Below, in pieces: positions 1 through 64,000 of a stretch of 64,000 nt of DNA. The stretch comes from Balanoglossus misakiensis (taxonomy: Eukaryota > Animalia > Hemichordata), in the NCBI GenBank assembly GCA_040954595.2, contig CM082576.2, positions 19,329,028 through 19,393,027 of the forward strand, in the 5' to 3' direction. The position numbers and the translations under genes are program-made. Within the stretch, counting starts at the first letter, position 1. Each line of letters opens with the position of its first letter. The notes below the pieces were generated by a model. The model was not told where the DNA came from. It did no database searches and saw nothing but the letters and a program-made list of their open reading frames with translations.

Positions 1-3000
1 AAAATGCCCTTTTGGAAAGTTTTTGCCCCAAAAGGCCATTTTTAGAAAAAAATTTAAAAACAAACTTTTCTTCATAAAGCTCAGAGATCATGTGATATAT
101 GAAATGTTCATCCTATGTAAAAAATGGTGCTGATTCCAGAAATAGCAGTCTTATTGATCCTACTCAAGAAAAAATGCCATTTTGCCACTTTTTGCCCCCA
201 AAACGTCATTTACAGAAAACACTCAAAATTTATATATTTTCTTCACTTTCGGAGATCTGATAATGAATTATATGCCCACTGTATGTGAAAAATTTCCAAA
301 AAAGCAGTTTTATTGATGCCACTCAAGATAAAAGTGCCTTTTTGGCAAGTTTTTGCTCAAAAAGTGTCATTTCTAGAAAATACGAAAATTATGCCATTTT
401 CTTCCCATTGGTGATCAAATGATAAATAAAAGTACTAAAAAACCCACTCTTACTGACCCCACTGAGGGAAAAAAATATCATTTTGGCCTCTTTGCTCAAA
501 AAGGTAACTGTTAGAAAAAATAAATACAAACTTATTCCTTTATATTCAGAGCCCTTGTGATGTATGTAAATTCGTTTTTTTTTTTGTGTGTGTGTGCAAA
601 AAATATGCTGATACCAGCACAACGGTCTTATTGAGACACCCCGCTCAGTACAAAATTGCCATTTAGCCATCTTTTGGTCAACAATAGGCATTTTCAGAAA
701 ACAAATATAATTGATGTTTTTGCCTTTTGTGTTCTGATGTTGTATATGCATATTTAAAACGCCATAACCATATAATGTCAATTAAATTGATGATATTGAA
801 AGACAGGGTTGCCACAATTTGGCAAATTTAGCCCAAAACTGAACTTAACAATAAGATGATCCATGTATACGCACTGTCTACTATAAGTCGATTATGCGTG
901 GTGTGGAATATTTAGGTTCAGATATGCCAGCTCGGGAGAGAGTGTTGAAATTTATTCTCTTCAATCTGAATACAAAATCAGAAATTATATTATAATTTAT
1001 ATCATGATACCTCCGTCATACTGATTGGACAGGAGTGCAACGATGCTAGAATACTCAATAGAGCACTGCTAAAACTGGCCCCTGAACTAGCACGCAGCAG
1101 GGAAAATGTGGGTTTAAACTAAATAAACATAAAACCCTTGACGTTTTAATTTGGAACTGCTGTATGGGAATATTTGGGCAATGTGCAATGCCTTTCTTTT
1201 GTCATCTGTATCATGTTTAGAGCTTGGTCCCGGGCGGCGTGTTTACATTCATTGACGCGAGTTTTGTTCCATTCGTAACTTCTTTTCCTCTCGACGCTGT
1301 TTCATCATCATTATGAGTTCAACTTGGGCTAATTTTGCAAAAACTCCAAATACAAACATTTTTTTCGGTACAAAATGGCTAAAATGATAATTTTTTCTTG
1401 AGTAGATCTATTTTTGGCTACAAATAGCAAAAAAGGCAATTTTGACAACCAGAGTGCCGTTTTTGGAATAGTCACCAAATTTTACACAGAATGGACTTTT
1501 CATACATGATCAGATCTCTGAATATGAAGAAAACAATTTGTCTTTAGTTTGTTTGTTTTTAATGAACATTTTTGACCAAAAAAGTGGCCGAAATTACAAA
1601 TTTCAATTGAATAGGGTAAGTAAGACTTCCGTTTTTGGAACAGTAACCACGTTTCAATATAGAATGGGCTTTTATTTATAATAAGATCACCGAAAGTGAA
1701 GAAAAGAGAATGCTTATTAATATATTCTTAAAAATAACAATTTTGTGCAAAACTTAGCCAAAAAGGTGATTTCATCATGGTTGAGGTAATTAAGACTGCA
1801 TTTCTGGAATCAACACCTATTTTACAATAAATGTACTTTTCACACATCATAGAATCTCCAAATAAGAATCAAACAGTTTGTTTATAATGATTTTCGAAAA
1901 GTGGCTTTTGGGGCAAAAACTTGTCAAAAAAGCACTGTTTTCTTGAGTGGCGCTAGTAATTTTTTTTTGAATTTTTTCACATAGAGTGGGTACATAATAC
2001 ATCATCATCTCCGAAAGTGAAGAAAATATAAAAGTTTTGGGTGTTTTCTAGAAATGACACTTTTTGGGCAAAAACTTGCCAAAGGGCACTTTTATCTTGG
2101 GTGGCATCAATAAAACTGCTTTTTTGGAAATTTTTCACATAAAGTGGGCATATAATACATTATCAGATCTCCGAAAGTGAAGAAAATATATAAATTTTGA
2201 GTGTTTTCTGAAAATGACGTTTTTGGGGCAAAAAGTGGCAAAAATGGCATTTTTTCTTGAGTAGGATCAATAAGACTGCTATTTCTGGAATTAGCACCAT
2301 TTTTTACATAGTTTGAACACTTCATATATCACATGATCTCTGAGCTTTATGAAGAAAAGTTTGTTTTTAATTTTTTTTTCTAAAAACGGCCTTTTTGGGT
2401 AATAACTTTCCAAAAGGGCATTTTTGCATTAGGTTGGGTCAATAAATCTGCTTTTTTGGAATAATCACCAAGTTTTACATAGGATGGGCATATAAGTGAA
2501 GAAAATATATAAATTTTGAGTGTTTTCTAAAAATGACGTTTTGGGGCAAAAAGTGGCAAAAATGGCATTTTTTTTCTTGAGTAGGGTCAATAAGACTGCT
2601 ATTTCTGAAATCAGCACCGTTTTTTACATAGAATGGACACTTCATATATCCAATTTATTTTTAGTTTTTTTGTAAAAATGACCTTTTTTGACCTCAAAAA
2701 GTGGCCAAAAATGGCATTTTTGTATTGATTGAGGTCAAAAAGACTGCTTTTTTTTTAAAGTCACCACTTTTAACATAGAATTGACTTTCCATATATCACC
2801 AGATCAACTATTATGAAGAAAACCGTGTTTTTTAATTTTTTTCTAAAAATGACGTTTTTTTGGCAAAAAATGGTCAAAAAGGCAATTTTCTGTTGTTTTG
2901 GGTCAATCGAACTATTTTTTTCGTAATATTCACCAAATTTTACATAGAATAGGCATATCATATGTCATCAGATCTTAGAATGTGACGAAAACAGTGTGTT

Positions 3001-3158
3001 TTTAGTGTTTTCTAAAAAAACACCATTTTTGGGTTAAAAATGGCCAAAATGGCAATTTTGTCTTGAGTGGGGTCAATAAGACCATTTTTTACATAGAATG
3101 GACCTCTCAAACCTTCCTTACCAAAAATTCTGATTAACGGCATCTAGCTCCTGGACTA
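1..3158. mobile_element. Foldback-type non-autonomous DNA element with long inverted arms built from ~160-bp AT-rich subrepeats (left end outside window); possibly Academ-type
   Basis: 1-~370 is the near-exact reverse complement of ~2040-2425. Both arms (1-~830 and ~1380-3110) consist of related degenerate subrepeats around a spacer. The right end is CTGGACTA (3151-3158), i.e. TAGTCCAG on the minus strand, resembling the TAG termini of Academ elements. Confidence 0.65.
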
Positions 3159-3159
3159 G

Positions 3160-3240
3160 GTCCCCTGCCCCATTCCCACTGCCATCGGCGCTACGCTCAA
3201 GGGCGCAGCCAGCGGTGGGAATGGGGCAGGGAACAGACTA
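3160..3240. mobile_element. Short hairpin MITE, left end missing
   Basis: CCCTGCCCCATTCCCAC ... GTGGGAATGGGGCAGGG inverted repeat, ending CAGACTA. Confidence 0.55.
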
Positions 3241-3344
3241 CTTCACTTGTGGAATAAAGTGCTCATTTCTTGTGTATCTGCATTTTGTCGATGTTATCGC
3301 TCCTCTGGCAGAGAAGCCAGGGTGCTAGCTGTTGGCTTTAATAA

Positions 3345-3598
3345 GGGACTGTTCAGAATTTACTTCCAGGGGGCGGAGAATTTTCAGAGGGGGGGGGGGA
3401 CCACCCATTTTCTCCAAGACAAATTAGGGGAGACTAGACATAAAAGTCACAATAGGGGGACCATGGAAAATCCCCAGGAAATTTAAGGGGGGACCACATA
3501 TTTCCTCCACAATTTACTAGGGGAGACCATGGGAAAAAATCACCAGGAAAATAAAAAATCCTCCATCCCCAACTTGGAAGTAAAATCTGAACAGTCCT
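3345..3598. mobile_element. MITE, PIF/Harbinger-like
   Basis: TIR GGGACTGTTCAGAATTTACTTCCA / TGGAAGTAAAATCTGAACAGTCCT, flanked by TAA and TCA (TWA-like target); internal GGGGRGAC/GGGGGACCA subrepeats. Confidence 0.7.
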
Positions 3599-5357
3599 TC
3601 ATGGTTGTTTGTTTGTTTGTTTGCCTGTTTGTTTATTCGTATCTTTGTTTGTTTGTGTATTCTATCTCATTTAATATGATGCTTCTGTCACATTTGGCAT
3701 TTACTGTCGCATAAACAATGACCGAACCGACTCGACTGCGTTTGGATGCACGATGGACTTAAGAGTGAATCCATCGGTGTTTACCGGCCAAAACAAAACC
3801 GTTTGATTTCTTTAACACTGTTGCAACAAGTGAGACCCTAGTACATGTAGTATATAAATCAGAAGTCCGGTGCATGTTTGCCAGTGACACCTACCACAAA
3901 ATGGTATCGCCCAAATAATGTTGGGCGCGCCCGTGGAAGTTATAAGCCCGGCGCTTTTTCCTCATGATTAATAAAACAGTTAACACAACATTGGAAATTC
4001 AGCCAATTTGTCCCTGTTTTGTAGAAATAGTGCGAGCTATACATGGCGAAAAGTTTTTCAAAAAATAGATCAAAATGGGAATTCAAATTAGTGAATATTA
4101 TTGGCACTTACAGAGTTTTAATTCAAAATAGAGGATTCATTCCAATGAATATGCAAGTCAAGAAGTCACATAGGGATCATGAAAATGACCTATTGATCAT
4201 GTCATGATGATTATGTACAAGAGAGAAGTAAAAAACTGGTTATTGCTTGAATTTCATGTTTCTTTTTAATCAGATGTAGTCAACAGTCTTTCAACAAGTC
4301 TATAACATGATTTTGAAATGATTTTCAAAAGTACACAATTCCATATGAAAATGTTACTTTAAGATTTGTAAATTTTTCTGTATATTTGAGTTCACGTGCA
4401 TAGGCTGACTCAAACATTCTTTGCATCAACATTTACCGTCCTTTCAAAAATCTTGCCTGTAGTCCAGGTTTTACATTTGCACTTAATAGCATTATAACAC
4501 CATCATGTCATCCACATGTTACCCTCACAGCCAGTCACTGTGTGTATATTGTGATTCATGAAGTACATGTATTGCTACATATTTTTGTGGAGATGAGACA
4601 CACACACACATAGCAACCGATAGACAGACTGCTTGATAATATGCTCTGACTGATCCCTAAAGCTGAAACTTGTATGTGTTTGTACATACAACACAAAGGA
4701 ACTAAAAATAGGGCATTCACATAGGGACCATTGAAAGTTTTCTGAAACATCTCAACTCAAACATTGACATAAAAAATACTTTGTGAACAATTAAAGTCTT
4801 CCTGGAACGTTTCAGATTTGAGACGGTTTTTCCAGCCAGACCTGATCCGGTGTAATGATTAACACCTCTTCGCAACCCATTGTCTATGGGGCCGAGCCTC
4901 GCAGTGCCTATACATAAACTTTGTGTGTGTGGACACAAACGACTCAAAGGATTAATGCTCTGTGTTTACCATAGGCAAATAGTGTCTCAAATTTTTCCCT
5001 GCCTGAACCTGGTATCTGAAATGTTTCTCATTTTACCCAGTGTAAACATGGTGAAAGACAAAATGTCCTATACCTGTATAACATAGATCATAAATTTATA
5101 ATACCAGGGTTTACTTGGTCTGATTGAAGCTCTGTAATTGGTTGAAGCAAGGGTTTTTATTACATATGTACCGTCGATTACTTGCACCGAGCGCGCGCGT
5201 AACATCGGTAATTGCACTCAGTGCAATACCAAAAACATTATGCTATACCTGTATGCAAATGAGTGGCCTGTTCACGAAACAAGCAATATCATTCCGCGGT
5301 CTCATTTCTTTCATTTTCGGTCTTTTTTTCAAAATGGGATGAACATATGTAATAAAA

Positions 5358-5550
5358 ACAGAACCCCATGGCTCAATCGTGCAAGCACGGCGTACCGGTA
5401 GTATTTGCACTCGTGCTGGCGGTGTATTCTTGCTGCCCCCCGCACGAGCGACAGCGAGTGCGGGGGACGGGCGCAAGAATACACCGCCAGACACTCGATG
5501 CAAATACTACCGTTACGCCGTGCTTGCACGATCGAGCCATGGGGTTCTGT
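5358..5550. mobile_element. Near-perfect palindromic MITE nested in the TTAA element
   Basis: ACAGAACCCCATGGCTCAATCGTGCAAGCACGGCGTA... mirrored by ...TACGCCGTGCTTGCACGATCGAGCCATGGGGTTCTGT; ~90-bp arms; GC/CpG-rich against an AT-rich background. Confidence 0.8.
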
Positions 5551-8027
5551 CATAACATTCTCTACTAGAAGACCTGAACAGTAAATAACTGAAATAAAAT
5601 ACACAAAAGAGAATGCATCTGAATAGAACACAATTTATTAACTTGGATTGGTCATGGGCATCAGGGCGCTCTACTTAAGAAATTCTAGAACATGTTTGTA
5701 CAAGTGGCATTTTCATGAGCAGTGAGCAACGAGGCCTTTCTGGCATGTAATACTTAAAATCCAAACATCAGATTTTTTATCACACAAAATCATATTATAT
5801 ACAATGACATTATAAATGGTGTGCGCTTATATTTGGTTACGGATTTAAAACCTCTTTGAGGAAAATTTTGCAGAGAGGTCTTGTATCTACAACCAAATAA
5901 CCACTATGTTCATATCATTCAGATTGCTCAGTACTATCAGCGAGTTCACCAGTGGTTTCCAGAAATCTATAGGCTAAACATATGCCATTTTCATTGTGCC
6001 TCCCCCCATCTATTTCAATACAATAAATAATGGCTGGCTTGATTTTTCACCAGGACTTTTCAACAATAGTTTTTGTTAAGATATAGACAACATTCCAGAT
6101 GTGTATGAAAACTCGAGGAAAATAATAACATTTGACCTGTCATCAGTTGTGAATTAATTAAATATTTTCATAAACAACACATTATAATCAAATTTAAACT
6201 CGTATGTAATGAATAATCGTCTCAACATAAGAGCTGCTAAGGCTAGACTCAACAGCACTATCAACACGAAAGAATTACTATTTTCTTGCTGACGTATCTG
6301 GCGATTATTCTGATTTGATAGTGTGTCGTTTCTTCTTCTGGGTTGCTCATACCCTTGCTGGCTGACATTTCTTTGTCGTATGTTTGTCTCTGTGGTAGCA
6401 TTGTCATTGGCATTTCTCTGGGGGTGTTTTCTGTGTTGGCAGTTGCAGGTTCTGGTGCTAGGGGAGTGTTGACATCTGCCTGGGGTGTTGCATCGGCTGG
6501 CGGTTGAACGGTGTTGTCGTTGTTCGATGCCGCATCTCTGTGTCGTGGCGGCTGTCCGGCTCCTGCAAACGCAGCGTACTGAGACACGAATGGGTTCGGG
6601 TATGACATCTGCTGGAAGTGTTGCTGGTATGCTGCGGCTGGATAGGGTGGGGGTTGTTGGTTCGCAGAAGCTACAGGCTGGGGTGTGTTTGTGCTTGTGC
6701 TTGTTGTGGCAGTATCAGCAGAGGTTGCTATGCTTTTCTTTGTCTCTTCCTGTGGAGGATAAAAAGAACACAGTGTTTTTGCAAAGGTCGGGGAACACTG
6801 GTAATGGATTTGGGAACCCCGTTAATATTCCTATAACCTCCTAATATAACCACATTGATACACCCAGGGGAACCCCGGTAAAATGACTGGGGAACTCTGG
6901 TAGACTGCCTGACCACTGTGACATTGGCCTTGTTCTGTTGTTTTAATTCGGAGTGACTGGGGTACTCCGGTAGATTTTATCTAGGTACCGCCCTTAACAA
7001 AAACACTAGAACAGAATCACAATTTGGAAGGCATGAGAGGCAAATACCATTTAAGGATGTACACGCACAACATAAACTGATAAACAGTGCATGTGTGTCT
7101 GTTCCTGAAAGGATTACATCGATAATTGCCAGAAAACAAACTTCTACTATTGTCTTTTTCACGAAATTTTACACATAGCTCAGACAAGTAAACGTAAATT
7201 CCTTGGTCAAAAAAAATTATGTGGTCACCAAGCTCTATTATGAGATAAATTGCGTTAAAATCTTCGCCCATAGACAAACCATTGGTGAAAAATGCTGAGA
7301 CAGCAAATTTCTTCTATTATCAACTAAATTCATGGCTCTGTATTTTTTTTAAAAAGGGCAATGACCCCTACAATTTTTAACGGATTCTCATTATACATAC
7401 ACAGCATAATCCAAAAATCCACAATTAAAAGAATGACAATACTTTCAACGTGTATAATACCAGCATACACCTGTTTCAAGTCCAGTGTCCTAATACACCA
7501 TCATCATGAATTGGAACTCAAAGCAAGGCCAATGAGCAAACCCAGATTGACAACTCATTACACCAGCAAAGTGGTTTCTTTATGGAAGTGGTGGTACCAA
7601 TAAATACTTTATTCAAGGTAAGAATTTCTTATTGTAGCAGTATTTTCATTTCCATTCATGTTTTAAAGGCCTTTTTTGTAGATTCTGAGTTTCTATGCCA
7701 GACAAAGTATGATTATTTTTCCACTAATGCAGCCTGAATTAAAGTCAACATTTTTCACCATAGGTCTTTCTATGTTATTTTTCTATAGGCATGGACACAT
7801 TTAAGTTTATCTCAAAACTGAGCACAGTGGTGAGCCTACAACTTATATGAATCACTCAATTTAATTTCATTTGGATGAGTTATGAGTGAAACTTCTTAAA
7901 ATTACAATAGTAGAAAAGGGTTTTCTATCAATTCTTAATGTTATCCTATGGGAAGAAACACATTCCATGAGCTCATACATGTAGTGTGTGCCATTCTTAA
8001 CCCTTTCAGTATTATATGAATCAGATA

Positions 8028-8163
8028 TAGAAGCTTGTTCAACGTCCCGTTGCGGCCAAGCCAATCAGATTGCACGTTATGTCAATCAAAACTGAAGGAT
8101 ACCTAAAGTTCTCTATAAGGCACCGTCTGATTGGTTTACTAGAGTTTTCAACGGGAGCTTCTA
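8028..8163. mobile_element. Small degenerate hairpin MITE
   Basis: TAGAAGCT..CCCGTTG..CCAATCAGA mirrored by TCTGATTGG..CAACGGGAGCTTCTA. Confidence 0.45.
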
Positions 8164-9085
8164 TGGGAGTTGGTCAGATGTAGTGTGAGGCGACAGTATA
8201 AGAATACCGTACTGCGAAGTAAAAGACGTCGCCGTACCCTACATCTGATTTTAATCAGATTGTATGCACACATAAGCTGGTTTAGAATACTGATAAACCC
8301 TGATGAAACAATCTCAGTAAAATATATACAGATGAGAATGAGAATGCAGTTAAAGTTAAATATACATTCGTTGTATCTTTTGGCTTTATTTCCAGTATTT
8401 TTGTTCTATGTAGCAAATGCGATTTCATGTTCTACTCCACACAGATTGTTACTTGTCAGCACAGAATGTATGTGTATAATGGCCATTGTCATTGTTGACA
8501 ATAATTCATGGATTCTAGTCTGGACTTAAATTCCAATTTGGCACAATAACAATGCTGACCATACACATATATGTTTCATCATGTTTCGGGAATTTGCACA
8601 AGAAACTGCTAAACAAAGATACTGAAAACATAGGAAAAAGGTAAAGGTAATGGAGCTTTAATTACAATTCACACTGTATACAAAATCCATGTAAAAATTC
8701 AAAATACTGGATTTGTCAGCTTCAACTGATATGGGGGTCACACAAGAAATTGCTAAAACGTCTCAGATCAAATACTGGCATAAATTATTATTGGTGAATG
8801 GTTTAAGTGGTCCTGAATCTTCTCAGATTTGAGACACGTCTCTTACCAGGTTCACACAGGGTAAAATTTGAGACACTATTAGTCTATGGTAAACACAGAG
8901 CGTTAATACTTTGGGGGGGGGGGGTTAGCTGGGCAGACCCGCCCTCCTTTATTTTTTGCCACCCTGCTATCTTACGCGCCGCCCTGCTTTCTTTTCATTC
9001 CCGCCTTGGTAAATATTTATTGTTTCTGGTGCACGCTCCCGCATGCGGCTGGCATTTGAGAGAATGATATTTATTCAGTTTAGGG

Positions 9086-10175
9086 ATGTTTTGTCGCCTT
9101 TGTACAAAACACAAGCAGAAGGCCAAGTGCGGAGGGACTTGGGTTACAACATCTCCATGTACATGTACCACCCTTCGCGAAGACAAACTCAAGCAGCATG
9201 AAGAGACGATTATCGACCGGGCGGCAATGCAGCTTGACGCCGAGGCAGCAGTTATCGAGAACAGCAGCGGTCTTGTGGCTGCATTTGACAAGGTCATCAC
9301 CTTTGAGACGCAAGCCTTCATGCATCGGCGTCCTACGATGCATGTATTTTCTCATGCACAGAGAATTGCCGCACACCACCAACTTCATCCATGTTTTGGA
9401 ATTGGCAAAGTCCCTCGGGTGTTCATTCCTTGGTACTCTCAGCAGTGATGACCACAACTATAATGGTTTATTGCATTGGTAAGTAGGTCTACTGATTTTT
9501 GTGCAGATCTAAATTGTAGGCAATGTAGTAACATTTATTTAAACCTGGTTGTTTTCAAGAAAGGATCACTGTTTAAGCAATAGTGTTACACTCAATAAAT
9601 AATAATTACTGTACAAATTACTGTGAATTTTGATAAGTTTAATCTGAAGAGTAATTTTCATTTATTTCATTTTTCAGGCAAAGTCATCCGTGATGAGATT
9701 TTAGAGAAGATGAAAGGAAGTAACTTCTATTCACTGTTAATAGATGAAAACAACTGATGTGGCTGTATTGAAGCAATTAATCATCTATTCCAAGTACACC
9801 TTGAAGTCTGGGAAGTCAGTTGTGTCTTTCCTTGGAGTTAAAGAAGTAAGTGGAAAGTTTTTCAATTTTTAAGTCTACACTGAATTAAAAACATACGATT
9901 AAACATGTTTTTGAGTGACCTCATTTAATTGATTTTGCTGACTAGTTATTTCAGGTGAGACAAACATTGAGTTGTACATTGCATGTGTTAACATCAAGGT
10001 TTTATTTTCACTGTTTTAGGTTGGTGATGGCAGAGCAGACACCATTGCACAGTCAGTGAAAGAGTTTTCTTCAGAGAATGGTATTGTCTTAAGAGATCGT
10101 CTGTCTGCTTTGGGCAGTGATGGTGCTCCTGTTATGCTAGGACAGAAAGGAGGGGTGGCTACCAAACTAAAAGAA
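9086..10175 (+). pseudogene. Degenerate intron-containing hAT transposase (ZNF862/C17orf113-like), N-terminal half
   Basis: Zn-finger-like MFCRLCTKH...LKQHE, then MYFLMHRELPHTTNF after a frameshift. Exon ~9679-9845 gives FYSLLIDE-TDVAVLKQLIIY (frameshift at the catalytic DE). Exon ~10020-10175 gives DGRAETIAQSV...LGSDGAPVMLGQKGGVATKLKE. Truncated near the downstream insertion. Confidence 0.8.
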
Positions 10176-10984
10176 GTGAGTGAAATTTTGAGTTGTGAAG
10201 ACATTGTGATTTTGTAAGTTTTTAGTTGGTGTCTTTATATCGTGACAATAATAATAGTAATAATTAAAGCTGCAAGCAGCATTGAAGGGGCCCAAGCATA
10301 GAGATAATAACCATTAGACTCCATTCAGGGTTGTACCATTCAATTGCGTAGGCTGTATTTGCTCTGGATGTGGAGATATGGGGAAGTAGGCAACCACCCG
10401 AAATGGATGTCCTACAAGTACAAACACAACAACCACAAGTGAACTTCTACGTTATGTAAGGACTTCAGTTAAGTACTTCAAAGGTCAGCTGAGGGTACCC
10501 AAAAATTGGGCCAAAAATTTGGATTCCTATTTGGTTCATATTCAAGACAACGGAAAATTCTCGCCCTTTGGGTTTTTAAAATTAGGTATGGCCATAATAA
10601 TGAGTTACGCAAGTAAGTTACAGGTGGCCCTAGGAATTTAGCATTTCATGACGGTCCTACCCTACCCCTCCAAACACGTGGCTATATATGATGTGCATGC
10701 TAACATATGGAAAGCAGGTCAATGGACACCTGAGGTCATTCAAAAATTTGACAGAAAAATTTCATTCCTGTTTATGTCTTGTGCAACAAATCCTACATTT
10801 GCAGCCCTTTCACTTTGCCTAACATTAGGTATGCACGTAATACATGAATCAAGCAGGTGTCAAAGGTATCCCCCTGTATTTGGCATTTCATGATAGTTTC
10901 ATCCCTCCAAATACCAAAGCTGCACCTGTACAACGGGATGAGATATGGCACTGTATGACAGAGGTCATCCAAATCACCTTATAC

Positions 10985-11850
10985 ATCAATCAATCAATCA
11001 ATCAGAGAAATTTGTATAGCGCCAGTATCTATAACAAGTGTCATACTCAAAGGCGCTTGTGCTCATTGGCCCACACCATATGCTCTTGCGAAATAATGCG
11101 TCTTCAGTCTTTTCTTAAAGATACTCAAACTTGGAGCTTGACGAATGTTCCACAGTTTCGTTGCAGCATGAGAGAATGCTCGGCCACCGTATGAAGAACG
11201 TTTGTACATTGTAGTGCATAAAAGGCTCTTATTAGCTGAACGAAGCCTGCGACCAGGAGAATATGTCCGAATGAGATCGCGGATATAGTTCGGAGCGAGA
11301 TTATTTAAGGCTTTGTATGTGAGCAGATTTATTTTATACTCTATCCTGTGGCGAACTGGTAACCAATGAAGAAGTTGAAGAACTGGCGTTATATGGGCAG
11401 ACTTCCTGGACCGAGTTATGATTCTTGCAGCTGTATTTTGTGTGCGTTGTAGAAGGTTCAGACTGCGTTCTGGTATACCATACAGTAATGCATTACCATA
11501 GTCGAGTTTCGCTGCCAAAATAGCATGAATCACTGTTTGACATGTTGCTTTGTTAAGAAATTTCCTGATTTGTCCGACACGGCGAAAGTGGTAATATATT
11601 GATTGACAAGTTTTCTTGATGTGATCTTTATACATGTGCGTATTGTCAAATATTACACCAATATTGCGAGCTGATTTAACGACGGGAACAGAGCTTGAAC
11701 CAATGATAATCTTGTCAATAGCAACAGCAGAGTGATGAAATTGTGAACGAATAAGTAGAATCTCAGTTTTTGGAGTCGTTGAGTTGAAGCTTGTTTTGGG
11801 TCATCCAGTCCTTAAGATCACGGATACAGGCCTCAATGGACATTTGGGCA
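10985..11850 (-). mobile_element. 5'-truncated L2/CR1-group LINE (RT C-terminus and 3' tail)
   Basis: ORF 11063-11635 has KLDYGNALLYG...LQRTQNTAARI...HITPVLQLLHWLPVRHRIEYK; upstream frame has WMTQNKLQLN..KTE; (ATTG)n tail on the minus strand at ~10985-11003. Confidence 0.88.
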
Positions 11851-12540
11851 AAAACCAACTGACACTTACATTCGTCCCTGTGGAACAAAAACCACACCTA
11901 TCGCCCTGTTGGTTAGTGTCTAATTAAATGTACAAAATCAATGACTTAGGCAGGTGCAACAGACGACCCCGCCTTTGGTATATCATTATGGTCCCATCCG
12001 TATATGCCCCCCCCCTCCCAAGCCAAAGCTGCATGCATCTGCTGTGGATGCTCACTAAGCAAAAGTAGGTGAAAGGTCACATAAGGTCGCCCACAACTTG
12101 ACGGGAAAATCGGACTTCATATTGATCCATGTGCAACAAATAGCACGCTACCACCCCTTTCATTGACCCCACAATTACGCATGCACATAATTATTGAGTT
12201 ATGCAGGTGTCACAGGTGACACCCGAATCGGGTGTATTATTTTAGTCCCATACAGCTGCATGTAGCTGCGTGCCGTTACGGGCGACCTGATAACCCACAC
12301 GGCCACCTGCGGGCCGACTCCCATACTGAACGTCCAGTTGCAACATCACGACTGAAGTAGGAACTTTTGAACGGCAACGAAGCCTGATCTCTGATTATTG
12401 CTGGTACCATACTCCTGTCGTGCAAGAAAATCACTGGTCTGCTGACGTATTTCAGCCAATTTCCCAAACTACTATCCACTACATGTGACTACAATGCTAA
12501 TGAAACCTCCCACAACATTAGCGACTTAGGGTCAAAGTCC

Positions 12541-15080
12541 ACTGTTTTAAATTTTTTCATCGGTTTTACTTTAAAGGATGCCCACAAATTGCAACAGTAA
12601 ATATTACTACAATATGCCAAAAATAAAACTTTCTTCACATCTTGACTAAAATGTTGAAAATGTCTCAATAGCATGTTTGCTCTAACACAAAATGCTCTTC
12701 TCTGTCGTTCAATATCTTCATTATCACAACCCTCACAAGATATAACATGGCCCAGATAGGTGTGTACAGGTACAAACTTTAAAGTGATGTCATTAAGTTT
12801 AACCGAAGGAATTCTTTGAACGCTCATATTCTTCCCATTAAAAAGCATGCACACAGTTTTACTAGAATTATAAATTATATCATAATCATTGCCATAAATT
12901 TCACAAATTCTAAGAAGACGGTGTAGACCCTTAATACTTGGACTGAGTAGAGTCATGTCGTCAGCGTAACCTAAAGTGTTAGCGCTGACACCACACATGG
13001 TACAGCCAACTTTGGCTTTACAGAGTGCATTGATAAGATCATCAATGTAGACATTAAAAAGATAGGGAGAGAGTACTCCCCCTTGTCTTACACCGTTAGA
13101 AACAGAAAACAACTCTGAGGTTTCATTACCCCACAACACAGTAAACAATTGATTTCTGTACCATTAAAGGTCACATGTCATGCTTTGGAAAGTTTTCATT
13201 TTTCCACGTCAAAAGCTCACCTAGGGTACCTGTCTATGCATTGCCTATTGTGTCGGTTCCGAAAAATGTGCACGAATGCCGGAATTTGCCACCTTTTTTC
13301 ATGCCTGTGATCGGGGAGCCACTTCGCACTCGAGCCAGGCGAAGGTATTTGCATATGGACAAACAAGTACACTATGTCGTAGTGTACCATTCTGTTTACA
13401 GTAAAGTGTAATTATCGGTCCATGAGTAATTAAGTCCACAGACAAAGATAAGCTATATAAACAGTGTTCAAAGCAAAGGAAGCCCTTGCCTCACATTGCA
13501 GGCAGAGGATTTACAAAGGTGTGAAAGACTATTTGTCCACATCAAGATAAGTCTTCGGCTTAACTTCGAAAAGCCCAAAACAATCGACTGAGTTGGGTTA
13601 GGGGTACACGCCCACCCGCCACTTTTACTTGCTTGTTATCTAAGCACAAGGGGCAAAACGCATTGCAAGATAGTAACATACGTTAACTTCAAGACCCAAA
13701 TAGTGATTTTACACGTGGTTGTATAGGGCATGGCATGGGACCTTTAATATAAAATTCGTACAGCATACAAGGGAACATTCCTGTCGATGAGCTTGTTAAC
13801 CAGTTTAAAGTGATTAACTCTGTCAAAAGCTTTTGAAGCATCCAGAAAACAAGTAAACACTGGTCTTCCATTGCTGGTGTAGTAGCTAATGATTTCTTTA
13901 AATGCAAATAAACACAGGTCAGTTGAATGTTCTCGCTTGAAACCAAATTGTAAATAATGAGAGGTAAGAAACTCCTCACAACGAGAAAGTAAAATAGGCT
14001 CAAAAACTTTAGAGAAAACAGTTGCTAGTGCTATCGGCCGGTAGTTACTGGCATCACTACAAAGCTTAGTTTTATCCTTAATTGGAACTAAAATAACGTT
14101 GATAGCCTCAGTTTGCAGGTAACCATGAACAATCAAGTCAAAATGGGTAAAATAGAGGAGTCTGAGAATTTGAGGTGCTCAGCTGAAATATTGTCAATGC
14201 CAGCTGTCTTATCGTCAGGTAACTTATGTATAGCAGAAATTACTTCTTCTTCAGAAACATACATATCAGAAGAAAATTTAACATACTTCATTTTCTCCTC
14301 GATGTCATTTTTACCAGTCTGAGCCTGGACAGAATTCAAAATATCACTGAAATGCTTGTGCCACATAATTGCAATTTCACTCTCACCAGTCGCTCCACCT
14401 ACAGTGTCAGAAAGCGGCATTTTTCTGCTAGTTTGCTTTCTGACTTCCTTCCAGAAGTCGTTCTGTTTGTGGCAGCGTAAATTGTCAGCCATCTTGTCAG
14501 CCCTATTTTGATTCTCAATCTTTTTACAAGCACGTAAAGCATACTTAAAACGAGCTCTGGAAGATTTCATGGTTTCAAAAAGCGGGCCTTGTTAAGGTTT
14601 ACCCCCATTAACCCATAATAAAAACATGGAACGGGCATAGTCGTGACTTTCTTTTACAAAATCGTTCCAGCCAGGCACAACATGAACTTTCTGGTGAAAC
14701 TTACGCCTAATGGTATCTTTTGCAGCACAATTCAATGCGTCCACAACACTACTATAACAAGTATCAATTGCCTGTAAATGCGAAGGGTATGTACAGTTCA
14801 CATTAGTGCAGAATAACTCTTCGGATAAATTAATCTTATCAACCTTGGCTTTGGTACAACGGGTGTAGGCGGATATATTCTGCTGTGACAATTTTTTTCC
14901 AATCAACTCGAAAATTACATTGCTTGAAGGAACTACTGCTGAAGCATTCATCAGCAGAAGTGTTGAAATGAACCTCTATTGAAACAGGAATATGGTCGGA
15001 GTCAACAACATTGCAAAGACTCGAAATTGAAAGAACATTGCTATAAAAAATTTTAGTGGTAACACAGTGGTCAATCCAAA
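12541..15080 (-). pseudogene. Internal fragment of an RTEX/RTE-type LINE ORF2 (APE end plus RT), disrupted
   Basis: WIDHCV..SDHIP (APE end), PGWNDFVKE..ARFKYALR, NYRPIALATVFSKVFE, FLDASKAFDRVNH, GVRQGGVLSPYLFNVYIDDL, YADD. Stops and frameshifts at ~14592 and ~14136; split by an insertion at 13168-13743. Confidence 0.88.
13168..13743. mobile_element. Non-autonomous Kolobok-like DNA element inserted in the LINE RT
   Basis: TTAA TSD (13164-13167, 13744-13747); TIR AGGTCACATGTCATGC / GCATGGCATGGGACCT; removing it rejoins the RT frame (VRILY*WYRNQLFTV). Confidence 0.85.
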
Positions 15081-16410
15081 CTCAGCGTAATTCAATAAAA
15101 CGCCCTAACACAGCCTGAACTCCGATAATGTGTTGTCCCAAAATTCATTCCGTGGAAAATAATCACTGGTCTGTTTACGTATTTCAGCCGATTTTCCAAG
15201 GACTACTGCAACTCGCCAGAAGTGAGTAGCCTGCTAATGAGATCTCCACAACATTACGTAATGACGGTCAAAGTCCGATGCCCCAGTGTCCGTCCTCAGC
15301 CCACCAAAAAATGCGAAAAAATATTACAAAAATCTTCTTCTCAAAATCGACGTGGCCTAGGACCTTGAAATTTGGCACAGGGGATTTTGGCCACATGGTC
15401 TACAAAAATCGCGAAAAGAATGTACATGCCCCCATTAACGTGCAAATTAGGTCAATTTGAAAATTTCGCTCGATTATAGCCACAAAGTCACGTGACTAAT
15501 TACAAATTCAAAGGGCAGGTGCACCAGTACTCATGGGCCCCAACCACCGTGCCAAATTTGGAGGCGCACCTGCCGGAATTTCAGAGAAAAACGGGCGCAA
15601 AAAAAACGACTCAAGAAGAAAGAAGACAAACTCCAGCAATAACAGAAGGGGACCAAGCGCCTGAGGGCTCTTGGTCCCCTAAATATGGGACTAAACTTGA
15701 CAGATACCCGGAATATTTTCCTATTTAGGATACCTGGTTGCATTTCCACCTAAAGGCGTCCTATTGGCGTGGAAATTTTATAACTTGAAATCGTTTGACT
15801 GGGTGATAGGTATTAATATCTTATGATGTTATAAAACACTTGGCTCGCCGAAGGTAAGGACCGATTATAGCGTCAGTCGTGTCATAAAATATATATGAAC
15901 GTCATGGGTCAATAAACTTGATGGTCCAATAAAATTTAATGGTTCGTAAAACTATTGTGTCCAATGTCTGCAGAGTATACTGGCTGCAACATGTGTATGA
16001 GTCAGGATTAACGGCTGTAGCCATCAACCCAAAAGGTGAACGTCCTATTCTCACTAACTTAAATAGGTTTTGCGACCTAGTTGAGTGATAAAAACCTTAT
16101 GATAAAGTCGACACAATTTCAAGATGACGATGTGCAAATGAGAGTTCATAAGCTAAAGTAAAGTTCAATGAATTCTATACAAAGTTCAAAAAAGATTTTT
16201 TACTAAAGGAAGACATGAACAAACTGATATCGTCTCTTCATATTCGTACATGTCCAACTGTTGTGATTTGACCCCCCCCCCCATGGTACATGAACCTATT
16301 ACTTAGTACACACTTAAACAATTGGCATTTGAAGTGCCTTGCTTGACAGTGTTTAATGCGGTGGTCAGCCGCGTTTATCTCTCGCCACTTCATGCATCAT
16401 GTCGCCTTAA

Positions 16411-16714
16411 AGGGACAAACTCTCTCTCTCGTCGCCCTTTTCTATTAATTATGTTTGATACAAGACACCGTTTATATTAATGGGCATGTGTATATGTAGT
16501 GAATGAACGTTCAACCACACACAACTTCCATCCTGCTTGTATGATATGAGAGTAAAAACTCGCCCAAAATGAATTAATGGTAGAGACCGATTTTTCAGTT
16601 TTGCGAGTTTTCGCTCTCGTGTCTACATGCGGGATAGAAGGTGTGTGCGGTTGAACGTTGCATCACTATATATCCACATTTACATTAATATAAACGGTGT
16701 TTTGTATCAAACAT
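16411..16714. mobile_element. Kolobok-like MITE family, copy 1 (right end lost)
   Basis: TTAA|AGGGACAAACTCTCTCTCTC..ATTAATTATGTTTGATACAAGAC; internal foldback; homologous to the copies at 17329 and 26881. Confidence 0.75.
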
Positions 16715-17328
16715 GGAAAAGGGCAGCGAGTTAAGGATGTACGATCAGTAAAATTGAAAGCATTGTCATTTCTTTTAATCGTGAATTTTCGTTTCTGATT
16801 TGTATGTATAATGAAAATCCATTTTGGGTCACTGCACTTGTTTTCGACTTTAAACAAGGCCGTGAATTTAGTCGACAATTGAAGAAAACTGCTAACGGTC
16901 AGCATTTTCTACCAATGGTTTGTCTATGGATACAATATTGAACAAAGTTTATCTCAAAATAGAGCGTGATGAATTTATTTTGATTTGTCGGAGCTATGTG
17001 TAAAATTTCATGAAAATGACAATAGTAGAAGTGAGTTTTCTAACTATTCTCCATGTACTCCTATGGGAAGAGACACAGGCGCACAGTTTACCAGTTGACG
17101 ACCTCTAAAGAGGAAACGGGGGGGGGGATGATGAAAGGTTTAAGACTTACAGATCACAACTTAAAGAGCCATTCAGAAAGAGGCTTAGAGTGGAGTATCA
17201 AATCGGACGATACCACTGACTGGTGGAGGAAGACAAAATAAGCAAACTGAGTAGATGAGTGCTCAGATTTCTTCAGAGGACCAAACGTTTCAAAGATATA
17301 AACAGAACATTGTGGCTGTATTCATTAA

Positions 17329-17619
17329 AGGGACCAAGTCTCTCTCTCGCTGCCCTTTTTCCATTAATTATGTTTGATACAAGACTGCGTTTATATTATT
17401 CTACATGTGGATATAGTGAATCAACGTTCAACCATACACACCTTCCACCCCGCTTGTATAGACACGAGAGTTTTAAAAAGTAGCCAAAATGAATAAACGG
17501 TCTCTACCATTTATTCATTTCGGGCGAGTTTTTACTCTCGTATCATACAAGCCGGATGGAAGTTGTGTGTGGTTGAACGTTCATTCACTAACATAAACGG
17601 TGTCTTGTATCATGTCCCT
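17329..17619. mobile_element. Kolobok-like MITE family, copy 2
   Basis: TTAA|AGGGAC ... GTCCCT|TTAA; internally palindromic. Confidence 0.8.
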
Positions 17620-17967
17620 TTAACACTTTTGAAGCATTTTACTAATGCTAACATGACTAGACCAATTGAATGATGTTACATTGCAGGTTATCAACTCAGA
17701 GGGGCGTCTTGTTATAAAGCGGTACCTGACAAACAATCAGCTGGCAACGCTGAAAATACCTGTCAGTCGTAAGTATGAAAGTATACATCATTTGAGTAGA
17801 ATTTTACGGGAGTTCCTAACAAGGCTTGGACATGTCACGCACAAATACAAAGGGCGCGTATAAAGACAGACAAAACCTCGCTCAGTGTGAGGTGTTCAGC
17901 GATTGCATCTGATAAGTCGAAAATGCTTGATCACGTGTCATGTTCAGTTGGGAAATTGGATATGTCT

Positions 17968-18230
17968 CAGGCCAAAAAAACTAATATGTGCTATTCCGAT
18001 TACATGGTTTTCAAAAATATTGTAGGTAGAAAGGGACATTTTTTTATTTTTCAATTTTTTTTAGATCTTTGGCCGTCGTAGTGTAGAAGAATGACATCAT
18101 AGTTCTTGCGTGATTCTCGCAATTTTCATGAATTGTTTTATATTTGACATCGTTATTTTTACTTCCGGTTTGCGAAGATCTAAACTGTTTTGGGTCGGCG
18201 GGCTAAAATTAGGGTAGTTCGGGTAATCGT
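17968..18230. mobile_element. Degenerate non-autonomous DNA element fragment (AGGCCAAAAAAA...GGGTCGG type)
   Basis: AGGCCAAAAAAACTAATATGTG start and GGGTCGGCGGGCTAAAATTAGGGTAG motif resemble small invertebrate DNA elements; opposite terminus not intact. Confidence 0.35.
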
Positions 18231-18399
18231 TATGACATTGGGAGCTACGGCTGCAAAGCCATGTGTCTCGTGCGAAAAGGGCCCTTAACCTTTTGCAATA
18301 TTTAACAGCAAACAACAGACAGTTTTGAGAATAAAAGGTTTCCGTCGTGTCTGACTTTCATATCGCATTAATAGCATATCCCTAATTTTAAAGAAATTA

Positions 18400-18640
18400 G
18401 GAGAGACAGAGTGAAACAGGCAGAGTGGCAGACAGACACAAGCAGACAGACAGAGCAACATTCATCAGTAGAGACACTCACCGGTCGCTCGCTCGCTCGC
18501 TCACTCTCTCTCTCAGAGAGAGGGGGCAGACAGTCAGACAGACAGACGTTGACAGACAGTCAGTAAGTCAGTCAGCCAGTTAATCAGTCAGTCAGACGTC
18601 AAAGACACAGTGACACAAACACAGCGAGGGAGACAAAAGG
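18400..18640. repeat. Degenerate GACA/CAGT/CGCT microsatellite tract
   Basis: Runs of CAGA, GTCA, CGCT and CT units. Confidence 0.7.
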
Positions 18641-19403
18641 ACCTTTCATGCTTAAACCCCTGTTCTTCTGTTATAAACTTTGAAAACCGTTCGTTTTCAG
18701 ACTGCAGATTGCTCGAATAACGCGGCACACTGCCGAAACAATAAAACAAATACTAGTGGGAGCTCATAAAATAAAATCGCTCAACCATTCCGTCGTCCTG
18801 AGTGACCTCAGCCACATTAATTCCGACGTCTTTTTAGGGTCATGAAAAAAGTCACAAATAAGGTATTTCCCCTAGGTCCACCTGAAGCAAAAAGTTTTCG
18901 TTTCGACTCCATCATTCCGAATAGTAAGAAAGCAACAAAATTGAAAAGACAGATGTAAAATGCAATCTCTCTCACGTGGTAACGTTTGTAACTATGGCAA
19001 ACACCGTGAGATATATTTTCTAAATTTGAGATTGAGTGAAAATTGAATATTTTCCAAATTAAACTGTATAAAACAGTGTAATGATATGGAAATGGAAGAA
19101 TTCAACAAAGAAATAATTTAATTTCAAATATGCCTACATACTTTGCCATTTTTTTCCAGTAGAAACAATTTTTTTCCTAATTTTCAATTAAATGACTGCC
19201 ACATGATCTTAGTTTTTCCATGAAAAAATATAACAATTATTTCGCTTGTCAGTGAAAATATATTTCTAGTGGTTGGAAAAAAATAGAATAAGTCAAATCT
19301 CTGAAAATCTGTCTTTATTCAAGAACAATAAAAAAAATTAGTGGGGGAAAAACCAAAAAATGAACACACACACTAAAATTGACATTTTCTATGTATTATT
19401 TAG

Positions 19404-21570
19404 GAGGGGATAGAATTTGTTGCCGCCATTCTTGGGAGGGGAGAAATGAGGGCATAGCATTTCGTGCCGTCATTTTTGGGAGGGGAGAAATGGGGGTATA
19501 GAATTTGGTGCCGCCATTCTTGCGAGGGGAGAAATGGTGGCATAGAATTTGGTGCCGCCATTCTTGGGAAGGGAGAAATGAGGGCATGGAATTTGGTGCC
19601 GCCATTCTTGGGAGGGGAGAAATGAGGGCATGGAATTTGGTGTTGTCATTTTTGAGATGGGAGAAATGGGGGCATAGAATTTGGTGCCGCCATTCTTGGG
19701 AGGGAAGAAATGAGGGCATGGAATTTGGTGCCGCCATTCTTGGGAGGGGAGAAATGGGGGCATGGAATTTGGTGCCGCCATTCTTGGGAGGGGAGAAACG
19801 GGGGCATAGAATTTGTTGCCGCCATTATTGGGAGGGGAGAAATGAGGGCATAGAATTTGTTGCCGCCATTCTTGGGAGGGGAGAAATGAGGGCATGGAAT
19901 TTGTTGCCGCCATTCTTGGGAGGGGAGAAATGGGGGCATGGAATTTTGTGCCGCCATTCTTGGGAGGGGAGAAATGAGGGCATAGAATTTGGTACCGCCA
20001 TTCTTGGGAGGGGAGAAATAGGGGCATGGAATGTGGTGCCGCCATTCTTGGGAGGGGAGAAATGAGGGCATAGAATTTGGTGCCCCCATTCTTGGGAGGG
20101 GAGAAATGAGGGCATAGAATTTGTTGCCGCCATTCTTGGGAGGGGAGAAATGAGGGCATGGAATTTGGTGCCGCCATTCTTGGGAGGGGAGAAATGGGGG
20201 CATGGAATTTGGTGCCGCCATTCTTGGGAGGGGAGAAATGAGGGCATAGAATTTGGTGCCGCCATTCTTGCGAGGGGAGAAATGGTGGCATAGAATTTGG
20301 TGCCGCCATTCTTGGGAAGGGAGAAATGAGGGCATGGAATTTGTTGCCGCCATTCTTGGGAGGGGAGAAATGAGGGCATAGAATTTCGTGCCGTCATTTT
20401 TGGGAGGGGAGAAATGGGGGTATAGAATTTGGTGCCGCCATTCTTGCGAGGGGAGAAATGGTGGCATAGAATTTGGTGCCGCCATTCTTGGGAAGGGAGA
20501 AATGAGGGCATGGAATTTGGTGCCGCCATTCTTGGGAGGGGAGAAATGAGGGCATGGAATTTGGTGTTGTCATTTTTGAGATGGGAGAAATGGGGGCATA
20601 GAATTTGGTGCCGCCATTCTTGGGAGGGAAGAAATGAGGGCATGGAATTTGGTGCCGCCATTCTTGGGAGGGGAGAAATGGGGGCATGGAATTTGGTGCC
20701 GCCATTCTTGGGAGGGGAGAAACGGGGGCATAGAATTTGTTGCCGCCATTCTTGGGAGGGGAGAAATGAGGGCATAGAATTTGTTGCCGCCATTCTTGGG
20801 AGGGGAGAAATGAGGGCATGGAATTTGGTGCCGCCATTCTTGGGAGGGGAGAAATGGGGGCATGGAATTTGGTGCCGCCATTCTTGGGAGGGGAGAAATG
20901 AGGGCATAGAATTTGGTACCGCCATTCTTGGGAGGGGAGAAATAGGGGCATGGAATTTGGTGCCGCCATTTTTGGGAGGGGAGAAATGAGGGCATAGAAT
21001 TTGGTGCCGCCATTCTTGGGAGGAGAGAAATGAGGGCATATAATTTGGTGCCGCCATTCTTGGGAGGGGAGAAATGGGGGCATGGAATTTGGTGCCGCCA
21101 TTCTTGGGAGGGGAGAAATAGGGGCATGGAATTTGGTGCCGCCATTCTTGGGAGGGGAGAAATGAGGGCATACAATTTGTTGCCGCCATTCTTGGGAGGG
21201 GAGAAATGGGGGCATAGAATTTGTTGCCGCCATTCTTGGGAGGGGAGAAATGAGGGCATGGAATTTGTTGCCGCCATTCTTGGGAGGGGAGAAATGGGGG
21301 CATGGAATTTGGTGCCGCCATTCTTGGGAGGGGAGAAATAGGGGCATGGAATTTGGTGCCGCCATTCTTGGGAGGGGAGAAATGAGGGCATAGAATTTGG
21401 TGCCGCCATTCTTGGGAGGGGAGAAATGGGGGCATAGAATTTGTTGGGGAGGGGAGAAATGAGGGCATAGAATTTGTTGGGGAGGGGAGAAATGAGGGCA
21501 TGGAATTTGGTGCCGCCATTCTTGGGAGGGGAGAATTGAGGGCATAGAATTTGGTGCCGTCATTTTTGGC
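19404..21570. repeat. Left subterminal tandem array, 44-bp unit, ~49 copies
   Basis: Unit GAATTTGGTGCCGCCATTCTTGGGAGGGGAGAAATGAGGGCATA; contains a 924-bp (21-unit) higher-order duplication. Confidence 0.97.
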
Positions 21571-22139
21571 AATTACTTTGAAGAAATGCTACTCTTCAAA
21601 GCTCCATTTGCTATAACTTTATGCAATGTTTAAAGCATTTTTATGGATCTTGTGCAAGATTATTTTTCAAATTCATGAAACAGGATAAAATGCCCAGTGT
21701 CCAGCTTATTAACACAATCTATATGTATATAGTAAGCGTTGTTATTGTGTAAAATTTGAATTCAACATTACCAATGGCTGTTGCACCGAAACAAGTTATG
21801 TTGACAAGTGGAATCCTGGGTATATAAGCATGCTGTTTTGAGTAGAGCAAGAAACTGCATTACTGGTAGGTAAACACAACAAAAGTCGAAATTTTAAAAT
21901 CTGAACACTCAATTTTTTGTTTAAAATCCCCTTTTTAATTTAACAAGTGAACAATTAAATTAGAGACAGCTTGCAGATAATATAAATGCTGTGTTAGTAA
22001 ATATTAAAACAACTTTAAAACTACAGTATAAATTATAATAGGACCCAAAAATGGAAAAAAATGCTCAAAAATTTTAACAAAACTATGGTAACTCAGATCA
22101 TGAAGAATGTCTTATAAGACAAAATAAATATATTGCAAA

Positions 22140-22400
22140 TAGAAAAAACAATATATCAGGACTATATCAATCTGACCAGTGTTTGTGGAGTTTCCGAGTT
22201 TTGACCAATTACACATTTTCTCAGCTTATTTTTGGAAATGACAACTTCATTTGAACAAACTCCCATCTACAGCCTGGCCTATATCTGTACACTAAATATC
22301 AAGGTGATATGCTAAACAATTTCCATTTGTTTGATGTGGACATCCATCCATCTATCCATACATAACAGATCCAATAATGTCCCATTGTATAATACACATA
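22140..22400. mobile_element. Probable short DINE-1/HINE-like insertion downstream of the passenger gene
   Basis: (CATC)n microsatellite followed by a GTCCCATT...AATGGGAC terminal hairpin. Confidence 0.4.
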
Positions 22401-22490
22401 TACCAAATGGGACCTGAAATTAATACATACATATCACTGTGTAGAGTTTACACACCCCCATAATGCGTTTTCCGTGACCCCACTCTATAA

Positions 22491-25400
22491 TCAGTCTGAG
22501 TCATCTACTTGCGATGCCCCGCTCCATCCAAATCTCTTTGTAGCTGCTGAGTAGATGTTGCCGAGCTGGTCTGCGTCGGTCTCCAAACAGATGCATGGTC
22601 TTCCTAACTGTAAAGCAGTAGTAAAGGCACTACCTGCAAACATAGTTGAGAAAAAAAAGTGAAAAAGTTATCAATCAATCATCATCACACAAGTTTTATC
22701 AGAGTGACTTTATTTCAAATTTTAACTTATTTTTCATTTTCATTGCTTTGTTACAGTACACTCTGACCACACATTTGTTTGCTTTGAAATAAAGACTTCA
22801 GTTTCTTTAACTGAGAGGATACCTGACATTCAGACATTGTTCTAATAAGTGTTTAATTAAATTTACTGTATTATAGGGATAATAAATAGCTTCAAAAATC
22901 TAAATTATGAACAATAAAAATGTATGATTTTTTGTTTGTTTTGACCTTCCTAAGACACCAAAGACATACATAACAAAACCATAACAATAACAATTTAAGC
23001 ATGATATCTTTCATTGCAATCACTTTTGAATTTCTATACAAGTACACTTTTACAGTAATGGTGCATCAGAAAATATTTTACAAAAACAACATTTATAAAA
23101 AATACCTTGATTTCTTGTTACGTCAAGCATCCATCTTCTTTCGGCACAGAAAACTTTGATAAGTTCTGACAAAAAATCCTCCATCTTGTCGGCCTTTTCA
23201 ATAACCCAGTGGTTATGATGGGGGCCATTGCCAAAATTTGTCTGCAATCTGTTAAACACCCCTGTCTCAGACCAGTAACCAACAACAATGCCTTTCACAG
23301 AATTCCACAAGGTCCTCGAAGCTATAAGAAGTGAAAATATGGAAGAAACACATTAGTCAAACACTGGCTTCAATATTTGTCAATCATTACAGCAGGAACT
23401 TTGTCATATGATGATAACTTTAATACAAGTTCATTTTTGGACTGCCACTGCATGAAAACACATTGAAATTTACAACAAATATTATAGCACTTACAAGATT
23501 TGTTGTACTGCAGGAAGTAGAATCCTTCTTCAACTTTGCAGCAGGTCTTCCTCATTATTTTCTTTACTTTTTCGATATCTGCTACTTCGCATAGTGCAAT
23601 AACATTATAATAGGGTATGCTGCAGTCCAGATTAATTGATTTAATAGTTTTTAGCTCTTCTGTGAAACTGTTTTCACACCAGTCCTGAAAGAGATAATAG
23701 AACATAGGTTGTAACTGATAATGAGACAGACACATTACACTGAATTATGAAACAATATGGAGTCCAAGACAGCAACTGCCTATATTAAAATGTTGGTCAG
23801 TAAAATTGAAAGTATTGCTTTAATTGTGGATTTTGACTTCTCATGTGTATAAATATAGGGGTTGTTGCAGTTGTTTTCAAAATACAAGGCCGCAAATATA
23901 GCCGATAATTGAAAAAAACTGAGCTATATACTGTCCAATTTTATGAAAATGATTAAGTAGAAGTTTTCTAGCTATTCTCAATGTAATTCTATGGAAAAAG
24001 ATGAATGCGTACACATTTGCACAGATTTCCCGTTTATGTTTTGCACATACATCCTTAATGACATATTTGAGAATTTAAAGTAAACTTTCCTTAATAGAGA
24101 GTTCTTCTTAATACTACAATAGACAGGTAATATATGATTCAAGTTGTGTTACACAAATTGCTATACGGTATATTTAAACTCACCTCAGGAATGCTGGTCA
24201 TCGTCAGTTCTGCACCATTAAATTCTGGACAACTTTCCCGTATTTTATCCAATGATAATGATGCTGTCTCCACATCTAGCACACAACCTCTGATGTTGTT
24301 TTCTGCTGTAAAAATGTTGTGGGCCGTAGATTCTTCAGGGACACCACCGGAGTCCAACATGTCTCGTAACTTTTTACACTCCTGCTGGAGTTCCGGTGGT
24401 GTTCCTCTGCTGAACTTCAGGCCCACAAATCTTGACAGGTATGCCCTATCTGCATAGGCTGGCAACTTCTCCTCCAAGACGCTCCATGGCATTTGGAGTT
24501 CCTTGATGAACGCCTCCTGAACCACTTTCATCTTGCGAACGTCTTTGGCTTCTCTGTTCATTTGCTGTAAATTAGTTTTTCCATCAACAACATCTTCCAG
24601 AAATTCACAAATGGTGTTCTCGTTTAAATGCACCAGGTTACTAAAAAGGTATACTGGTATGTCCGGTTTCACCATCAGATTTTTCTTCGTAACTTTCTGA
24701 CCAGCCAGTACTCCCGTTTCATAGCTCTCGAAAATTTGATCCAGTTTCACTGTAACAGTCTCAGGCTGTTTCGCCAGATTTAAAATTGTTTCCATATCTG
24801 TATCGTTCTGCAATAAATCAATAGAAGTATTATTACAAGGACAGTACACTTAACTCTGCCATATAACAGCAAGCCTTGTTACCTACATCCAAAATTGACA
24901 AGATACAACAAGAGAGACAGTTTGGACAATGGCAACATTCATGTGTCTACACAAAGCCTTACTGAAACATTAGTTGGATCCCCCAACCACATTTAGGTAA
25001 TTCTACATTTTAACAGAGAGCTTGTCTTTGGTAATATGCATGACAGAGGCCAGATAAACAATAAATTTCAGTGGATACTGGTTGACACAGGAGAAGGACA
25101 TTTGGTAAGGTGAACCATTTTCCCATAATATTTTTTTTTGTATTTTGGACTAAGGTGTCTTAGATCTAAATCCACTTACTATGGATTTTAATTTAGTGCA
25201 ACCAATCTTGGAGATAAGAACAAAATCTGTCCATGTCATTTGCTACATTGTAATATATTGGATTGCACCCCACTAATTAAACTATGATTTTTCCCAATTA
25301 AACTTACTTGTTGTAAGATGTTTTTACAGGATCTCCTCCATTCCTCGGAGGCAGATTTAACAGATGTCAGTCTGTCCCGACATATGTGGACCTGAAATAG

Positions 25401-28400
25401 GAATATGAAATAAAATTAAAATAATACAAAATCTAATTCTTGCCTTAATTGCCATGTACAATTTCTTTGCTCTTAATTTCTATGTAAACCGGCAAAGATT
25501 ATTCTTGACACAAGACATCTTTCAAAATGAAATTTTGAAAATTATGATTAAAATGGGTCCGTATTGAAAATGAAAAGATGAATAATTTTTGAAATACGTT
25601 TTTGATACTGTGTCTTAAATACAATGGAAAACCCATGAATTGACATTTCAACCCATTAATTGCTCACTTAACTTAAATTTAAAAATAGACCAGTGTGATG
25701 TATTAGTATTTAACTCGTTATTTCCTGAAAAATCCATGGCATAAACAACTGTTGCAAATTGTGTTCACTGTTTAATTAAGTCAATCAGATCAAGCCATTT
25801 TGGACTGTAACTTACCTTTTCTTTGGTACTGAGCTTGTGGACCAAATGTTGCATATCATTGTGGCGATTTGCAAGCCACATGGACTGTTCTTCACTCAGT
25901 GAACAATATATCTTGCATTGTCTTGACTTAAATAATTGCCTATCTTTATACTTCTCAGCAAGTTGCTTCGTTGCAGTGAAATTGTGTTGACCGCCTAGGA
26001 TGGTGTACTTGTATCCATTAACCTACATGACAATTGACACAAGAAATGAAATTGAGTTTAACTAGCACACGTGAGAAATCACTAATGTCGTTTGAAATTT
26101 TTTTGTTGAACTCTAATTCTGAAACTGAAAGCCATGCAATCAAGACAATTGTGGGGGTAAGCTTAGTGATATTTCATACTCACGTTATTCTTGTTGAAGT
26201 CATCCTTCTTAATGTCCACCATAACAACATATGGGCTGTAAGACTCATCAGTAAATTTCTCCATACTCTCAACCAGGGTCTTCACGAAAAAGTCGTCCAC
26301 TTTTCTTACTTGCTTTCCCAAGTTCAGATTACAGGTGTGAATACTGAATACACCTAAAAATAAATGTAAATGTAAATGTAATTAGCTTGAGTAGTTCACA
26401 TCATTGAATTCTCTTGGACTTAGCCAGCTTAATACATTAACAACCAAAATTCGTACTGACTAAAAGTTTAGGCCAAATAGTCATCCTCCCCATGTACCCA
26501 AACCAAGCTAGTCTACTCTCATGTGACATGTTCACTGAATGCATTATGCTTCATTGGTTATTTTGAGCTGTACAATCAGTTTTAGAGAAAAAAGACAAAT
26601 GTTTTCTCAAATGTGCACATTTCATTACAATTCAAACACATCTTTTTAATGTTACCACAAGGAACCTGAACACAAAATGCCAAAGCAATCATAAGCAGTT
26701 TCAAAACAAACTGATTGTTGATTAAAACAGCAGACAAATATTCATGTACAAACATAAAATGGGAGCTAAACAAAGATGTTTAGTTGCACCCACTGCTGGA
26801 AGAGTGAATGGAGCTGAAAGTACATGTATGTCTTGTAGTATGAAAGGACTGGATCATGACCCAGATCCTCTCATGTTTAAAGGGACAAAATCTCCTTCTC
26901 TCATTGTCCATCTTCCATTAATTATGTTTGATACAAGACACATGACTGTTTATGTTATCTACATGTGGATATATAGTGAATCAACGTTCGACCACACACA
27001 ACTTCCATCTCGTTTGTGGGATATGAGTGTAAAAATCTCGCCAAAATGAATAAATGGTAGAGACCGATTATTCATTTTGGCGAGTTTTTCACTCTCTTGT
27101 GTACAAGTGGTACAGAAATTGTGTGTGATCGATGGTGAGAGAGAGACTTTGTCACTTTAACATACATGACATTGCTTCTCAGGCTACATGTATACAAATA
27201 CAGCATCCTTACCAAACAAAACAAAGTAATTCATCTTAATATCTCACCTGGTATTGCGTGATCATTAACAATATTAGTCATTGGATCTTCTGTTAAATTC
27301 ACCGAGTCTATATGACTTCTTCTTTTTTTCCTTGTCAAATCTGGAATTACTTCACCTGAAGAAGGCCTTTTTTTTCGCGATTTACCAGCCGGGAAACTGA
27401 AATTGAATTGGATGAAATAACATGAAGATCTTCTTGAAAGGACAGTGATTCAATCTCTGGTAATCAGAGTTGTGTTTGCCACCTTGGCAAATGCTGTAAA
27501 CCATACACCTTAACAAAAACTGTTTCCCAAGGGTCTATGTCTCAGCCACAGCCAACTTGCTATCAAATATTGGCCCAGCATACAATGCCCAAAGTGGGCC
27601 TGATCTAGTTTTCTGTAATATTAACATACCAGTATATCATTGAATGAACTGTAATTCTACCAGAATCAAAATTTAGTGCTGTAGCAAGTTTGCAATGTGC
27701 ACTCAGATAAACTAGTCAGCTCAGAGACAGTCATATAATCATTTGATTTCTGAATGGGTTGGAACAAATTTTTGCAAGACAGACTGGGCGTATTTGCACA
27801 ATTTTCATGGGTTATAACTGTTAACAGATGACATATTTTAAACTTTGCTCCTGATTGTTTGTCAACTGACCCAAATTACAAACAATAGCTATGTGACACC
27901 GATCGGAAAAGGTGGGCATTTTTCCCATAATTCAAATTACAGTAAACGCCATATTGGAAATTCTGCCAACTTTCCCTCGATTTTGCAAAAAATTGCGCGA
28001 CTTATACATGGCGAAAATGTTTTTTTTTTCTGAAAGAGTGACCTCAAAGCTACAACTTACAAAAATGTAGAAATCAGCTGGACCGGATTTTCCCTTTAAT
28101 GAATTGCAACTTACCGAGCATTAGAAGAAAGCTCTGGAGATACTCTGTCACCAGATGTATTCATGGCTGAACTGGAATCACTTGAAGGCCTTTTTTTCTG
28201 TGATTTACCACCAGGGCACCTGAAAGTGAATTGGATAAAATAACATGTAAGACTTGAAAGGAATGGGATTAAATCGTTGGTACTCAGAGCTGGAACTGTT
28301 TGCCACAAACCATACACCCTTGGCAAAACTGTTTCTCCTGAGTAAGCACATATCATGTGTCTTTTTACAGATAATGGTCATCTCTGATATAATGTTGATT

Positions 28401-29496
28401 ATATGTGCGAGTTAACTTTGCCTATATGTAATGATGCTATGCAATCAGCAATGGTGCTTTTGCATAAGATTTACAAAATTTAAGAGAGTGGATGATTTAG
28501 TAGAATTTTATTTGATTGCACATGTATTCTAACTTAGATTGTGGTTTATACAAGCTAAGTGTACTTACGGAGAATTATCTTCTTGACAAGACGAACTTGA
28601 AGATTCTGTATCACTTGATGTATTCATGGCTGAACTGGAACAAGATGCAGATTCTATACCAACAGACTGCATGCTTATATCTGATTCATCACTTGATTCT
28701 CCTGGGGATACACTGTTTTTGTCAACAAGTTCATTAAACTTTGCTACAAAATCGACAGCCAGTTTGATGTCACGGAAGTTGCGGCAAAAGTCATTCTGAT
28801 GCCATTCAAATTCTCGGCGATAGAATGTGTGTTTATAACCTTCAAAGATAAGCTGAAAAACAAAAAAAATGTTAATGAATCATGGTTATTCATCTGATTT
28901 TTTGTGAGTTTACCTGTTGAGATCGCCAATTGAATACATCGAGTTTATCTCCATGGGTAAACAAACGTTTTAGAAAGCCAGCAGTTCAAGCGTTAGAAGA
29001 ATTTAATCGCAGCATTTTTGGAGTCGGTTATAACCAGTGAGGAGGTTGAAGTAGATAGGGAAAGAGTTTTTCCACCAGATAAAATCGAATTTCGACCGAA
29101 AAGCTGCGGACCGGACCGCAGACTCGTCATTTTTGGCTGTGGTGGACGCCGTAACGTACGGTGCGTAGACGTAGGGAGCACAAAACATGTACGCGGGGCT
29201 AGGGTGTGCGGGATAGTGTAGGAAAAATACATAGACTAAATAAAATTACAAACCTTTATGCCGTTGTGTCCAAGTGCATTTTTACTGTTAGTATCGACAA
29301 CTGCCTTCTGAACCGCAGACACCGGTTCTTTCACGTCCGATTCTCCTTTCTTTCGACCAGATTTGGCGAGTCTAACACCTTGTTTGGGACTGACAGCGCT
29401 CCTCTTGCCTGTTGTAGTAACGTAAACGTAAACGCCACCAGCAGTGTCGCCTTCGCCATCTTCTTTAACTAGCCACCAATGTCGTTTGTACGTCAT
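22491..29496 (-). CDS. Spliced passenger gene: Ser/basic-rich N-terminus, ParB/Srx-like domain, helical linker and degenerate beta-class N4/N6 DNA methyltransferase-like domain (at least 723 aa; ~804 aa with the putative first exon)
   Basis: Ten GT-AG exons join in phase without stops: 28852-28569, 28219-28115, 27396-27248, 26353-26184, 26022-25816, 25391-25308, 24807-24184, 23684-23495, 23321-23106, 22633-22491. First exon 29496-29254 is phase-compatible but uncertain. Motifs: QVRKVDDFFVKTLVESM..YTILGGQHNFTATKQL..WLANRHN; GAELTMTSIPEDW; FLSELIKVFCAERRWMLDVTRNQGSAFTTALQLGRPCICLETD. Confidence 0.8.
26881..27156. mobile_element. Kolobok-like MITE family, copy 3, in an intron of the passenger gene
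   Basis: TTAA|AGGGACAAAATCTC ... GAGACTTTGTCACT|TTAA; homologous to the copies at 16411 and 17329. Confidence 0.8.
27900..28098. repeat. Dispersed repeat fragment with a TTAA-type terminus; related copy at ~3990-4060
   Basis: ATTGGAAATTCWGCCAA...TATACATGGCGAAAA shared with 3990-4060; ends CCGGATTTTCCCT|TTAA. Confidence 0.5.
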
Positions 29497-31126
29497 ATTC
29501 TCCTCTCAAAAGCAGAAATGAAATGATGCAGTGCCACTTGAGCTGAAGCATTTTAAATCCTGCTCTGACCCCTGACATTTACTCACACTCACAGCTTGTC
29601 CAGGCCCCCACGATCTTTTCCAAAGCCTTGGGACTGTGACGTGTGAATGGACTGTGAAAGAGTGTAAAACTCCGGGCGACTTCCTGTGTAGCCTCCGTCG
29701 CCCCTGGATTGGAAGACGACCAAATGTTCCCCTCCCCGTGGCATTATGTCCGTAGTTTACTCCATATCCTGCATACACATAGATTGAATGCGTAGTTGTA
29801 GCTTCGCTTTGCAATTTCTCCACGTACCATGCCTGTCCTGCATGAACTGTGTTTGGTATTGCATCGATCAAAAAATTGTAACGATTTTTCGAAAAGTTGA
29901 AAATGTTTGCCATAAACTCGCAGCTGATCAGTGAACACGGCCCGGAAGTGTACATACATATATCGCTGTGCGAACTGGCCAACCTGTGAAGACAAAATCC
30001 ATTCGCACTACTAATTCTCACATCACATCAACGACTGATCAGCTGGCTGATCAACCGGAAATTCACCACATGTGCATAGCAACCGGCCAAACCAGCTGAT
30101 TGCCGCGCGCGCACAGTGAACGCCTGTGGAACTGAACACTTGATCTTTCGGGACCATACCCATCGGTGTGTGCCTTTACTGGGACAACGGTCGTCTAGAG
30201 ATTAAAACGTCTATCTTCATGTATGTATGAACTTCTATATCAGTTCCTCATACGCGTAATGTTGCTGTAGTAACTGTTATTTGTAAATGCAGCCAAAAGT
30301 TCTCTTTGAATAGGTATGTGTGGAGGAATAGCTCGGGTCACAATATCTTGCACACCCCCATAAATTAATGGGATCAGTCAGGTCATGCTGGCAGAGTCCT
30401 CGAAGTTTTGCTGACTTTTGGTGAATGCTGAAATTGCCGATGACACCAACTGGAGTGTATTCCCGAAACAACAGGTATGTGATTCACTTTAATTTCTCGA
30501 AGTCAAGTATATCATTTTGACTCTCTGTCATTGTATATTACTATTACCACGGATGGATGACCGCGAAGTCACAGTTGTGAAATTTTTGACTGCCAGGCTG
30601 TGTACACAGGTCTGTATGCTCCCGGCGTTATGAAGCATCGATTCCCACTGACTGTAGCCTGATATTGATATAACATGCTACTCATATGATATAACATGTT
30701 ATATCATATCAGGCTACAGTCAGTGGGAATCGATCGCCTATGGTTTAACGCCGGGAACACACAGACCTGTACGCAGGGCTTAGGCTGAGTGATGCCTTTC
30801 TACTTCCGGGCTTCGATCATGATCGGGTGATATGTACATGTTGTGTGATTTCTTGAGGTGTGTAGGTGGGCCACGCTAATTACATGCTTCATTATTTCGG
30901 AATCACAGTGGTGACATCACAAAGCTTTGAATGTGAATTTGTGAAGTTATTGGAAACCAAACAAAATGTGTCTGTTGATGCAGGCCTCAAGGTTCAACCT
31001 GGCTGTAGATGGGGTTTTGTTCAAAGGAAGTTGTCATTTACTCATTGACAACAATATTTAAGTGGACGGTCAAAACGTGTTCCGTATGTTTACATGACAA
31101 TATTATTTCTTGCCCCGGTAGGTGTC
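29497..31126. promoter_or_regulatory. Divergent intergenic/5' UTR region between the passenger gene and the transposase
   Basis: Head-to-head gene arrangement; CpG-richer than the introns; oppositely oriented CCGGAAGT (ETS-like) sites at ~29942 and ~30803; candidate non-coding exon donors at ~30313 and ~30475 and an acceptor at 31121. Promoter function is inferred. Confidence 0.45.
30602..30771. repeat. Imperfect ~170-bp palindrome (MITE-like)
   Basis: CAGGTCTGT..CCCGGCGTTA..ATCGATTCCCACTGACTGTAGCCTGATA mirrored by TATCAGGCTACAGTCAGTGGGAATCGAT..TAACGCCGGGA..ACAGACCTG. Confidence 0.8.
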
Positions 31127-34100
31127 ATGGATTCCTCTTGTTCTACAGTTGTAGAAGAAAGTTTTTCATCATCTGAGGGGATGACAAGTGTGGAAGAAAC
31201 CGATACATCTGTAGAAAACTCTTTAAACTCCTCTGTATTGACAGTTGTGGAGGGACTGAATGACTCTGTGACGTTAGATATACCTGATAATTATCATGAA
31301 ACCTCAAGTGAAAATGATGTATGTATTCTCGACCCGCAAGAACCTGAAGTGGCCTGTTCATCTAGCATGTCTTCATCAGACATTGGTGATTTTGATGGGA
31401 GTTTTGGTAACTGTGAAGAAGATAATATTGTCTCATCCAGTCCTGTGAAGAGGCGACGCTTTTCTGCACCACTCAGGGAGCCAACAGAAGTTTTAAAGAT
31501 GGCCTGCTGTGGGGACAAGTGTATGACCAGTCTCTCGCAAAATGACATCATGGCATCAGAACAGTTCTTTAAGACATCACTTGATGAAGCAGAGCAAGGA
31601 CAGTTTATCCTTAAACAAATTCAGCAGCATTCATACACATGTTATGGGAAAACAAGATCAAAACTTGTTTTGAATTTGGTCATACGTGGAAGATGTGTAT
31701 GTGAAGTAGCTTGGTGCAATGTATTTGACACATCTTATCACAGATTTACAAAGTATAAGAAATTAGTGAAAGGTGGTGCCACTAGTGTTTTGCATGGAAA
31801 CAGGGGAAAAACAAGGATGCAGGAGAAAACCTCACGATCAATAGCATGGATGAGGTTCCACTTTGAACGGATCGGTGATTACATGCCACACAAGAACATT
31901 GTTCGCCTTCCTACATTTCTTACCAAGGGTGATCTGTGGACACGTATGAAGACTCAGTTGGCTGAAGGATTGTTCTTTTCACACATATCATATGGCTACT
32001 TCTGTGATATATGGAGAAAGCACTTGCCAGAATTTCGTACTGGTGTGGTAAGTATAAATTCTTTGAGGACTTTAGTCTTTTCAGCATGCTATAGACAGTA
32101 GAACAAAATAAGAAACTGGTTGACACACACAACTAGAGAGCTGAAAAATAGGCAGCCACTTTTGATGTGCCTTGACTTTTCTACCTTTTTATGAAGTTTC
32201 TTTCCAAGAAAATATTGATAATTGACTGCACCCTTTACTATGGAGAAATCATTTGAAAATAGGGGCTTGTAAATAAAATGCTGCTGATTGCAAGAGAGTA
32301 AATTTTATATCTTTTGTTGCAGACCTCAGACTTTTCTGAATGTGGTGATTGTGCACAGATACGGGGTGCTATCTCAAAAGCAGCTACTGATTCTGAACGA
32401 CAAAACCTCATGAAAGTTCGAGAAGTTCATGAGAAGAGGGTTGAGTAAGTTACAGTTCCTTGATTTAATCCAGCTACATAAGTAATGATGCGTGTAGATT
32501 TCACAAAGTACATTGTAATTTGTATGTTACATTGTCTCAGTACTGGTACTCAGCACTCAGTACACTGTTAAAAATATACACACTGAGAAAAACTTTAATT
32601 GACATAGGACACTGTTTAATTTCAGAACAGAAAGGGCAGTCTATCATGATGCCAGGGAAAAGGCAGTGCGACAGCCAGATGATTTGCTTGTCATGATAAT
32701 TGATGGCATGGACCAGAAAAAGACATATTTTCCAAGGTTACTCCGAGAGAAAAAGGACACAGAAAACCTAGGAAAGATCCCTATGCATGCAACAGGTGTG
32801 TCTACCTATTTATTCTAGGAAGTACATGTACATGTACCTGTAATCTGTGCTGTGTAAAGATATGTGGTTGTAAAATGTGTTTTTTGCGTGTTAAATGTGT
32901 AAACATTGTAAATGTTGACAAATGAATTCTAGTCTGGACTAGAATAAAAATATCAACAATAACATTGTAGTTGACATGTGAAGACACAGGAGTATAAAGC
33001 AATTCAGAATTGATGCGCTAACCTTTTTAATTTTATGTTTTCAGTCTTTTTAATTTTTTATTCAGTTTTGGTCAAGAAAAATTCAGCTTGATGGTGGCTT
33101 GTTCAAATCTTCACATCCACTATGGTATAAAAATGCAAGAGCCCATTTTAATGGCTTGTATGTTAAATATATGTTTCTTAATTTTTTTGCAGGAAGTTTG
33201 ATTCATACTAATGTCCCTGAAGGCAAACTAGCAGTAATGCGACTTGACATCCACAACTTTCCACATGATTCGAACATGACTATCAATAATATCATGTGGA
33301 ATTTGGTTGATAACAGAGAAAGGCTATCAAAAAAGCTTCATCTTCAATTAGACAACTGCTACAGGGAAAACAAAAATCGGTATCTTCTGTCCTTTGCATC
33401 TCTGTTGGTGGAGTATGATATATTTGAAGAGGTAGGTCATTACATGATGTTGAGAAATTTACACACAAGCACATACACTCACACTGTTTTGTTTATACCA
33501 TTACCAAGTAATATAAGTGAAGTACCTTCCCTTAGCAGTAGTCGTTTCAGTAAAAGTGTGCAAGTTACTACAATAGAAAAATTGTTAGTAAGATTTGTTT
33601 TTAATGTGTAATACGAGTACAATCAGGTGATGTAAGGCTAGATAATGGGTTGGGTTAGGAAAGAAGACCATCTTGTCATCTGTAATATTGATTTTTATCT
33701 TCTGTTTGTTAGGTGGTGATGAACTTTCTACCCGTGGGTCACACTCATGAAGGTAAGTACTTTATTAATTTCGTTTAATACATGTCAACAATTAGTATTT
33801 GAAGAGCCTGAAAATATCCAATGATTCATGTGAATTTGTTAGATTATGATTTTCCACATTCACTACATACCTGATACATGTGATTTACAGGTCACTTGAA
33901 CAAATTATCTGTTAGTATGAAAGTGGTGCAAATATAATATAAATGTAATAGATGCCTAAAATTCCTCATTTTTGATCAAACTAATCATGTGTGCCATACT
34001 ATTTATTCTGCAGACGTTGACCAAATGTTCAGTCGAGTGTCTACCGCACTGAGGAAAGCAAATTCCTTCACCCTGGCAGGTATGAATAATGAATTTTCTA

Positions 34101-36929
34101 TGTCAGGGGTTGCTTCCCGTCCTTCATATTTGTCAGGGGAACTCCTACTTTATGTGAAGGGTGGGTAGACTAGGGGTCCTAATTCTTAATTTATTATCAC
34201 TATTAAATATCATTTGCCTGGTATTGACTCCCTCTGAGAAATCACTATTGCAATTCCTGTCTATATAGATTCAGCTAAGGATTTGAAAATAAACAAATAC
34301 ATTGGAGTCTATGATACGAAAACTAAATGCTGAAGAGAAATTAGAGACAGACATTTGGCTACAGTGTCATTGATGAAAATTGAACGGGGCCCTTTACCCT
34401 CATACCTGTTCATATTTCAGATCCCATCACGATCAAAATGCTGACAATGTATCTTGGGATTTCTTCATTTCAGAATTAATGCACAATATTCATGACAGCT
34501 ATACACCATCAATTAAGGTCGAAGAAGTGAAGTATCTCTTCAATGTGAAAGAATGGCTAGAGCCATATATGGCTGGTAGATTCGGGGGGCATTCAAAACC
34601 CCACAATTTCAGATTTCGGAAATGCAGTGGACGAGCTCGGATGCACTACAGACGATGGTCGACTGATGCCTGGCAACCAACTTATGATGAAGACAATGCA
34701 GATGCACAAGGGCTGGTATGCCTTGAAGTAAGTTATACTGATATACATACTGTACATCATGTATCCTGGTTGACCAAGGATTTTTGTGCAATATTTTGAC
34801 TTTTGCATTTTTTATGAAATCAGAAATTTCTCCAAAGTTTAATTGTTGATTTATTTTGTAAATTTCAAAACAATGCCACATAAAGAACGCTTGAAAACAG
34901 CGATTTTTAGTACTGATACTGTGACACTAGGCATACGTATGGATTAAATGTTTAGAAGTAAAACTGCCATTAGCTTCTAGTTTTTGTCCGGTTATACTTA
35001 TACAGTTTTCATGCTATAACGGTTATGCCTTTAAGAACAAGAGTGTCTAAGCAATTTTATAATGTTTTGTTTTCCGACAATGACACCATAGAACCGGTGT
35101 GACATACCTGATCAGGATTGAAGACATAACAGATATCCTGCTTATAATGAAAAGAAAATGCACTATTGCTATTTTTTATTTGTAGATAAACATCCCACCA
35201 ACACTGTGAAGTTGTGAAAACAGACATACATTGAAACCTGAAACGTGTTATTTCACACACCTCTCACATCAATACACCTGTCTACGAAAGTCAGATAAAA
35301 GTGTTAAAAATCAGTGTAGTTTAAAGTTCAGATTTCACTCGTGTATTTTGTGACACCTTTGGTTTTGAGTTGTTCAGTCAATCTTAAAGTATTCAATTAT
35401 TTAATTATTTTCACAGACTGTGCCAGATGTTAATGTTGTGCCCAGCATGGTTGAACCATCCCTCCTGAAACTTGATCTCCAGAAGATAAGAAATGACATT
35501 CCAGACAAATATGGCAACTATATGCCCCCAGCAACTATGGAACATCTGAAAAATTTTATAAATAGCATCGAGCAGTATGGACAGGTGAGTTTGAATTACT
35601 CATATGGCTAGTACTCTTGTGTTATAACAGGCAAGTGTATGGCAACTTCATGCCTTTATGTAGAATTTTCTCAGTATGTCATTTTGCCATGTTTGACACT
35701 GCAAAATAGTGTTATACAAAATAATGATGATCCAGAGTTTACTAATATCACACAACTGTACTTAACACCTATTCTCATAAACTATTTTCAGGATTTGTCT
35801 ATCGTCCTTATAAAGTTATTGCAATTTAAACAAATTAATTAAACAACAAATCATCTTTAAAACTTTGATCTACAATTGTGAGAAAACTAAGATGTCTTTC
35901 GAAACACGTTTTTGCTGAGTGACATTATTATTACTGTTTTGTTGGTTTATACTTTTTCAAGTAAATTTTAATAAGTTCCTGAGTTTTCCATTAATGTATA
36001 GTCCTTGCTAAAAACCAAATGATTTGCGATTAAAAATATTTTGCAGCAAACCTCACAAGCTACCTACATTAGCTGTTTAAAAGATTAATAAAGGTCAGCA
36101 CACACATACAAGGTCACATGCTGATTTTGTTTCGAATTGTCACTCTACACTGACTATAGGTAGCAGAAGAACCTGATGAGTGGCCTCTTCAGCAATTAAT
36201 TGATGACGCTAGAAGGAGAAGAAGTACAAGACTTGAAACTGAAGGTGACATACCAGAAAATGTTCAAAGAATTCAAGAACGGATGGAATCTGTGTGTCCT
36301 ACAGTAAGTGCCTGCACATTGAGTTTGCAGCGGTGTTTACTTTCTTAATAGAGATTTAGCATCTGTTTGCCATCATGTACATCGAAGCAGGAGCTGTTTT
36401 TAATGTTGGGAAAGTCTACATGTCTGTTCATATGTTCATGTGTGTAGATAGCCACAAAAAGTCCTCATATTCTAGTGAATTTCTTTTTTAAAAATAAACT
36501 GTGATTATTTAGCAGATAAAGTAAGCTCTAGCTCAAATGATTATGTGAAGCTATTTTGTCTTACTCTAGGTAACTATTGGAAGGCAAGGACGGCAAGCCG
36601 AAACAGCTGAAGTTGTAGATGATTTCTCAACATTGGCTGTAGGAATGTTTGTTGCAGTATATTGCCCTGAGTCAGAGGAGGTACCTCAAATAGGAAAGGT
36701 GGTCAATAGGGATGATACCTCTTTTACCATACACTGGTACCAGGGCAAATGGAACACATCATGGAAACCATGCTACCTCACAAAAGGACGAGCAAAAGTG
36801 CCATGGGAGGACAAGCAAGATCTGGCTGCAGCAATCCTGTGGGACTTTGACTTCAACGGCAGGGGAATGCTAAGCAAAACAACAAGGACTATCTTGGCAG
36901 AAAAGTATGAAAGATTTCATGCTGTATGA
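31127..36929 (+). CDS. Intact 10-exon Sola-like (DUF7869-type) DDD transposase, 827 aa, with a C-terminal Tudor/SH3-like domain
   Basis: Exons 31127-32047, 32323-32444, 32626-32795, 33193-33431, 33713-33752, 34014-34079, 34474-34727, 35417-35584, 36160-36303, 36570-36929 join in phase (2484 nt). Motifs: CCGDKC, VCEVAW, CGDC..H, IIDGMDQKKT, LQLDNCYRENKN, FLPVGHTHEDVDQMFS. Confidence 0.9.
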
Positions 36930-37334
36930 ATGTCTGTAACAAACAGATGTTGAAAGGAAACCCTTCTTGTTTAACTTTACAGCTGTCAGCAGTCCTTATT
37001 AACCAGCGTAGACTGCCCATTATCAACTTGATGTTTATCCTTATCACTCTACATTATCAGGCATTGGAATGTGTAAACTACCTAGTAATGGCTGTGCCAG
37101 AGAGAAAACAAGTGTCTATTGTCAATGTTTATCACTATTGTCAATGTTTATGACAGGTGATAAACAAGTGGAATTCAATACAAATTAACACTTCTGGACC
37201 CTTCAGTGTCCACTGTAACTTTGCTGGTTGTATATGTCATTAATTTTTTTGTTTCCGAAGTATGACTGCATTCAGTGTTTGATTGCATTTAATTCATTTG
37301 CTACTGCATCAGCCACAATGTCCACGCAATCCTC

Positions 37335-38592
37335 AACCAATTCTATGCCCTCATTTCTCCCCTCCCCAACAAATTCTATGCCCTCATTTCTCCCCTCCCA
37401 AGAATGGCGGCAACAAATTCTATGCCCTCATTTCTCCCCTCCCAAGAATGGCGGCACCAAATTCCATGCCCCCATTTCTCCACCCCAAGAATGGCGACAC
37501 CAAATTCTATGCCCTCATTTCTCCCCTCCCAAGAATGGCGGCACCAAATTCTATGCCCTCATTTCTCCCCTCCCAAGAATGGCGGCACCAAATTCTATGC
37601 CCTCATTTCTCCCCTCCCAAGAATGGCGGCAACAAATTCCATGCCCCCATTTCTCCCCTCCCAAGAATGGCGGCAACAAATTCCATGCCCCCATTTCTCC
37701 CCTCCCAAGAATGGCGGCAACAAATTACATGCCCCCATTTCTCCCCTCCCAAGAATGGCGGCAACAAATTCCATGCCCCCATTTCTCCCCTCCCAAGAAT
37801 GGCGGCAACAAATTCTATGCCCCCATTTCTCCCCTCCCAAGAATGGCGGCAACAAATTCTATGCCCCCATTTCTCCCCTCCCAAGAATGACGACAACAAA
37901 TTGTATGCCCCCATTTCTCCCCTCCCAAGAATGGCGGCAACAAATTGTATGCCCCCATTTCTCCCCTCCCAAGAATGGCGGCAACAAATTCTATGCCCCC
38001 ATTTCTCCCCTCCCAAGAATGGCGGCAACAAATTCTATGCCCCCATTTCTCCCCTCCCAAGAATGGCGGCAACAAATTCTATGCCCCCATTTCTCCCCTC
38101 CCAAGAATGGCGGCAACAAATTCTATGCCCCATTTCTCCCCTCCCAAGAATGGCGGCAACAAATTGTATGCCCTCATTTCTACCCTCCCAAGAATGGCGG
38201 CAACAAATAGTATGCCCTCATTTCTACCCTCCCAAGAATGGCGGCAACAAATTCTATGCCCCCATTTCTCCCCTCCCAAGAATGGCGGCAACAAATTCCA
38301 TGCCCTCATTTCTCCCCTCCCAAGAATGGCGGCAACAAATTCCATGCCCCCATTTCTCCCCTCCCAAGAATGGCGGCAACAAATTCTATGCCCCCATTTC
38401 TCCCCTCCCCAACAAATTCTATACCCTCATTTCTCCCCTCCCTAACAAATTCTACGCCCCATATCTCCCCTCCCAAGAATGGCGGCACCAAATTCTATGC
38501 CCTCATTTCTCCCCTCCCAAGAATGGGGGCACCAAATTCTATGCCCTCATTTCTCCCCTCCCAAAATTGGCGGCAACAAATTCTATCCCCTC
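37335..38592. repeat. Right subterminal tandem array, 44-bp unit in inverted orientation, ~29 copies
   Basis: Unit TATGCCCTCATTTCTCCCCTCCCAAGAATGGCGGCAACAAATTC is the reverse complement of the left-array unit; both arrays end outward in the same variant GAGGGGATAGAATTTG. Confidence 0.97.
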
Positions 38593-39709
38593 ATTCTCCT
38601 CATTCACCATGATGCTATAATTACCAAACTTTCCGCAAAAACTAATTGAATGTACCGGATTTTTCCAAAATGTGCTAAATTTATGGTAAAAAAATACATT
38701 ATTAGTTGTGATATTTCTATATGATGTGAATTACAGAGATTTTGTGGAAGAAAATGTACAAATTAAGGTGTCACATTGATTTTTGCATTTTGTTTATGAT
38801 AAAAGTTAATAAACAGCATATCTCATTTTTAGAAAATATATCTCACGGTGTTGGCAATCACGGTACGTGTTCAGTACACAGACAGGGAGAAAAGTTTCCC
38901 CATGCAATACATGTGTTCAGTAAGGTTTGACCTTGGTTTTACTTTGTACCATGATCGCCGCTTTCTAAGCATGGATGAACGACGGCGGTCAGACCCAATC
39001 GAACCCTTTCATGTCAGATGACCACGGTATCTCCAGTGTGAGATGACATTTGACAAACCATTTGATTTCGACAAAATCTTCGCGTCGTCAACGCGTCGCA
39101 TACCAGTCGCATATCGGTATTTACCCAATCATAAAAGTTGGAAATTCGGGAGACTCGATCTGCAACCAAGTTGAGAGTAAATTTTGACGTTTGACTATTG
39201 GCAAGTAAACAGGTTACACAATGACTTGTCGGTTTTTCCTCCGTCATGGTCGTTCTTGACCCAAGTGTCCTTCCTTGACATTTAGACACACCTTGCGGTA
39301 TGACCTTGGTGGTCATGTGCAATTAGTTTTCTTGTATAAGACGCTTTTCATGCCGGGGTAGACGACTTGTGCGTGGATCATCAACATTTCAGTGATATTT
39401 CAACGCAAAGTTTTAGCAATATTGAGAAAACAGGTAGTGAGGTGTCAAATGCATATCAATGTACGAAAATTAGGTCAAGCCACCCGACAGCAACCGCTTT
39501 CACACAGTGTCGGACGTTGCACGGAATGTGAAACGTTACACTGCTTCGGCCGTTCACATGCACCTGGGCGTGGTTTTGATTGATGGTCAAACGCCCCCAC
39601 GTACTTTGGGCGTTTTCAATGGTAAATGTGTCGTATTGATCGAAACCTTGCCGTAAACACATTTTTTTGCTGAATCAACATTCAGAGTTCAGCCGTCTAG
39701 TTAACGAAG

Positions 39710-40209
39710 TGTTACGCCCTCATACACCCGCATTTTAACCGTTTTGTTTGGTTGCGTAATAAATAAAATTATTGTGGTCCCTGGAACCAAAATTATAGCG
39801 TACCTCACGTGTTGGAGTCAAGCGGCGATGGCGTTGGAATTTTATTACCTAGATACAACAAATACTATGACGATATTATGATTTTATTACCTAGAGATGG
39901 ACATCGTATGATCCAGCATGAAGCATTGAACTTTCTAATTTTAGAAAATGACTCATTGTAAGCTGATGCAATTTTGACTTTAAAATATGAGTATTGTACA
40001 CTTTTGAGTTGATTCAACTTGGAGGAGCCTTGAGTAACGGTTCGATGATTAAAGCCTGAGTTGATGATTTGAAATTGAACACTTTGTGTCCGCCTCAGTT
40101 ACTGAAAGTATTACGATCCTGAGTGGTACCTCGACTGACTTTAGACTCTACGAACTGACAGTGAGTAAGAGTCTACATCGAAATAACGACGAATTAGGAG
40201 ACGGTAACA
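39710..40209 (+). repeat. 5' LTR
   Basis: TGTTACGCCC...GACGGTAACA; appears identical to the 3' LTR; preceded by GAAG. Confidence 0.97.
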
Positions 40210-40212
40210 AAT

Positions 40213-40228
40213 TGGTGGAGACATCCGG
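40213..40228 (+). promoter_or_regulatory. Primer-binding site (tRNA-Ala-like)
   Basis: TGGTGGAGAC 3 nt after the LTR; complementary to a tRNA 3' end ...CUCCACCA. The tRNA identity is inferred. Confidence 0.75.
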
Positions 40229-40250
40229 AGTAACTGAGCGACACGAATAT

Positions 40251-41369
40251 ATGATCCTACGATCCGGAAGAATAAATCGACCGAGAGAAAATACAATGGC
40301 TGAACCTATCATCGCTAACATCAATGACGGCATGGACTACCCACCAGAACAACCCGGTGAGGTTGATAGGCGCCTAAACGAAGTACTCCAGCGTATGGAG
40401 AGGATCCAGGACCGAGAGCGAAGAGACCATTTGGACAACCTGGATGCCCTAGGTAGGCAGTTTTCTAACATTAATATGGGAGTAAACATCATGCCACCTA
40501 AGTATACTGGGCGAGAAAGTGATTCCCCACAGAAATGGTTGAGAAAATTCGAGATGTATGTCAACCTCAAGCAGGTTCAGCGGGCCAACATCATCGACGT
40601 ATTTGGTCTGCTGATGGCCGACGAGGCTGAACGATGGTTTACGTCCCAGCCAGACGAGATGATGCGTAACTGGAACGCTTTAAGAGAAGAGTTCTTGGAG
40701 CGTTTCACGAAACAGGGGCCCAGATGGCGCAGCGACCAAGAGCTGCGTAACGTCCGCCAAGAACCAGGTGAGTCGGTAGAAGCTTTTGCAGGCCGACTGA
40801 AAGACAAGTGCGATCGGTACGGTCGTAACGACGTCGAGTTGCTGAGCCACTTCCTACATGGGTTGCGACCTAAGCTGATGAAGTTCGTCGCTGGAAGAGA
40901 TCCAGAAGATTTCAAGTCAGCGTTCGCCTTCGCCAAGACTGGGGAGCTGGTGGTCGACCTGCCCGATGAAGAAGTCAAGTCTACATCGAGGGACTCTGAC
41001 CTGACTAAACTACTACTGATGCTGGCGGAACAGAATCAGAGGCTGGCGACCGGAAAAGATAAAGATCAAGAACCGGCACCAAGAGCAAGTCAAGCAAGTG
41101 GTACGGTACGTGGCGGTAATAATTATCAAGGATATTCCAGAAACACTTATAGACAATCAGATAGGATTTATTCTGGGAGAAATAATGATCGAGCTAGAGT
41201 CTATGGAAATAGACTTGTAGATCATGATCAAGTCGTATGCTATTCATGTGGTGTCGCTGGACACATCAGTTCAGCCTGTCCAACTAGAAGGGCTGACACA
41301 AGGGTTTGCTATAATTGTGGTCGTCAAGGTCACATTTCCCGTAATTGTTCCCAGCGAAAAAACGAGTAG
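40251..41369 (+). CDS. gag: Gag with two CCHC zinc knuckles
   Basis: PPKYTGRESDSPQKWLRKFE, QEPGESVEAFAGRL, CYSCGVAGHISSAC, CYNCGRQGHISRNC; start at 40251 or 40296. Confidence 0.93.
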   Translation: MILRSGRINRPRENTMAEPIIANINDGMDYPPEQPGEVDRRLNEVLQRMERIQDRERRDHLDNLDALGRQFSNINMGVNIMPPKYTGRESDSPQKWLRKFEMYVNLKQVQRANIIDVFGLLMADEAERWFTSQPDEMMRNWNALREEFLERFTKQGPRWRSDQELRNVRQEPGESVEAFAGRLKDKCDRYGRNDVELLSHFLHGLRPKLMKFVAGRDPEDFKSAFAFAKTGELVVDLPDEEVKSTSRDSDLTKLLLMLAEQNQRLATGKDKDQEPAPRASQASGTVRGGNNYQGYSRNTYRQSDRIYSGRNNDRARVYGNRLVDHDQVVCYSCGVAGHISSACPTRRADTRVCYNCGRQGHISRNCSQRKNE

Positions 41370-44300
41370 TGCCGGCAGGATCTAAGTATAAGAAATTTGA
41401 GAGAGGTACCTGTGAACGGCCGGGAAAGGATAAAAGTGTAAAGGAAGTATGTAATTTAGATATTGATGATAAATGTATAAAAGGAATCAATATAATTAAT
41501 GTATGTATTAAGTCGTATAATATTTCAGCTCTAGTTGATACAGGCGCAGCTATCACGGTTGCTCCTGTGAGTTTATTGTCGAAAATTCCGAAATTACGTA
41601 ATTGTAAAATGTATCCATCGGCTTTTACAGCGATAAAGCTGGCCGATGACCGCCAAATTCCCATTAAGGGGATTATCAATGTAGATGTAAAAATCAATGG
41701 GAAAAGAGCACAAATGTCTATTCATATTGTAGAAGAATTGAATCAGAAGTTAATAATTGGTGTTGATTTTCTCACTAAATATAGAGCTGTTATTGATTTT
41801 GCTAGTAAGAAGTTAAAACTTCGTTCTGCTTTGGTTGTCAAGGCTACCCAAGGCTTCTCTGTTCCACCTCGTTCAGAATGTTTGTTTTTCGGCAAACTTA
41901 ACAACCGTATGCCCGATGGAATTCTCGGTCATACAGAAACAACTAAAAATCTAAGCCATTTGGGAGTTGCGACAGCAAGAGTTTTGGATGTAACAAAGGG
42001 GGACGAAGTTACGGTAAGGGTGGTAAATACGGGTGATAATGATGTTTTCATTAAAAAGGGGACGAAATTGGGAACCTTTTGTATGTTACCTGCAGGTGCT
42101 ACGGTCCATAAATTGGATGCGAGTACCGATGATTATAGGGGGGATATGTGGAGAAAGAAGGCCAGAGAGGATTTAATGAGTAAATTTGATTTTTGTGATT
42201 CGTCTTTAACTGACCAGCAAACAGAAGATTTACAAAGAGTGTTATGGCGTAATCAAGCAGCTTTTGTGGGTGATGATAAGAAATTGGGGTATTGTGATGC
42301 TATAAAACATAAAATTGAGTTGCTGCCGAATGCTCAACCTATAAAAATGCCTCCTTATAGAGTAGATCCAGTGAAACGTAAAGTGATAGAGAAAGAAGTT
42401 GATAATTTACTTTCCCAAGGTATAATTTCACCAAGCACTTCTCAATTTTCTAGCCCAGTGGTACTTGTGAAGAAACCATCAGGTGAATATCGCTTTTGTG
42501 TCGACTACAGGAAGGTCAACGCTATAACCAAGCCCGATGTCTTCCCTATCCCAAACTTAACAGAGTCCCTGGAAATGATCGGTGATCAAAACCCCCAATA
42601 TTTCTCTACTTTAGATATGATGTCTGGATTTTGGCAAATAGCCATCGATGAACGGGATACTCATAAGACCGCTTTTGTCTGTCATGATGGTTTGTATGAA
42701 TTTAATCGGCTTCCCCAAGGTATGCGTAATTCTGCTAATTCTTTCCAACGTACTATGCAGTTTATTTTCAGGAATATGCTGTGGAGATACGTGTTGGTGT
42801 ATATCGATGATCTGATTATTTTCTCAAGGTCTTTTGACGAACACCTGCGACACCTTGACGCAGTTTTGTCTCGTCTTCGGGAAGCTGGATTGAAGTTGCG
42901 TCCTCAGAAGTGTTCTTTCGGCAAGAAACAAGTGAAATTTCTTGGACACCTGTTGGATAAGGATGGAATTTCTGTTGATCCTAAGAAAGTGAGTGCTGTT
43001 CAAGATTTTCCTGTTCCTAAGAATGTGTCAGATGTTCGTGCATTTTTGGGTTGTGTTGGTTTTTATCGTCGTTTCATCCGTGATTTTGCTAAGATTGCTA
43101 ATCCCCTTCATAAGTTGTTCAAGAAGGATGTTCGATTTAGTTGGAATGATGATTGTCAAGAGGCGTTTGATTTTCTTAAGAAAGCTTTGGTTACAGCTCC
43201 AGTTCTCGGTTATCCACAGTTTGGAAAACCATTTAAGTTGTACACAGATGCCTCGTCTCACAGTGTCGGGTTCATATTGACACAAGAGCAGGACGGCTGT
43301 GAAAGACCAATTGTATACGGGGGGCGTTCCCTTAGCCCAGCTCAGCAGCGGTACACCACTACAGAAAGAGAAGCTATCGCAGTCATAAATGGCCTGAGCC
43401 ACTGCGATCCCTATCTACGTTCTACTAGGTTCCAGATAATTACTGACCATGCTAATCTCCCTTATTTGTTCAAGATAAAGAAACCTTCAGGTAGAATTGC
43501 AAGGTGGATACTTAAAGTGCAGGGGTATGATTTTGAAATTATCCACAAGCCTGGTAAATCAATTGCTCATGCTGATGGGTTGTCCCGTCGACAATATTCT
43601 GATATTTGTGATAATAGTTCTGATTTCAGTGGGTCTGACTTGTTTGACGAAAAGCTTGAAGTGAATAACGACAATGACAGTGACATGACACGACAATCGA
43701 CCAATACACCTGACAGTGCTGCCGCGCCACAAGAGAATGAGAATATGACGTCATCGGTAGCGCTAAATCAAATAGAACTCGCGTCGGATGATGTAGTTAC
43801 TGACGTGCAACGGTTATACGACGATAGCGAAGTAAAATCAACGGAAAACGAACAGATCGGTCGCGGTAGTAACGACTCCAATTCTAATAGAAAGCGCAGC
43901 GAATCGGAAAGTAGTGACGACGTCGAGGAATACAACGAAGTTGAAAACAAAATAAAGAAATCGCAAAGGGAAGACCCTGATTTAGAGAAATGGTTTGCAT
44001 TTATCGAGCGAAACGAATTACCGGAGAATGATAAATTAGCGCGATACGTTGCGAGCGACAGTGATAATTACGTGATTATCAATGGTGTATTATATCGTTA
44101 TTGGAACGCGACGGGAAAAGCGGCTAAGAAAGAGAAATTCATTCGACAGTTAGTTGTTCCAAAATCACTGCAACTTTATATTCTTCAGAGAATGCATGAT
44201 GATATTACAGCTGGTCACCAAGGAGTCAGTCGGACGTTGGAGACCATACGGTTGCGATATTTTTGGAAGAACATGATCAAAGACATCACTGATTACGTGA

Positions 44301-45721
44301 ACTCGTGCGTGCATTGCCATTCGCGAAAGCGCGGTACACGCGGCAACGCCCCTTTACTTCCAATCCCTGTAGCTTCGGTTATGCAACGAATGGGCGTCGA
44401 TTTCTTAGGTCCCTTGAAACAAACGAAGCGCGGTAATAAATACATACTGGTGTTTACTGAGTACCTGACTAAATTTAGTTTAGCGTTTGCAACGGAAGAT
44501 ATGAAGGCTGAGACTGTAGCTAGAATCATGTTTGAACAGGTCCTTTGTTTATTCGGTTTCCCTAGCATTTTAATTTCGGACCAAGGATCGGCATTTATGT
44601 CTCAAATAGTAAAAGAGATTTGCCGATACTTTGAAATTACAAAGAAAACAACCAGTCCCTACCATCCACAAACAAATGGAATGTGTGAAAGACAAAATTC
44701 CAGTATTTTGAGCATGTTGTCCATGTATGTTTCAGAAAGAGAGGATGATTGGGATATGTATTTGGCCTCCGTAATGTTCGCGTATCGAGCGAGTCCACAC
44801 GACACCACCGGAATCAGCCCCTTTCGAGCCATGTTCGGTAGCGAAGTTCGACTTCCGGTTGACGTAGAAATTTTGCCACAGCCAGGAAAATCGCGAAACG
44901 TCGATTTCCATTTGAAAGACTTGGCTCAGAAAAGAAACATAGCGATCGGTCTAGCCAAGGAAAATATCCAGAAGGCACAAACCGCGATGAAAGAGAGATA
45001 CGATCGAAAAGTAAAAGACGTCATAAAGTTCAAAGTGGGCGATGCTGTCTATTTGTACAATCCAGCAGTGGCAGTGGGAAGAAGTCCAAAGTTTGCTCAT
45101 AAATACAGGGGACCATATAGGATTAGTGCCCAGGTCTCCCCGGTAAATTATCGCTTGCAATATATCGATGACGGAAAGCCGTATCCGAAGGTCGTTCATG
45201 TGAACAGGTTAAAGTTCGCGCACTTACGCCCCGAACGACTTCTAGAGTCACAATCAACTCAGTACAGCGCGGACGAAAGTGAATCGGATCACGACGCGAA
45301 TAACGCGCCCGAAAGACAAGACCAGGAACGAGTAGATTATCATTTGAATTCGGACACCGACATTTATTATAGTGCCAGTGAAACACACGAGGAAATTACC
45401 GAACGGTACTCAGGTAGAATACGCAGACGTCGCGCGATTCGTAAGCGGGCCGAGGAACGATTAACTCAGAAGTCAGATACGCACAATACAGATAATGAAT
45501 CTCCAGACGATGGCAAAAACAACTATTTTGGCATCGAGAAAATTGAAAAAGGGAGATACCGAAATGGAAAATTAGAGTATTTAATAAAATGGCGTGGTTA
45601 CGATGTCAAACATAACACGTGGGAACCAGCTGAAAATCTTAACGAGGCGGCATTGGAAAGTTTGAAGCGCAACCCTGTACCGATCACAGGAACGCCTACT
45701 CGTAAAATTCGGCAAAGTTAA
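41345..45721 (+). CDS. pol: Pol: protease, dUTPase-like spacer, RT, RNase H, integrase, chromodomain; -1 frame relative to gag
   Basis: ALVDTGA; RFCVDYRKVN, YIDD; YTDAS..EREA..ITDH; HHCC Zn finger, GVDFLGP..SDQG..GMCER; GPY; YLIKWRGYDVKHNTWEPAENL. Uninterrupted 1458 codons. Confidence 0.97.
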   Translation: MFPAKKRVVPAGSKYKKFERGTCERPGKDKSVKEVCNLDIDDKCIKGINIINVCIKSYNISALVDTGAAITVAPVSLLSKIPKLRNCKMYPSAFTAIKLADDRQIPIKGIINVDVKINGKRAQMSIHIVEELNQKLIIGVDFLTKYRAVIDFASKKLKLRSALVVKATQGFSVPPRSECLFFGKLNNRMPDGILGHTETTKNLSHLGVATARVLDVTKGDEVTVRVVNTGDNDVFIKKGTKLGTFCMLPAGATVHKLDASTDDYRGDMWRKKAREDLMSKFDFCDSSLTDQQTEDLQRVLWRNQAAFVGDDKKLGYCDAIKHKIELLPNAQPIKMPPYRVDPVKRKVIEKEVDNLLSQGIISPSTSQFSSPVVLVKKPSGEYRFCVDYRKVNAITKPDVFPIPNLTESLEMIGDQNPQYFSTLDMMSGFWQIAIDERDTHKTAFVCHDGLYEFNRLPQGMRNSANSFQRTMQFIFRNMLWRYVLVYIDDLIIFSRSFDEHLRHLDAVLSRLREAGLKLRPQKCSFGKKQVKFLGHLLDKDGISVDPKKVSAVQDFPVPKNVSDVRAFLGCVGFYRRFIRDFAKIANPLHKLFKKDVRFSWNDDCQEAFDFLKKALVTAPVLGYPQFGKPFKLYTDASSHSVGFILTQEQDGCERPIVYGGRSLSPAQQRYTTTEREAIAVINGLSHCDPYLRSTRFQIITDHANLPYLFKIKKPSGRIARWILKVQGYDFEIIHKPGKSIAHADGLSRRQYSDICDNSSDFSGSDLFDEKLEVNNDNDSDMTRQSTNTPDSAAAPQENENMTSSVALNQIELASDDVVTDVQRLYDDSEVKSTENEQIGRGSNDSNSNRKRSESESSDDVEEYNEVENKIKKSQREDPDLEKWFAFIERNELPENDKLARYVASDSDNYVIINGVLYRYWNATGKAAKKEKFIRQLVVPKSLQLYILQRMHDDITAGHQGVSRTLETIRLRYFWKNMIKDITDYVNSCVHCHSRKRGTRGNAPLLPIPVASVMQRMGVDFLGPLKQTKRGNKYILVFTEYLTKFSLAFATEDMKAETVARIMFEQVLCLFGFPSILISDQGSAFMSQIVKEICRYFEITKKTTSPYHPQTNGMCERQNSSILSMLSMYVSEREDDWDMYLASVMFAYRASPHDTTGISPFRAMFGSEVRLPVDVEILPQPGKSRNVDFHLKDLAQKRNIAIGLAKENIQKAQTAMKERYDRKVKDVIKFKVGDAVYLYNPAVAVGRSPKFAHKYRGPYRISAQVSPVNYRLQYIDDGKPYPKVVHVNRLKFAHLRPERLLESQSTQYSADESESDHDANNAPERQDQERVDYHLNSDTDIYYSASETHEEITERYSGRIRRRRAIRKRAEERLTQKSDTHNTDNESPDDGKNNYFGIEKIEKGRYRNGKLEYLIKWRGYDVKHNTWEPAENLNEAALESLKRNPVPITGTPTRKIRQS

Positions 45722-45913
45722 GAAATATGTATTTGAGCAAGAAAAGAATGAAAATGCGTCATAGTCGTAAAATTCATCTCTTTTGTCAACATCATACTCG
45801 TTTTTCTCTAGAGATTACTCCTATATAGCGTGATCCTCATCTTAGATAGTCGCGATGCCGCGTATTTATTGCACCCCTTTTCTCTTACGTAAGCCTAGTG
45901 TCCACCGCATGAC

Positions 45914-46963
45914 TTGGAATATGTACATAAGCTGAACTTCCCGTTTCTGTTAAGTCTGTATAATGCTACGTTTCTTTTCCCCTCTTACAATTATTCCTCT
46001 GATGCCCCGTGGTCTATCGAATTACCCGATGTTGACGTCGTTGAAGGTCGATGGTCTCGTGCGTTGAACCGTGATAAAGAGATAAGGTTTGACCTCGACG
46101 CTATGGCTGAAACAATGAAGAAGCATTCGCAGGTATTTGTTAATCCCCTGGATCAGTACGCCTATGAGACGTCCCTGTTCGAGAATGCCCCATGGATAAA
46201 TCAAGTGTCTACGTTCGTGCTCCCCTTGATGACCGTTCTATCGATCATAACTTTCGTTATAGCGCTGTATGGTTTGATGCGTGTACAACGGTTATGGTCT
46301 AAGTTGCTGTCCCTCGGGTGTATACCTGGAGCTAAGGCTGGTAATCCATACGTGATTCCATGGTCCCGTACGACCGAGTCGCCCGAGGAACCAACACGGT
46401 CTTTGGCTGATATCATTTCAGATAGTCATGTGTCCGTATTTGGGATTAGTGCTGGTACGGTTGGTATATGTGCTTTGGCCCTTGTTGTATGTTACTGTTG
46501 TTATAGGTGTTATTGTAAGCGGTCCCGATGCTGGTCGTCTGGTTCTGCTAGAAGTAATACTGATGATTCTGCCCCCTTAAGAGAGTCTCAAGGTGAAAGT
46601 ACTGTTGCCACGGTCGACGTTGCTATCCAGTGGGAACCTGATGTTGTGTCTGTGGGTTGTCAGCATACGCCAACTACTGTAGATATTGGTGTGGTCACAC
46701 AACGAGTTACCTTCCAAGATGGCCCGCATCATGTTCGCCCCCTTGTCCATGATCCTGTTCCTCCCCTGTCACGCCAATCTCTAGAGACCGTCCTAGCCAC
46801 TTTGAATATCGACACAAGGGATTTCCCTGATATTCCCCTTACTGGAGTTTCGAATGAGGCCCCTGATAGCGATAATAGTCCCAATGAATATCGTGATGAT
46901 CAGGAATTATTACTAGCAAGTAATGATGCCTCTCGTTCTCCAACATACTGGCCCAGATTTTAA
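45914..46963 (+). CDS. ORF3, membrane protein; probable N-terminally deleted env-like gene
   Basis: 349 open codons between pol and the 3' LTR; two hydrophobic segments (FVLPLMTVLSIITFVIALYGLM; VFGISAGTVGICALALVVC) followed by Cys-rich YCCYRCYC; no ATG at the ORF start. Confidence 0.65.
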   Translation: MEYVHKLNFPFLLSLYNATFLFPSYNYSSDAPWSIELPDVDVVEGRWSRALNRDKEIRFDLDAMAETMKKHSQVFVNPLDQYAYETSLFENAPWINQVSTFVLPLMTVLSIITFVIALYGLMRVQRLWSKLLSLGCIPGAKAGNPYVIPWSRTTESPEEPTRSLADIISDSHVSVFGISAGTVGICALALVVCYCCYRCYCKRSRCWSSGSARSNTDDSAPLRESQGESTVATVDVAIQWEPDVVSVGCQHTPTTVDIGVVTQRVTFQDGPHHVRPLVHDPVPPLSRQSLETVLATLNIDTRDFPDIPLTGVSNEAPDSDNSPNEYRDDQELLLASNDASRSPTYWPRF

Positions 46964-47092
46964 CGGTTTGCTCGTAGAATTATGAATAGATTGTTGAACA
47001 TGTCACTATTTTTCCCATATATTTACTTTAGAAATAAGAATTATGTATTTTAGAATTCGTATACATATTATGAGGCATTTTAATTGAAATTG

Positions 47093-47137
<45 letters not shown>

Positions 47138-47299
47138 TACTATGTTAACTATTATTTACCCATATTAATCATCTCATGTATTTTCTTTTTATTTTGAGTT
47201 ATTTAGATACGAGAATTTATTGGAATTATTACTCTCCTAGGACATAGAAGTTCAACGTCCCGCCGATCTTCATTTGGACCAGCGAGGACGCTGGTTATT

Positions 47300-47314
47300 A
47301 AAAGGGTGGAAGAG
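47300..47314 (+). promoter_or_regulatory. Polypurine tract
   Basis: AAAAGGGTGGAAGAG abutting the 3' LTR. Confidence 0.85.
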
Positions 47315-47814
47315 TGTTACGCCCTCATACACCCGCATTTTAACCGTTTTGTTTGGTTGCGTAATAAATAAAATTATTGTGGTCCCTGGAACCAAAATTA
47401 TAGCGTACCTCACGTGTTGGAGTCAAGCGGCGATGGCGTTGGAATTTTATTACCTAGATACAACAAATACTATGACGATATTATGATTTTATTACCTAGA
47501 GATGGACATCGTATGATCCAGCATGAAGCATTGAACTTTCTAATTTTAGAAAATGACTCATTGTAAGCTGATGCAATTTTGACTTTAAAATATGAGTATT
47601 GTACACTTTTGAGTTGATTCAACTTGGAGGAGCCTTGAGTAACGGTTCGATGATTAAAGCCTGAGTTGATGATTTGAAATTGAACACTTTGTGTCCGCCT
47701 CAGTTACTGAAAGTATTACGATCCTGAGTGGTACCTCGACTGACTTTAGACTCTACGAACTGACAGTGAGTAAGAGTCTACATCGAAATAACGACGAATT
47801 AGGAGACGGTAACA
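47315..47814 (+). repeat. 3' LTR
   Basis: Direct repeat of 39710-40209; followed by GAAG. Confidence 0.97.
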
Positions 47815-48091
47815 GAAGTATTGAAATAAGCCACTTGTTCATCATTTTTTGTCTGTCAAACGTGTTTATTCGGACAGGGACCGGCCGCCAATGAGTGGTT
47901 TAGGGAGCCCACACGTACACTCTGGTACCTGGACAATTAACAAAGACATGACGTGTGTACCGTCCGGTTCGAAAAGATTGGTTTAAGGTAGTCCTGGTAA
48001 CAGTCATCCTAACGAGGCCAGGGGAGGTCTCCAAGGGCGAAATAAACAAAGCTACCGATGACGAGTCGAATTCGAATCGGACGATGCTTGT

Positions 48092-51000
48092 TTTCGACTT
48101 TGCAAAATCTCAAAATTTCGTCGATTTTTGAAAAAAAAATCATGGGTGAAAATGCATCAAAAAATGAGAAATTTTCGACTTTGCAAAATCTCAAAATTTC
48201 GTCAATTTTAAAAAAAATCATGGATGAAAATCATCAAAAAATGACAAATTTTCGACTTTGCAAAATCTCAAAATTTCGTCGATTTTTGAAAAAAATCATG
48301 GGAGAAAATCATCAAAAAAATGACAAATTTTCGACTTTGCAAAATCTCAAAATTTTGTTGATTTTTGAAAAAAATCATAGGTGAAAATCATCAAAAAATG
48401 ACAAATTTGAAGAAAATCATGGGTGAAAATCATCAAAAAATGACAAATTTTCGACTTTGCAAAATCTCAAATTTTTTTCGATTTTTGAAAAAAGACATGG
48501 GTGAAAATCATCAAAAAATGACAAATTTTCGACTTTGCAAAATCTCAAAATTTCGTAGATTTTTGAAAAAAAACGGGTAAAAATCATCAAAAAATGACAA
48601 ATTTTCGACTTTGCAAAATCTCAAAATTTCGTCCATTTTTAAAAAAAAAACATGGGGGAAAATCATCAAAAAATGACAAATTTTCGACTTTGCAAAATCT
48701 CAAAATTTCGTCAATTTTGAATAAAAATCATGGGTGAAAATCATCAAAAAATGACAAATTTTCGACTTTGCAAAATCTCACAATTTCGTCGATTTTTGAA
48801 AAAAAATCATGGGTGAAAATGCATCAAAAATGAGAAATTTTCGACTTTGCAAAATCTCAAAATTTTGTTCATTTTTGAAAAAAATCATAGGTGAAAATCA
48901 TCAAAAAATGACAAATTTTCGACTTTGCAAAATCTCAAAATTTCGTCGATTTTTGAAGAAAATCATGGGTGAAAATCTTCAAAAAATGACAAATTTTCGA
49001 CTTTGCAAAATCTCAAAATTTTTTCGATTGTTGAAAAAAATCATCGGTGAAAATCGTCAAAAAATGACAAATTTTCGACTTTGCAAAATCTCAAAATTTC
49101 GTCGATTTTTGAAAAAAATCATGGGTGAAAATCATCAAAAAAATGACAAATTTTCGACGTTGCAAAATCTCAAAATTTTGTTGATTTTTAAAAAAATCAT
49201 AGGTGAAAATCATCAAAAAATGACAAATTTTCGACTTTGCAAAATCTCAAAATTTCGTCGATTTTTGAAGAAAATCATGGGTGAAAATCATCAAAAAATG
49301 ACAAATTTTCGACTTTGCAAAATCTCAAAATTTTTTCGATTTTTGAAAAATATCATTGGTGAAAATCATCAAAAAATGACAAATTTTGAAAAAAAAACGG
49401 GTGAAAATCATCAAAAAATGACACATTTTCGACTTTGCAAAATCTCAAAATTTTTTCGATTGTTGAAAAAAATCATCGGTGAAAATCATCAAAAAATGAC
49501 AAATTTTCGACTTTGCAAAATCTCAAAATTTCGTCGATTTTTGAAAAAAATCATGGGTGAAAATCATCAAAAAAATGACAAATTTTCGACGTTGCAAAAT
49601 CTCAAAATATTGTTGATTTTTGACAAAAATCATAGGTTAAAATCATCAAAAAATGACAAATTTTCGACTTTGCAAAATCTCAAAATTTCGTCGATTTTTG
49701 AAAAAAATCATGGGTGAAAATCATCAAAAAAATGACAAATTTTCGACTTTGCAAAATCTCAAAATTTTGTTGATTTTTGACAAAAATCATAGGTGAAAAT
49801 CATCAAAAAATGACAAATTTTCGACTTTGCAAAATCTCAAAATTTCGTCGATTTTTGAAGAAAATCATGGGTGAAAATCATCAAAAAATGACAAATTTTC
49901 GACTTTGCAAAATCTCAAAATTTTTTCGATTTTTGAAAAATATCATTGGTGAAAATCATCAAAAAATGACAAATTTTGAAAAAAAAACGGGTGAAAATGA
50001 TCAAAAAATGACACATTTACGACTTTGCAAAATCTCAAAATTTCGTCGATTTTTGAAAAAAAATCATGGGTGAAAATCATCAAAAAATGAAAATTTTTCG
50101 TCTTTGCAAAATCTCAAAATTTCGTCCATTTTTGAAAAAAAAATCATGGGTAAAAATCATCAAAAATGACAAATTTTCGTCTTTGCAAAATCTCAAAATT
50201 TCGTCGATTTTTGAAGAAAATCATGGGTGAAAATCATCAAAAAATGACAAATTTTCGACTTTGCAAAATCTCAAAATTTTTTCGATTTTTGAAAAAAGAC
50301 ATGGGTGAAAATCATCAAAAAATGACAAATTTTCGACTTTGCAAAATCTCAAAATTTCGTAGATTTTTGAAAAAAAACATGGGGGAAAATCATCAAAAAA
50401 TGACAAATTTTCGACTTTGCAAAATCTCAAAATTTCGTCAATTTTGAATAAAAATCATGGGTGAAAATCATCAAAAAATGACAAATTTTCGACTTTGCAA
50501 AATCTCACAATTTCGTCGATTTTTGAAAAAAAATCATGGGTGAAAATGCATCAAAAAATGAGAAATTTTCGACTTTGCAAAATCTCAAAATTTCGTCAAT
50601 TTTGAAAAAAATCATGGGTGAAAATCATCAAAAAATGACAAATTTTCGACTTTGCAAAATCTCAAAATTTCGTCGATTTTTGAAAAAAATCATGGGTGAA
50701 TAATCATCAAAAAAATGACAAATTTTCGACTTTGCAAAATCTCAAAATTTTGTTGATTTTTGAAAAAAATCATAGGTGAAAATCATCAAAAAATGACAAA
50801 TTTTCGACTTTGCAAAATCTCAAAATTTCGTCGATTTTTGAAGAAAATCATGGGTGAAAATCATCAAAAAATGACAAATTTTCGACTTTGCAAAATCTCA
50901 AAATTTTTTCGATTTTTGAAAAATATCATGGGTGAAAATCATCAAAAAATGACAAATTTTGAAAAAAAAACGGGTGAAAATCATCAAAAAATGACACATT

Positions 51001-54000
51001 TTCGACTTTGCAAAATCTCAAAATTTTTTCGATTGTTGAAAAAAATCATCGGTGAAAATCATCAAAAAATGACAAATTTTCGACTTTGCAAAATCTCAAA
51101 ATTTCGTCGATTTTTGAAAAAAATCATGGGTGAAAATCATCAAAAAAATGACAAATTTTCGACTTTGCAAAATCTCAAAATTTCGTCGATTTTTGAAAAA
51201 AATCATGGGTGAAAATCATCAAAAAAATGACAAATTTTCGACTTTGCAAAATCTCAAAATTTTGTTGATTTTTGACAAAAATCATAGGTGAAAATCATCA
51301 AAAAATGACAAATTTTCGACTTTGCAAAATCTCAAAATTTCGTCGATTTTTGAAGAAAATCATGGGTGAAAATCATCAAAAAATGACAAATTTTCGACTT
51401 TGCAAAATCTCAAAATTTTTTCGATTTTTGAAAAATATCATGGGTGAAAATCATCAAAAAATGACAAATTTTGAAAAAAAAACGGGTGAAAATGATCAAA
51501 AAATGACACATTTACGACTTTGCAAAATCTCAAAATTTCGTCGATTTTTGAAAAAAAATCATGGGTGAAAATCATCAAAAAATGAAAATTTTTCGTCTTT
51601 GCAAAATCTCAAAATTTCGTCCATTTTTGAAAAAAAAATCATGGGTAAAAATCATCAAAAATGACAAATTTTCGTCTTTGCAAAATCTCAAAATTTCGTC
51701 CATTTTTAAAAAAAAATCATGGGGGAAAATCATCAAAAAATGACAAATTTTCGATTTTGCAAAATCTCAAAATTTCGTCGATTTTTGAAAAAAACGGGTG
51801 AAAATCATCAAAAAATGACACATTTTCGTCGACTTTGCAAAATCTCAAAATTTCGTCGATTTTTGAAAAAAATCATGGGGGAAAATCATGAAAAAATGAC
51901 AAATTTTCCTCTTTGCAAAATCTCAAAATTTCGTCGATTTTTAAAAATAGACATGGGTGAAAATCATCAAAAAATAACAAATTTTCGACTTTGCAAAATC
52001 TCAAAATTTCGTCCATTTTTGAAAAAAAATCATGGGTAAAAATCATCAAAAAATGACAAATTTTGAAAAGAAAACGGGTGAAAATCATCAAAAAATGACA
52101 CATTTTCGACTTTGCAAAATCTCAAAATTTCGTCGATTTTTGAAAAAAAATCATGGGTGAAAATCATCAAAAAATGACAAATATTCGACGTTGCAAAATC
52201 TCAAAATATTGTTGATTTTTGACAAAAATCATAGGTGAAAATCATCAAAAAATGACAAATTTTCGACTTTGCAAAATCTCAAAATTTCGTCGATTTTTGA
52301 AGAAAATCATGGGTGAAAATCATCAAAAAATGACAAATTTTCGACTTTGCAAAATCTCAAAATTTTTTCGATTTTTGAAAAATATCATTGGTGAAAATCA
52401 TCAAAAAATGACAAATTTTGAAAAAAAAACGGGTGAAAATGATCAAAAAATGACACATTTACGACTTTGCAAAATCTCAAAATTTCGTCGATTTTTGAAA
52501 AAAAATCATGGGTGAAAATCATCAAAAAATGAAAATTTTTCGTCTTTGCAAAATCTCAAAATTTCGTCCATTTTTGAAAAAAAAATCATGGGTAAAAATC
52601 ATCAAAAATGACAAATTTTCGTCTTTGCAAAATCTCAAAATTTCGTCGATTTTTGAAGAAAATCATGGGTGAAAATCATCAAAAAATGACAAATTTTCGA
52701 CTTTGCAAAATCTCAAAATTTTTTCGATTTTTGAAAAAAGACATGGGTGAAAATCATCAAAAAATGACAAATTTTCGACTTTGCAAAATCTCAAAATTTC
52801 GTAGATTTTTGAAAAAAAACATGGGGGAAAATCATCAAAAAATGACAAATTTTCGACTTTGCAAAATCTCAAAATTTTTTCGATTTTTGAAAAATATCAT
52901 TGGTGAAAATCATCAAAAAATGACAAATTTTGAAAAAAAAACGGGTGAAAATGATCAAAAAATGACACATTTACGACTTTGCAAAATCTCAAAATTTCGT
53001 CGATTTTTGAAAAAAAATCATGGGTGAAAATCATCAAAAAATGAAAATTTTTCGTCTTTGCAAAATCTCAAAATTTCGTCCATTTTTGAAAAAAAAATCA
53101 TGGGTAAAAATCATCAAAAATGACAAATTTTCGTCTTTGCAAAATCTCAAAATTTCGTCGATTTTTGAAGAAAATCATGGGTGAAAATCATCAAAAAATG
53201 ACAAATTTTCGACTTTGCAAAATCTCAAAATTTTTTCGATTTTTGAAAAAAGACATGGGTGAAAATCATCAAAAAATGACAAATTTTCGACTTTGCAAAA
53301 TCTCAAAATTTCGTAGATTTTTGAAAAAAAACATGGGTAAAAATCATCAAAAAATGACAAATTTTCGACTTTGCAAAATCTCAAAATTTCGTCCATTTTT
53401 AAAAAAAAAACATGGGGGAAAATCATCAAAAAATGACAAATTTTCGACTTTGCAAAATCTCAAAATTTCGTCAATTTTGAATAAAAATCATGGGTGAAAA
53501 TCATCAAAAAATGACAAATTTTCGACTTTGCAAAATCTCACAATTTCGTCGATTTTTGAAAAAAAATCATGGGTGAAAATGCATCAAAAAATGAGAAATT
53601 TTCGACTTTGCAAAATCTCAAAATTTCGTCAATTTTGAAAAAAATCATGGGTGAAAATCATCAAAAAATGACAAATTTTCGACTTTGCAAAATCTCAAAA
53701 TTTCGTCGATTTTTGAAAAAAATCATGGGTGAATAATCATCAAAAAAATGACAAATTTTCGACTTTGCAAAATCTCAAAATTTTGTTGATTTTTGAAAAA
53801 AATCATAGGTGAAAATCATCAAAAAATGACAAATTTTCGACTTTGCAAAATCTCAAAATTTCGTCGATTTTTGAAGAAAATCATGGGTGAAAATCATCAA
53901 AAAATGACAAATTTTCGACTTTGCAAAATCTCAAAATTTTTTCGATTGTTGAAAAAAATCATCGGTGAAAATCATCAAAAAATGACAAATTTTCGACTTT

Positions 54001-57000
54001 GCAAAATCTCAAAATTTCGTCGATTTTTGAAAACAATCATGGGTGAAAATCATCAAAAAAATGACAAATTTTCGACGTTGCAAAATCTCAAAATTTTGTT
54101 GATTTTTGAAAAAAATCATAGGTGAAAATCATCAAAAAATGACAAATTTTCGACTTTGCAAAATCTCAAAATTTCGTCGATTTTTGAAGAAAATCATTGG
54201 TGAAAATCATCAAAAAATGACAAATTTTCGACTTTGCAAAATCTCAAAATTTTTTCGATTTTTGAAAAATATCATTGGTGAAAATCATCAAAAAATGACA
54301 AATTTTGAAAAAAAAACGGGTGAAAATCATCAAAAAATGACACATTTTCGACTTTGCAAAATCTCAAAATTTTTTCGATTGTTGAAAAAAATCATCGGTG
54401 AAAATCATCAAAAAATGACAAATTTTCGACTTTGCAAAATCTCAAAATTTCGTCGATTTTTGAAAAAAATCATGGGTGAAAATCATCAAAAAAATGACAA
54501 ATTTTCGACTTTGCAAAATCTCAAAATTTCGTCGATTTTTGAAAAAAATCATGGGTGAAAATCATCAAAAAAATGACAAATTTTCGACTTTGCAAAATCT
54601 CAAAATTTTGTTGATTTTTGACAAAAATCATAGGTGAAAATCATCAAAAAATGACAAATTTTCGACTTTGCAAAATCTCAAAATTTCGTCGATTTTTGAA
54701 GAAAATCATGGGTGAAAATCATCAAAAAATGACAAATTTTCGACTTTGCAAAATCTCAAAATTTTTTCGATTTTTGAAAAATATCATGGGTGAAAATCAT
54801 CAAAAAATGACAAATTTTGAAAAAAAAACGGGTGAAAATGATCAAAAAATGACACATTTACGACTTTGCAAAATCTCAAAATTTCGTCGATTTTTGAAAA
54901 AAAATCATGGGTGAAAATCATCAAAAAATGAAAATTTTTCGTCTTTGCAAAATCTCAAAATTTCGTCCATTTTTGAAAAAAAAATCATGGGTAAAAATCA
55001 TCAAAAATGACAAATTTTCGTCTTTGCAAAATCTCAAAATTTCGTCCATTTTTAAAAAAAAATCATGGGGGAAAATCATCAAAAAATGACAAATTTTCGA
55101 TTTTGCAAAATCTCAAAATTTCGTCGATTTTTGAAAAAAAACGGGTGAAAATCATCAAAAAATGACACATTTTCGTCGACTTTGCAAAATCTCAAAATTT
55201 CGTAGATTTTTGAAAAAAATCATGGGGGAAAATCATGAAAAAATGACAAATTTTCCTCTTTGCAAAATCTCAAAATTTCGTCGATTTTTAAAAAAAGACA
55301 TGGGTGAAAATCATCAAAAAATAACAAATTTTCGACTTTGCAAAATCTCAAAATTTCGTCCATTTTTGAAAAAAAATCATGGGTAAAAATCATCAAAAAA
55401 TGACAAATTTTGAAAAGAAAACGGGTGAAAATCATCAAAAAATGACACATTTTCGACTTTGCAAAATCTCAAAATTTCGTCGATTTTTGAAAAAAAATCA
55501 TGGGTGAAAATCATCAAAAAATGACAAATATTCGTCTTTGCAAAATCTCAAAATTTCGTCCATTTCTGAAACAAAATTATGGGTAAAAATCATCAAAAAT
55601 GACAAATTTTCATCTTTGCAAAATCTCAAAATTTCGTCGATTTTTGAAAAAAATCATGGGGGAAAATCATGAAAAAATGACAAATTTTCCTCTTTGCAAA
55701 ATCTCAAAATTTCGTCGATTTTTAAAAAAAGACATGGGTGAAAATCATCAAAAAATAACAAATTTTCGACTTTGCAAAATCTCAAAATTTCGTCCATTTT
55801 TGAAAAAAAATCATGGGTAAAAATCATCAAAAAATGACAAATTTTGAAAAAAAAACGGGTGAAAATCATCAAAAAATGACACATTTTCGACTTTGCAAAA
55901 TCTCAAAATTTCGTCGATATTTGAAAAAAAATCATGGGTGAAAATCATCAAAAAATGACAAATTTTCGTCTTTGCAAAATCTCAAATTTTGTCCATTTCT
56001 GAAAAAAAATTATGGGTAAAAATCATCAAAAATGACAAATTTTCATCTTTGCAAAATCTCAAATTTTCGTCAATTTTTGAAAAAAATCATGGTTGAAAAT
56101 CATCAAAAAATGACAAAATTTTCGACTTTGCAAAATCTCAAAATTTCGTCGATTTTTGAAAAAAATCATGGGGGAAAATCATGAAAAAATGACAAATTTT
56201 CCTCTTTGCAAAATCTCAAAATTTCGTCGATTTTTGAAAAAAAATCATGGGTGAAAATCATCAAAAAATGACAAATTTTCGTCTTTGCAAAATCTCAAAT
56301 TTTCGTCGATTTTTGAAAAAAAATCATGGTTGAAAATCATCAAAAAATGACAAAATTTTCGACTTTGTAAAATCACAAAATTTCGTCGATTTTTGAAGAA
56401 AATCATGGGTGAAAATCATCAAAAAATGACAAATTTTCGACTTTGCAAAATCTCAAAATTTTTTCGATTTTTGAAAAATATCATTGGTGAAAATCATCAA
56501 AAAATGACAAATTTTGAAAAAAAAATCATGGGTAAAAATCATCAAAAATGACAAATTTTCGTCTTTGCAAAATCTCAAAATTTCGTCCATTTTTAAAAAA
56601 AAATCATGGGGGAAAATCATCAAAAAATGACAAATTTTCGATTTTGCAAAATCTCAAAATTTCGTCGATTTTTGAAAAAAAACGGGTGAAAATCATCAAA
56701 AAATGACACATTTTCGTCGACTTTGCAAAATCTCAAAATTTCGTAGATTTTTGAAAAAAATCATGGGGGAAAATCATGAAAAAATGACAAATTTTCCTCT
56801 TTGCAAAATCTCAAAATTTCGTCGATTTTTAAAAAAAGACATGGGTGAAAATCATCAAAAAATAACAAATTTTCGACTTTGCAAAATCTCAAAATTTCGT
56901 CCATTTTTGAAAAAAAATCATGGGTAAAAATCATCAAAAAATGACAAATTTTGAAAAGAAAACGGGTGAAAATCATCAAAAAATGACACATTTTCGACTT

Positions 57001-60000
57001 TGCAAAATCTCAAAATTTCGTCGATTTTTGAAAAAAAATCATGGGTGAAAATCATCAAAAAATGACAAATATTCGTCTTTGCAAAATCTCAAAATTTCGT
57101 CCATTTCTGAAACAAAATTATGGGTAAAAATCATCAAAAATGACAAATTTTCATCTTTGCAAAATCTCAAAATTTCGTCGATTTTTGAAAAAAATCATGG
57201 GGGAAAATCATGAAAAAATGACAAATTTTCCTCTTTGCAAAATCTCAAAATTTCGTCGATTTTTAAAAAAAGACATGGGTGAAAATCATCAAAAAATAAC
57301 AAATTTTCGACTTTGCAAAATCTCAAAATTTCGTCCATTTTTGAAAAAAAATCATGGGTAAAAATCATCAAAAAATGACAAATTTTGAAAAAAAAACGGG
57401 TGAAAATCATCAAAAAATGACACATTTTCGACTTTGCAAAATCTCAAAATTTCGTCGATATTTGAAAAAAAATCATGGGTGAAAATCATCAAAAAATGAC
57501 AAATTTTCGTCTTTGCAAAATCTCAAATTTTGTCCATTTCTGAAAAAAAATTATGGGTAAAAATCATCAAAAATGACAAATTTTCATCTTTGCAAAATCT
57601 CAAATTTTCGTCAATTTTTGAAAAAAATCATGGTTGAAAATCATCAAAAAATGACAAAATTTTCGACTTTGCAAAATCTCAAAATTTCGTCGATTTTTGA
57701 AAAAAATCATGGGGGAAAATCATGAAAAAATGACAAATTTTCCTCTTTGCAAAATCTCAAAATTTCGTCGATTTTTGAAAAAAAATCATGGGTGAAAATC
57801 ATCAAAAAATGAAAATTTTTCGTCTTTGCAAAATCTCAAAATTTTTTCGATTTTTGAAAAATATCATTGGTGAAAATCATCAAAAAATGACAAATTTTGA
57901 AAAAAAAAACGGGTGAAAATCATCAAAAAATGACACATTTACGACTTTGCAAAATCTCAAAATTTCGTCGATTTTTGAAAAAAAATCATGGGTGAAAATC
58001 ATCAAAAAATGAAAATTTTTCGTCTTTGCAAAATCTCAAAATTTCGTCCATTTTTGAAAAAAAAATCATGGGTAAAAATCATCAAAAATGACAAATTTTC
58101 GTCTTTGCAAAATCTCAAAATTTCGTCCATTTTTAAAAAAAAATCATGGGGGAAAATCATCAAAAAATGACAAATTTTCGATTTTGCAAAATCTCAAAAT
58201 TTCGTCGATTTTTGAAAAAAAACGGGTGAAAATCATCAAAAAATGACACATTTTCGTCGACTTTGCAAAATCTCAAAATTTCGTCGATTTTTGAAAAAAA
58301 TCATGGGGGAAAATCATGAAAAAATGACAAATTTTCCTCTTTGCAAAATCTCAAAATTTCGTCGATTTTTAAAAAAAGACATGGGTGAAAATCATCAAAA
58401 AATAACAAATTTTCGACTTTGCAAAATCTCAAAATTTCGTCCATTTTTGAAAAAAATCATAGGTTCGTCGATTTTTTAAAAAAAAACATGGGTGAAAATC
58501 ATCAAAAAATGACAAATTTTGAAAAAAAAACGGGTGAAAATCATCAAAAAATGACACATTTTCGACTTTGCAAAATCTCAAAATTTCGTCGATTTTTGAA
58601 AAAAAACCGGGTGAAAATCATCAAAAAATGACAAATTTTGAAAAAAAAACGGGTGAAAATCATCAAAAAATGACACATTTTCGACTTTGTAAAATCACAA
58701 AATTTCGTCGATTTTGAAAAAAAATCATAGGTTCGTCCATTTTTTTTAAAAAAACATGGGTGAAAATCATCAAAAAATGACAAATTTTGAAAAAAAAACG
58801 GGTGAAAATCATCAAAAAATGACACATTTACGACTTTGCAAAATCTCATAATTTCGTCGATTTTTGAAAAAAAATCATGGGTGAAAATCATCAAAAAATG
58901 AAAAATTTTCGTCTTTGCAAAATCTCAAAATTTCGTCCATTTCTGAAAAAAAATTATGGGTAAAAATCATCAAAAATGACAAATTTTCATCTTTGCAAAA
59001 TCTCAAATTTTCGTCGATTTTTGAAAAAAAATCATGGTTGAAAATCATCAAAAAATGACAAATTTTCCTCTTTGCAAAATCTCAAAATTTCGTCGATTTT
59101 TGAAAAAAAATCATGGGTGAAAATCATCAAAAAATGACAAATTTTCGTCTTTGCAAAATCTCAAAATTTCGTCCATTTTTGAAAAAAAAATCATGGGTAA
59201 AAATCATCAAAAATGACAAATTTTCGTCTTTGCAAAATCTCAAATTTTCGTCGATTTTTGAAAAAAAATCATGGTTGAAAATCATCAAAAAATGACAAAA
59301 TTTTCGACTTTGTAAAATCACAAAATTTCGTCGATTTTGAAAAAAATCATAGGTTCGTCGATTTTTAAAAAAAAAACATGGGTGAAAATCATCAAAAAAT
59401 GACAAATTTAAAAAAAAAACGGGTGAAAATCATCAAAAAATGACACATTTACGACTTTGCAAAATCTCAAAATTTCGTCGATTTTTGAAAAAAAATCATG
59501 GGTGAAAATCATCAAAAAATGACAAATTTTCGTCTTTGCAAAATCTCAAAATTTCGTCCATTTTTGAAAAAAAATCATGGGTAAAAATCATCAAAAATGA
59601 CAAATTTTCGTCTTTGCAAAATCTCAAACTTTCGTCCATTTTTAAAAAACAATCATGGGGGAAAATCATCAAAAAATGACAAATTTTCGATTTTGCAAAA
59701 TCTCAAAATTTCGTCGATTTTTGAAAAAAAATGTGTGAAAATCATCAAAAAATGACACATTTTCGTCGACTTTGCAAAATCTCAAAATTTCGTCAATTTT
59801 GAATAAAAATCATGGGTGAAAATCATCAAAAAATGACAAATTTTCGACTTTGCAAAATCTCACAATTTCGTCGATTTTTGAAAAAAAATCATTGGTGAAA
59901 ATGCACCAAAAAATGAGAAATTTTCGACTTTGCAAAATCTCAAAATTTCGTCAATTTTGAAAAAAATCATGGGTGAAAATCATCAAAAAATGACAAATTT

Positions 60001-63000
60001 TCGACTTTGCAAAATCTCAAAATTTCGTCGATTTTTGAAAAAAATCATGGGTGAAAATCATCAAAAAAATGACAAATTTTCGACTTTGCAAAGTCTCAAA
60101 ATTTCGTCGATTTTTGAAGAAAATCATGGGTGAAAATCATCAAAAAATGACAAATTTTCGACTTTGCAAAATCTCAAAATTTTTTCGATTGTTGAAAAAA
60201 ATCATCGGTGAAAATCATCAAAAAATGACAAATTTTCGACTTTGCAAAATCTCAAAATTTTGTTGATTTTTGAAAAAAATCATAGGTGAAAATCATCAAA
60301 AAATGACAAATTTTCGACTTTGCAAAATCTCAAAATTTCGTCGATTTTTGAAGAAAATCATGGGTGAAAATCATCAAAAAATGACAAATTTTGAAAAAAA
60401 AACGGGTGAAAATCATCAAAAAATGACACATTTACGACTTTGCAAAATCTCAAAATTTCGTCGATTTTTGAAAAAAAATCATGGGTGAAAATCATCAAAA
60501 AATGACAAATTTTCGATTTTGCAAAATCTCAAAATTTCGTCGATTTTTGAAAAAAAACGGGTGAAAATCATCAAAAAATGACACATTTTCGTCGACTTTG
60601 CAAAATCTCAAAATTTCGTCGATTTTTGAAAAAAATCATGGGGGAAAATCATGAAAAAAATGACAAATTTTCCTCTTTGCAAAATCTCAAAATTTCGTCG
60701 ATTTTTAAAAAAAGACATGGGTGAAAATCATCAAAAAATAACAAATTTTCGACTTTGCAAAATCTCAAAATTTCGTCCATTTTTGAAAAAAAATCATGGG
60801 TAAAAATCATCAAAAAATGACAAATTTTGAAAAAAAACGGGTGAAAATCATCAAAAAATGACACATTTTCGACTTTGCAAAATCTCAAAATTTCGTCGAT
60901 TTTTGAAAAAAAATCATGGGTGAAAATCATCAAAAAATGACAAATTTTCGTCTTTGCAAAATCTCAAAATTTCGTCCATTTTTGAAAAAAAATCATGGGT
61001 AAAAATCATCAAAAAATGACAAATTTTGAAAAAAAACGGGTGAAAATCATCAAAAAATGACAAATTTTCGACTTTGCAAAATCTCAAAATTTCGTCGATT
61101 TTTGAAGAAAATCATGGGTGAAAATCATCAAAAAATGACAAATTTTGAAAAAAAAACGGGTGAAAATCATCAAAAAATGACACATTTACGACTTTGCAAA
61201 ATCTCAAAATTTCGTCGATTTTTGAAAAAAAATCATGGGTGAAAATCATCAAAAAATGACAAATTTTCGATTTTGCAAAATCTCAAAATTTCGTCGATTT
61301 TTGAAAAAAAACGGGTGAAAATCATCAAAAAATGACACATTTTCGTCGACTTTGCAAAATCTCAAAATTTCGTCGATTTTTGAAAAAAATCATGGGGGAA
61401 AATCATGAAAAAAATGACAAATTTTCCTCTTTGCAAAATCTCAAAATTTCGTCGATTTTTAAAAAAAGACATGGGTGAAAATCATCAAAAAATAACAAAT
61501 TTTCGACTTTGCAAAATCTCAAAATTTCGTCCATTTTTGAAAAAAAATCATGGGTAAAAATCATCAAAAAATGACAAATTTTGAAAAAAAACGGGTGAAA
61601 ATCATCAAAAAATGACACATTTTCGACTTTGCAAAATCTCAAAATTTCGTCGATTTTTGAAAAAAAATCATGGGTGAAAATCATCAAAAAATGACAAATT
61701 TTCGTCTTTGCAAAATCTCAAAATTTCGTCCATTTCTGAAAAAAAATTATGGGTAAAAATCATCAAAAATGACAAATTTTCATCTTTGCAAAATCTCAAA
61801 TTTTCGTCGATTTTTGAAAAAAATCATGGTTGAAAATCATCAAAAAATGACAAATTTTCGTCTTTGCAAAATCTCAAAATTTCGTCCATTTTTGAAAAAA
61901 AAATCATGGGTAAAAATCATCAAAAATGACAAATTTTCGTCTTTGCAAAATCTCAAATTTTCGTCGATTTTTGAAAAAAAATCATGGTTGAAAATCATCA
62001 AAAAATGACAAAATTTTCGACTTTGTAAAATCACAAAATTTCGTCGATTTTGAAAAAAATCATAGGTTCGTCGATTTTTAAAAAAAAAACATAGGTGAAA
62101 ATCATCAAAAAATGACAAATTTAAAAAAAAAAACGGGTGAAAATCATCAAAAAATGACACATTTACGACTTTGCAAAATCTCAAAATTTCGTCGATTTTT
62201 GAAAAAAAATCATGGGTGAAAATCATCAAAAAATGACAAATTTTCGTCTTTGCAAAATCTCAAAATTTCGTCCATTTTTGAAAAAAAATCATGGGTAAAA
62301 ATCATCAAAAATGACAAATTTTCGTCTTTGCAAAATCTCAAACTTTCGTCCATTTTTAAAAAACAATCATGGGGGAAAATCATCAAAAAATGACAAATTT
62401 TCGATTTTGCAAAATCTCAAAATTTCGTCGATTTTTGAAAAAAAATGTGTGAAAATCATCAAAAAATGACACATTTTCGTCGACTTTGCAAAATCTCAAA
62501 ATTTCGTCGATTGTTGAAAAAAATCATGGGGGAAAATCATGAAAAAATGACAAATTTTCGACTTTGCAAAATCTCAAAATTTCGTCAATTTTGAATAAAA
62601 ATCATAGGTTCGTCGATTTTTTAAAAAAAAACATGGGTGAAAATCATCAAAAAATGACAAATTTAAAAAAAAAACGGGTGAAAATCATCAAAAAATGACA
62701 CATTTACGACTTTGCAAAATCTCAAAATTTCGTCGATTTTTGAAAAAAAATCATGGGTGAAAATCATCAAAAAATGACAAATTTTCGTCTTTGCAAAATC
62801 TCAAAATTTCGTCCATTTTTGAAAAAAAATCATGGGTAAAAATCATCAAAAATGACAAATTTTCGTCTTTGCAAAATCTCAAACTTTCGTCCATTTTTAA
62901 AAAACAATCATGGGGGAAAATCATCAAAAAATGACAAATTTTCGATTTTGCAAAATCTCAAAATTTCGTCGATTTTTGAAAAAAAATGTGTGAAAATCAT

Positions 63001-64000
63001 CAAAAAATGACACATTTTCGTCGACTTTGCAAAATCTCAAAATTTCGTCGATTGTTGAAAAAAATCATGGGGGAAAATCATGAAAAAATGACAAATTTTC
63101 GACTTTGCAAAATCTCAAAATTTCGTCAATTTTGAATAAAAATCATGGGTGAAAATCATCAAAAAATGACAAATTTTCGACTTTGCAAAATCTCACAATT
63201 TCTTCGATTTTTGAAAAAAAATCATGGGTGAAAATGCACCAAAAAATGAGAAATTTTCGACTTTGCAAAATCTCAAAATTTCGTCAATTTTGAAAAAAAT
63301 CATGGGTGAAAATCATCAAAAAATGACAAATTTTCGACTTTGCAAAATCTCAAAATTTCGTCGATTTTTGAAAAAAATCATGGGTGAAAATCATCAAAAA
63401 AATGACAAATTTTCGACTTTGCAAAATCTCAAAATTTCGTCAATTTTGAATAAAAATCATGGGTGAAAATCATCAAAAAATGACAAATTTTCGACTTTGC
63501 AAAATCTCACAATTTCTTCGATTTTTGAAAAAAAATCATGGGTGAAAATGCACCAAAAAATGAGAAATTTTCGACTTTGCAAAATCTCAAAATTTCGTCA
63601 ATTTTGAAAAAAATCATGGGTGAAAATCATCAAAAAATGACAAATTTTCGACTTTGCAAAATCTCAAAATTTCGTCGATTTTTGAAAAAAATCATGGGTG
63701 AAAATCATCAAAAAAATGACAAATTTTCGACTTTGCAAAATCACAAAATTTCGTCGATTTTTTAAAAAAAAACATGGGTGAAAATCATCAAAAAATGACA
63801 AATTTAAAAAAAAAACGGGTGAAAATCATCAAAAAATGACACATTTACGACTTTGCAAAATCTCAAAATTTCGTCGATTTTTGAAAAAAAATCATGGGTG
63901 AAAATCATCAAAAAATGACAAATTTTCGTCTTTGCAAAATCTCAAAATTTCGTCCATTTTTGAAAAAAAATCATGGGTAAAAATCATCAAAAATGACAAA
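48092..64000. repeat. AT-rich satellite array, ~78-bp monomer with ~42-bp deletion variants, at least 15.9 kb
   Basis: Monomer AAAAAAATCATGGGTGAAAATCATCAAAAAATGACAAATTTTCGACTTTGCAAAATCTCAAAATTTCGTCGATTTTTG; the 26-aa periodicity of the spurious ORFs matches 78 bp. Confidence 0.98.

What the first reader, a model, noticed from the sequence alone, without database searches (positions are those of the whole stretch)
22491..24330. Degenerate beta-class amino (N4C/N6A) DNA methyltransferase fold split over four exons
Seen only after splicing: GCVLDVETASLSLDKIRESCPEFNGAELTMTSIPEDW, and later FLSELIKVFCAERRWMLDVTRNQGSAFTTALQLGRPCICLETD. Known: beta-class N6_N4_Mtase proteins have ..DLxxT(S/D)PPY (motif IV) first and L.rlI..s..gd.VLDPFxGSGTT..AA..lGR..igiE.d (motif I-II) at the C-terminus; the order and spacing match here. 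The catalytic SPPY reads SIPE and FxGxG reads TRNQG, so it is probably catalytically dead or repurposed as a DNA/SAM-binding module (inference). Amino-MTases of bacterial origin are rare in animals; bdelloid N4CMT is one known case.
Basis: partly seen in the sequence, partly recalled or inferred. Interest (0 to 1): 0.88.

Follow-up and report, generated by a model that had tools for sequence, protein, structure and literature searches.

The report
Animal transposon carries dead phage-type methyltransferase
The four exons encode the last domain of an intact accessory protein inside a 20-kb animal DNA transposon; the domain is predicted to have a bacterial DNA-methyltransferase fold but lacks the catalytic residues, so the protein likely binds the element's own repeat-lined ends rather than methylating DNA.

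Summary
The four minus-strand exons join by GT-AG introns into the C-terminal domain of an 11-exon, 804-aa open gene. A Ptychodera flava RefSeq protein matches it at 72% over 438 aa without a gap. That protein's model matches beta-class amino-methyltransferases (CcrM Z 17.6). Motif IV and the SAM glycine loop are lost in this copy; none of 60 aligned relatives has a canonical [DNS]PP[YFW].

The domain is fused to a ParB-like domain. The gene lies head-to-head with an intact DUF7869 transposase gene in a 19.85-kb element with 24-bp terminal inverted repeats, a target-site duplication and inverted 44-bp arrays. All three P. flava transposase hits have a relative of this gene at the next accession number. 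Relatives occur in hemichordates, a sea cucumber and a priapulid.

Most likely it is a catalytically dead, phage-derived ParB-methyltransferase fusion serving the transposon by binding its ends (inferred). Red-algal Plavaka transposons carry the same two domain types on separate genes, so this is a new variant of a known kind. Expression and activity are untested.

The parts
19001..38851 (.). Whole element, 19.85 kb DNA transposon (likely limits)
   Evidence: 24-25 bp perfect inverted tips flanked by a direct repeat, TGGCAA (6 bp) or GGCA (4 bp) depending on the parse; the 6-mer occurs 2 times in 15,900 bp of flank
19001..19032 (+). Left terminal inverted repeat
38820..38851 (-). Right terminal inverted repeat
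19404..21569 (+). Left subterminal array, 44-bp unit, about 50 copies
   Evidence: same unit as the right array, inverted
37330..38592 (-). Right subterminal array, 44-bp unit, about 28 copies, inverted
22491..29496 (-). Accessory gene, 11 exons, 804 aa: N-terminal beta-rich domain, low-complexity linker, ParB-like domain, helical region, methyltransferase-fold domain
   Evidence: 10 of 10 introns GT-AG, one terminal stop; 53-72% identical to P. flava RefSeq proteins
24184..24807 (-). Exon 8: helical region and start of the methyltransferase fold up to motif IV (24195-24184)
23495..23684 (-). Exon 9: methyltransferase fold, central strands
   Evidence: E 5.9e-11 to the family profile
23106..23321 (-). 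Exon 10: shortened target-recognition region and motif I strand
22491..22633 (-). Exon 11: end of motif I loop, motif II, stop
25816..26353 (-). Exons 5-6: ParB/sulfiredoxin-like domain (GGQH at 25995-25984)
   Evidence: matching region of relative P0116 aligns to PadC Z 10.8, rmsd 2.9, 97 residues; Foldseek ParB E 2.8e-6
31127..36929 (+). Transposase-like gene, 10 exons, 827 aa, DUF7869
   Evidence: PF25273 E 1e-22; open frame, 9 of 9 introns GT-AG, 73-89% identical to P. flava proteins
29497..31126 (.). 1.6-kb spacer between the two start codons, likely a two-way promoter
   Evidence: gene orientation; CpG observed/expected 0.76 against 0.35-0.50 in the genes; promoter role inferred

Best explanation
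The four exons encode the C-terminal domain of an intact accessory protein carried by a 19.85-kb DNA transposon; the domain is predicted to keep a beta-class amino-methyltransferase fold but lacks the catalytic and SAM-loop residues, so the protein likely acts without enzymatic activity by binding the element's own 44-bp end arrays. Shown: gene structure, open frame, element anatomy, loss of the motifs. Shown through close relatives: the fold and the ParB-like domain. Inferred: the fusion descends from a phage-type ParB-methyltransferase; the ParB-like and helical parts load on the arrays; the dead fold gives extra DNA grip or a dimer surface; coating the arrays either brings the two ends together for the transposase or shields them from host silencing.
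For: Open 804-aa, 11-exon gene facing an open transposase gene, between inverted arrays and TIRs with a target-site duplication. 3 of 3 P. flava transposase sequences retrieved have a relative of this gene at the next accession number on a contig of the same length: XP_070548740/41, XP_070553722/23, XP_070550176/77. Fold: CcrM Z 17.6, rmsd 3.3, 194 aligned; the top 11 rows are bacterial-type or bdelloid amino-methyltransferases. ParB-like domain: Z 10.8. Motif loss. The methyltransferase domain is the least conserved folded part against the closest relatives: 150/225, against 147/190 for the helical region and 112/122 for ParB. Best viral fold match of the full-length relative is a 494-aa phage protein labelled ParB/Sulfiredoxin, E 3.3e-12 over 621 columns. 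Precedents: red-algal Plavaka ParB-like PAG3 beside tandem arrays; VANC proteins target tandem repeats; DIRS1 carries a dead adenine-methyltransferase domain.
Against: No binding, expression or activity data for this element. The window's own spliced protein was not folded; the 72%-identical relative stood in, with an alignment that included less degenerate members. The ParB motif has GGQH followed by N, not the arginine recalled for CTP-binding ParB, so clamp-like loading is uncertain. The phage match has rmsd 25 A (domains not in the same relative position), and the Atlas leads all score under 0.9. Transposon linkage is indirect (accession order). It covers only 3 of 16 P. flava relatives with accessions; the one Saccoglossus transposase found does not pair with a known relative. 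8 of 8 relatives outside this subfamily with a complete motif I keep G-x-G, which suggests selection for SAM binding elsewhere in the family.
Confidence: 0.5

Rival explanations
1. The methyltransferase domain is a vestige under relaxed constraint; the protein's job is done by its ParB-like and helical parts, or the gene is a passenger of little use to the element.
For: Lowest identity of the folded domains (67%). Motif IV varies widely in the family: S 19, D 15, H 7 of 60 at the first position. About 14 residues before motif I are missing against P0119.
Against: The domain is full length and gap-free against the P. flava protein, with 382 of 438 positions similar. It models at mean pLDDT 86.9. 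The same altered motif IV is kept in both.
Confidence: 0.2
2. The family is a non-canonical but active methyltransferase (6mA or 4mC on the element, or on RNA). Members with D-x-P and an intact SAM loop would be active; this copy is active or only recently inactivated.
For: 15 of 18 rows in the supported clade holding this copy have D at motif IV. 8 of 8 complete motif I loops outside this subfamily keep G-x-G, and 7 rows keep the QK segment. 3 of 11 proteins scanned pass Pfam's N6_N4_Mtase cut-off.
Against: 0 of 60 have an aromatic residue at the fourth motif IV position; changing S and Y of SPPY abolishes bdelloid N4CMT activity (PMC8885841). Only 2 of the other 42 rows have D. This copy lacks both D and the first glycine.
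Confidence: 0.17
3. This copy is the inactive partner in a heterodimer with an active relative from a sister element family, as METTL14 is to METTL3.
For: Several divergent subfamilies coexist in P. flava. The fold also matches METTL14 and MTA9 at Z 10. Inactive partner subunits are described in PMC4738411.
Against: Each element seen carries one such gene; no member with a canonical active site was found.
Confidence: 0.08
4. It is a host gene, possibly domesticated, that merely lies next to a transposase.
For: Ten introns, one of which appears shared with distant relatives (36 of 60 show V after motif IV, as expected from read-through of a GT donor).
Against: Shared TIRs, target-site duplication and arrays enclose both genes; the pairing recurs on three different P. 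flava contigs.
Confidence: 0.05

Closest known systems
Giant Plavaka DNA transposons of red algae with PAG2 and PAG3 (bioRxiv 10.1101/2025.02.11.637652; passages read)
   Same: 17-19 kb cut-and-paste elements with accessory genes carrying a PF01555 methylase domain and a ParB-like domain, next to tandem arrays; binding of the element's own repeats is proposed there too.
   Different: There PF01555 is joined to SET and ParB to a 2OG oxygenase, on separate genes, with an EnSpm transposase. Here both are in one protein, the transposase is DUF7869, the host is an animal and the active site is lost. Homology to PAG2/PAG3 was not tested.
Beta-class amino-methyltransferases (CcrM, M1.HpyAVI, M.MboIIA, M.PvuII, M.RsrI; Pfam PF01555)
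   Same: Fold and motif order.
   Different: No [DNS]PP[YFW] and no intact glycine loop in this copy; fused to ParB-like and helical domains; intron-containing.
Bdelloid N4CMT (PMC8885841; passages and section 6 read) and Marchantia DN4MT1 (bioRxiv 10.1101/2021.02.12.428880; passages read)
   Same: Bacterial-type beta-class domain in a eukaryote, with introns in the bdelloid gene; fold match to N4CMT Z 15.2.
   Different: Those are active SPPY host enzymes, N4CMT with a chromodomain; this is transposon cargo without SPPY. N4CMT scores below several bacterial enzymes, so there is no sign of special kinship.
Phage ParB-methyltransferase fusions (ParB-terminase loci in PMC4738411; passages read)
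   Same: ParB domain followed by a PF01555 domain.
   Different: Longer helical middle, extra N-terminal domain, degenerate active site; origin inferred, not tested by a rooted tree.
DIRS1 retrotransposon dead N6A-methyltransferase domain (PMC4738411) and VANDAL VANC anti-silencing proteins (PMC5735166; abstract read)
   Same: Transposon-borne inactive methyltransferase fold; accessory protein acting on the element's tandem repeats.
   Different: The DIRS1 domain is a PCIF1-like enzyme of another group in a retroelement; VANC is a plant protein that was not compared here.
Sola3 DNA transposons (label recalled; the defining paper was not held)
   Same: Transposase motifs DGMDQ, LDNC and GHTHED are recalled as Sola3-like; the 4-bp parse of the duplication fits Sola's 4-bp rule (given for Sola2 in PMC3627910).
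   Different: The duplication is not AT-rich and may be 6 bp; no reference Sola3 sequence was available for comparison.

Membership tests
Beta-class amino-methyltransferase (PF01555) | Rossmann-type amino-methyltransferase fold | tested here: met
   On the 72%-identical relative P0113: CcrM Z 17.6, rmsd 3.3, 194 aligned; Foldseek E 5.5e-8
Beta-class amino-methyltransferase (PF01555) | Permuted order: motif IV first, SAM motifs I-II last | tested here: met
   Motif IV at aa 619, motif I at aa 749-758, motif II at aa 773; family profile aligns to beta-class enzymes
Beta-class amino-methyltransferase (PF01555) | Catalytic [DNS]-P-P-[YFW] | tested here: not met
   SIPE in this copy; 0 of 60 aligned members canonical
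Beta-class amino-methyltransferase (PF01555) | SAM-binding glycine loop (F-x-G-x-G) | tested here: not met
   First glycine replaced in this copy and its 2 closest relatives; kept in 8 of 8 complete outside members
Beta-class amino-methyltransferase (PF01555) | Pfam gathering score | tested here: inconclusive
   Single exons 0 of 4; closest relative P0001 no hit; 3 of 11 family proteins pass; the spliced window protein was not scanned
Beta-class amino-methyltransferase (PF01555) | Methyl transfer to N6-adenine or N4-cytosine | not testable with these tools
   needs an assay
ParB/sulfiredoxin-like domain | ParB/Srx fold | tested here: met
   On relative P0116 (52/122 identical in this domain): PadC Z 10.8, Srx Z 9.1, KorB Z 9.0
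ParB/sulfiredoxin-like domain | Arginine patch GxxR for CTP binding (motif recalled) | tested here: not met
   GG[QC]H followed by N, C, T or S in 13 of 13 rows covering it
Cut-and-paste DNA transposon | Terminal inverted repeats with target-site duplication | tested here: met
   24-25 bp TIRs, 6- or 4-bp duplication
Cut-and-paste DNA transposon | Intact transposase-type gene | tested here: met
   827-aa open frame with DUF7869 and three acidic motifs; transposase role of DUF7869 is recalled
Cut-and-paste DNA transposon | Dispersed copies in the host genome | tested here: inconclusive
   No genome held; gene pair recurs on 3 contigs of P. flava by accession order
Sola3 | Transposase groups with Sola3 references | not testable with these tools
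   No reference set; defining paper not held; no paper names DUF7869
Sola3 | 4-bp AT-rich target duplication (TTAA recalled) | tested here: inconclusive
   GGCA or TGGCAA at the outer tips; no duplication at the array ends

The most novel reading that the evidence does not exclude
A lineage of animal DNA transposons carries a phage-derived ParB-methyltransferase fusion, and its members that keep D-x-P and the SAM loop (Saccoglossus, Holothuria) are active enzymes that write 6mA or 4mC on their own ends as a transposon-controlled counter-silencing mark. That would be a second, independent entry of bacterial amino-methylation into animals, with this copy a dead offshoot.
Probability: 0.15. Interest if true: 0.88.

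Novelty: new variant of a known kind. Interest (0 to 1): 0.6.

Why it matters
Bacterial-type beta-class amino-methyltransferase domains in animals were reported for bdelloid rotifers, where the authors found no other eukaryotic homologues (PMC8885841, section 6). Here the domain type appears in hemichordates, a sea cucumber and a priapulid, and at least in the hemichordate lineage studied it is transposon cargo. It gives a testable case of how large transposons may counter host silencing or hold their ends together. It names specific relatives to assay for 6mA or 4mC activity. It also warns that automatic 'DNA methylase N-4/N-6' labels on these animal proteins probably overstate activity.

Tried and rejected
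No whole genome is held for this window, so copy number and empty alleles were not examined. RNA run search: no RNA holder listed. Word-based protein search with exon 8 among longer proteins: 1242 candidates, none passed; the unfiltered search then found 111. Pfam on single exons gave no methyltransferase hit. A 7-sequence profile (A3) gave 6 weak unrelated PDB matches and no methyltransferase. Atlas search with exon 8 gave no usable hit. Viral-contig scan: 18 pattern matches, none confirmed. Metagenome scans with two single proteins: 44 and 41 pattern matches, none confirmed, so no DNA context for distant relatives was read. Phage tblastn with P0119: 31 records, weak and C-terminal only. The N-terminal domain and the helical middle got no clear fold match in the whole-model searches; they were not folded alone. 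First guess of the start codon at 29131 was replaced by 29496 after comparison with P0002. Array ends as element ends were rejected as less likely because no duplication flanks them; the spacers between TIR and array are not significantly alike (27 of 300 shuffles score as high). Earlier findings of the scan: nothing in three look-ups. Literature searches that showed no description of this animal family in their listings; subscription journals and Repbase entries are not covered.

Full report
Observation. The quoted peptides lie on the minus strand in four exons: 24807-24184, 23684-23495, 23321-23106 and 22633-22491. They are the last four of 11 exons (start 29496, stop 22491). All 10 introns are GT-AG, and the 804-aa frame has only the terminal stop. 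A search of 1.84 billion representatives with exon 8 returned 111 proteins at E<=0.001. RefSeq XP_070548741 of Ptychodera flava aligns to residues 365-802 at 316/438 identity with no gap, so an independent gene model uses the same junctions. Whether that model rests on RNA evidence is not known to me. A profile from 7 relatives outside this subfamily scores the spliced domain 133.5 bits against a shuffle maximum of 7.0, and picks exactly these four exons out of 2189 window segments.

Fold. None of the four exons hits Pfam N6_N4_Mtase alone. Of 11 family proteins scanned, 3 pass the Pfam cut-off and 1 scores below it. The 11-sequence family profile matches 9 PDB sequences, all modification methylases, best CcrM at E 3.5e-7. 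A smaller profile did not. The model of XP_070548741, which shares the altered motif IV and a similarly altered loop, has mean pLDDT 86.9. It matches CcrM (Z 17.6, rmsd 3.3, 194 aligned), M1.HpyAVI, MboIIA, BceJIV, PvuII, RsrI and N4CMT, then the MT-A70 group at Z 9-12, then drops to 6.2. The window's own spliced protein was not folded. The full-length Saccoglossus relative (pLDDT 79.3) gives Z 23.0 to CcrM and, for residues 199-327, Z 10.8 to the ParB-like PadC.

Active site. This copy reads SIPE at motif IV, has lost the first glycine of the SAM loop, and lacks about 14 residues including the QK segment. Across 60 aligned members the first motif IV residue is S in 19, D in 15, H in 7, and none has an aromatic fourth residue. 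Many of these rows are single-exon fragments from unnamed assemblies. In a 60-row tree this copy and its P. flava twin sit in a supported 18-row clade where 15 have D; 2 of the other 42 have D (midpoint root only; rows under 130 residues or without the motif were dropped). Of 19 longer rows, 3 (this subfamily) lack the first glycine, 8 keep G-x-G, 2 break off within the motif and 6 do not reach it. So this copy is very likely dead, canonical catalysis looks lost across the family, but SAM binding may persist in some members.

Context. A second gene runs on the plus strand from 31127 to 36929: 10 exons, 827 aa, open, with DUF7869, and 73-89% identical to P. flava proteins. Both genes lie between inverted arrays of one 44-bp unit. 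Outside the arrays are 24-25 bp perfect inverted tips at 19001 and 38851, flanked by TGGCAA (or GGCA under the other parse; both give the same empty site). No duplication flanks the array ends. I take 19001-38851 as the element; nesting of an inner element inside a short one is not excluded. All 3 P. flava transposase sequences retrieved have a family member at the next accession number on a contig of equal length. This is indirect evidence and covers 3 of 16 P. flava members; the neighbours of the rest were not retrieved. For Saccoglossus, Holothuria and Priapulus members linkage is untested. The host is not given; the closest named relatives are hemichordate. The label Sola3 for the transposase is recalled, not tested.

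Mechanism. I commit to a non-enzymatic accessory role (0.5): the ParB-like and helical parts likely load on the 44-bp arrays, the dead fold adds DNA grip or a dimer surface, and the coated ends are either brought together for the transposase or shielded from host silencing. The gene bodies are CpG-poor (0.35-0.50 observed/expected against 1.11 in the neighbouring young Gypsy element), which is compatible with host methylation but does not prove it. Conservation falls from ParB (112/122) through the helical part (147/190) to the methyltransferase fold (150/225), as expected if catalysis is no longer selected. Rivals: vestigial domain (0.2), non-canonical active enzyme family (0.17), inactive heterodimer partner (0.08), host gene (0.05). 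A phage origin is suggested by the best viral fold match and by Atlas clusters pairing ParB_N with N6_N4_Mtase; these are leads only.

Comparison with what is known. The closest system is the giant Plavaka transposon of red algae, 17.4-19.1 kb, with PF01555 on PAG2 and a ParB-like domain on PAG3 beside tandem arrays (bioRxiv 10.1101/2025.02.11.637652, passages). Its supplements, which hold the PAG sequences, were not seen and bear on whether the proteins are homologous. Dead methyltransferase cargo is known from DIRS1 (PMC4738411, passages), methyltransferases from viral Mariner elements (PMC3627910, passages), and repeat-targeting accessory proteins from VANDAL (PMC5735166, abstract). Bdelloid N4CMT (PMC8885841, passages and section 6) and Marchantia DN4MT1 (passages) are active host enzymes with SPPY. 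PMC10294476, PMC4455052, PMC5751038 and PMC5199201 were seen as passages on Sola and did not define Sola3 features. Ten searches listed no description of this animal family; the library lacks subscription journals and Repbase.

Verdict. It works like a transposon accessory DNA-binding protein; it has the beta-class fold but fails the catalytic membership tests. New variant of a known kind, interest 0.6.

Noticed in passing
window 39710-47814: Gypsy-type LTR retrotransposon with gag, pol and a chromodomain; LTRs 100% identical over 502 bp and a GAAG duplication, so a very recent insertion.
   Followed up: partly
window 48091-64000: AT-rich satellite of 78-79 bp units with higher-order periods, CpG-rich for its composition (observed/expected 1.84).
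   Followed up: no
window 27361-27482 and 28184-28306: Exons 3 and 4 of the accessory gene come from a tandem duplication (80% alike), each with a short basic stretch that may be a nuclear signal.
   Followed up: partly
window 26877-27127, 23797-24058, 27919-28024: Small repeats inside the accessory gene's introns match repeats in the left flank, so the element has picked up secondary insertions.
   Followed up: no
window 24184 (intron after motif IV): 36 of 60 aligned relatives show V right after motif IV, as expected if they share this phase-0 intron; this hints at an old animal family.
   Followed up: partly
window 28569-29496 (minus): The N-terminal ~120 aa form a conserved beta-rich domain ending in helices, shared with hemichordate relatives; no fold was assigned.
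   Followed up: partly
Atlas clusters: The two best feature matches (0.89, 0.86; leads only) are unnamed eukaryotic clusters, commonest phylum Streptophyta, hinting at plant counterparts.
   Followed up: no
window 12492-13163 (minus): Reverse transcriptase fragment in the left flank.
   Followed up: no
window 1-3090: Degenerate 160-170 bp repeats in direct and inverted arrangement.
   Followed up: no
window 22236-22277 and 30998-31039: A 42-bp inverted match (90%) between the accessory gene's 3' side and the region before the transposase start; unexplained.
   Followed up: no

Follow-up and report, generated by a model that had tools for sequence, protein, structure and literature searches.

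The closest described design to the gene reported here belongs to Sola1-1_Ec32 of Ectocarpus, a giant (21.5 kb) Sola1 transposon with a 4-bp target-site duplication (TSD), in which an opposite-strand gene joins a ParB-like domain to an N4C/N6A methyltransferase (MTase); the protein has been proposed to methylate its own element, and the supplement labels the gene 'Ectocarpus specific' (PMC12477816). Fusions of ParB with N6_N4_Mtase are enriched in phages, and the ParB fold itself switches among CTP, ATP and GTP, with substitution of the Box II arginine abolishing NTP binding in the binders tested (10.1101/2025.10.10.680097). Transposon accessory proteins near tandem repeats are also described from red-algal Plavaka elements (PAG2/PAG3) and Arabidopsis (VANC). 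PAG3 is ParB-like, adjoins tandem inverted repeats and has been proposed to act on its own element (10.1101/2025.02.11.637652); VANC has been shown to act on its own element, and its targets often form tandem repeats (PMC5735166).

The window analysed here, a 64,000-nucleotide stretch of the hemichordate Balanoglossus misakiensis (contig CM082576.2), contains a comparable element, with the following parts.

18996–18999, plus strand: left TSD, GGCA, with its second copy at 38853–38856
19000–38852, no strand assigned: whole Sola1-like DNA transposon, 19,853 bp, delimited by terminal inverted repeats (TIRs) and a 4-bp direct repeat
19000–19032, plus strand: left TIR, 33 bp, starting AACACCG, 31/33 identical to the right TIR
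19404–21569, plus strand: left subterminal array, made of a 44-bp unit repeated about 50 times (TRF), candidate binding sites
22491–29496, minus strand: passenger gene, 11 exons, 804 aa, from the gene model and Ptychodera homologues
31127–36929, plus strand: transposase gene, 10 exons, 827 aa, with DUF7869 (Pfam PF25273, E=1e-22)
37367–38599, minus strand: right subterminal array, about 28 copies of the 44-bp unit (TRF), inverted relative to the left array
38820–38852, minus strand: right TIR, from sequence comparison with the left TIR
38853–38856, plus strand: right TSD, GGCA, from the sequence

The 4-bp TSD and short TIRs are those of Sola1, and the termini (AACACCG/CGGTGTT) are similar to those of Sola1-1_Ec32 (AACCG/CGGTT; PMC12477816); the transposase feature identified is DUF7869, and the element is called Sola1-like. 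A 6-bp TSD (TGGCAA) fits equally well at the locus itself, and was dropped in favour of 4 bp because the first base, 19000, is the same in two further copies, seen as two other left flanks that join there in contigs of another sample. An empty-site junction for the transposon is likewise present in contigs of another sample. Contig depth in run X1, outside known repeats, is flat between the TIRs (73–90) and equal over both genes, a value not taken as copy number. The passenger and transposase genes are both intact and divergent, with 1.6 kb between them; the transposase model has no internal stops, and its candidate catalytic acids lie in DGMD (374), LDNC (457) and GHTHED (493). We noticed no ParA-like ORF within the transposon, and the 44-bp unit holds no parS-like palindrome above chance (26–94% of shuffles score equally well). 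Relative to Sola1-1_Ec32 (PMC12477816), the element has an animal host, a TIR of 33 rather than 282 bp, inverted 44-bp arrays and degenerate MTase motifs; the passenger gene is likened to its Ectocarpus counterpart in design.

The passenger protein comprises an N-terminal domain, a low-complexity linker with basic clusters, a ParB N-terminal domain (NTD), a helix-turn-helix (HTH)/helical domain and a pseudo-MTase, distributed over the minus-strand exons as follows.

28569–29496, minus strand: exons 1–2 (29496–29254, 28852–28569), folded N-terminal domain, weakly PH-like (AF2)
26184–26353, minus strand: exon 5 (aa 261–317), start of the ParB NTD with Box I-like Arg R277 and QVRK from 26312 (conservation and structure)
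25816–26022, minus strand: exon 6 (aa 318–386), Box II-like GGQHN (G327–N331; 25995–25981) and Box III-like HN (H371, N372; RHN at 25866–25858) (alignments)
25308–25391, minus strand: exon 7 (aa 387–414), helices leading into the ParB-type HTH region (AF2 helices, structural alignment)
24184–24807, minus strand: exon 8, in which the ParB-like DNA-binding domain ends near 24537, followed by a helical linker and the first part of the MTase (gene model, structural alignment)
24195–24184, minus strand: degenerate motif IV, SIPE, in exon 8 (sequence)
22491–23684, minus strand: exons 9–11 (23684–23495, 23321–23106, 22633–22491), beta-class amino-MTase fold whose motif I has degenerated to VTRNQG (profile and structure matches)

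Its 804-codon ORF is free of internal stops, and the exon order is backed by RefSeq Ptychodera flava proteins that are 53–77% identical. Exons 5–7 are in frame, with GT-AG introns, and contain every peptide quoted in the initial annotation. The PH-like match of the N-terminal domain reaches a VIA Z of 5.1 or lower and is treated as a lead only.

The initial annotation had placed a ParB/sulfiredoxin (Srx)-like domain in this protein, upstream of an MTase fold, and the analysis confirms it. Structural analysis used AF2 models of close Ptychodera homologues as stand-ins for the window's own protein, and these models match the ParB superfamily. The homologue P0005, 76% identical over the ParB domain and with pLDDT above 90 across most of it, matches Myxococcus ParB in Foldseek at E=7.7e-7. 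VIA-align ranks 1–29 are all members of the ParB/Srx superfamily (ParB, Noc, KorB, PadC, Srx, SerK, SbnI and related proteins; Z 6.3–10.9), and the first unrelated row has a Z of 5.1. The top match, 7bnr (Z 10.9, rmsd 4.8, 186 residues aligned), superposes model residues 272–516 on chain residues 37–231, and therefore includes the HTH domain that follows the NTD in ParB. Full NTD+HTH fragments of ParB are the best matches, ahead of Srx (Z 7.2–8.4), and the ESM Atlas independently returns ParB_N clusters at TM 0.63–0.72. The match continues beyond the annotated coordinates, past 25308 through the HTH into exon 8.

Sequence profiles gave far less: the best PDB match of alignment A1 is a sulfiredoxin (E=0.026, marginal), and the ParB-only alignment (A3, 65 sequences) retrieved no ParB/Srx chain from the PDB. 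Pfam ParB families were unmatched by single exons and in Ptychodera homologues, and ParB_N/HTH_ParB by all 144 aligned homologues at E<=0.01; the PHROG ParB profile was matched by one homologue in ten (E=3e-4), and the NCBIfam DGQHR model by none of ten. On the strength of the models, the passenger protein almost certainly contains a ParB/Srx fold. Compared with the CTP-dependent clamps ParB, Noc and KorB (PF02195 plus HTH), its N-terminal fold and helical DNA-binding domain superpose well (Z 8.3–10.9), but identity is 13–18%, the ParA partner and parS-like palindrome are absent, a pseudo-MTase takes the place of the C-terminal dimerisation domain, and the gene is spliced.

The positions of the Box I Arg and Box III Asn of ParB/Noc/KorB are retained, with R277 an Arg in 67/70 rows, N372 an Asn in 85/90 and H371 a His in 82/90, where equivalence to the ParB boxes is assigned by motif position; a downstream His is found in 66/89. 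Box II, its register set by alignment to the GGCHR of Srx, reads G328-Q-H-N331 in the window, with Asn in place of Arg and Gln in place of the hydrolytic Glu; across the family, Arg follows the His in 4/97 rows and the Glu occurs in 0/97. G-x-H is shared with sulfiredoxin, SerK, SbnI and DGQHR/DndB, but these keep the Arg after the His. The Cys that Srx requires is present in 6/97 rows and is Gln here, and the multi-domain protein is not the single small domain of a sulfiredoxin; Srx, SerK and SbnI also lack an HTH. Its GGQHN motif similarly departs from DGQHR/DndB.

The initial annotation had described the arginine patch as lost, with HN for HR, and had doubted canonical CTPase activity. The Arg is indeed absent, but family-wide rather than by decay of this copy. 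The combination R..G-x-[H/N]..N is kept in 50 of the 57 rows that span all sites, from Chara to deuterostomes, and the ParB NTD is the best-conserved region in 6/6 full comparisons (for P0006, 95/125 identities vs 111/184 and 62/142 elsewhere; for P0008, 51/120 vs 48/180 and 56/215). With the Arg loss shared across the family, the other pocket residues (Box I Arg, GGxH, Box III Asn) retained and no region better conserved than this one, the pocket is remodelled rather than decayed. The doubt on catalysis was justified: canonical CTPase activity is very probably absent.

The C-terminal region has a permuted Rossmann fold, with motif IV ahead of motif I (Foldseek, profile and Atlas), as expected for the beta-class amino-MTase fold that had been annotated there. 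The homologue model matches CcrM (Foldseek E=2.4e-8) and rotifer N4CMT (E=3e-7), and CcrM is also found by sequence profile (E=3.2e-6). Pfam's N6_N4_Mtase is hit in six homologues, four passing the cut-off, and a Pfam MTase was matched neither by single exons nor in the Ptychodera homologues searched; the MTase region of P0009, used in a word search, found nothing but itself. In the window, SIPE and VTRNQG replace the catalytic [DNS]PP[YFW] and SAM-binding FxGxG, and the fourth-position aromatic of motif IV is found in 0/22 non-Chara rows (animal or unnamed). Rotifer N4CMT and Marchantia DN4MT1 have, like this domain, beta-class amino-MTase folds in a eukaryote, theirs being of bacterial origin, but they serve their hosts as active enzymes and carry SPPY motifs, and the parts of these reports consulted mention no ParB domain. 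N4CMT activity is abolished by SPPY to APPA (PMC8885841). We claim no link to DN4MT1, for which the consulted part gives TSPPY motifs and no ParB. Judged by its motifs, the MTase of the window's copy is in all likelihood inactive.

Relatives at E<=0.001 number 235 across distant phyla, with homologues in cnidarians, molluscs, echinoderms, Chara and Riccia. These are uncharacterised, multi-copy proteins rather than the ordinary eukaryotic proteins that the initial annotation had considered as an alternative. It had proposed an ancient horizontal acquisition, since intronised. The age of the introns is upheld, as those flanking exon 6 occupy the same codon positions in metagenome loci that are 39–53% identical. 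Such loci were retrieved with alignment A4 (three, all intron-containing) and not with query P0004 (none), and no transposase match was found in the three (L001–L003), each 2–4 kb. A prokaryotic origin is plausible, with no donor found; it would not be special to this lineage, and all sequence relatives identified are eukaryotic (animals, Chara, Riccia). The phage ParB–N6_N4_Mtase fusions share the domain order, and among the Atlas structures nearest to the MTase part are ParB_N-bearing phage clusters, but the catalytic motifs are lost here. No phage tblastn record covers 80% of either query, the best 20 per query matching the MTase part only, and three queries found no close viral relatives in IMG/VR. 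The ParB-domain tree (61/103 rows, leaving out those spanning under about 110 residues; unrooted) is silent on donor and direction because of its weak deep support, long-branch warnings and lack of a prokaryotic outgroup. At the shortest scale, 40 of 124 differences from the other-sample copy were listed, and include six amino-acid-changing and two silent codons in the passenger exons and one and three, respectively, in the transposase; between these near-identical copies there is no sign of selection.

How such a protein might serve the element admits several readings. The one we prefer, to which we assign an even chance, is that the ParB-like module of this accessory gene acts as a non-catalytic dimer on the DNA of its own element, probably at the 44-bp end arrays, and aids expression or movement; that the protein binds its own element at all is put at the same level. 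The protein would combine a ParB NTD and HTH with a likely inactive amino-MTase; the NTD would dimerise as in ParB without CTP hydrolysis, the HTH would bind transposon DNA, probably the arrays, and binding would favour the element's expression or movement, by anti-silencing or by bringing distant ends together. We infer each of these steps: DNA binding by the HTH, the arrays as target, dimerisation through the NTD and benefit to the transposon. PAG3 and VANC offer parallels from other transposon superfamilies, although in PAG3 the partner of ParB is a 2OG oxygenase and VANC is unrelated in sequence. Also in favour is a phage ParB that activates its partner enzyme with NTP-site residues mutated (PMC13229309). 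A rather unlikely variant is that a nucleotide or metal is still bound in the pocket, at its remodelled His-rich site (R277, H330, H371, N372 and a further His), yielding a ligand-gated clamp that loads at the end arrays and then extends over the element or bridges it. The conserved pocket residues suit such a clamp, as does the ligand switching of the fold, and closed, nucleotide-bound forms of ParB give the model its best superpositions; AF2 may, however, favour the closed form regardless of ligand, the Box II Arg whose loss abolishes NTP binding elsewhere (10.1101/2025.10.10.680097) is absent in 93/97 rows, and the MTase stands where ParB has its C-terminal dimerisation domain. The fuller version, in which a ParB clamp loads at both arrays, gated by ligand through this pocket, and by extending over the 20-kb element or bridging it protects against silencing or pairs its ends, is improbable.

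Subterminal arrays can simply be transposase sites. It is conceivable, if unlikely, that the transposase alone binds them and that the passenger protein works through transposase or chromatin, as a scaffold, an activator or a modified-base reader using the dead MTase. The non-palindromic arrays and the weakly PH-like N-terminal domain would fit this role; phage ParB-like proteins activate partner DNA-modifying enzymes (PMC13229309), and DIRS1 elements carry inactive MTase domains (PMC4738411). By structure, a ParB-type DNA-binding domain is nonetheless retained here, and the phage activators lack it (PMC13229309). That the gene is a neutral hitchhiker without current function is very unlikely: both enzyme sites are degenerate and the differences listed between the two near-identical copies look neutral, but against this stand the 804 codons of its ORF, the integrity of its ten introns, a conservation that is ordered and highest in the ParB domain, and so many relatives in distant phyla. 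Extremely unlikely, and the least probable of these, is that the protein methylates DNA as an active amino-methyltransferase, placing 4mC or 6mA on its own element under targeting by the ParB module; such a role has been proposed in Ectocarpus, the Chara homologue retains D-x-P-Y and FSGSG, and some homologues match N6_N4_Mtase, but the window's motifs IV and I are degenerate and the catalytic aromatic is missing from every animal or unnamed row. Counting against the preferred reading are the non-palindromic 44-bp unit, the possibility that such arrays serve simply as transposase sites, the absence of Pfam ParB or HTH_ParB matches among the 144 homologues, and the lack of a selection signal in the differences listed.

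We know of no use of ParB-type DNA-binding modules by animals, and the eukaryotic example in the ParB survey is sulfiredoxin, which has no HTH. With this family comes a large eukaryotic branch to which ParB surveys based on Pfam would be blind. Its animal versions have lost the methylase motifs while the ParB domain is held tightest, which argues against the published element-methylation idea, at least in animals. Were the improbable clamp on both arrays real, animal chromatin would have its first ParB-type clamp, and the continued mobility of giant DNA transposons a general explanation. One intact, multi-site element brings the protein together with its candidate sites, which makes the role of the ParB–MTase accessory genes of giant transposons directly testable.

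The feature flagged by the initial annotation is real. It belongs to an 11-exon passenger gene that lies opposite the transposase gene of a 19,853-bp Sola1-like DNA transposon, whose features are as follows.

Features of the transposon (window coordinates)
19000-19032 and 38820-38852: 33-bp inverted repeat, 31/33 identical
Outer side of both 33-bp inverted repeats: GGCA duplication, a 4-bp target-site duplication (TSD)
19404-21569 and 37367-38599: inverted arrays of a 44-bp unit, inside the 33-bp inverted repeats
Plus strand: transposase gene, 10 exons, 827 aa, DUF7869 (E=1e-22), three candidate catalytic acids
29496-22491, minus strand: passenger gene, 11 exons, 804 codons, no internal stop
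26353-26184, 26022-25816 and 25391-25308, minus strand: passenger exons 5-7, initially flagged

All 10 passenger introns are GT-AG. The window is intron-rich animal DNA; its nearest protein matches come from RefSeq and belong to the hemichordate Ptychodera flava, so a related invertebrate is the probable host. Three of these proteins recovered 10 of the 11 exons collinearly by tblastn (low-complexity exon 3 was missed) and share 53-77% identity with the gene model. Exons 3 and 4 (28113-28300, 27247-27560) and their preceding intron sequence resemble an internal duplication, and both exons code for a basic KKRP cluster, a possible nuclear localisation signal. Intron 4 contains a very high-copy, MITE-like dispersed repeat of ~250 bp with inverted structure (26877-27127), also present at 16407-16730 and 17325-17598.

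The exons had been proposed to encode a ParB/sulfiredoxin (Srx)-like domain, a fold that is barely visible to sequence methods but clear in structural models. Pfam ParB matched neither the passenger exons, nor the Ptychodera homologues, nor any of 144 aligned members. Sulfiredoxin was the top PDB match of the family profile (E=0.026), its GGCHR lying opposite the family's GGxH; a ParB-only profile matched no sulfiredoxin or ParB in the PDB, and PHROG ParB families matched one of ten homologues (E=3e-4). For structure, two homologues stood in for the window protein: P0005 (95/125 identical over the ParB N-terminal domain, NTD) and P0003 (150/225 over the methyltransferase, MTase). Structure prediction, suggested as a check by the initial annotation, bore the proposal out: the best Foldseek match of the P0005 model was Myxococcus ParB (E=7.7e-7), followed by Noc, Bacillus ParB and KorB; sulfiredoxin reached E=3e-3. 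In VIA-align, ranks 1-29 all belong to the ParB/Srx superfamily (Z 6.3-10.9; first unrelated row 5.1), and the top match superposes 186 residues at rmsd 4.8 (model 272-516 on ParB 37-231). The matched region covers the helix-turn-helix domain, corresponding to approximately window residues 261-505 and ending near 24537. The Atlas likewise assigns a ParB fold from its own separate model; by features, the closest clusters are fungal DUF3723 (PF12520) and unnamed clusters of eukaryotes (Porifera, Mollusca). DUF3723, which scores 0.95 by features against the ParB-like domain, may be a further family of this fold in eukaryotes.

We searched 1.84 billion representatives with P0005 by phmmer (235 matches at E<=0.001, 150 of them listed) and aligned the ParB domain in 103 rows, among them the model from the window and some near-duplicates. 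With residue equivalences to the ParB boxes taken from motif register, the family retains the Box I Arg (67/70 rows), both Box II Gly (93/97 and 96/97), the Box II His (89/97), and the Box III His (82/90) and Asn (85/90). Phosphate is bound by R54, R95 and N127 in Myxococcus ParB, where Q52 and E93 act in hydrolysis (PMC13229309). The residue following the Box II His is N in 27 of 97 rows, S in 26, T in 16, L in 10 and R in just 4, and no row carries Glu at the hydrolytic position; canonical CTPase activity, already doubted in the initial annotation, is therefore unlikely. In the NTP binders that Kaljevic et al. tested (10.1101/2025.10.10.680097), binding was lost when the Box II Arg was substituted. 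The arginine had been described as lost (HN for HR); it is indeed rare, but on this alignment absence of the Box II Arg and Glu is the normal state of a family whose NTD outranks every other region in conservation in 6/6 full comparisons.

The claimed placement upstream of an MTase fold also held, since the P0003 model matches β-class amino-MTases, with CcrM at the top (E=2.4e-8, Foldseek); a profile match to CcrM (E=3.2e-6) and the Atlas agree. In the window protein, motif IV reads SIPE and motif I VTRNQG. Among the 27 rows that reach the MTase domain (24 with letters at motif IV), an aromatic residue occurs there in 0/22 non-Chara rows; the Chara repeats, both misaligned at this point, read directly as DFPY and DLPY. 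Homologues from Holothuria, Chara and Riccia keep motif I, and N6_N4_Mtase matched 6/144 members. The window MTase is probably catalytically dead. The Chara braunii homologue P0051 consists of a tandem pair of ParB-MTase units that carry D-x-P-Y and FSGSG motifs, and is the leading candidate for an active enzyme in the family. Some homologues (P0089, P0115, P0148, P0153) keep the ParB and helical module without a downstream MTase; it is therefore the ParB module that seems constant across the family.

In contigs from two runs of one other sample, two further left flanks join the element at 19000, and at one junction the left flank runs directly into the right flank; because the flanking sequence is a high-copy repeat in its own right, this empty junction may represent a further target copy, not an allele. 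Contig depth in run X1 is flat at 73-90 across both genes, embedded repeats excepted. The element is therefore inserted at at least three sites. It was assigned to Sola1 from its 4-bp TSD and its termini, which resemble those of Ectocarpus Sola1-1_Ec32 (21,549 bp, AACCG-CGGTT, likewise a 4-bp TSD; PMC12477816). The last transposase exon (36570-36929) seems to encode a small β-barrel, Tudor/PWWP-like by eye and with no Pfam match; its resemblance to the C-terminus of P0148 (pairwise E=3e-5), not of P0153, suggests that transposase and ParB-homologue genes exchanged a domain.

Nearby lies an apparently intact Gypsy LTR retrotransposon (39708-47814) with two 100% identical 502-bp LTRs, gag (40068-41369), pol with a chromodomain-like C-terminus (41345-45721) and an env-like third ORF (45899-46963); it is a very recent insertion. 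An AT-rich satellite of ~16 kb follows (48091-64000; 78-79-bp unit, higher-order periods); other contigs show fragments of this unit directly beside the left flank of the Sola1-like element. Non-LTR reverse transcriptase/endonuclease ORF fragments occupy 11063-11800 and 12489-14975 (minus strand).

Of ten homologue matches looked up, eight clusters were named: Ptychodera, Holothuria (two), Exaiptasia, Actinia, Mytilus, Chara braunii and Riccia sorocarpa; one cluster also contains a 56-aa bacterial fragment. The intron preceding exon 6 shares its codon position with metagenome loci L002 and L003, and that following it with L001 and L002. By these positions the family is long resident in spliced genomes, in keeping with the intronisation initially proposed. 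In L003 (1670-1994), the 5' portion of the GGQH exon is repeated in tandem four times. Two phage tblastn searches (134 and 533 records) returned none covering 80% of the query, and the 20 matches listed for each concern the MTase part only. A prokaryotic or phage origin is plausible because ParB-N6_N4_Mtase fusions are enriched in phages (10.1101/2025.10.10.680097); our ParB-domain tree is unrooted.

Plavaka PAG2/PAG3 are described in 10.1101/2025.02.11.637652, whose supplements may list further hosts. Our search, outside Repbase and most subscription papers, found no report of a ParB-MTase transposon accessory gene in animals. The window gene, with its remodelled ParB pocket and probably dead methylase, is a new animal version of a type of transposon accessory gene already known from algae. 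Of 124 differences between two near-identical copies, the 40 listed include 6 amino-acid-changing and 2 silent passenger codons, and show no selection. The 44-bp arrays, whose unit contains no palindrome beyond chance, are the obvious candidate target of the passenger protein, or could instead belong to the transposase. Most likely, the passenger protein assists its own element by binding DNA and has no catalytic role; in it, the helix-turn-helix would recognize element DNA, the NTD would mediate pairing and the dead MTase would serve as a scaffold.
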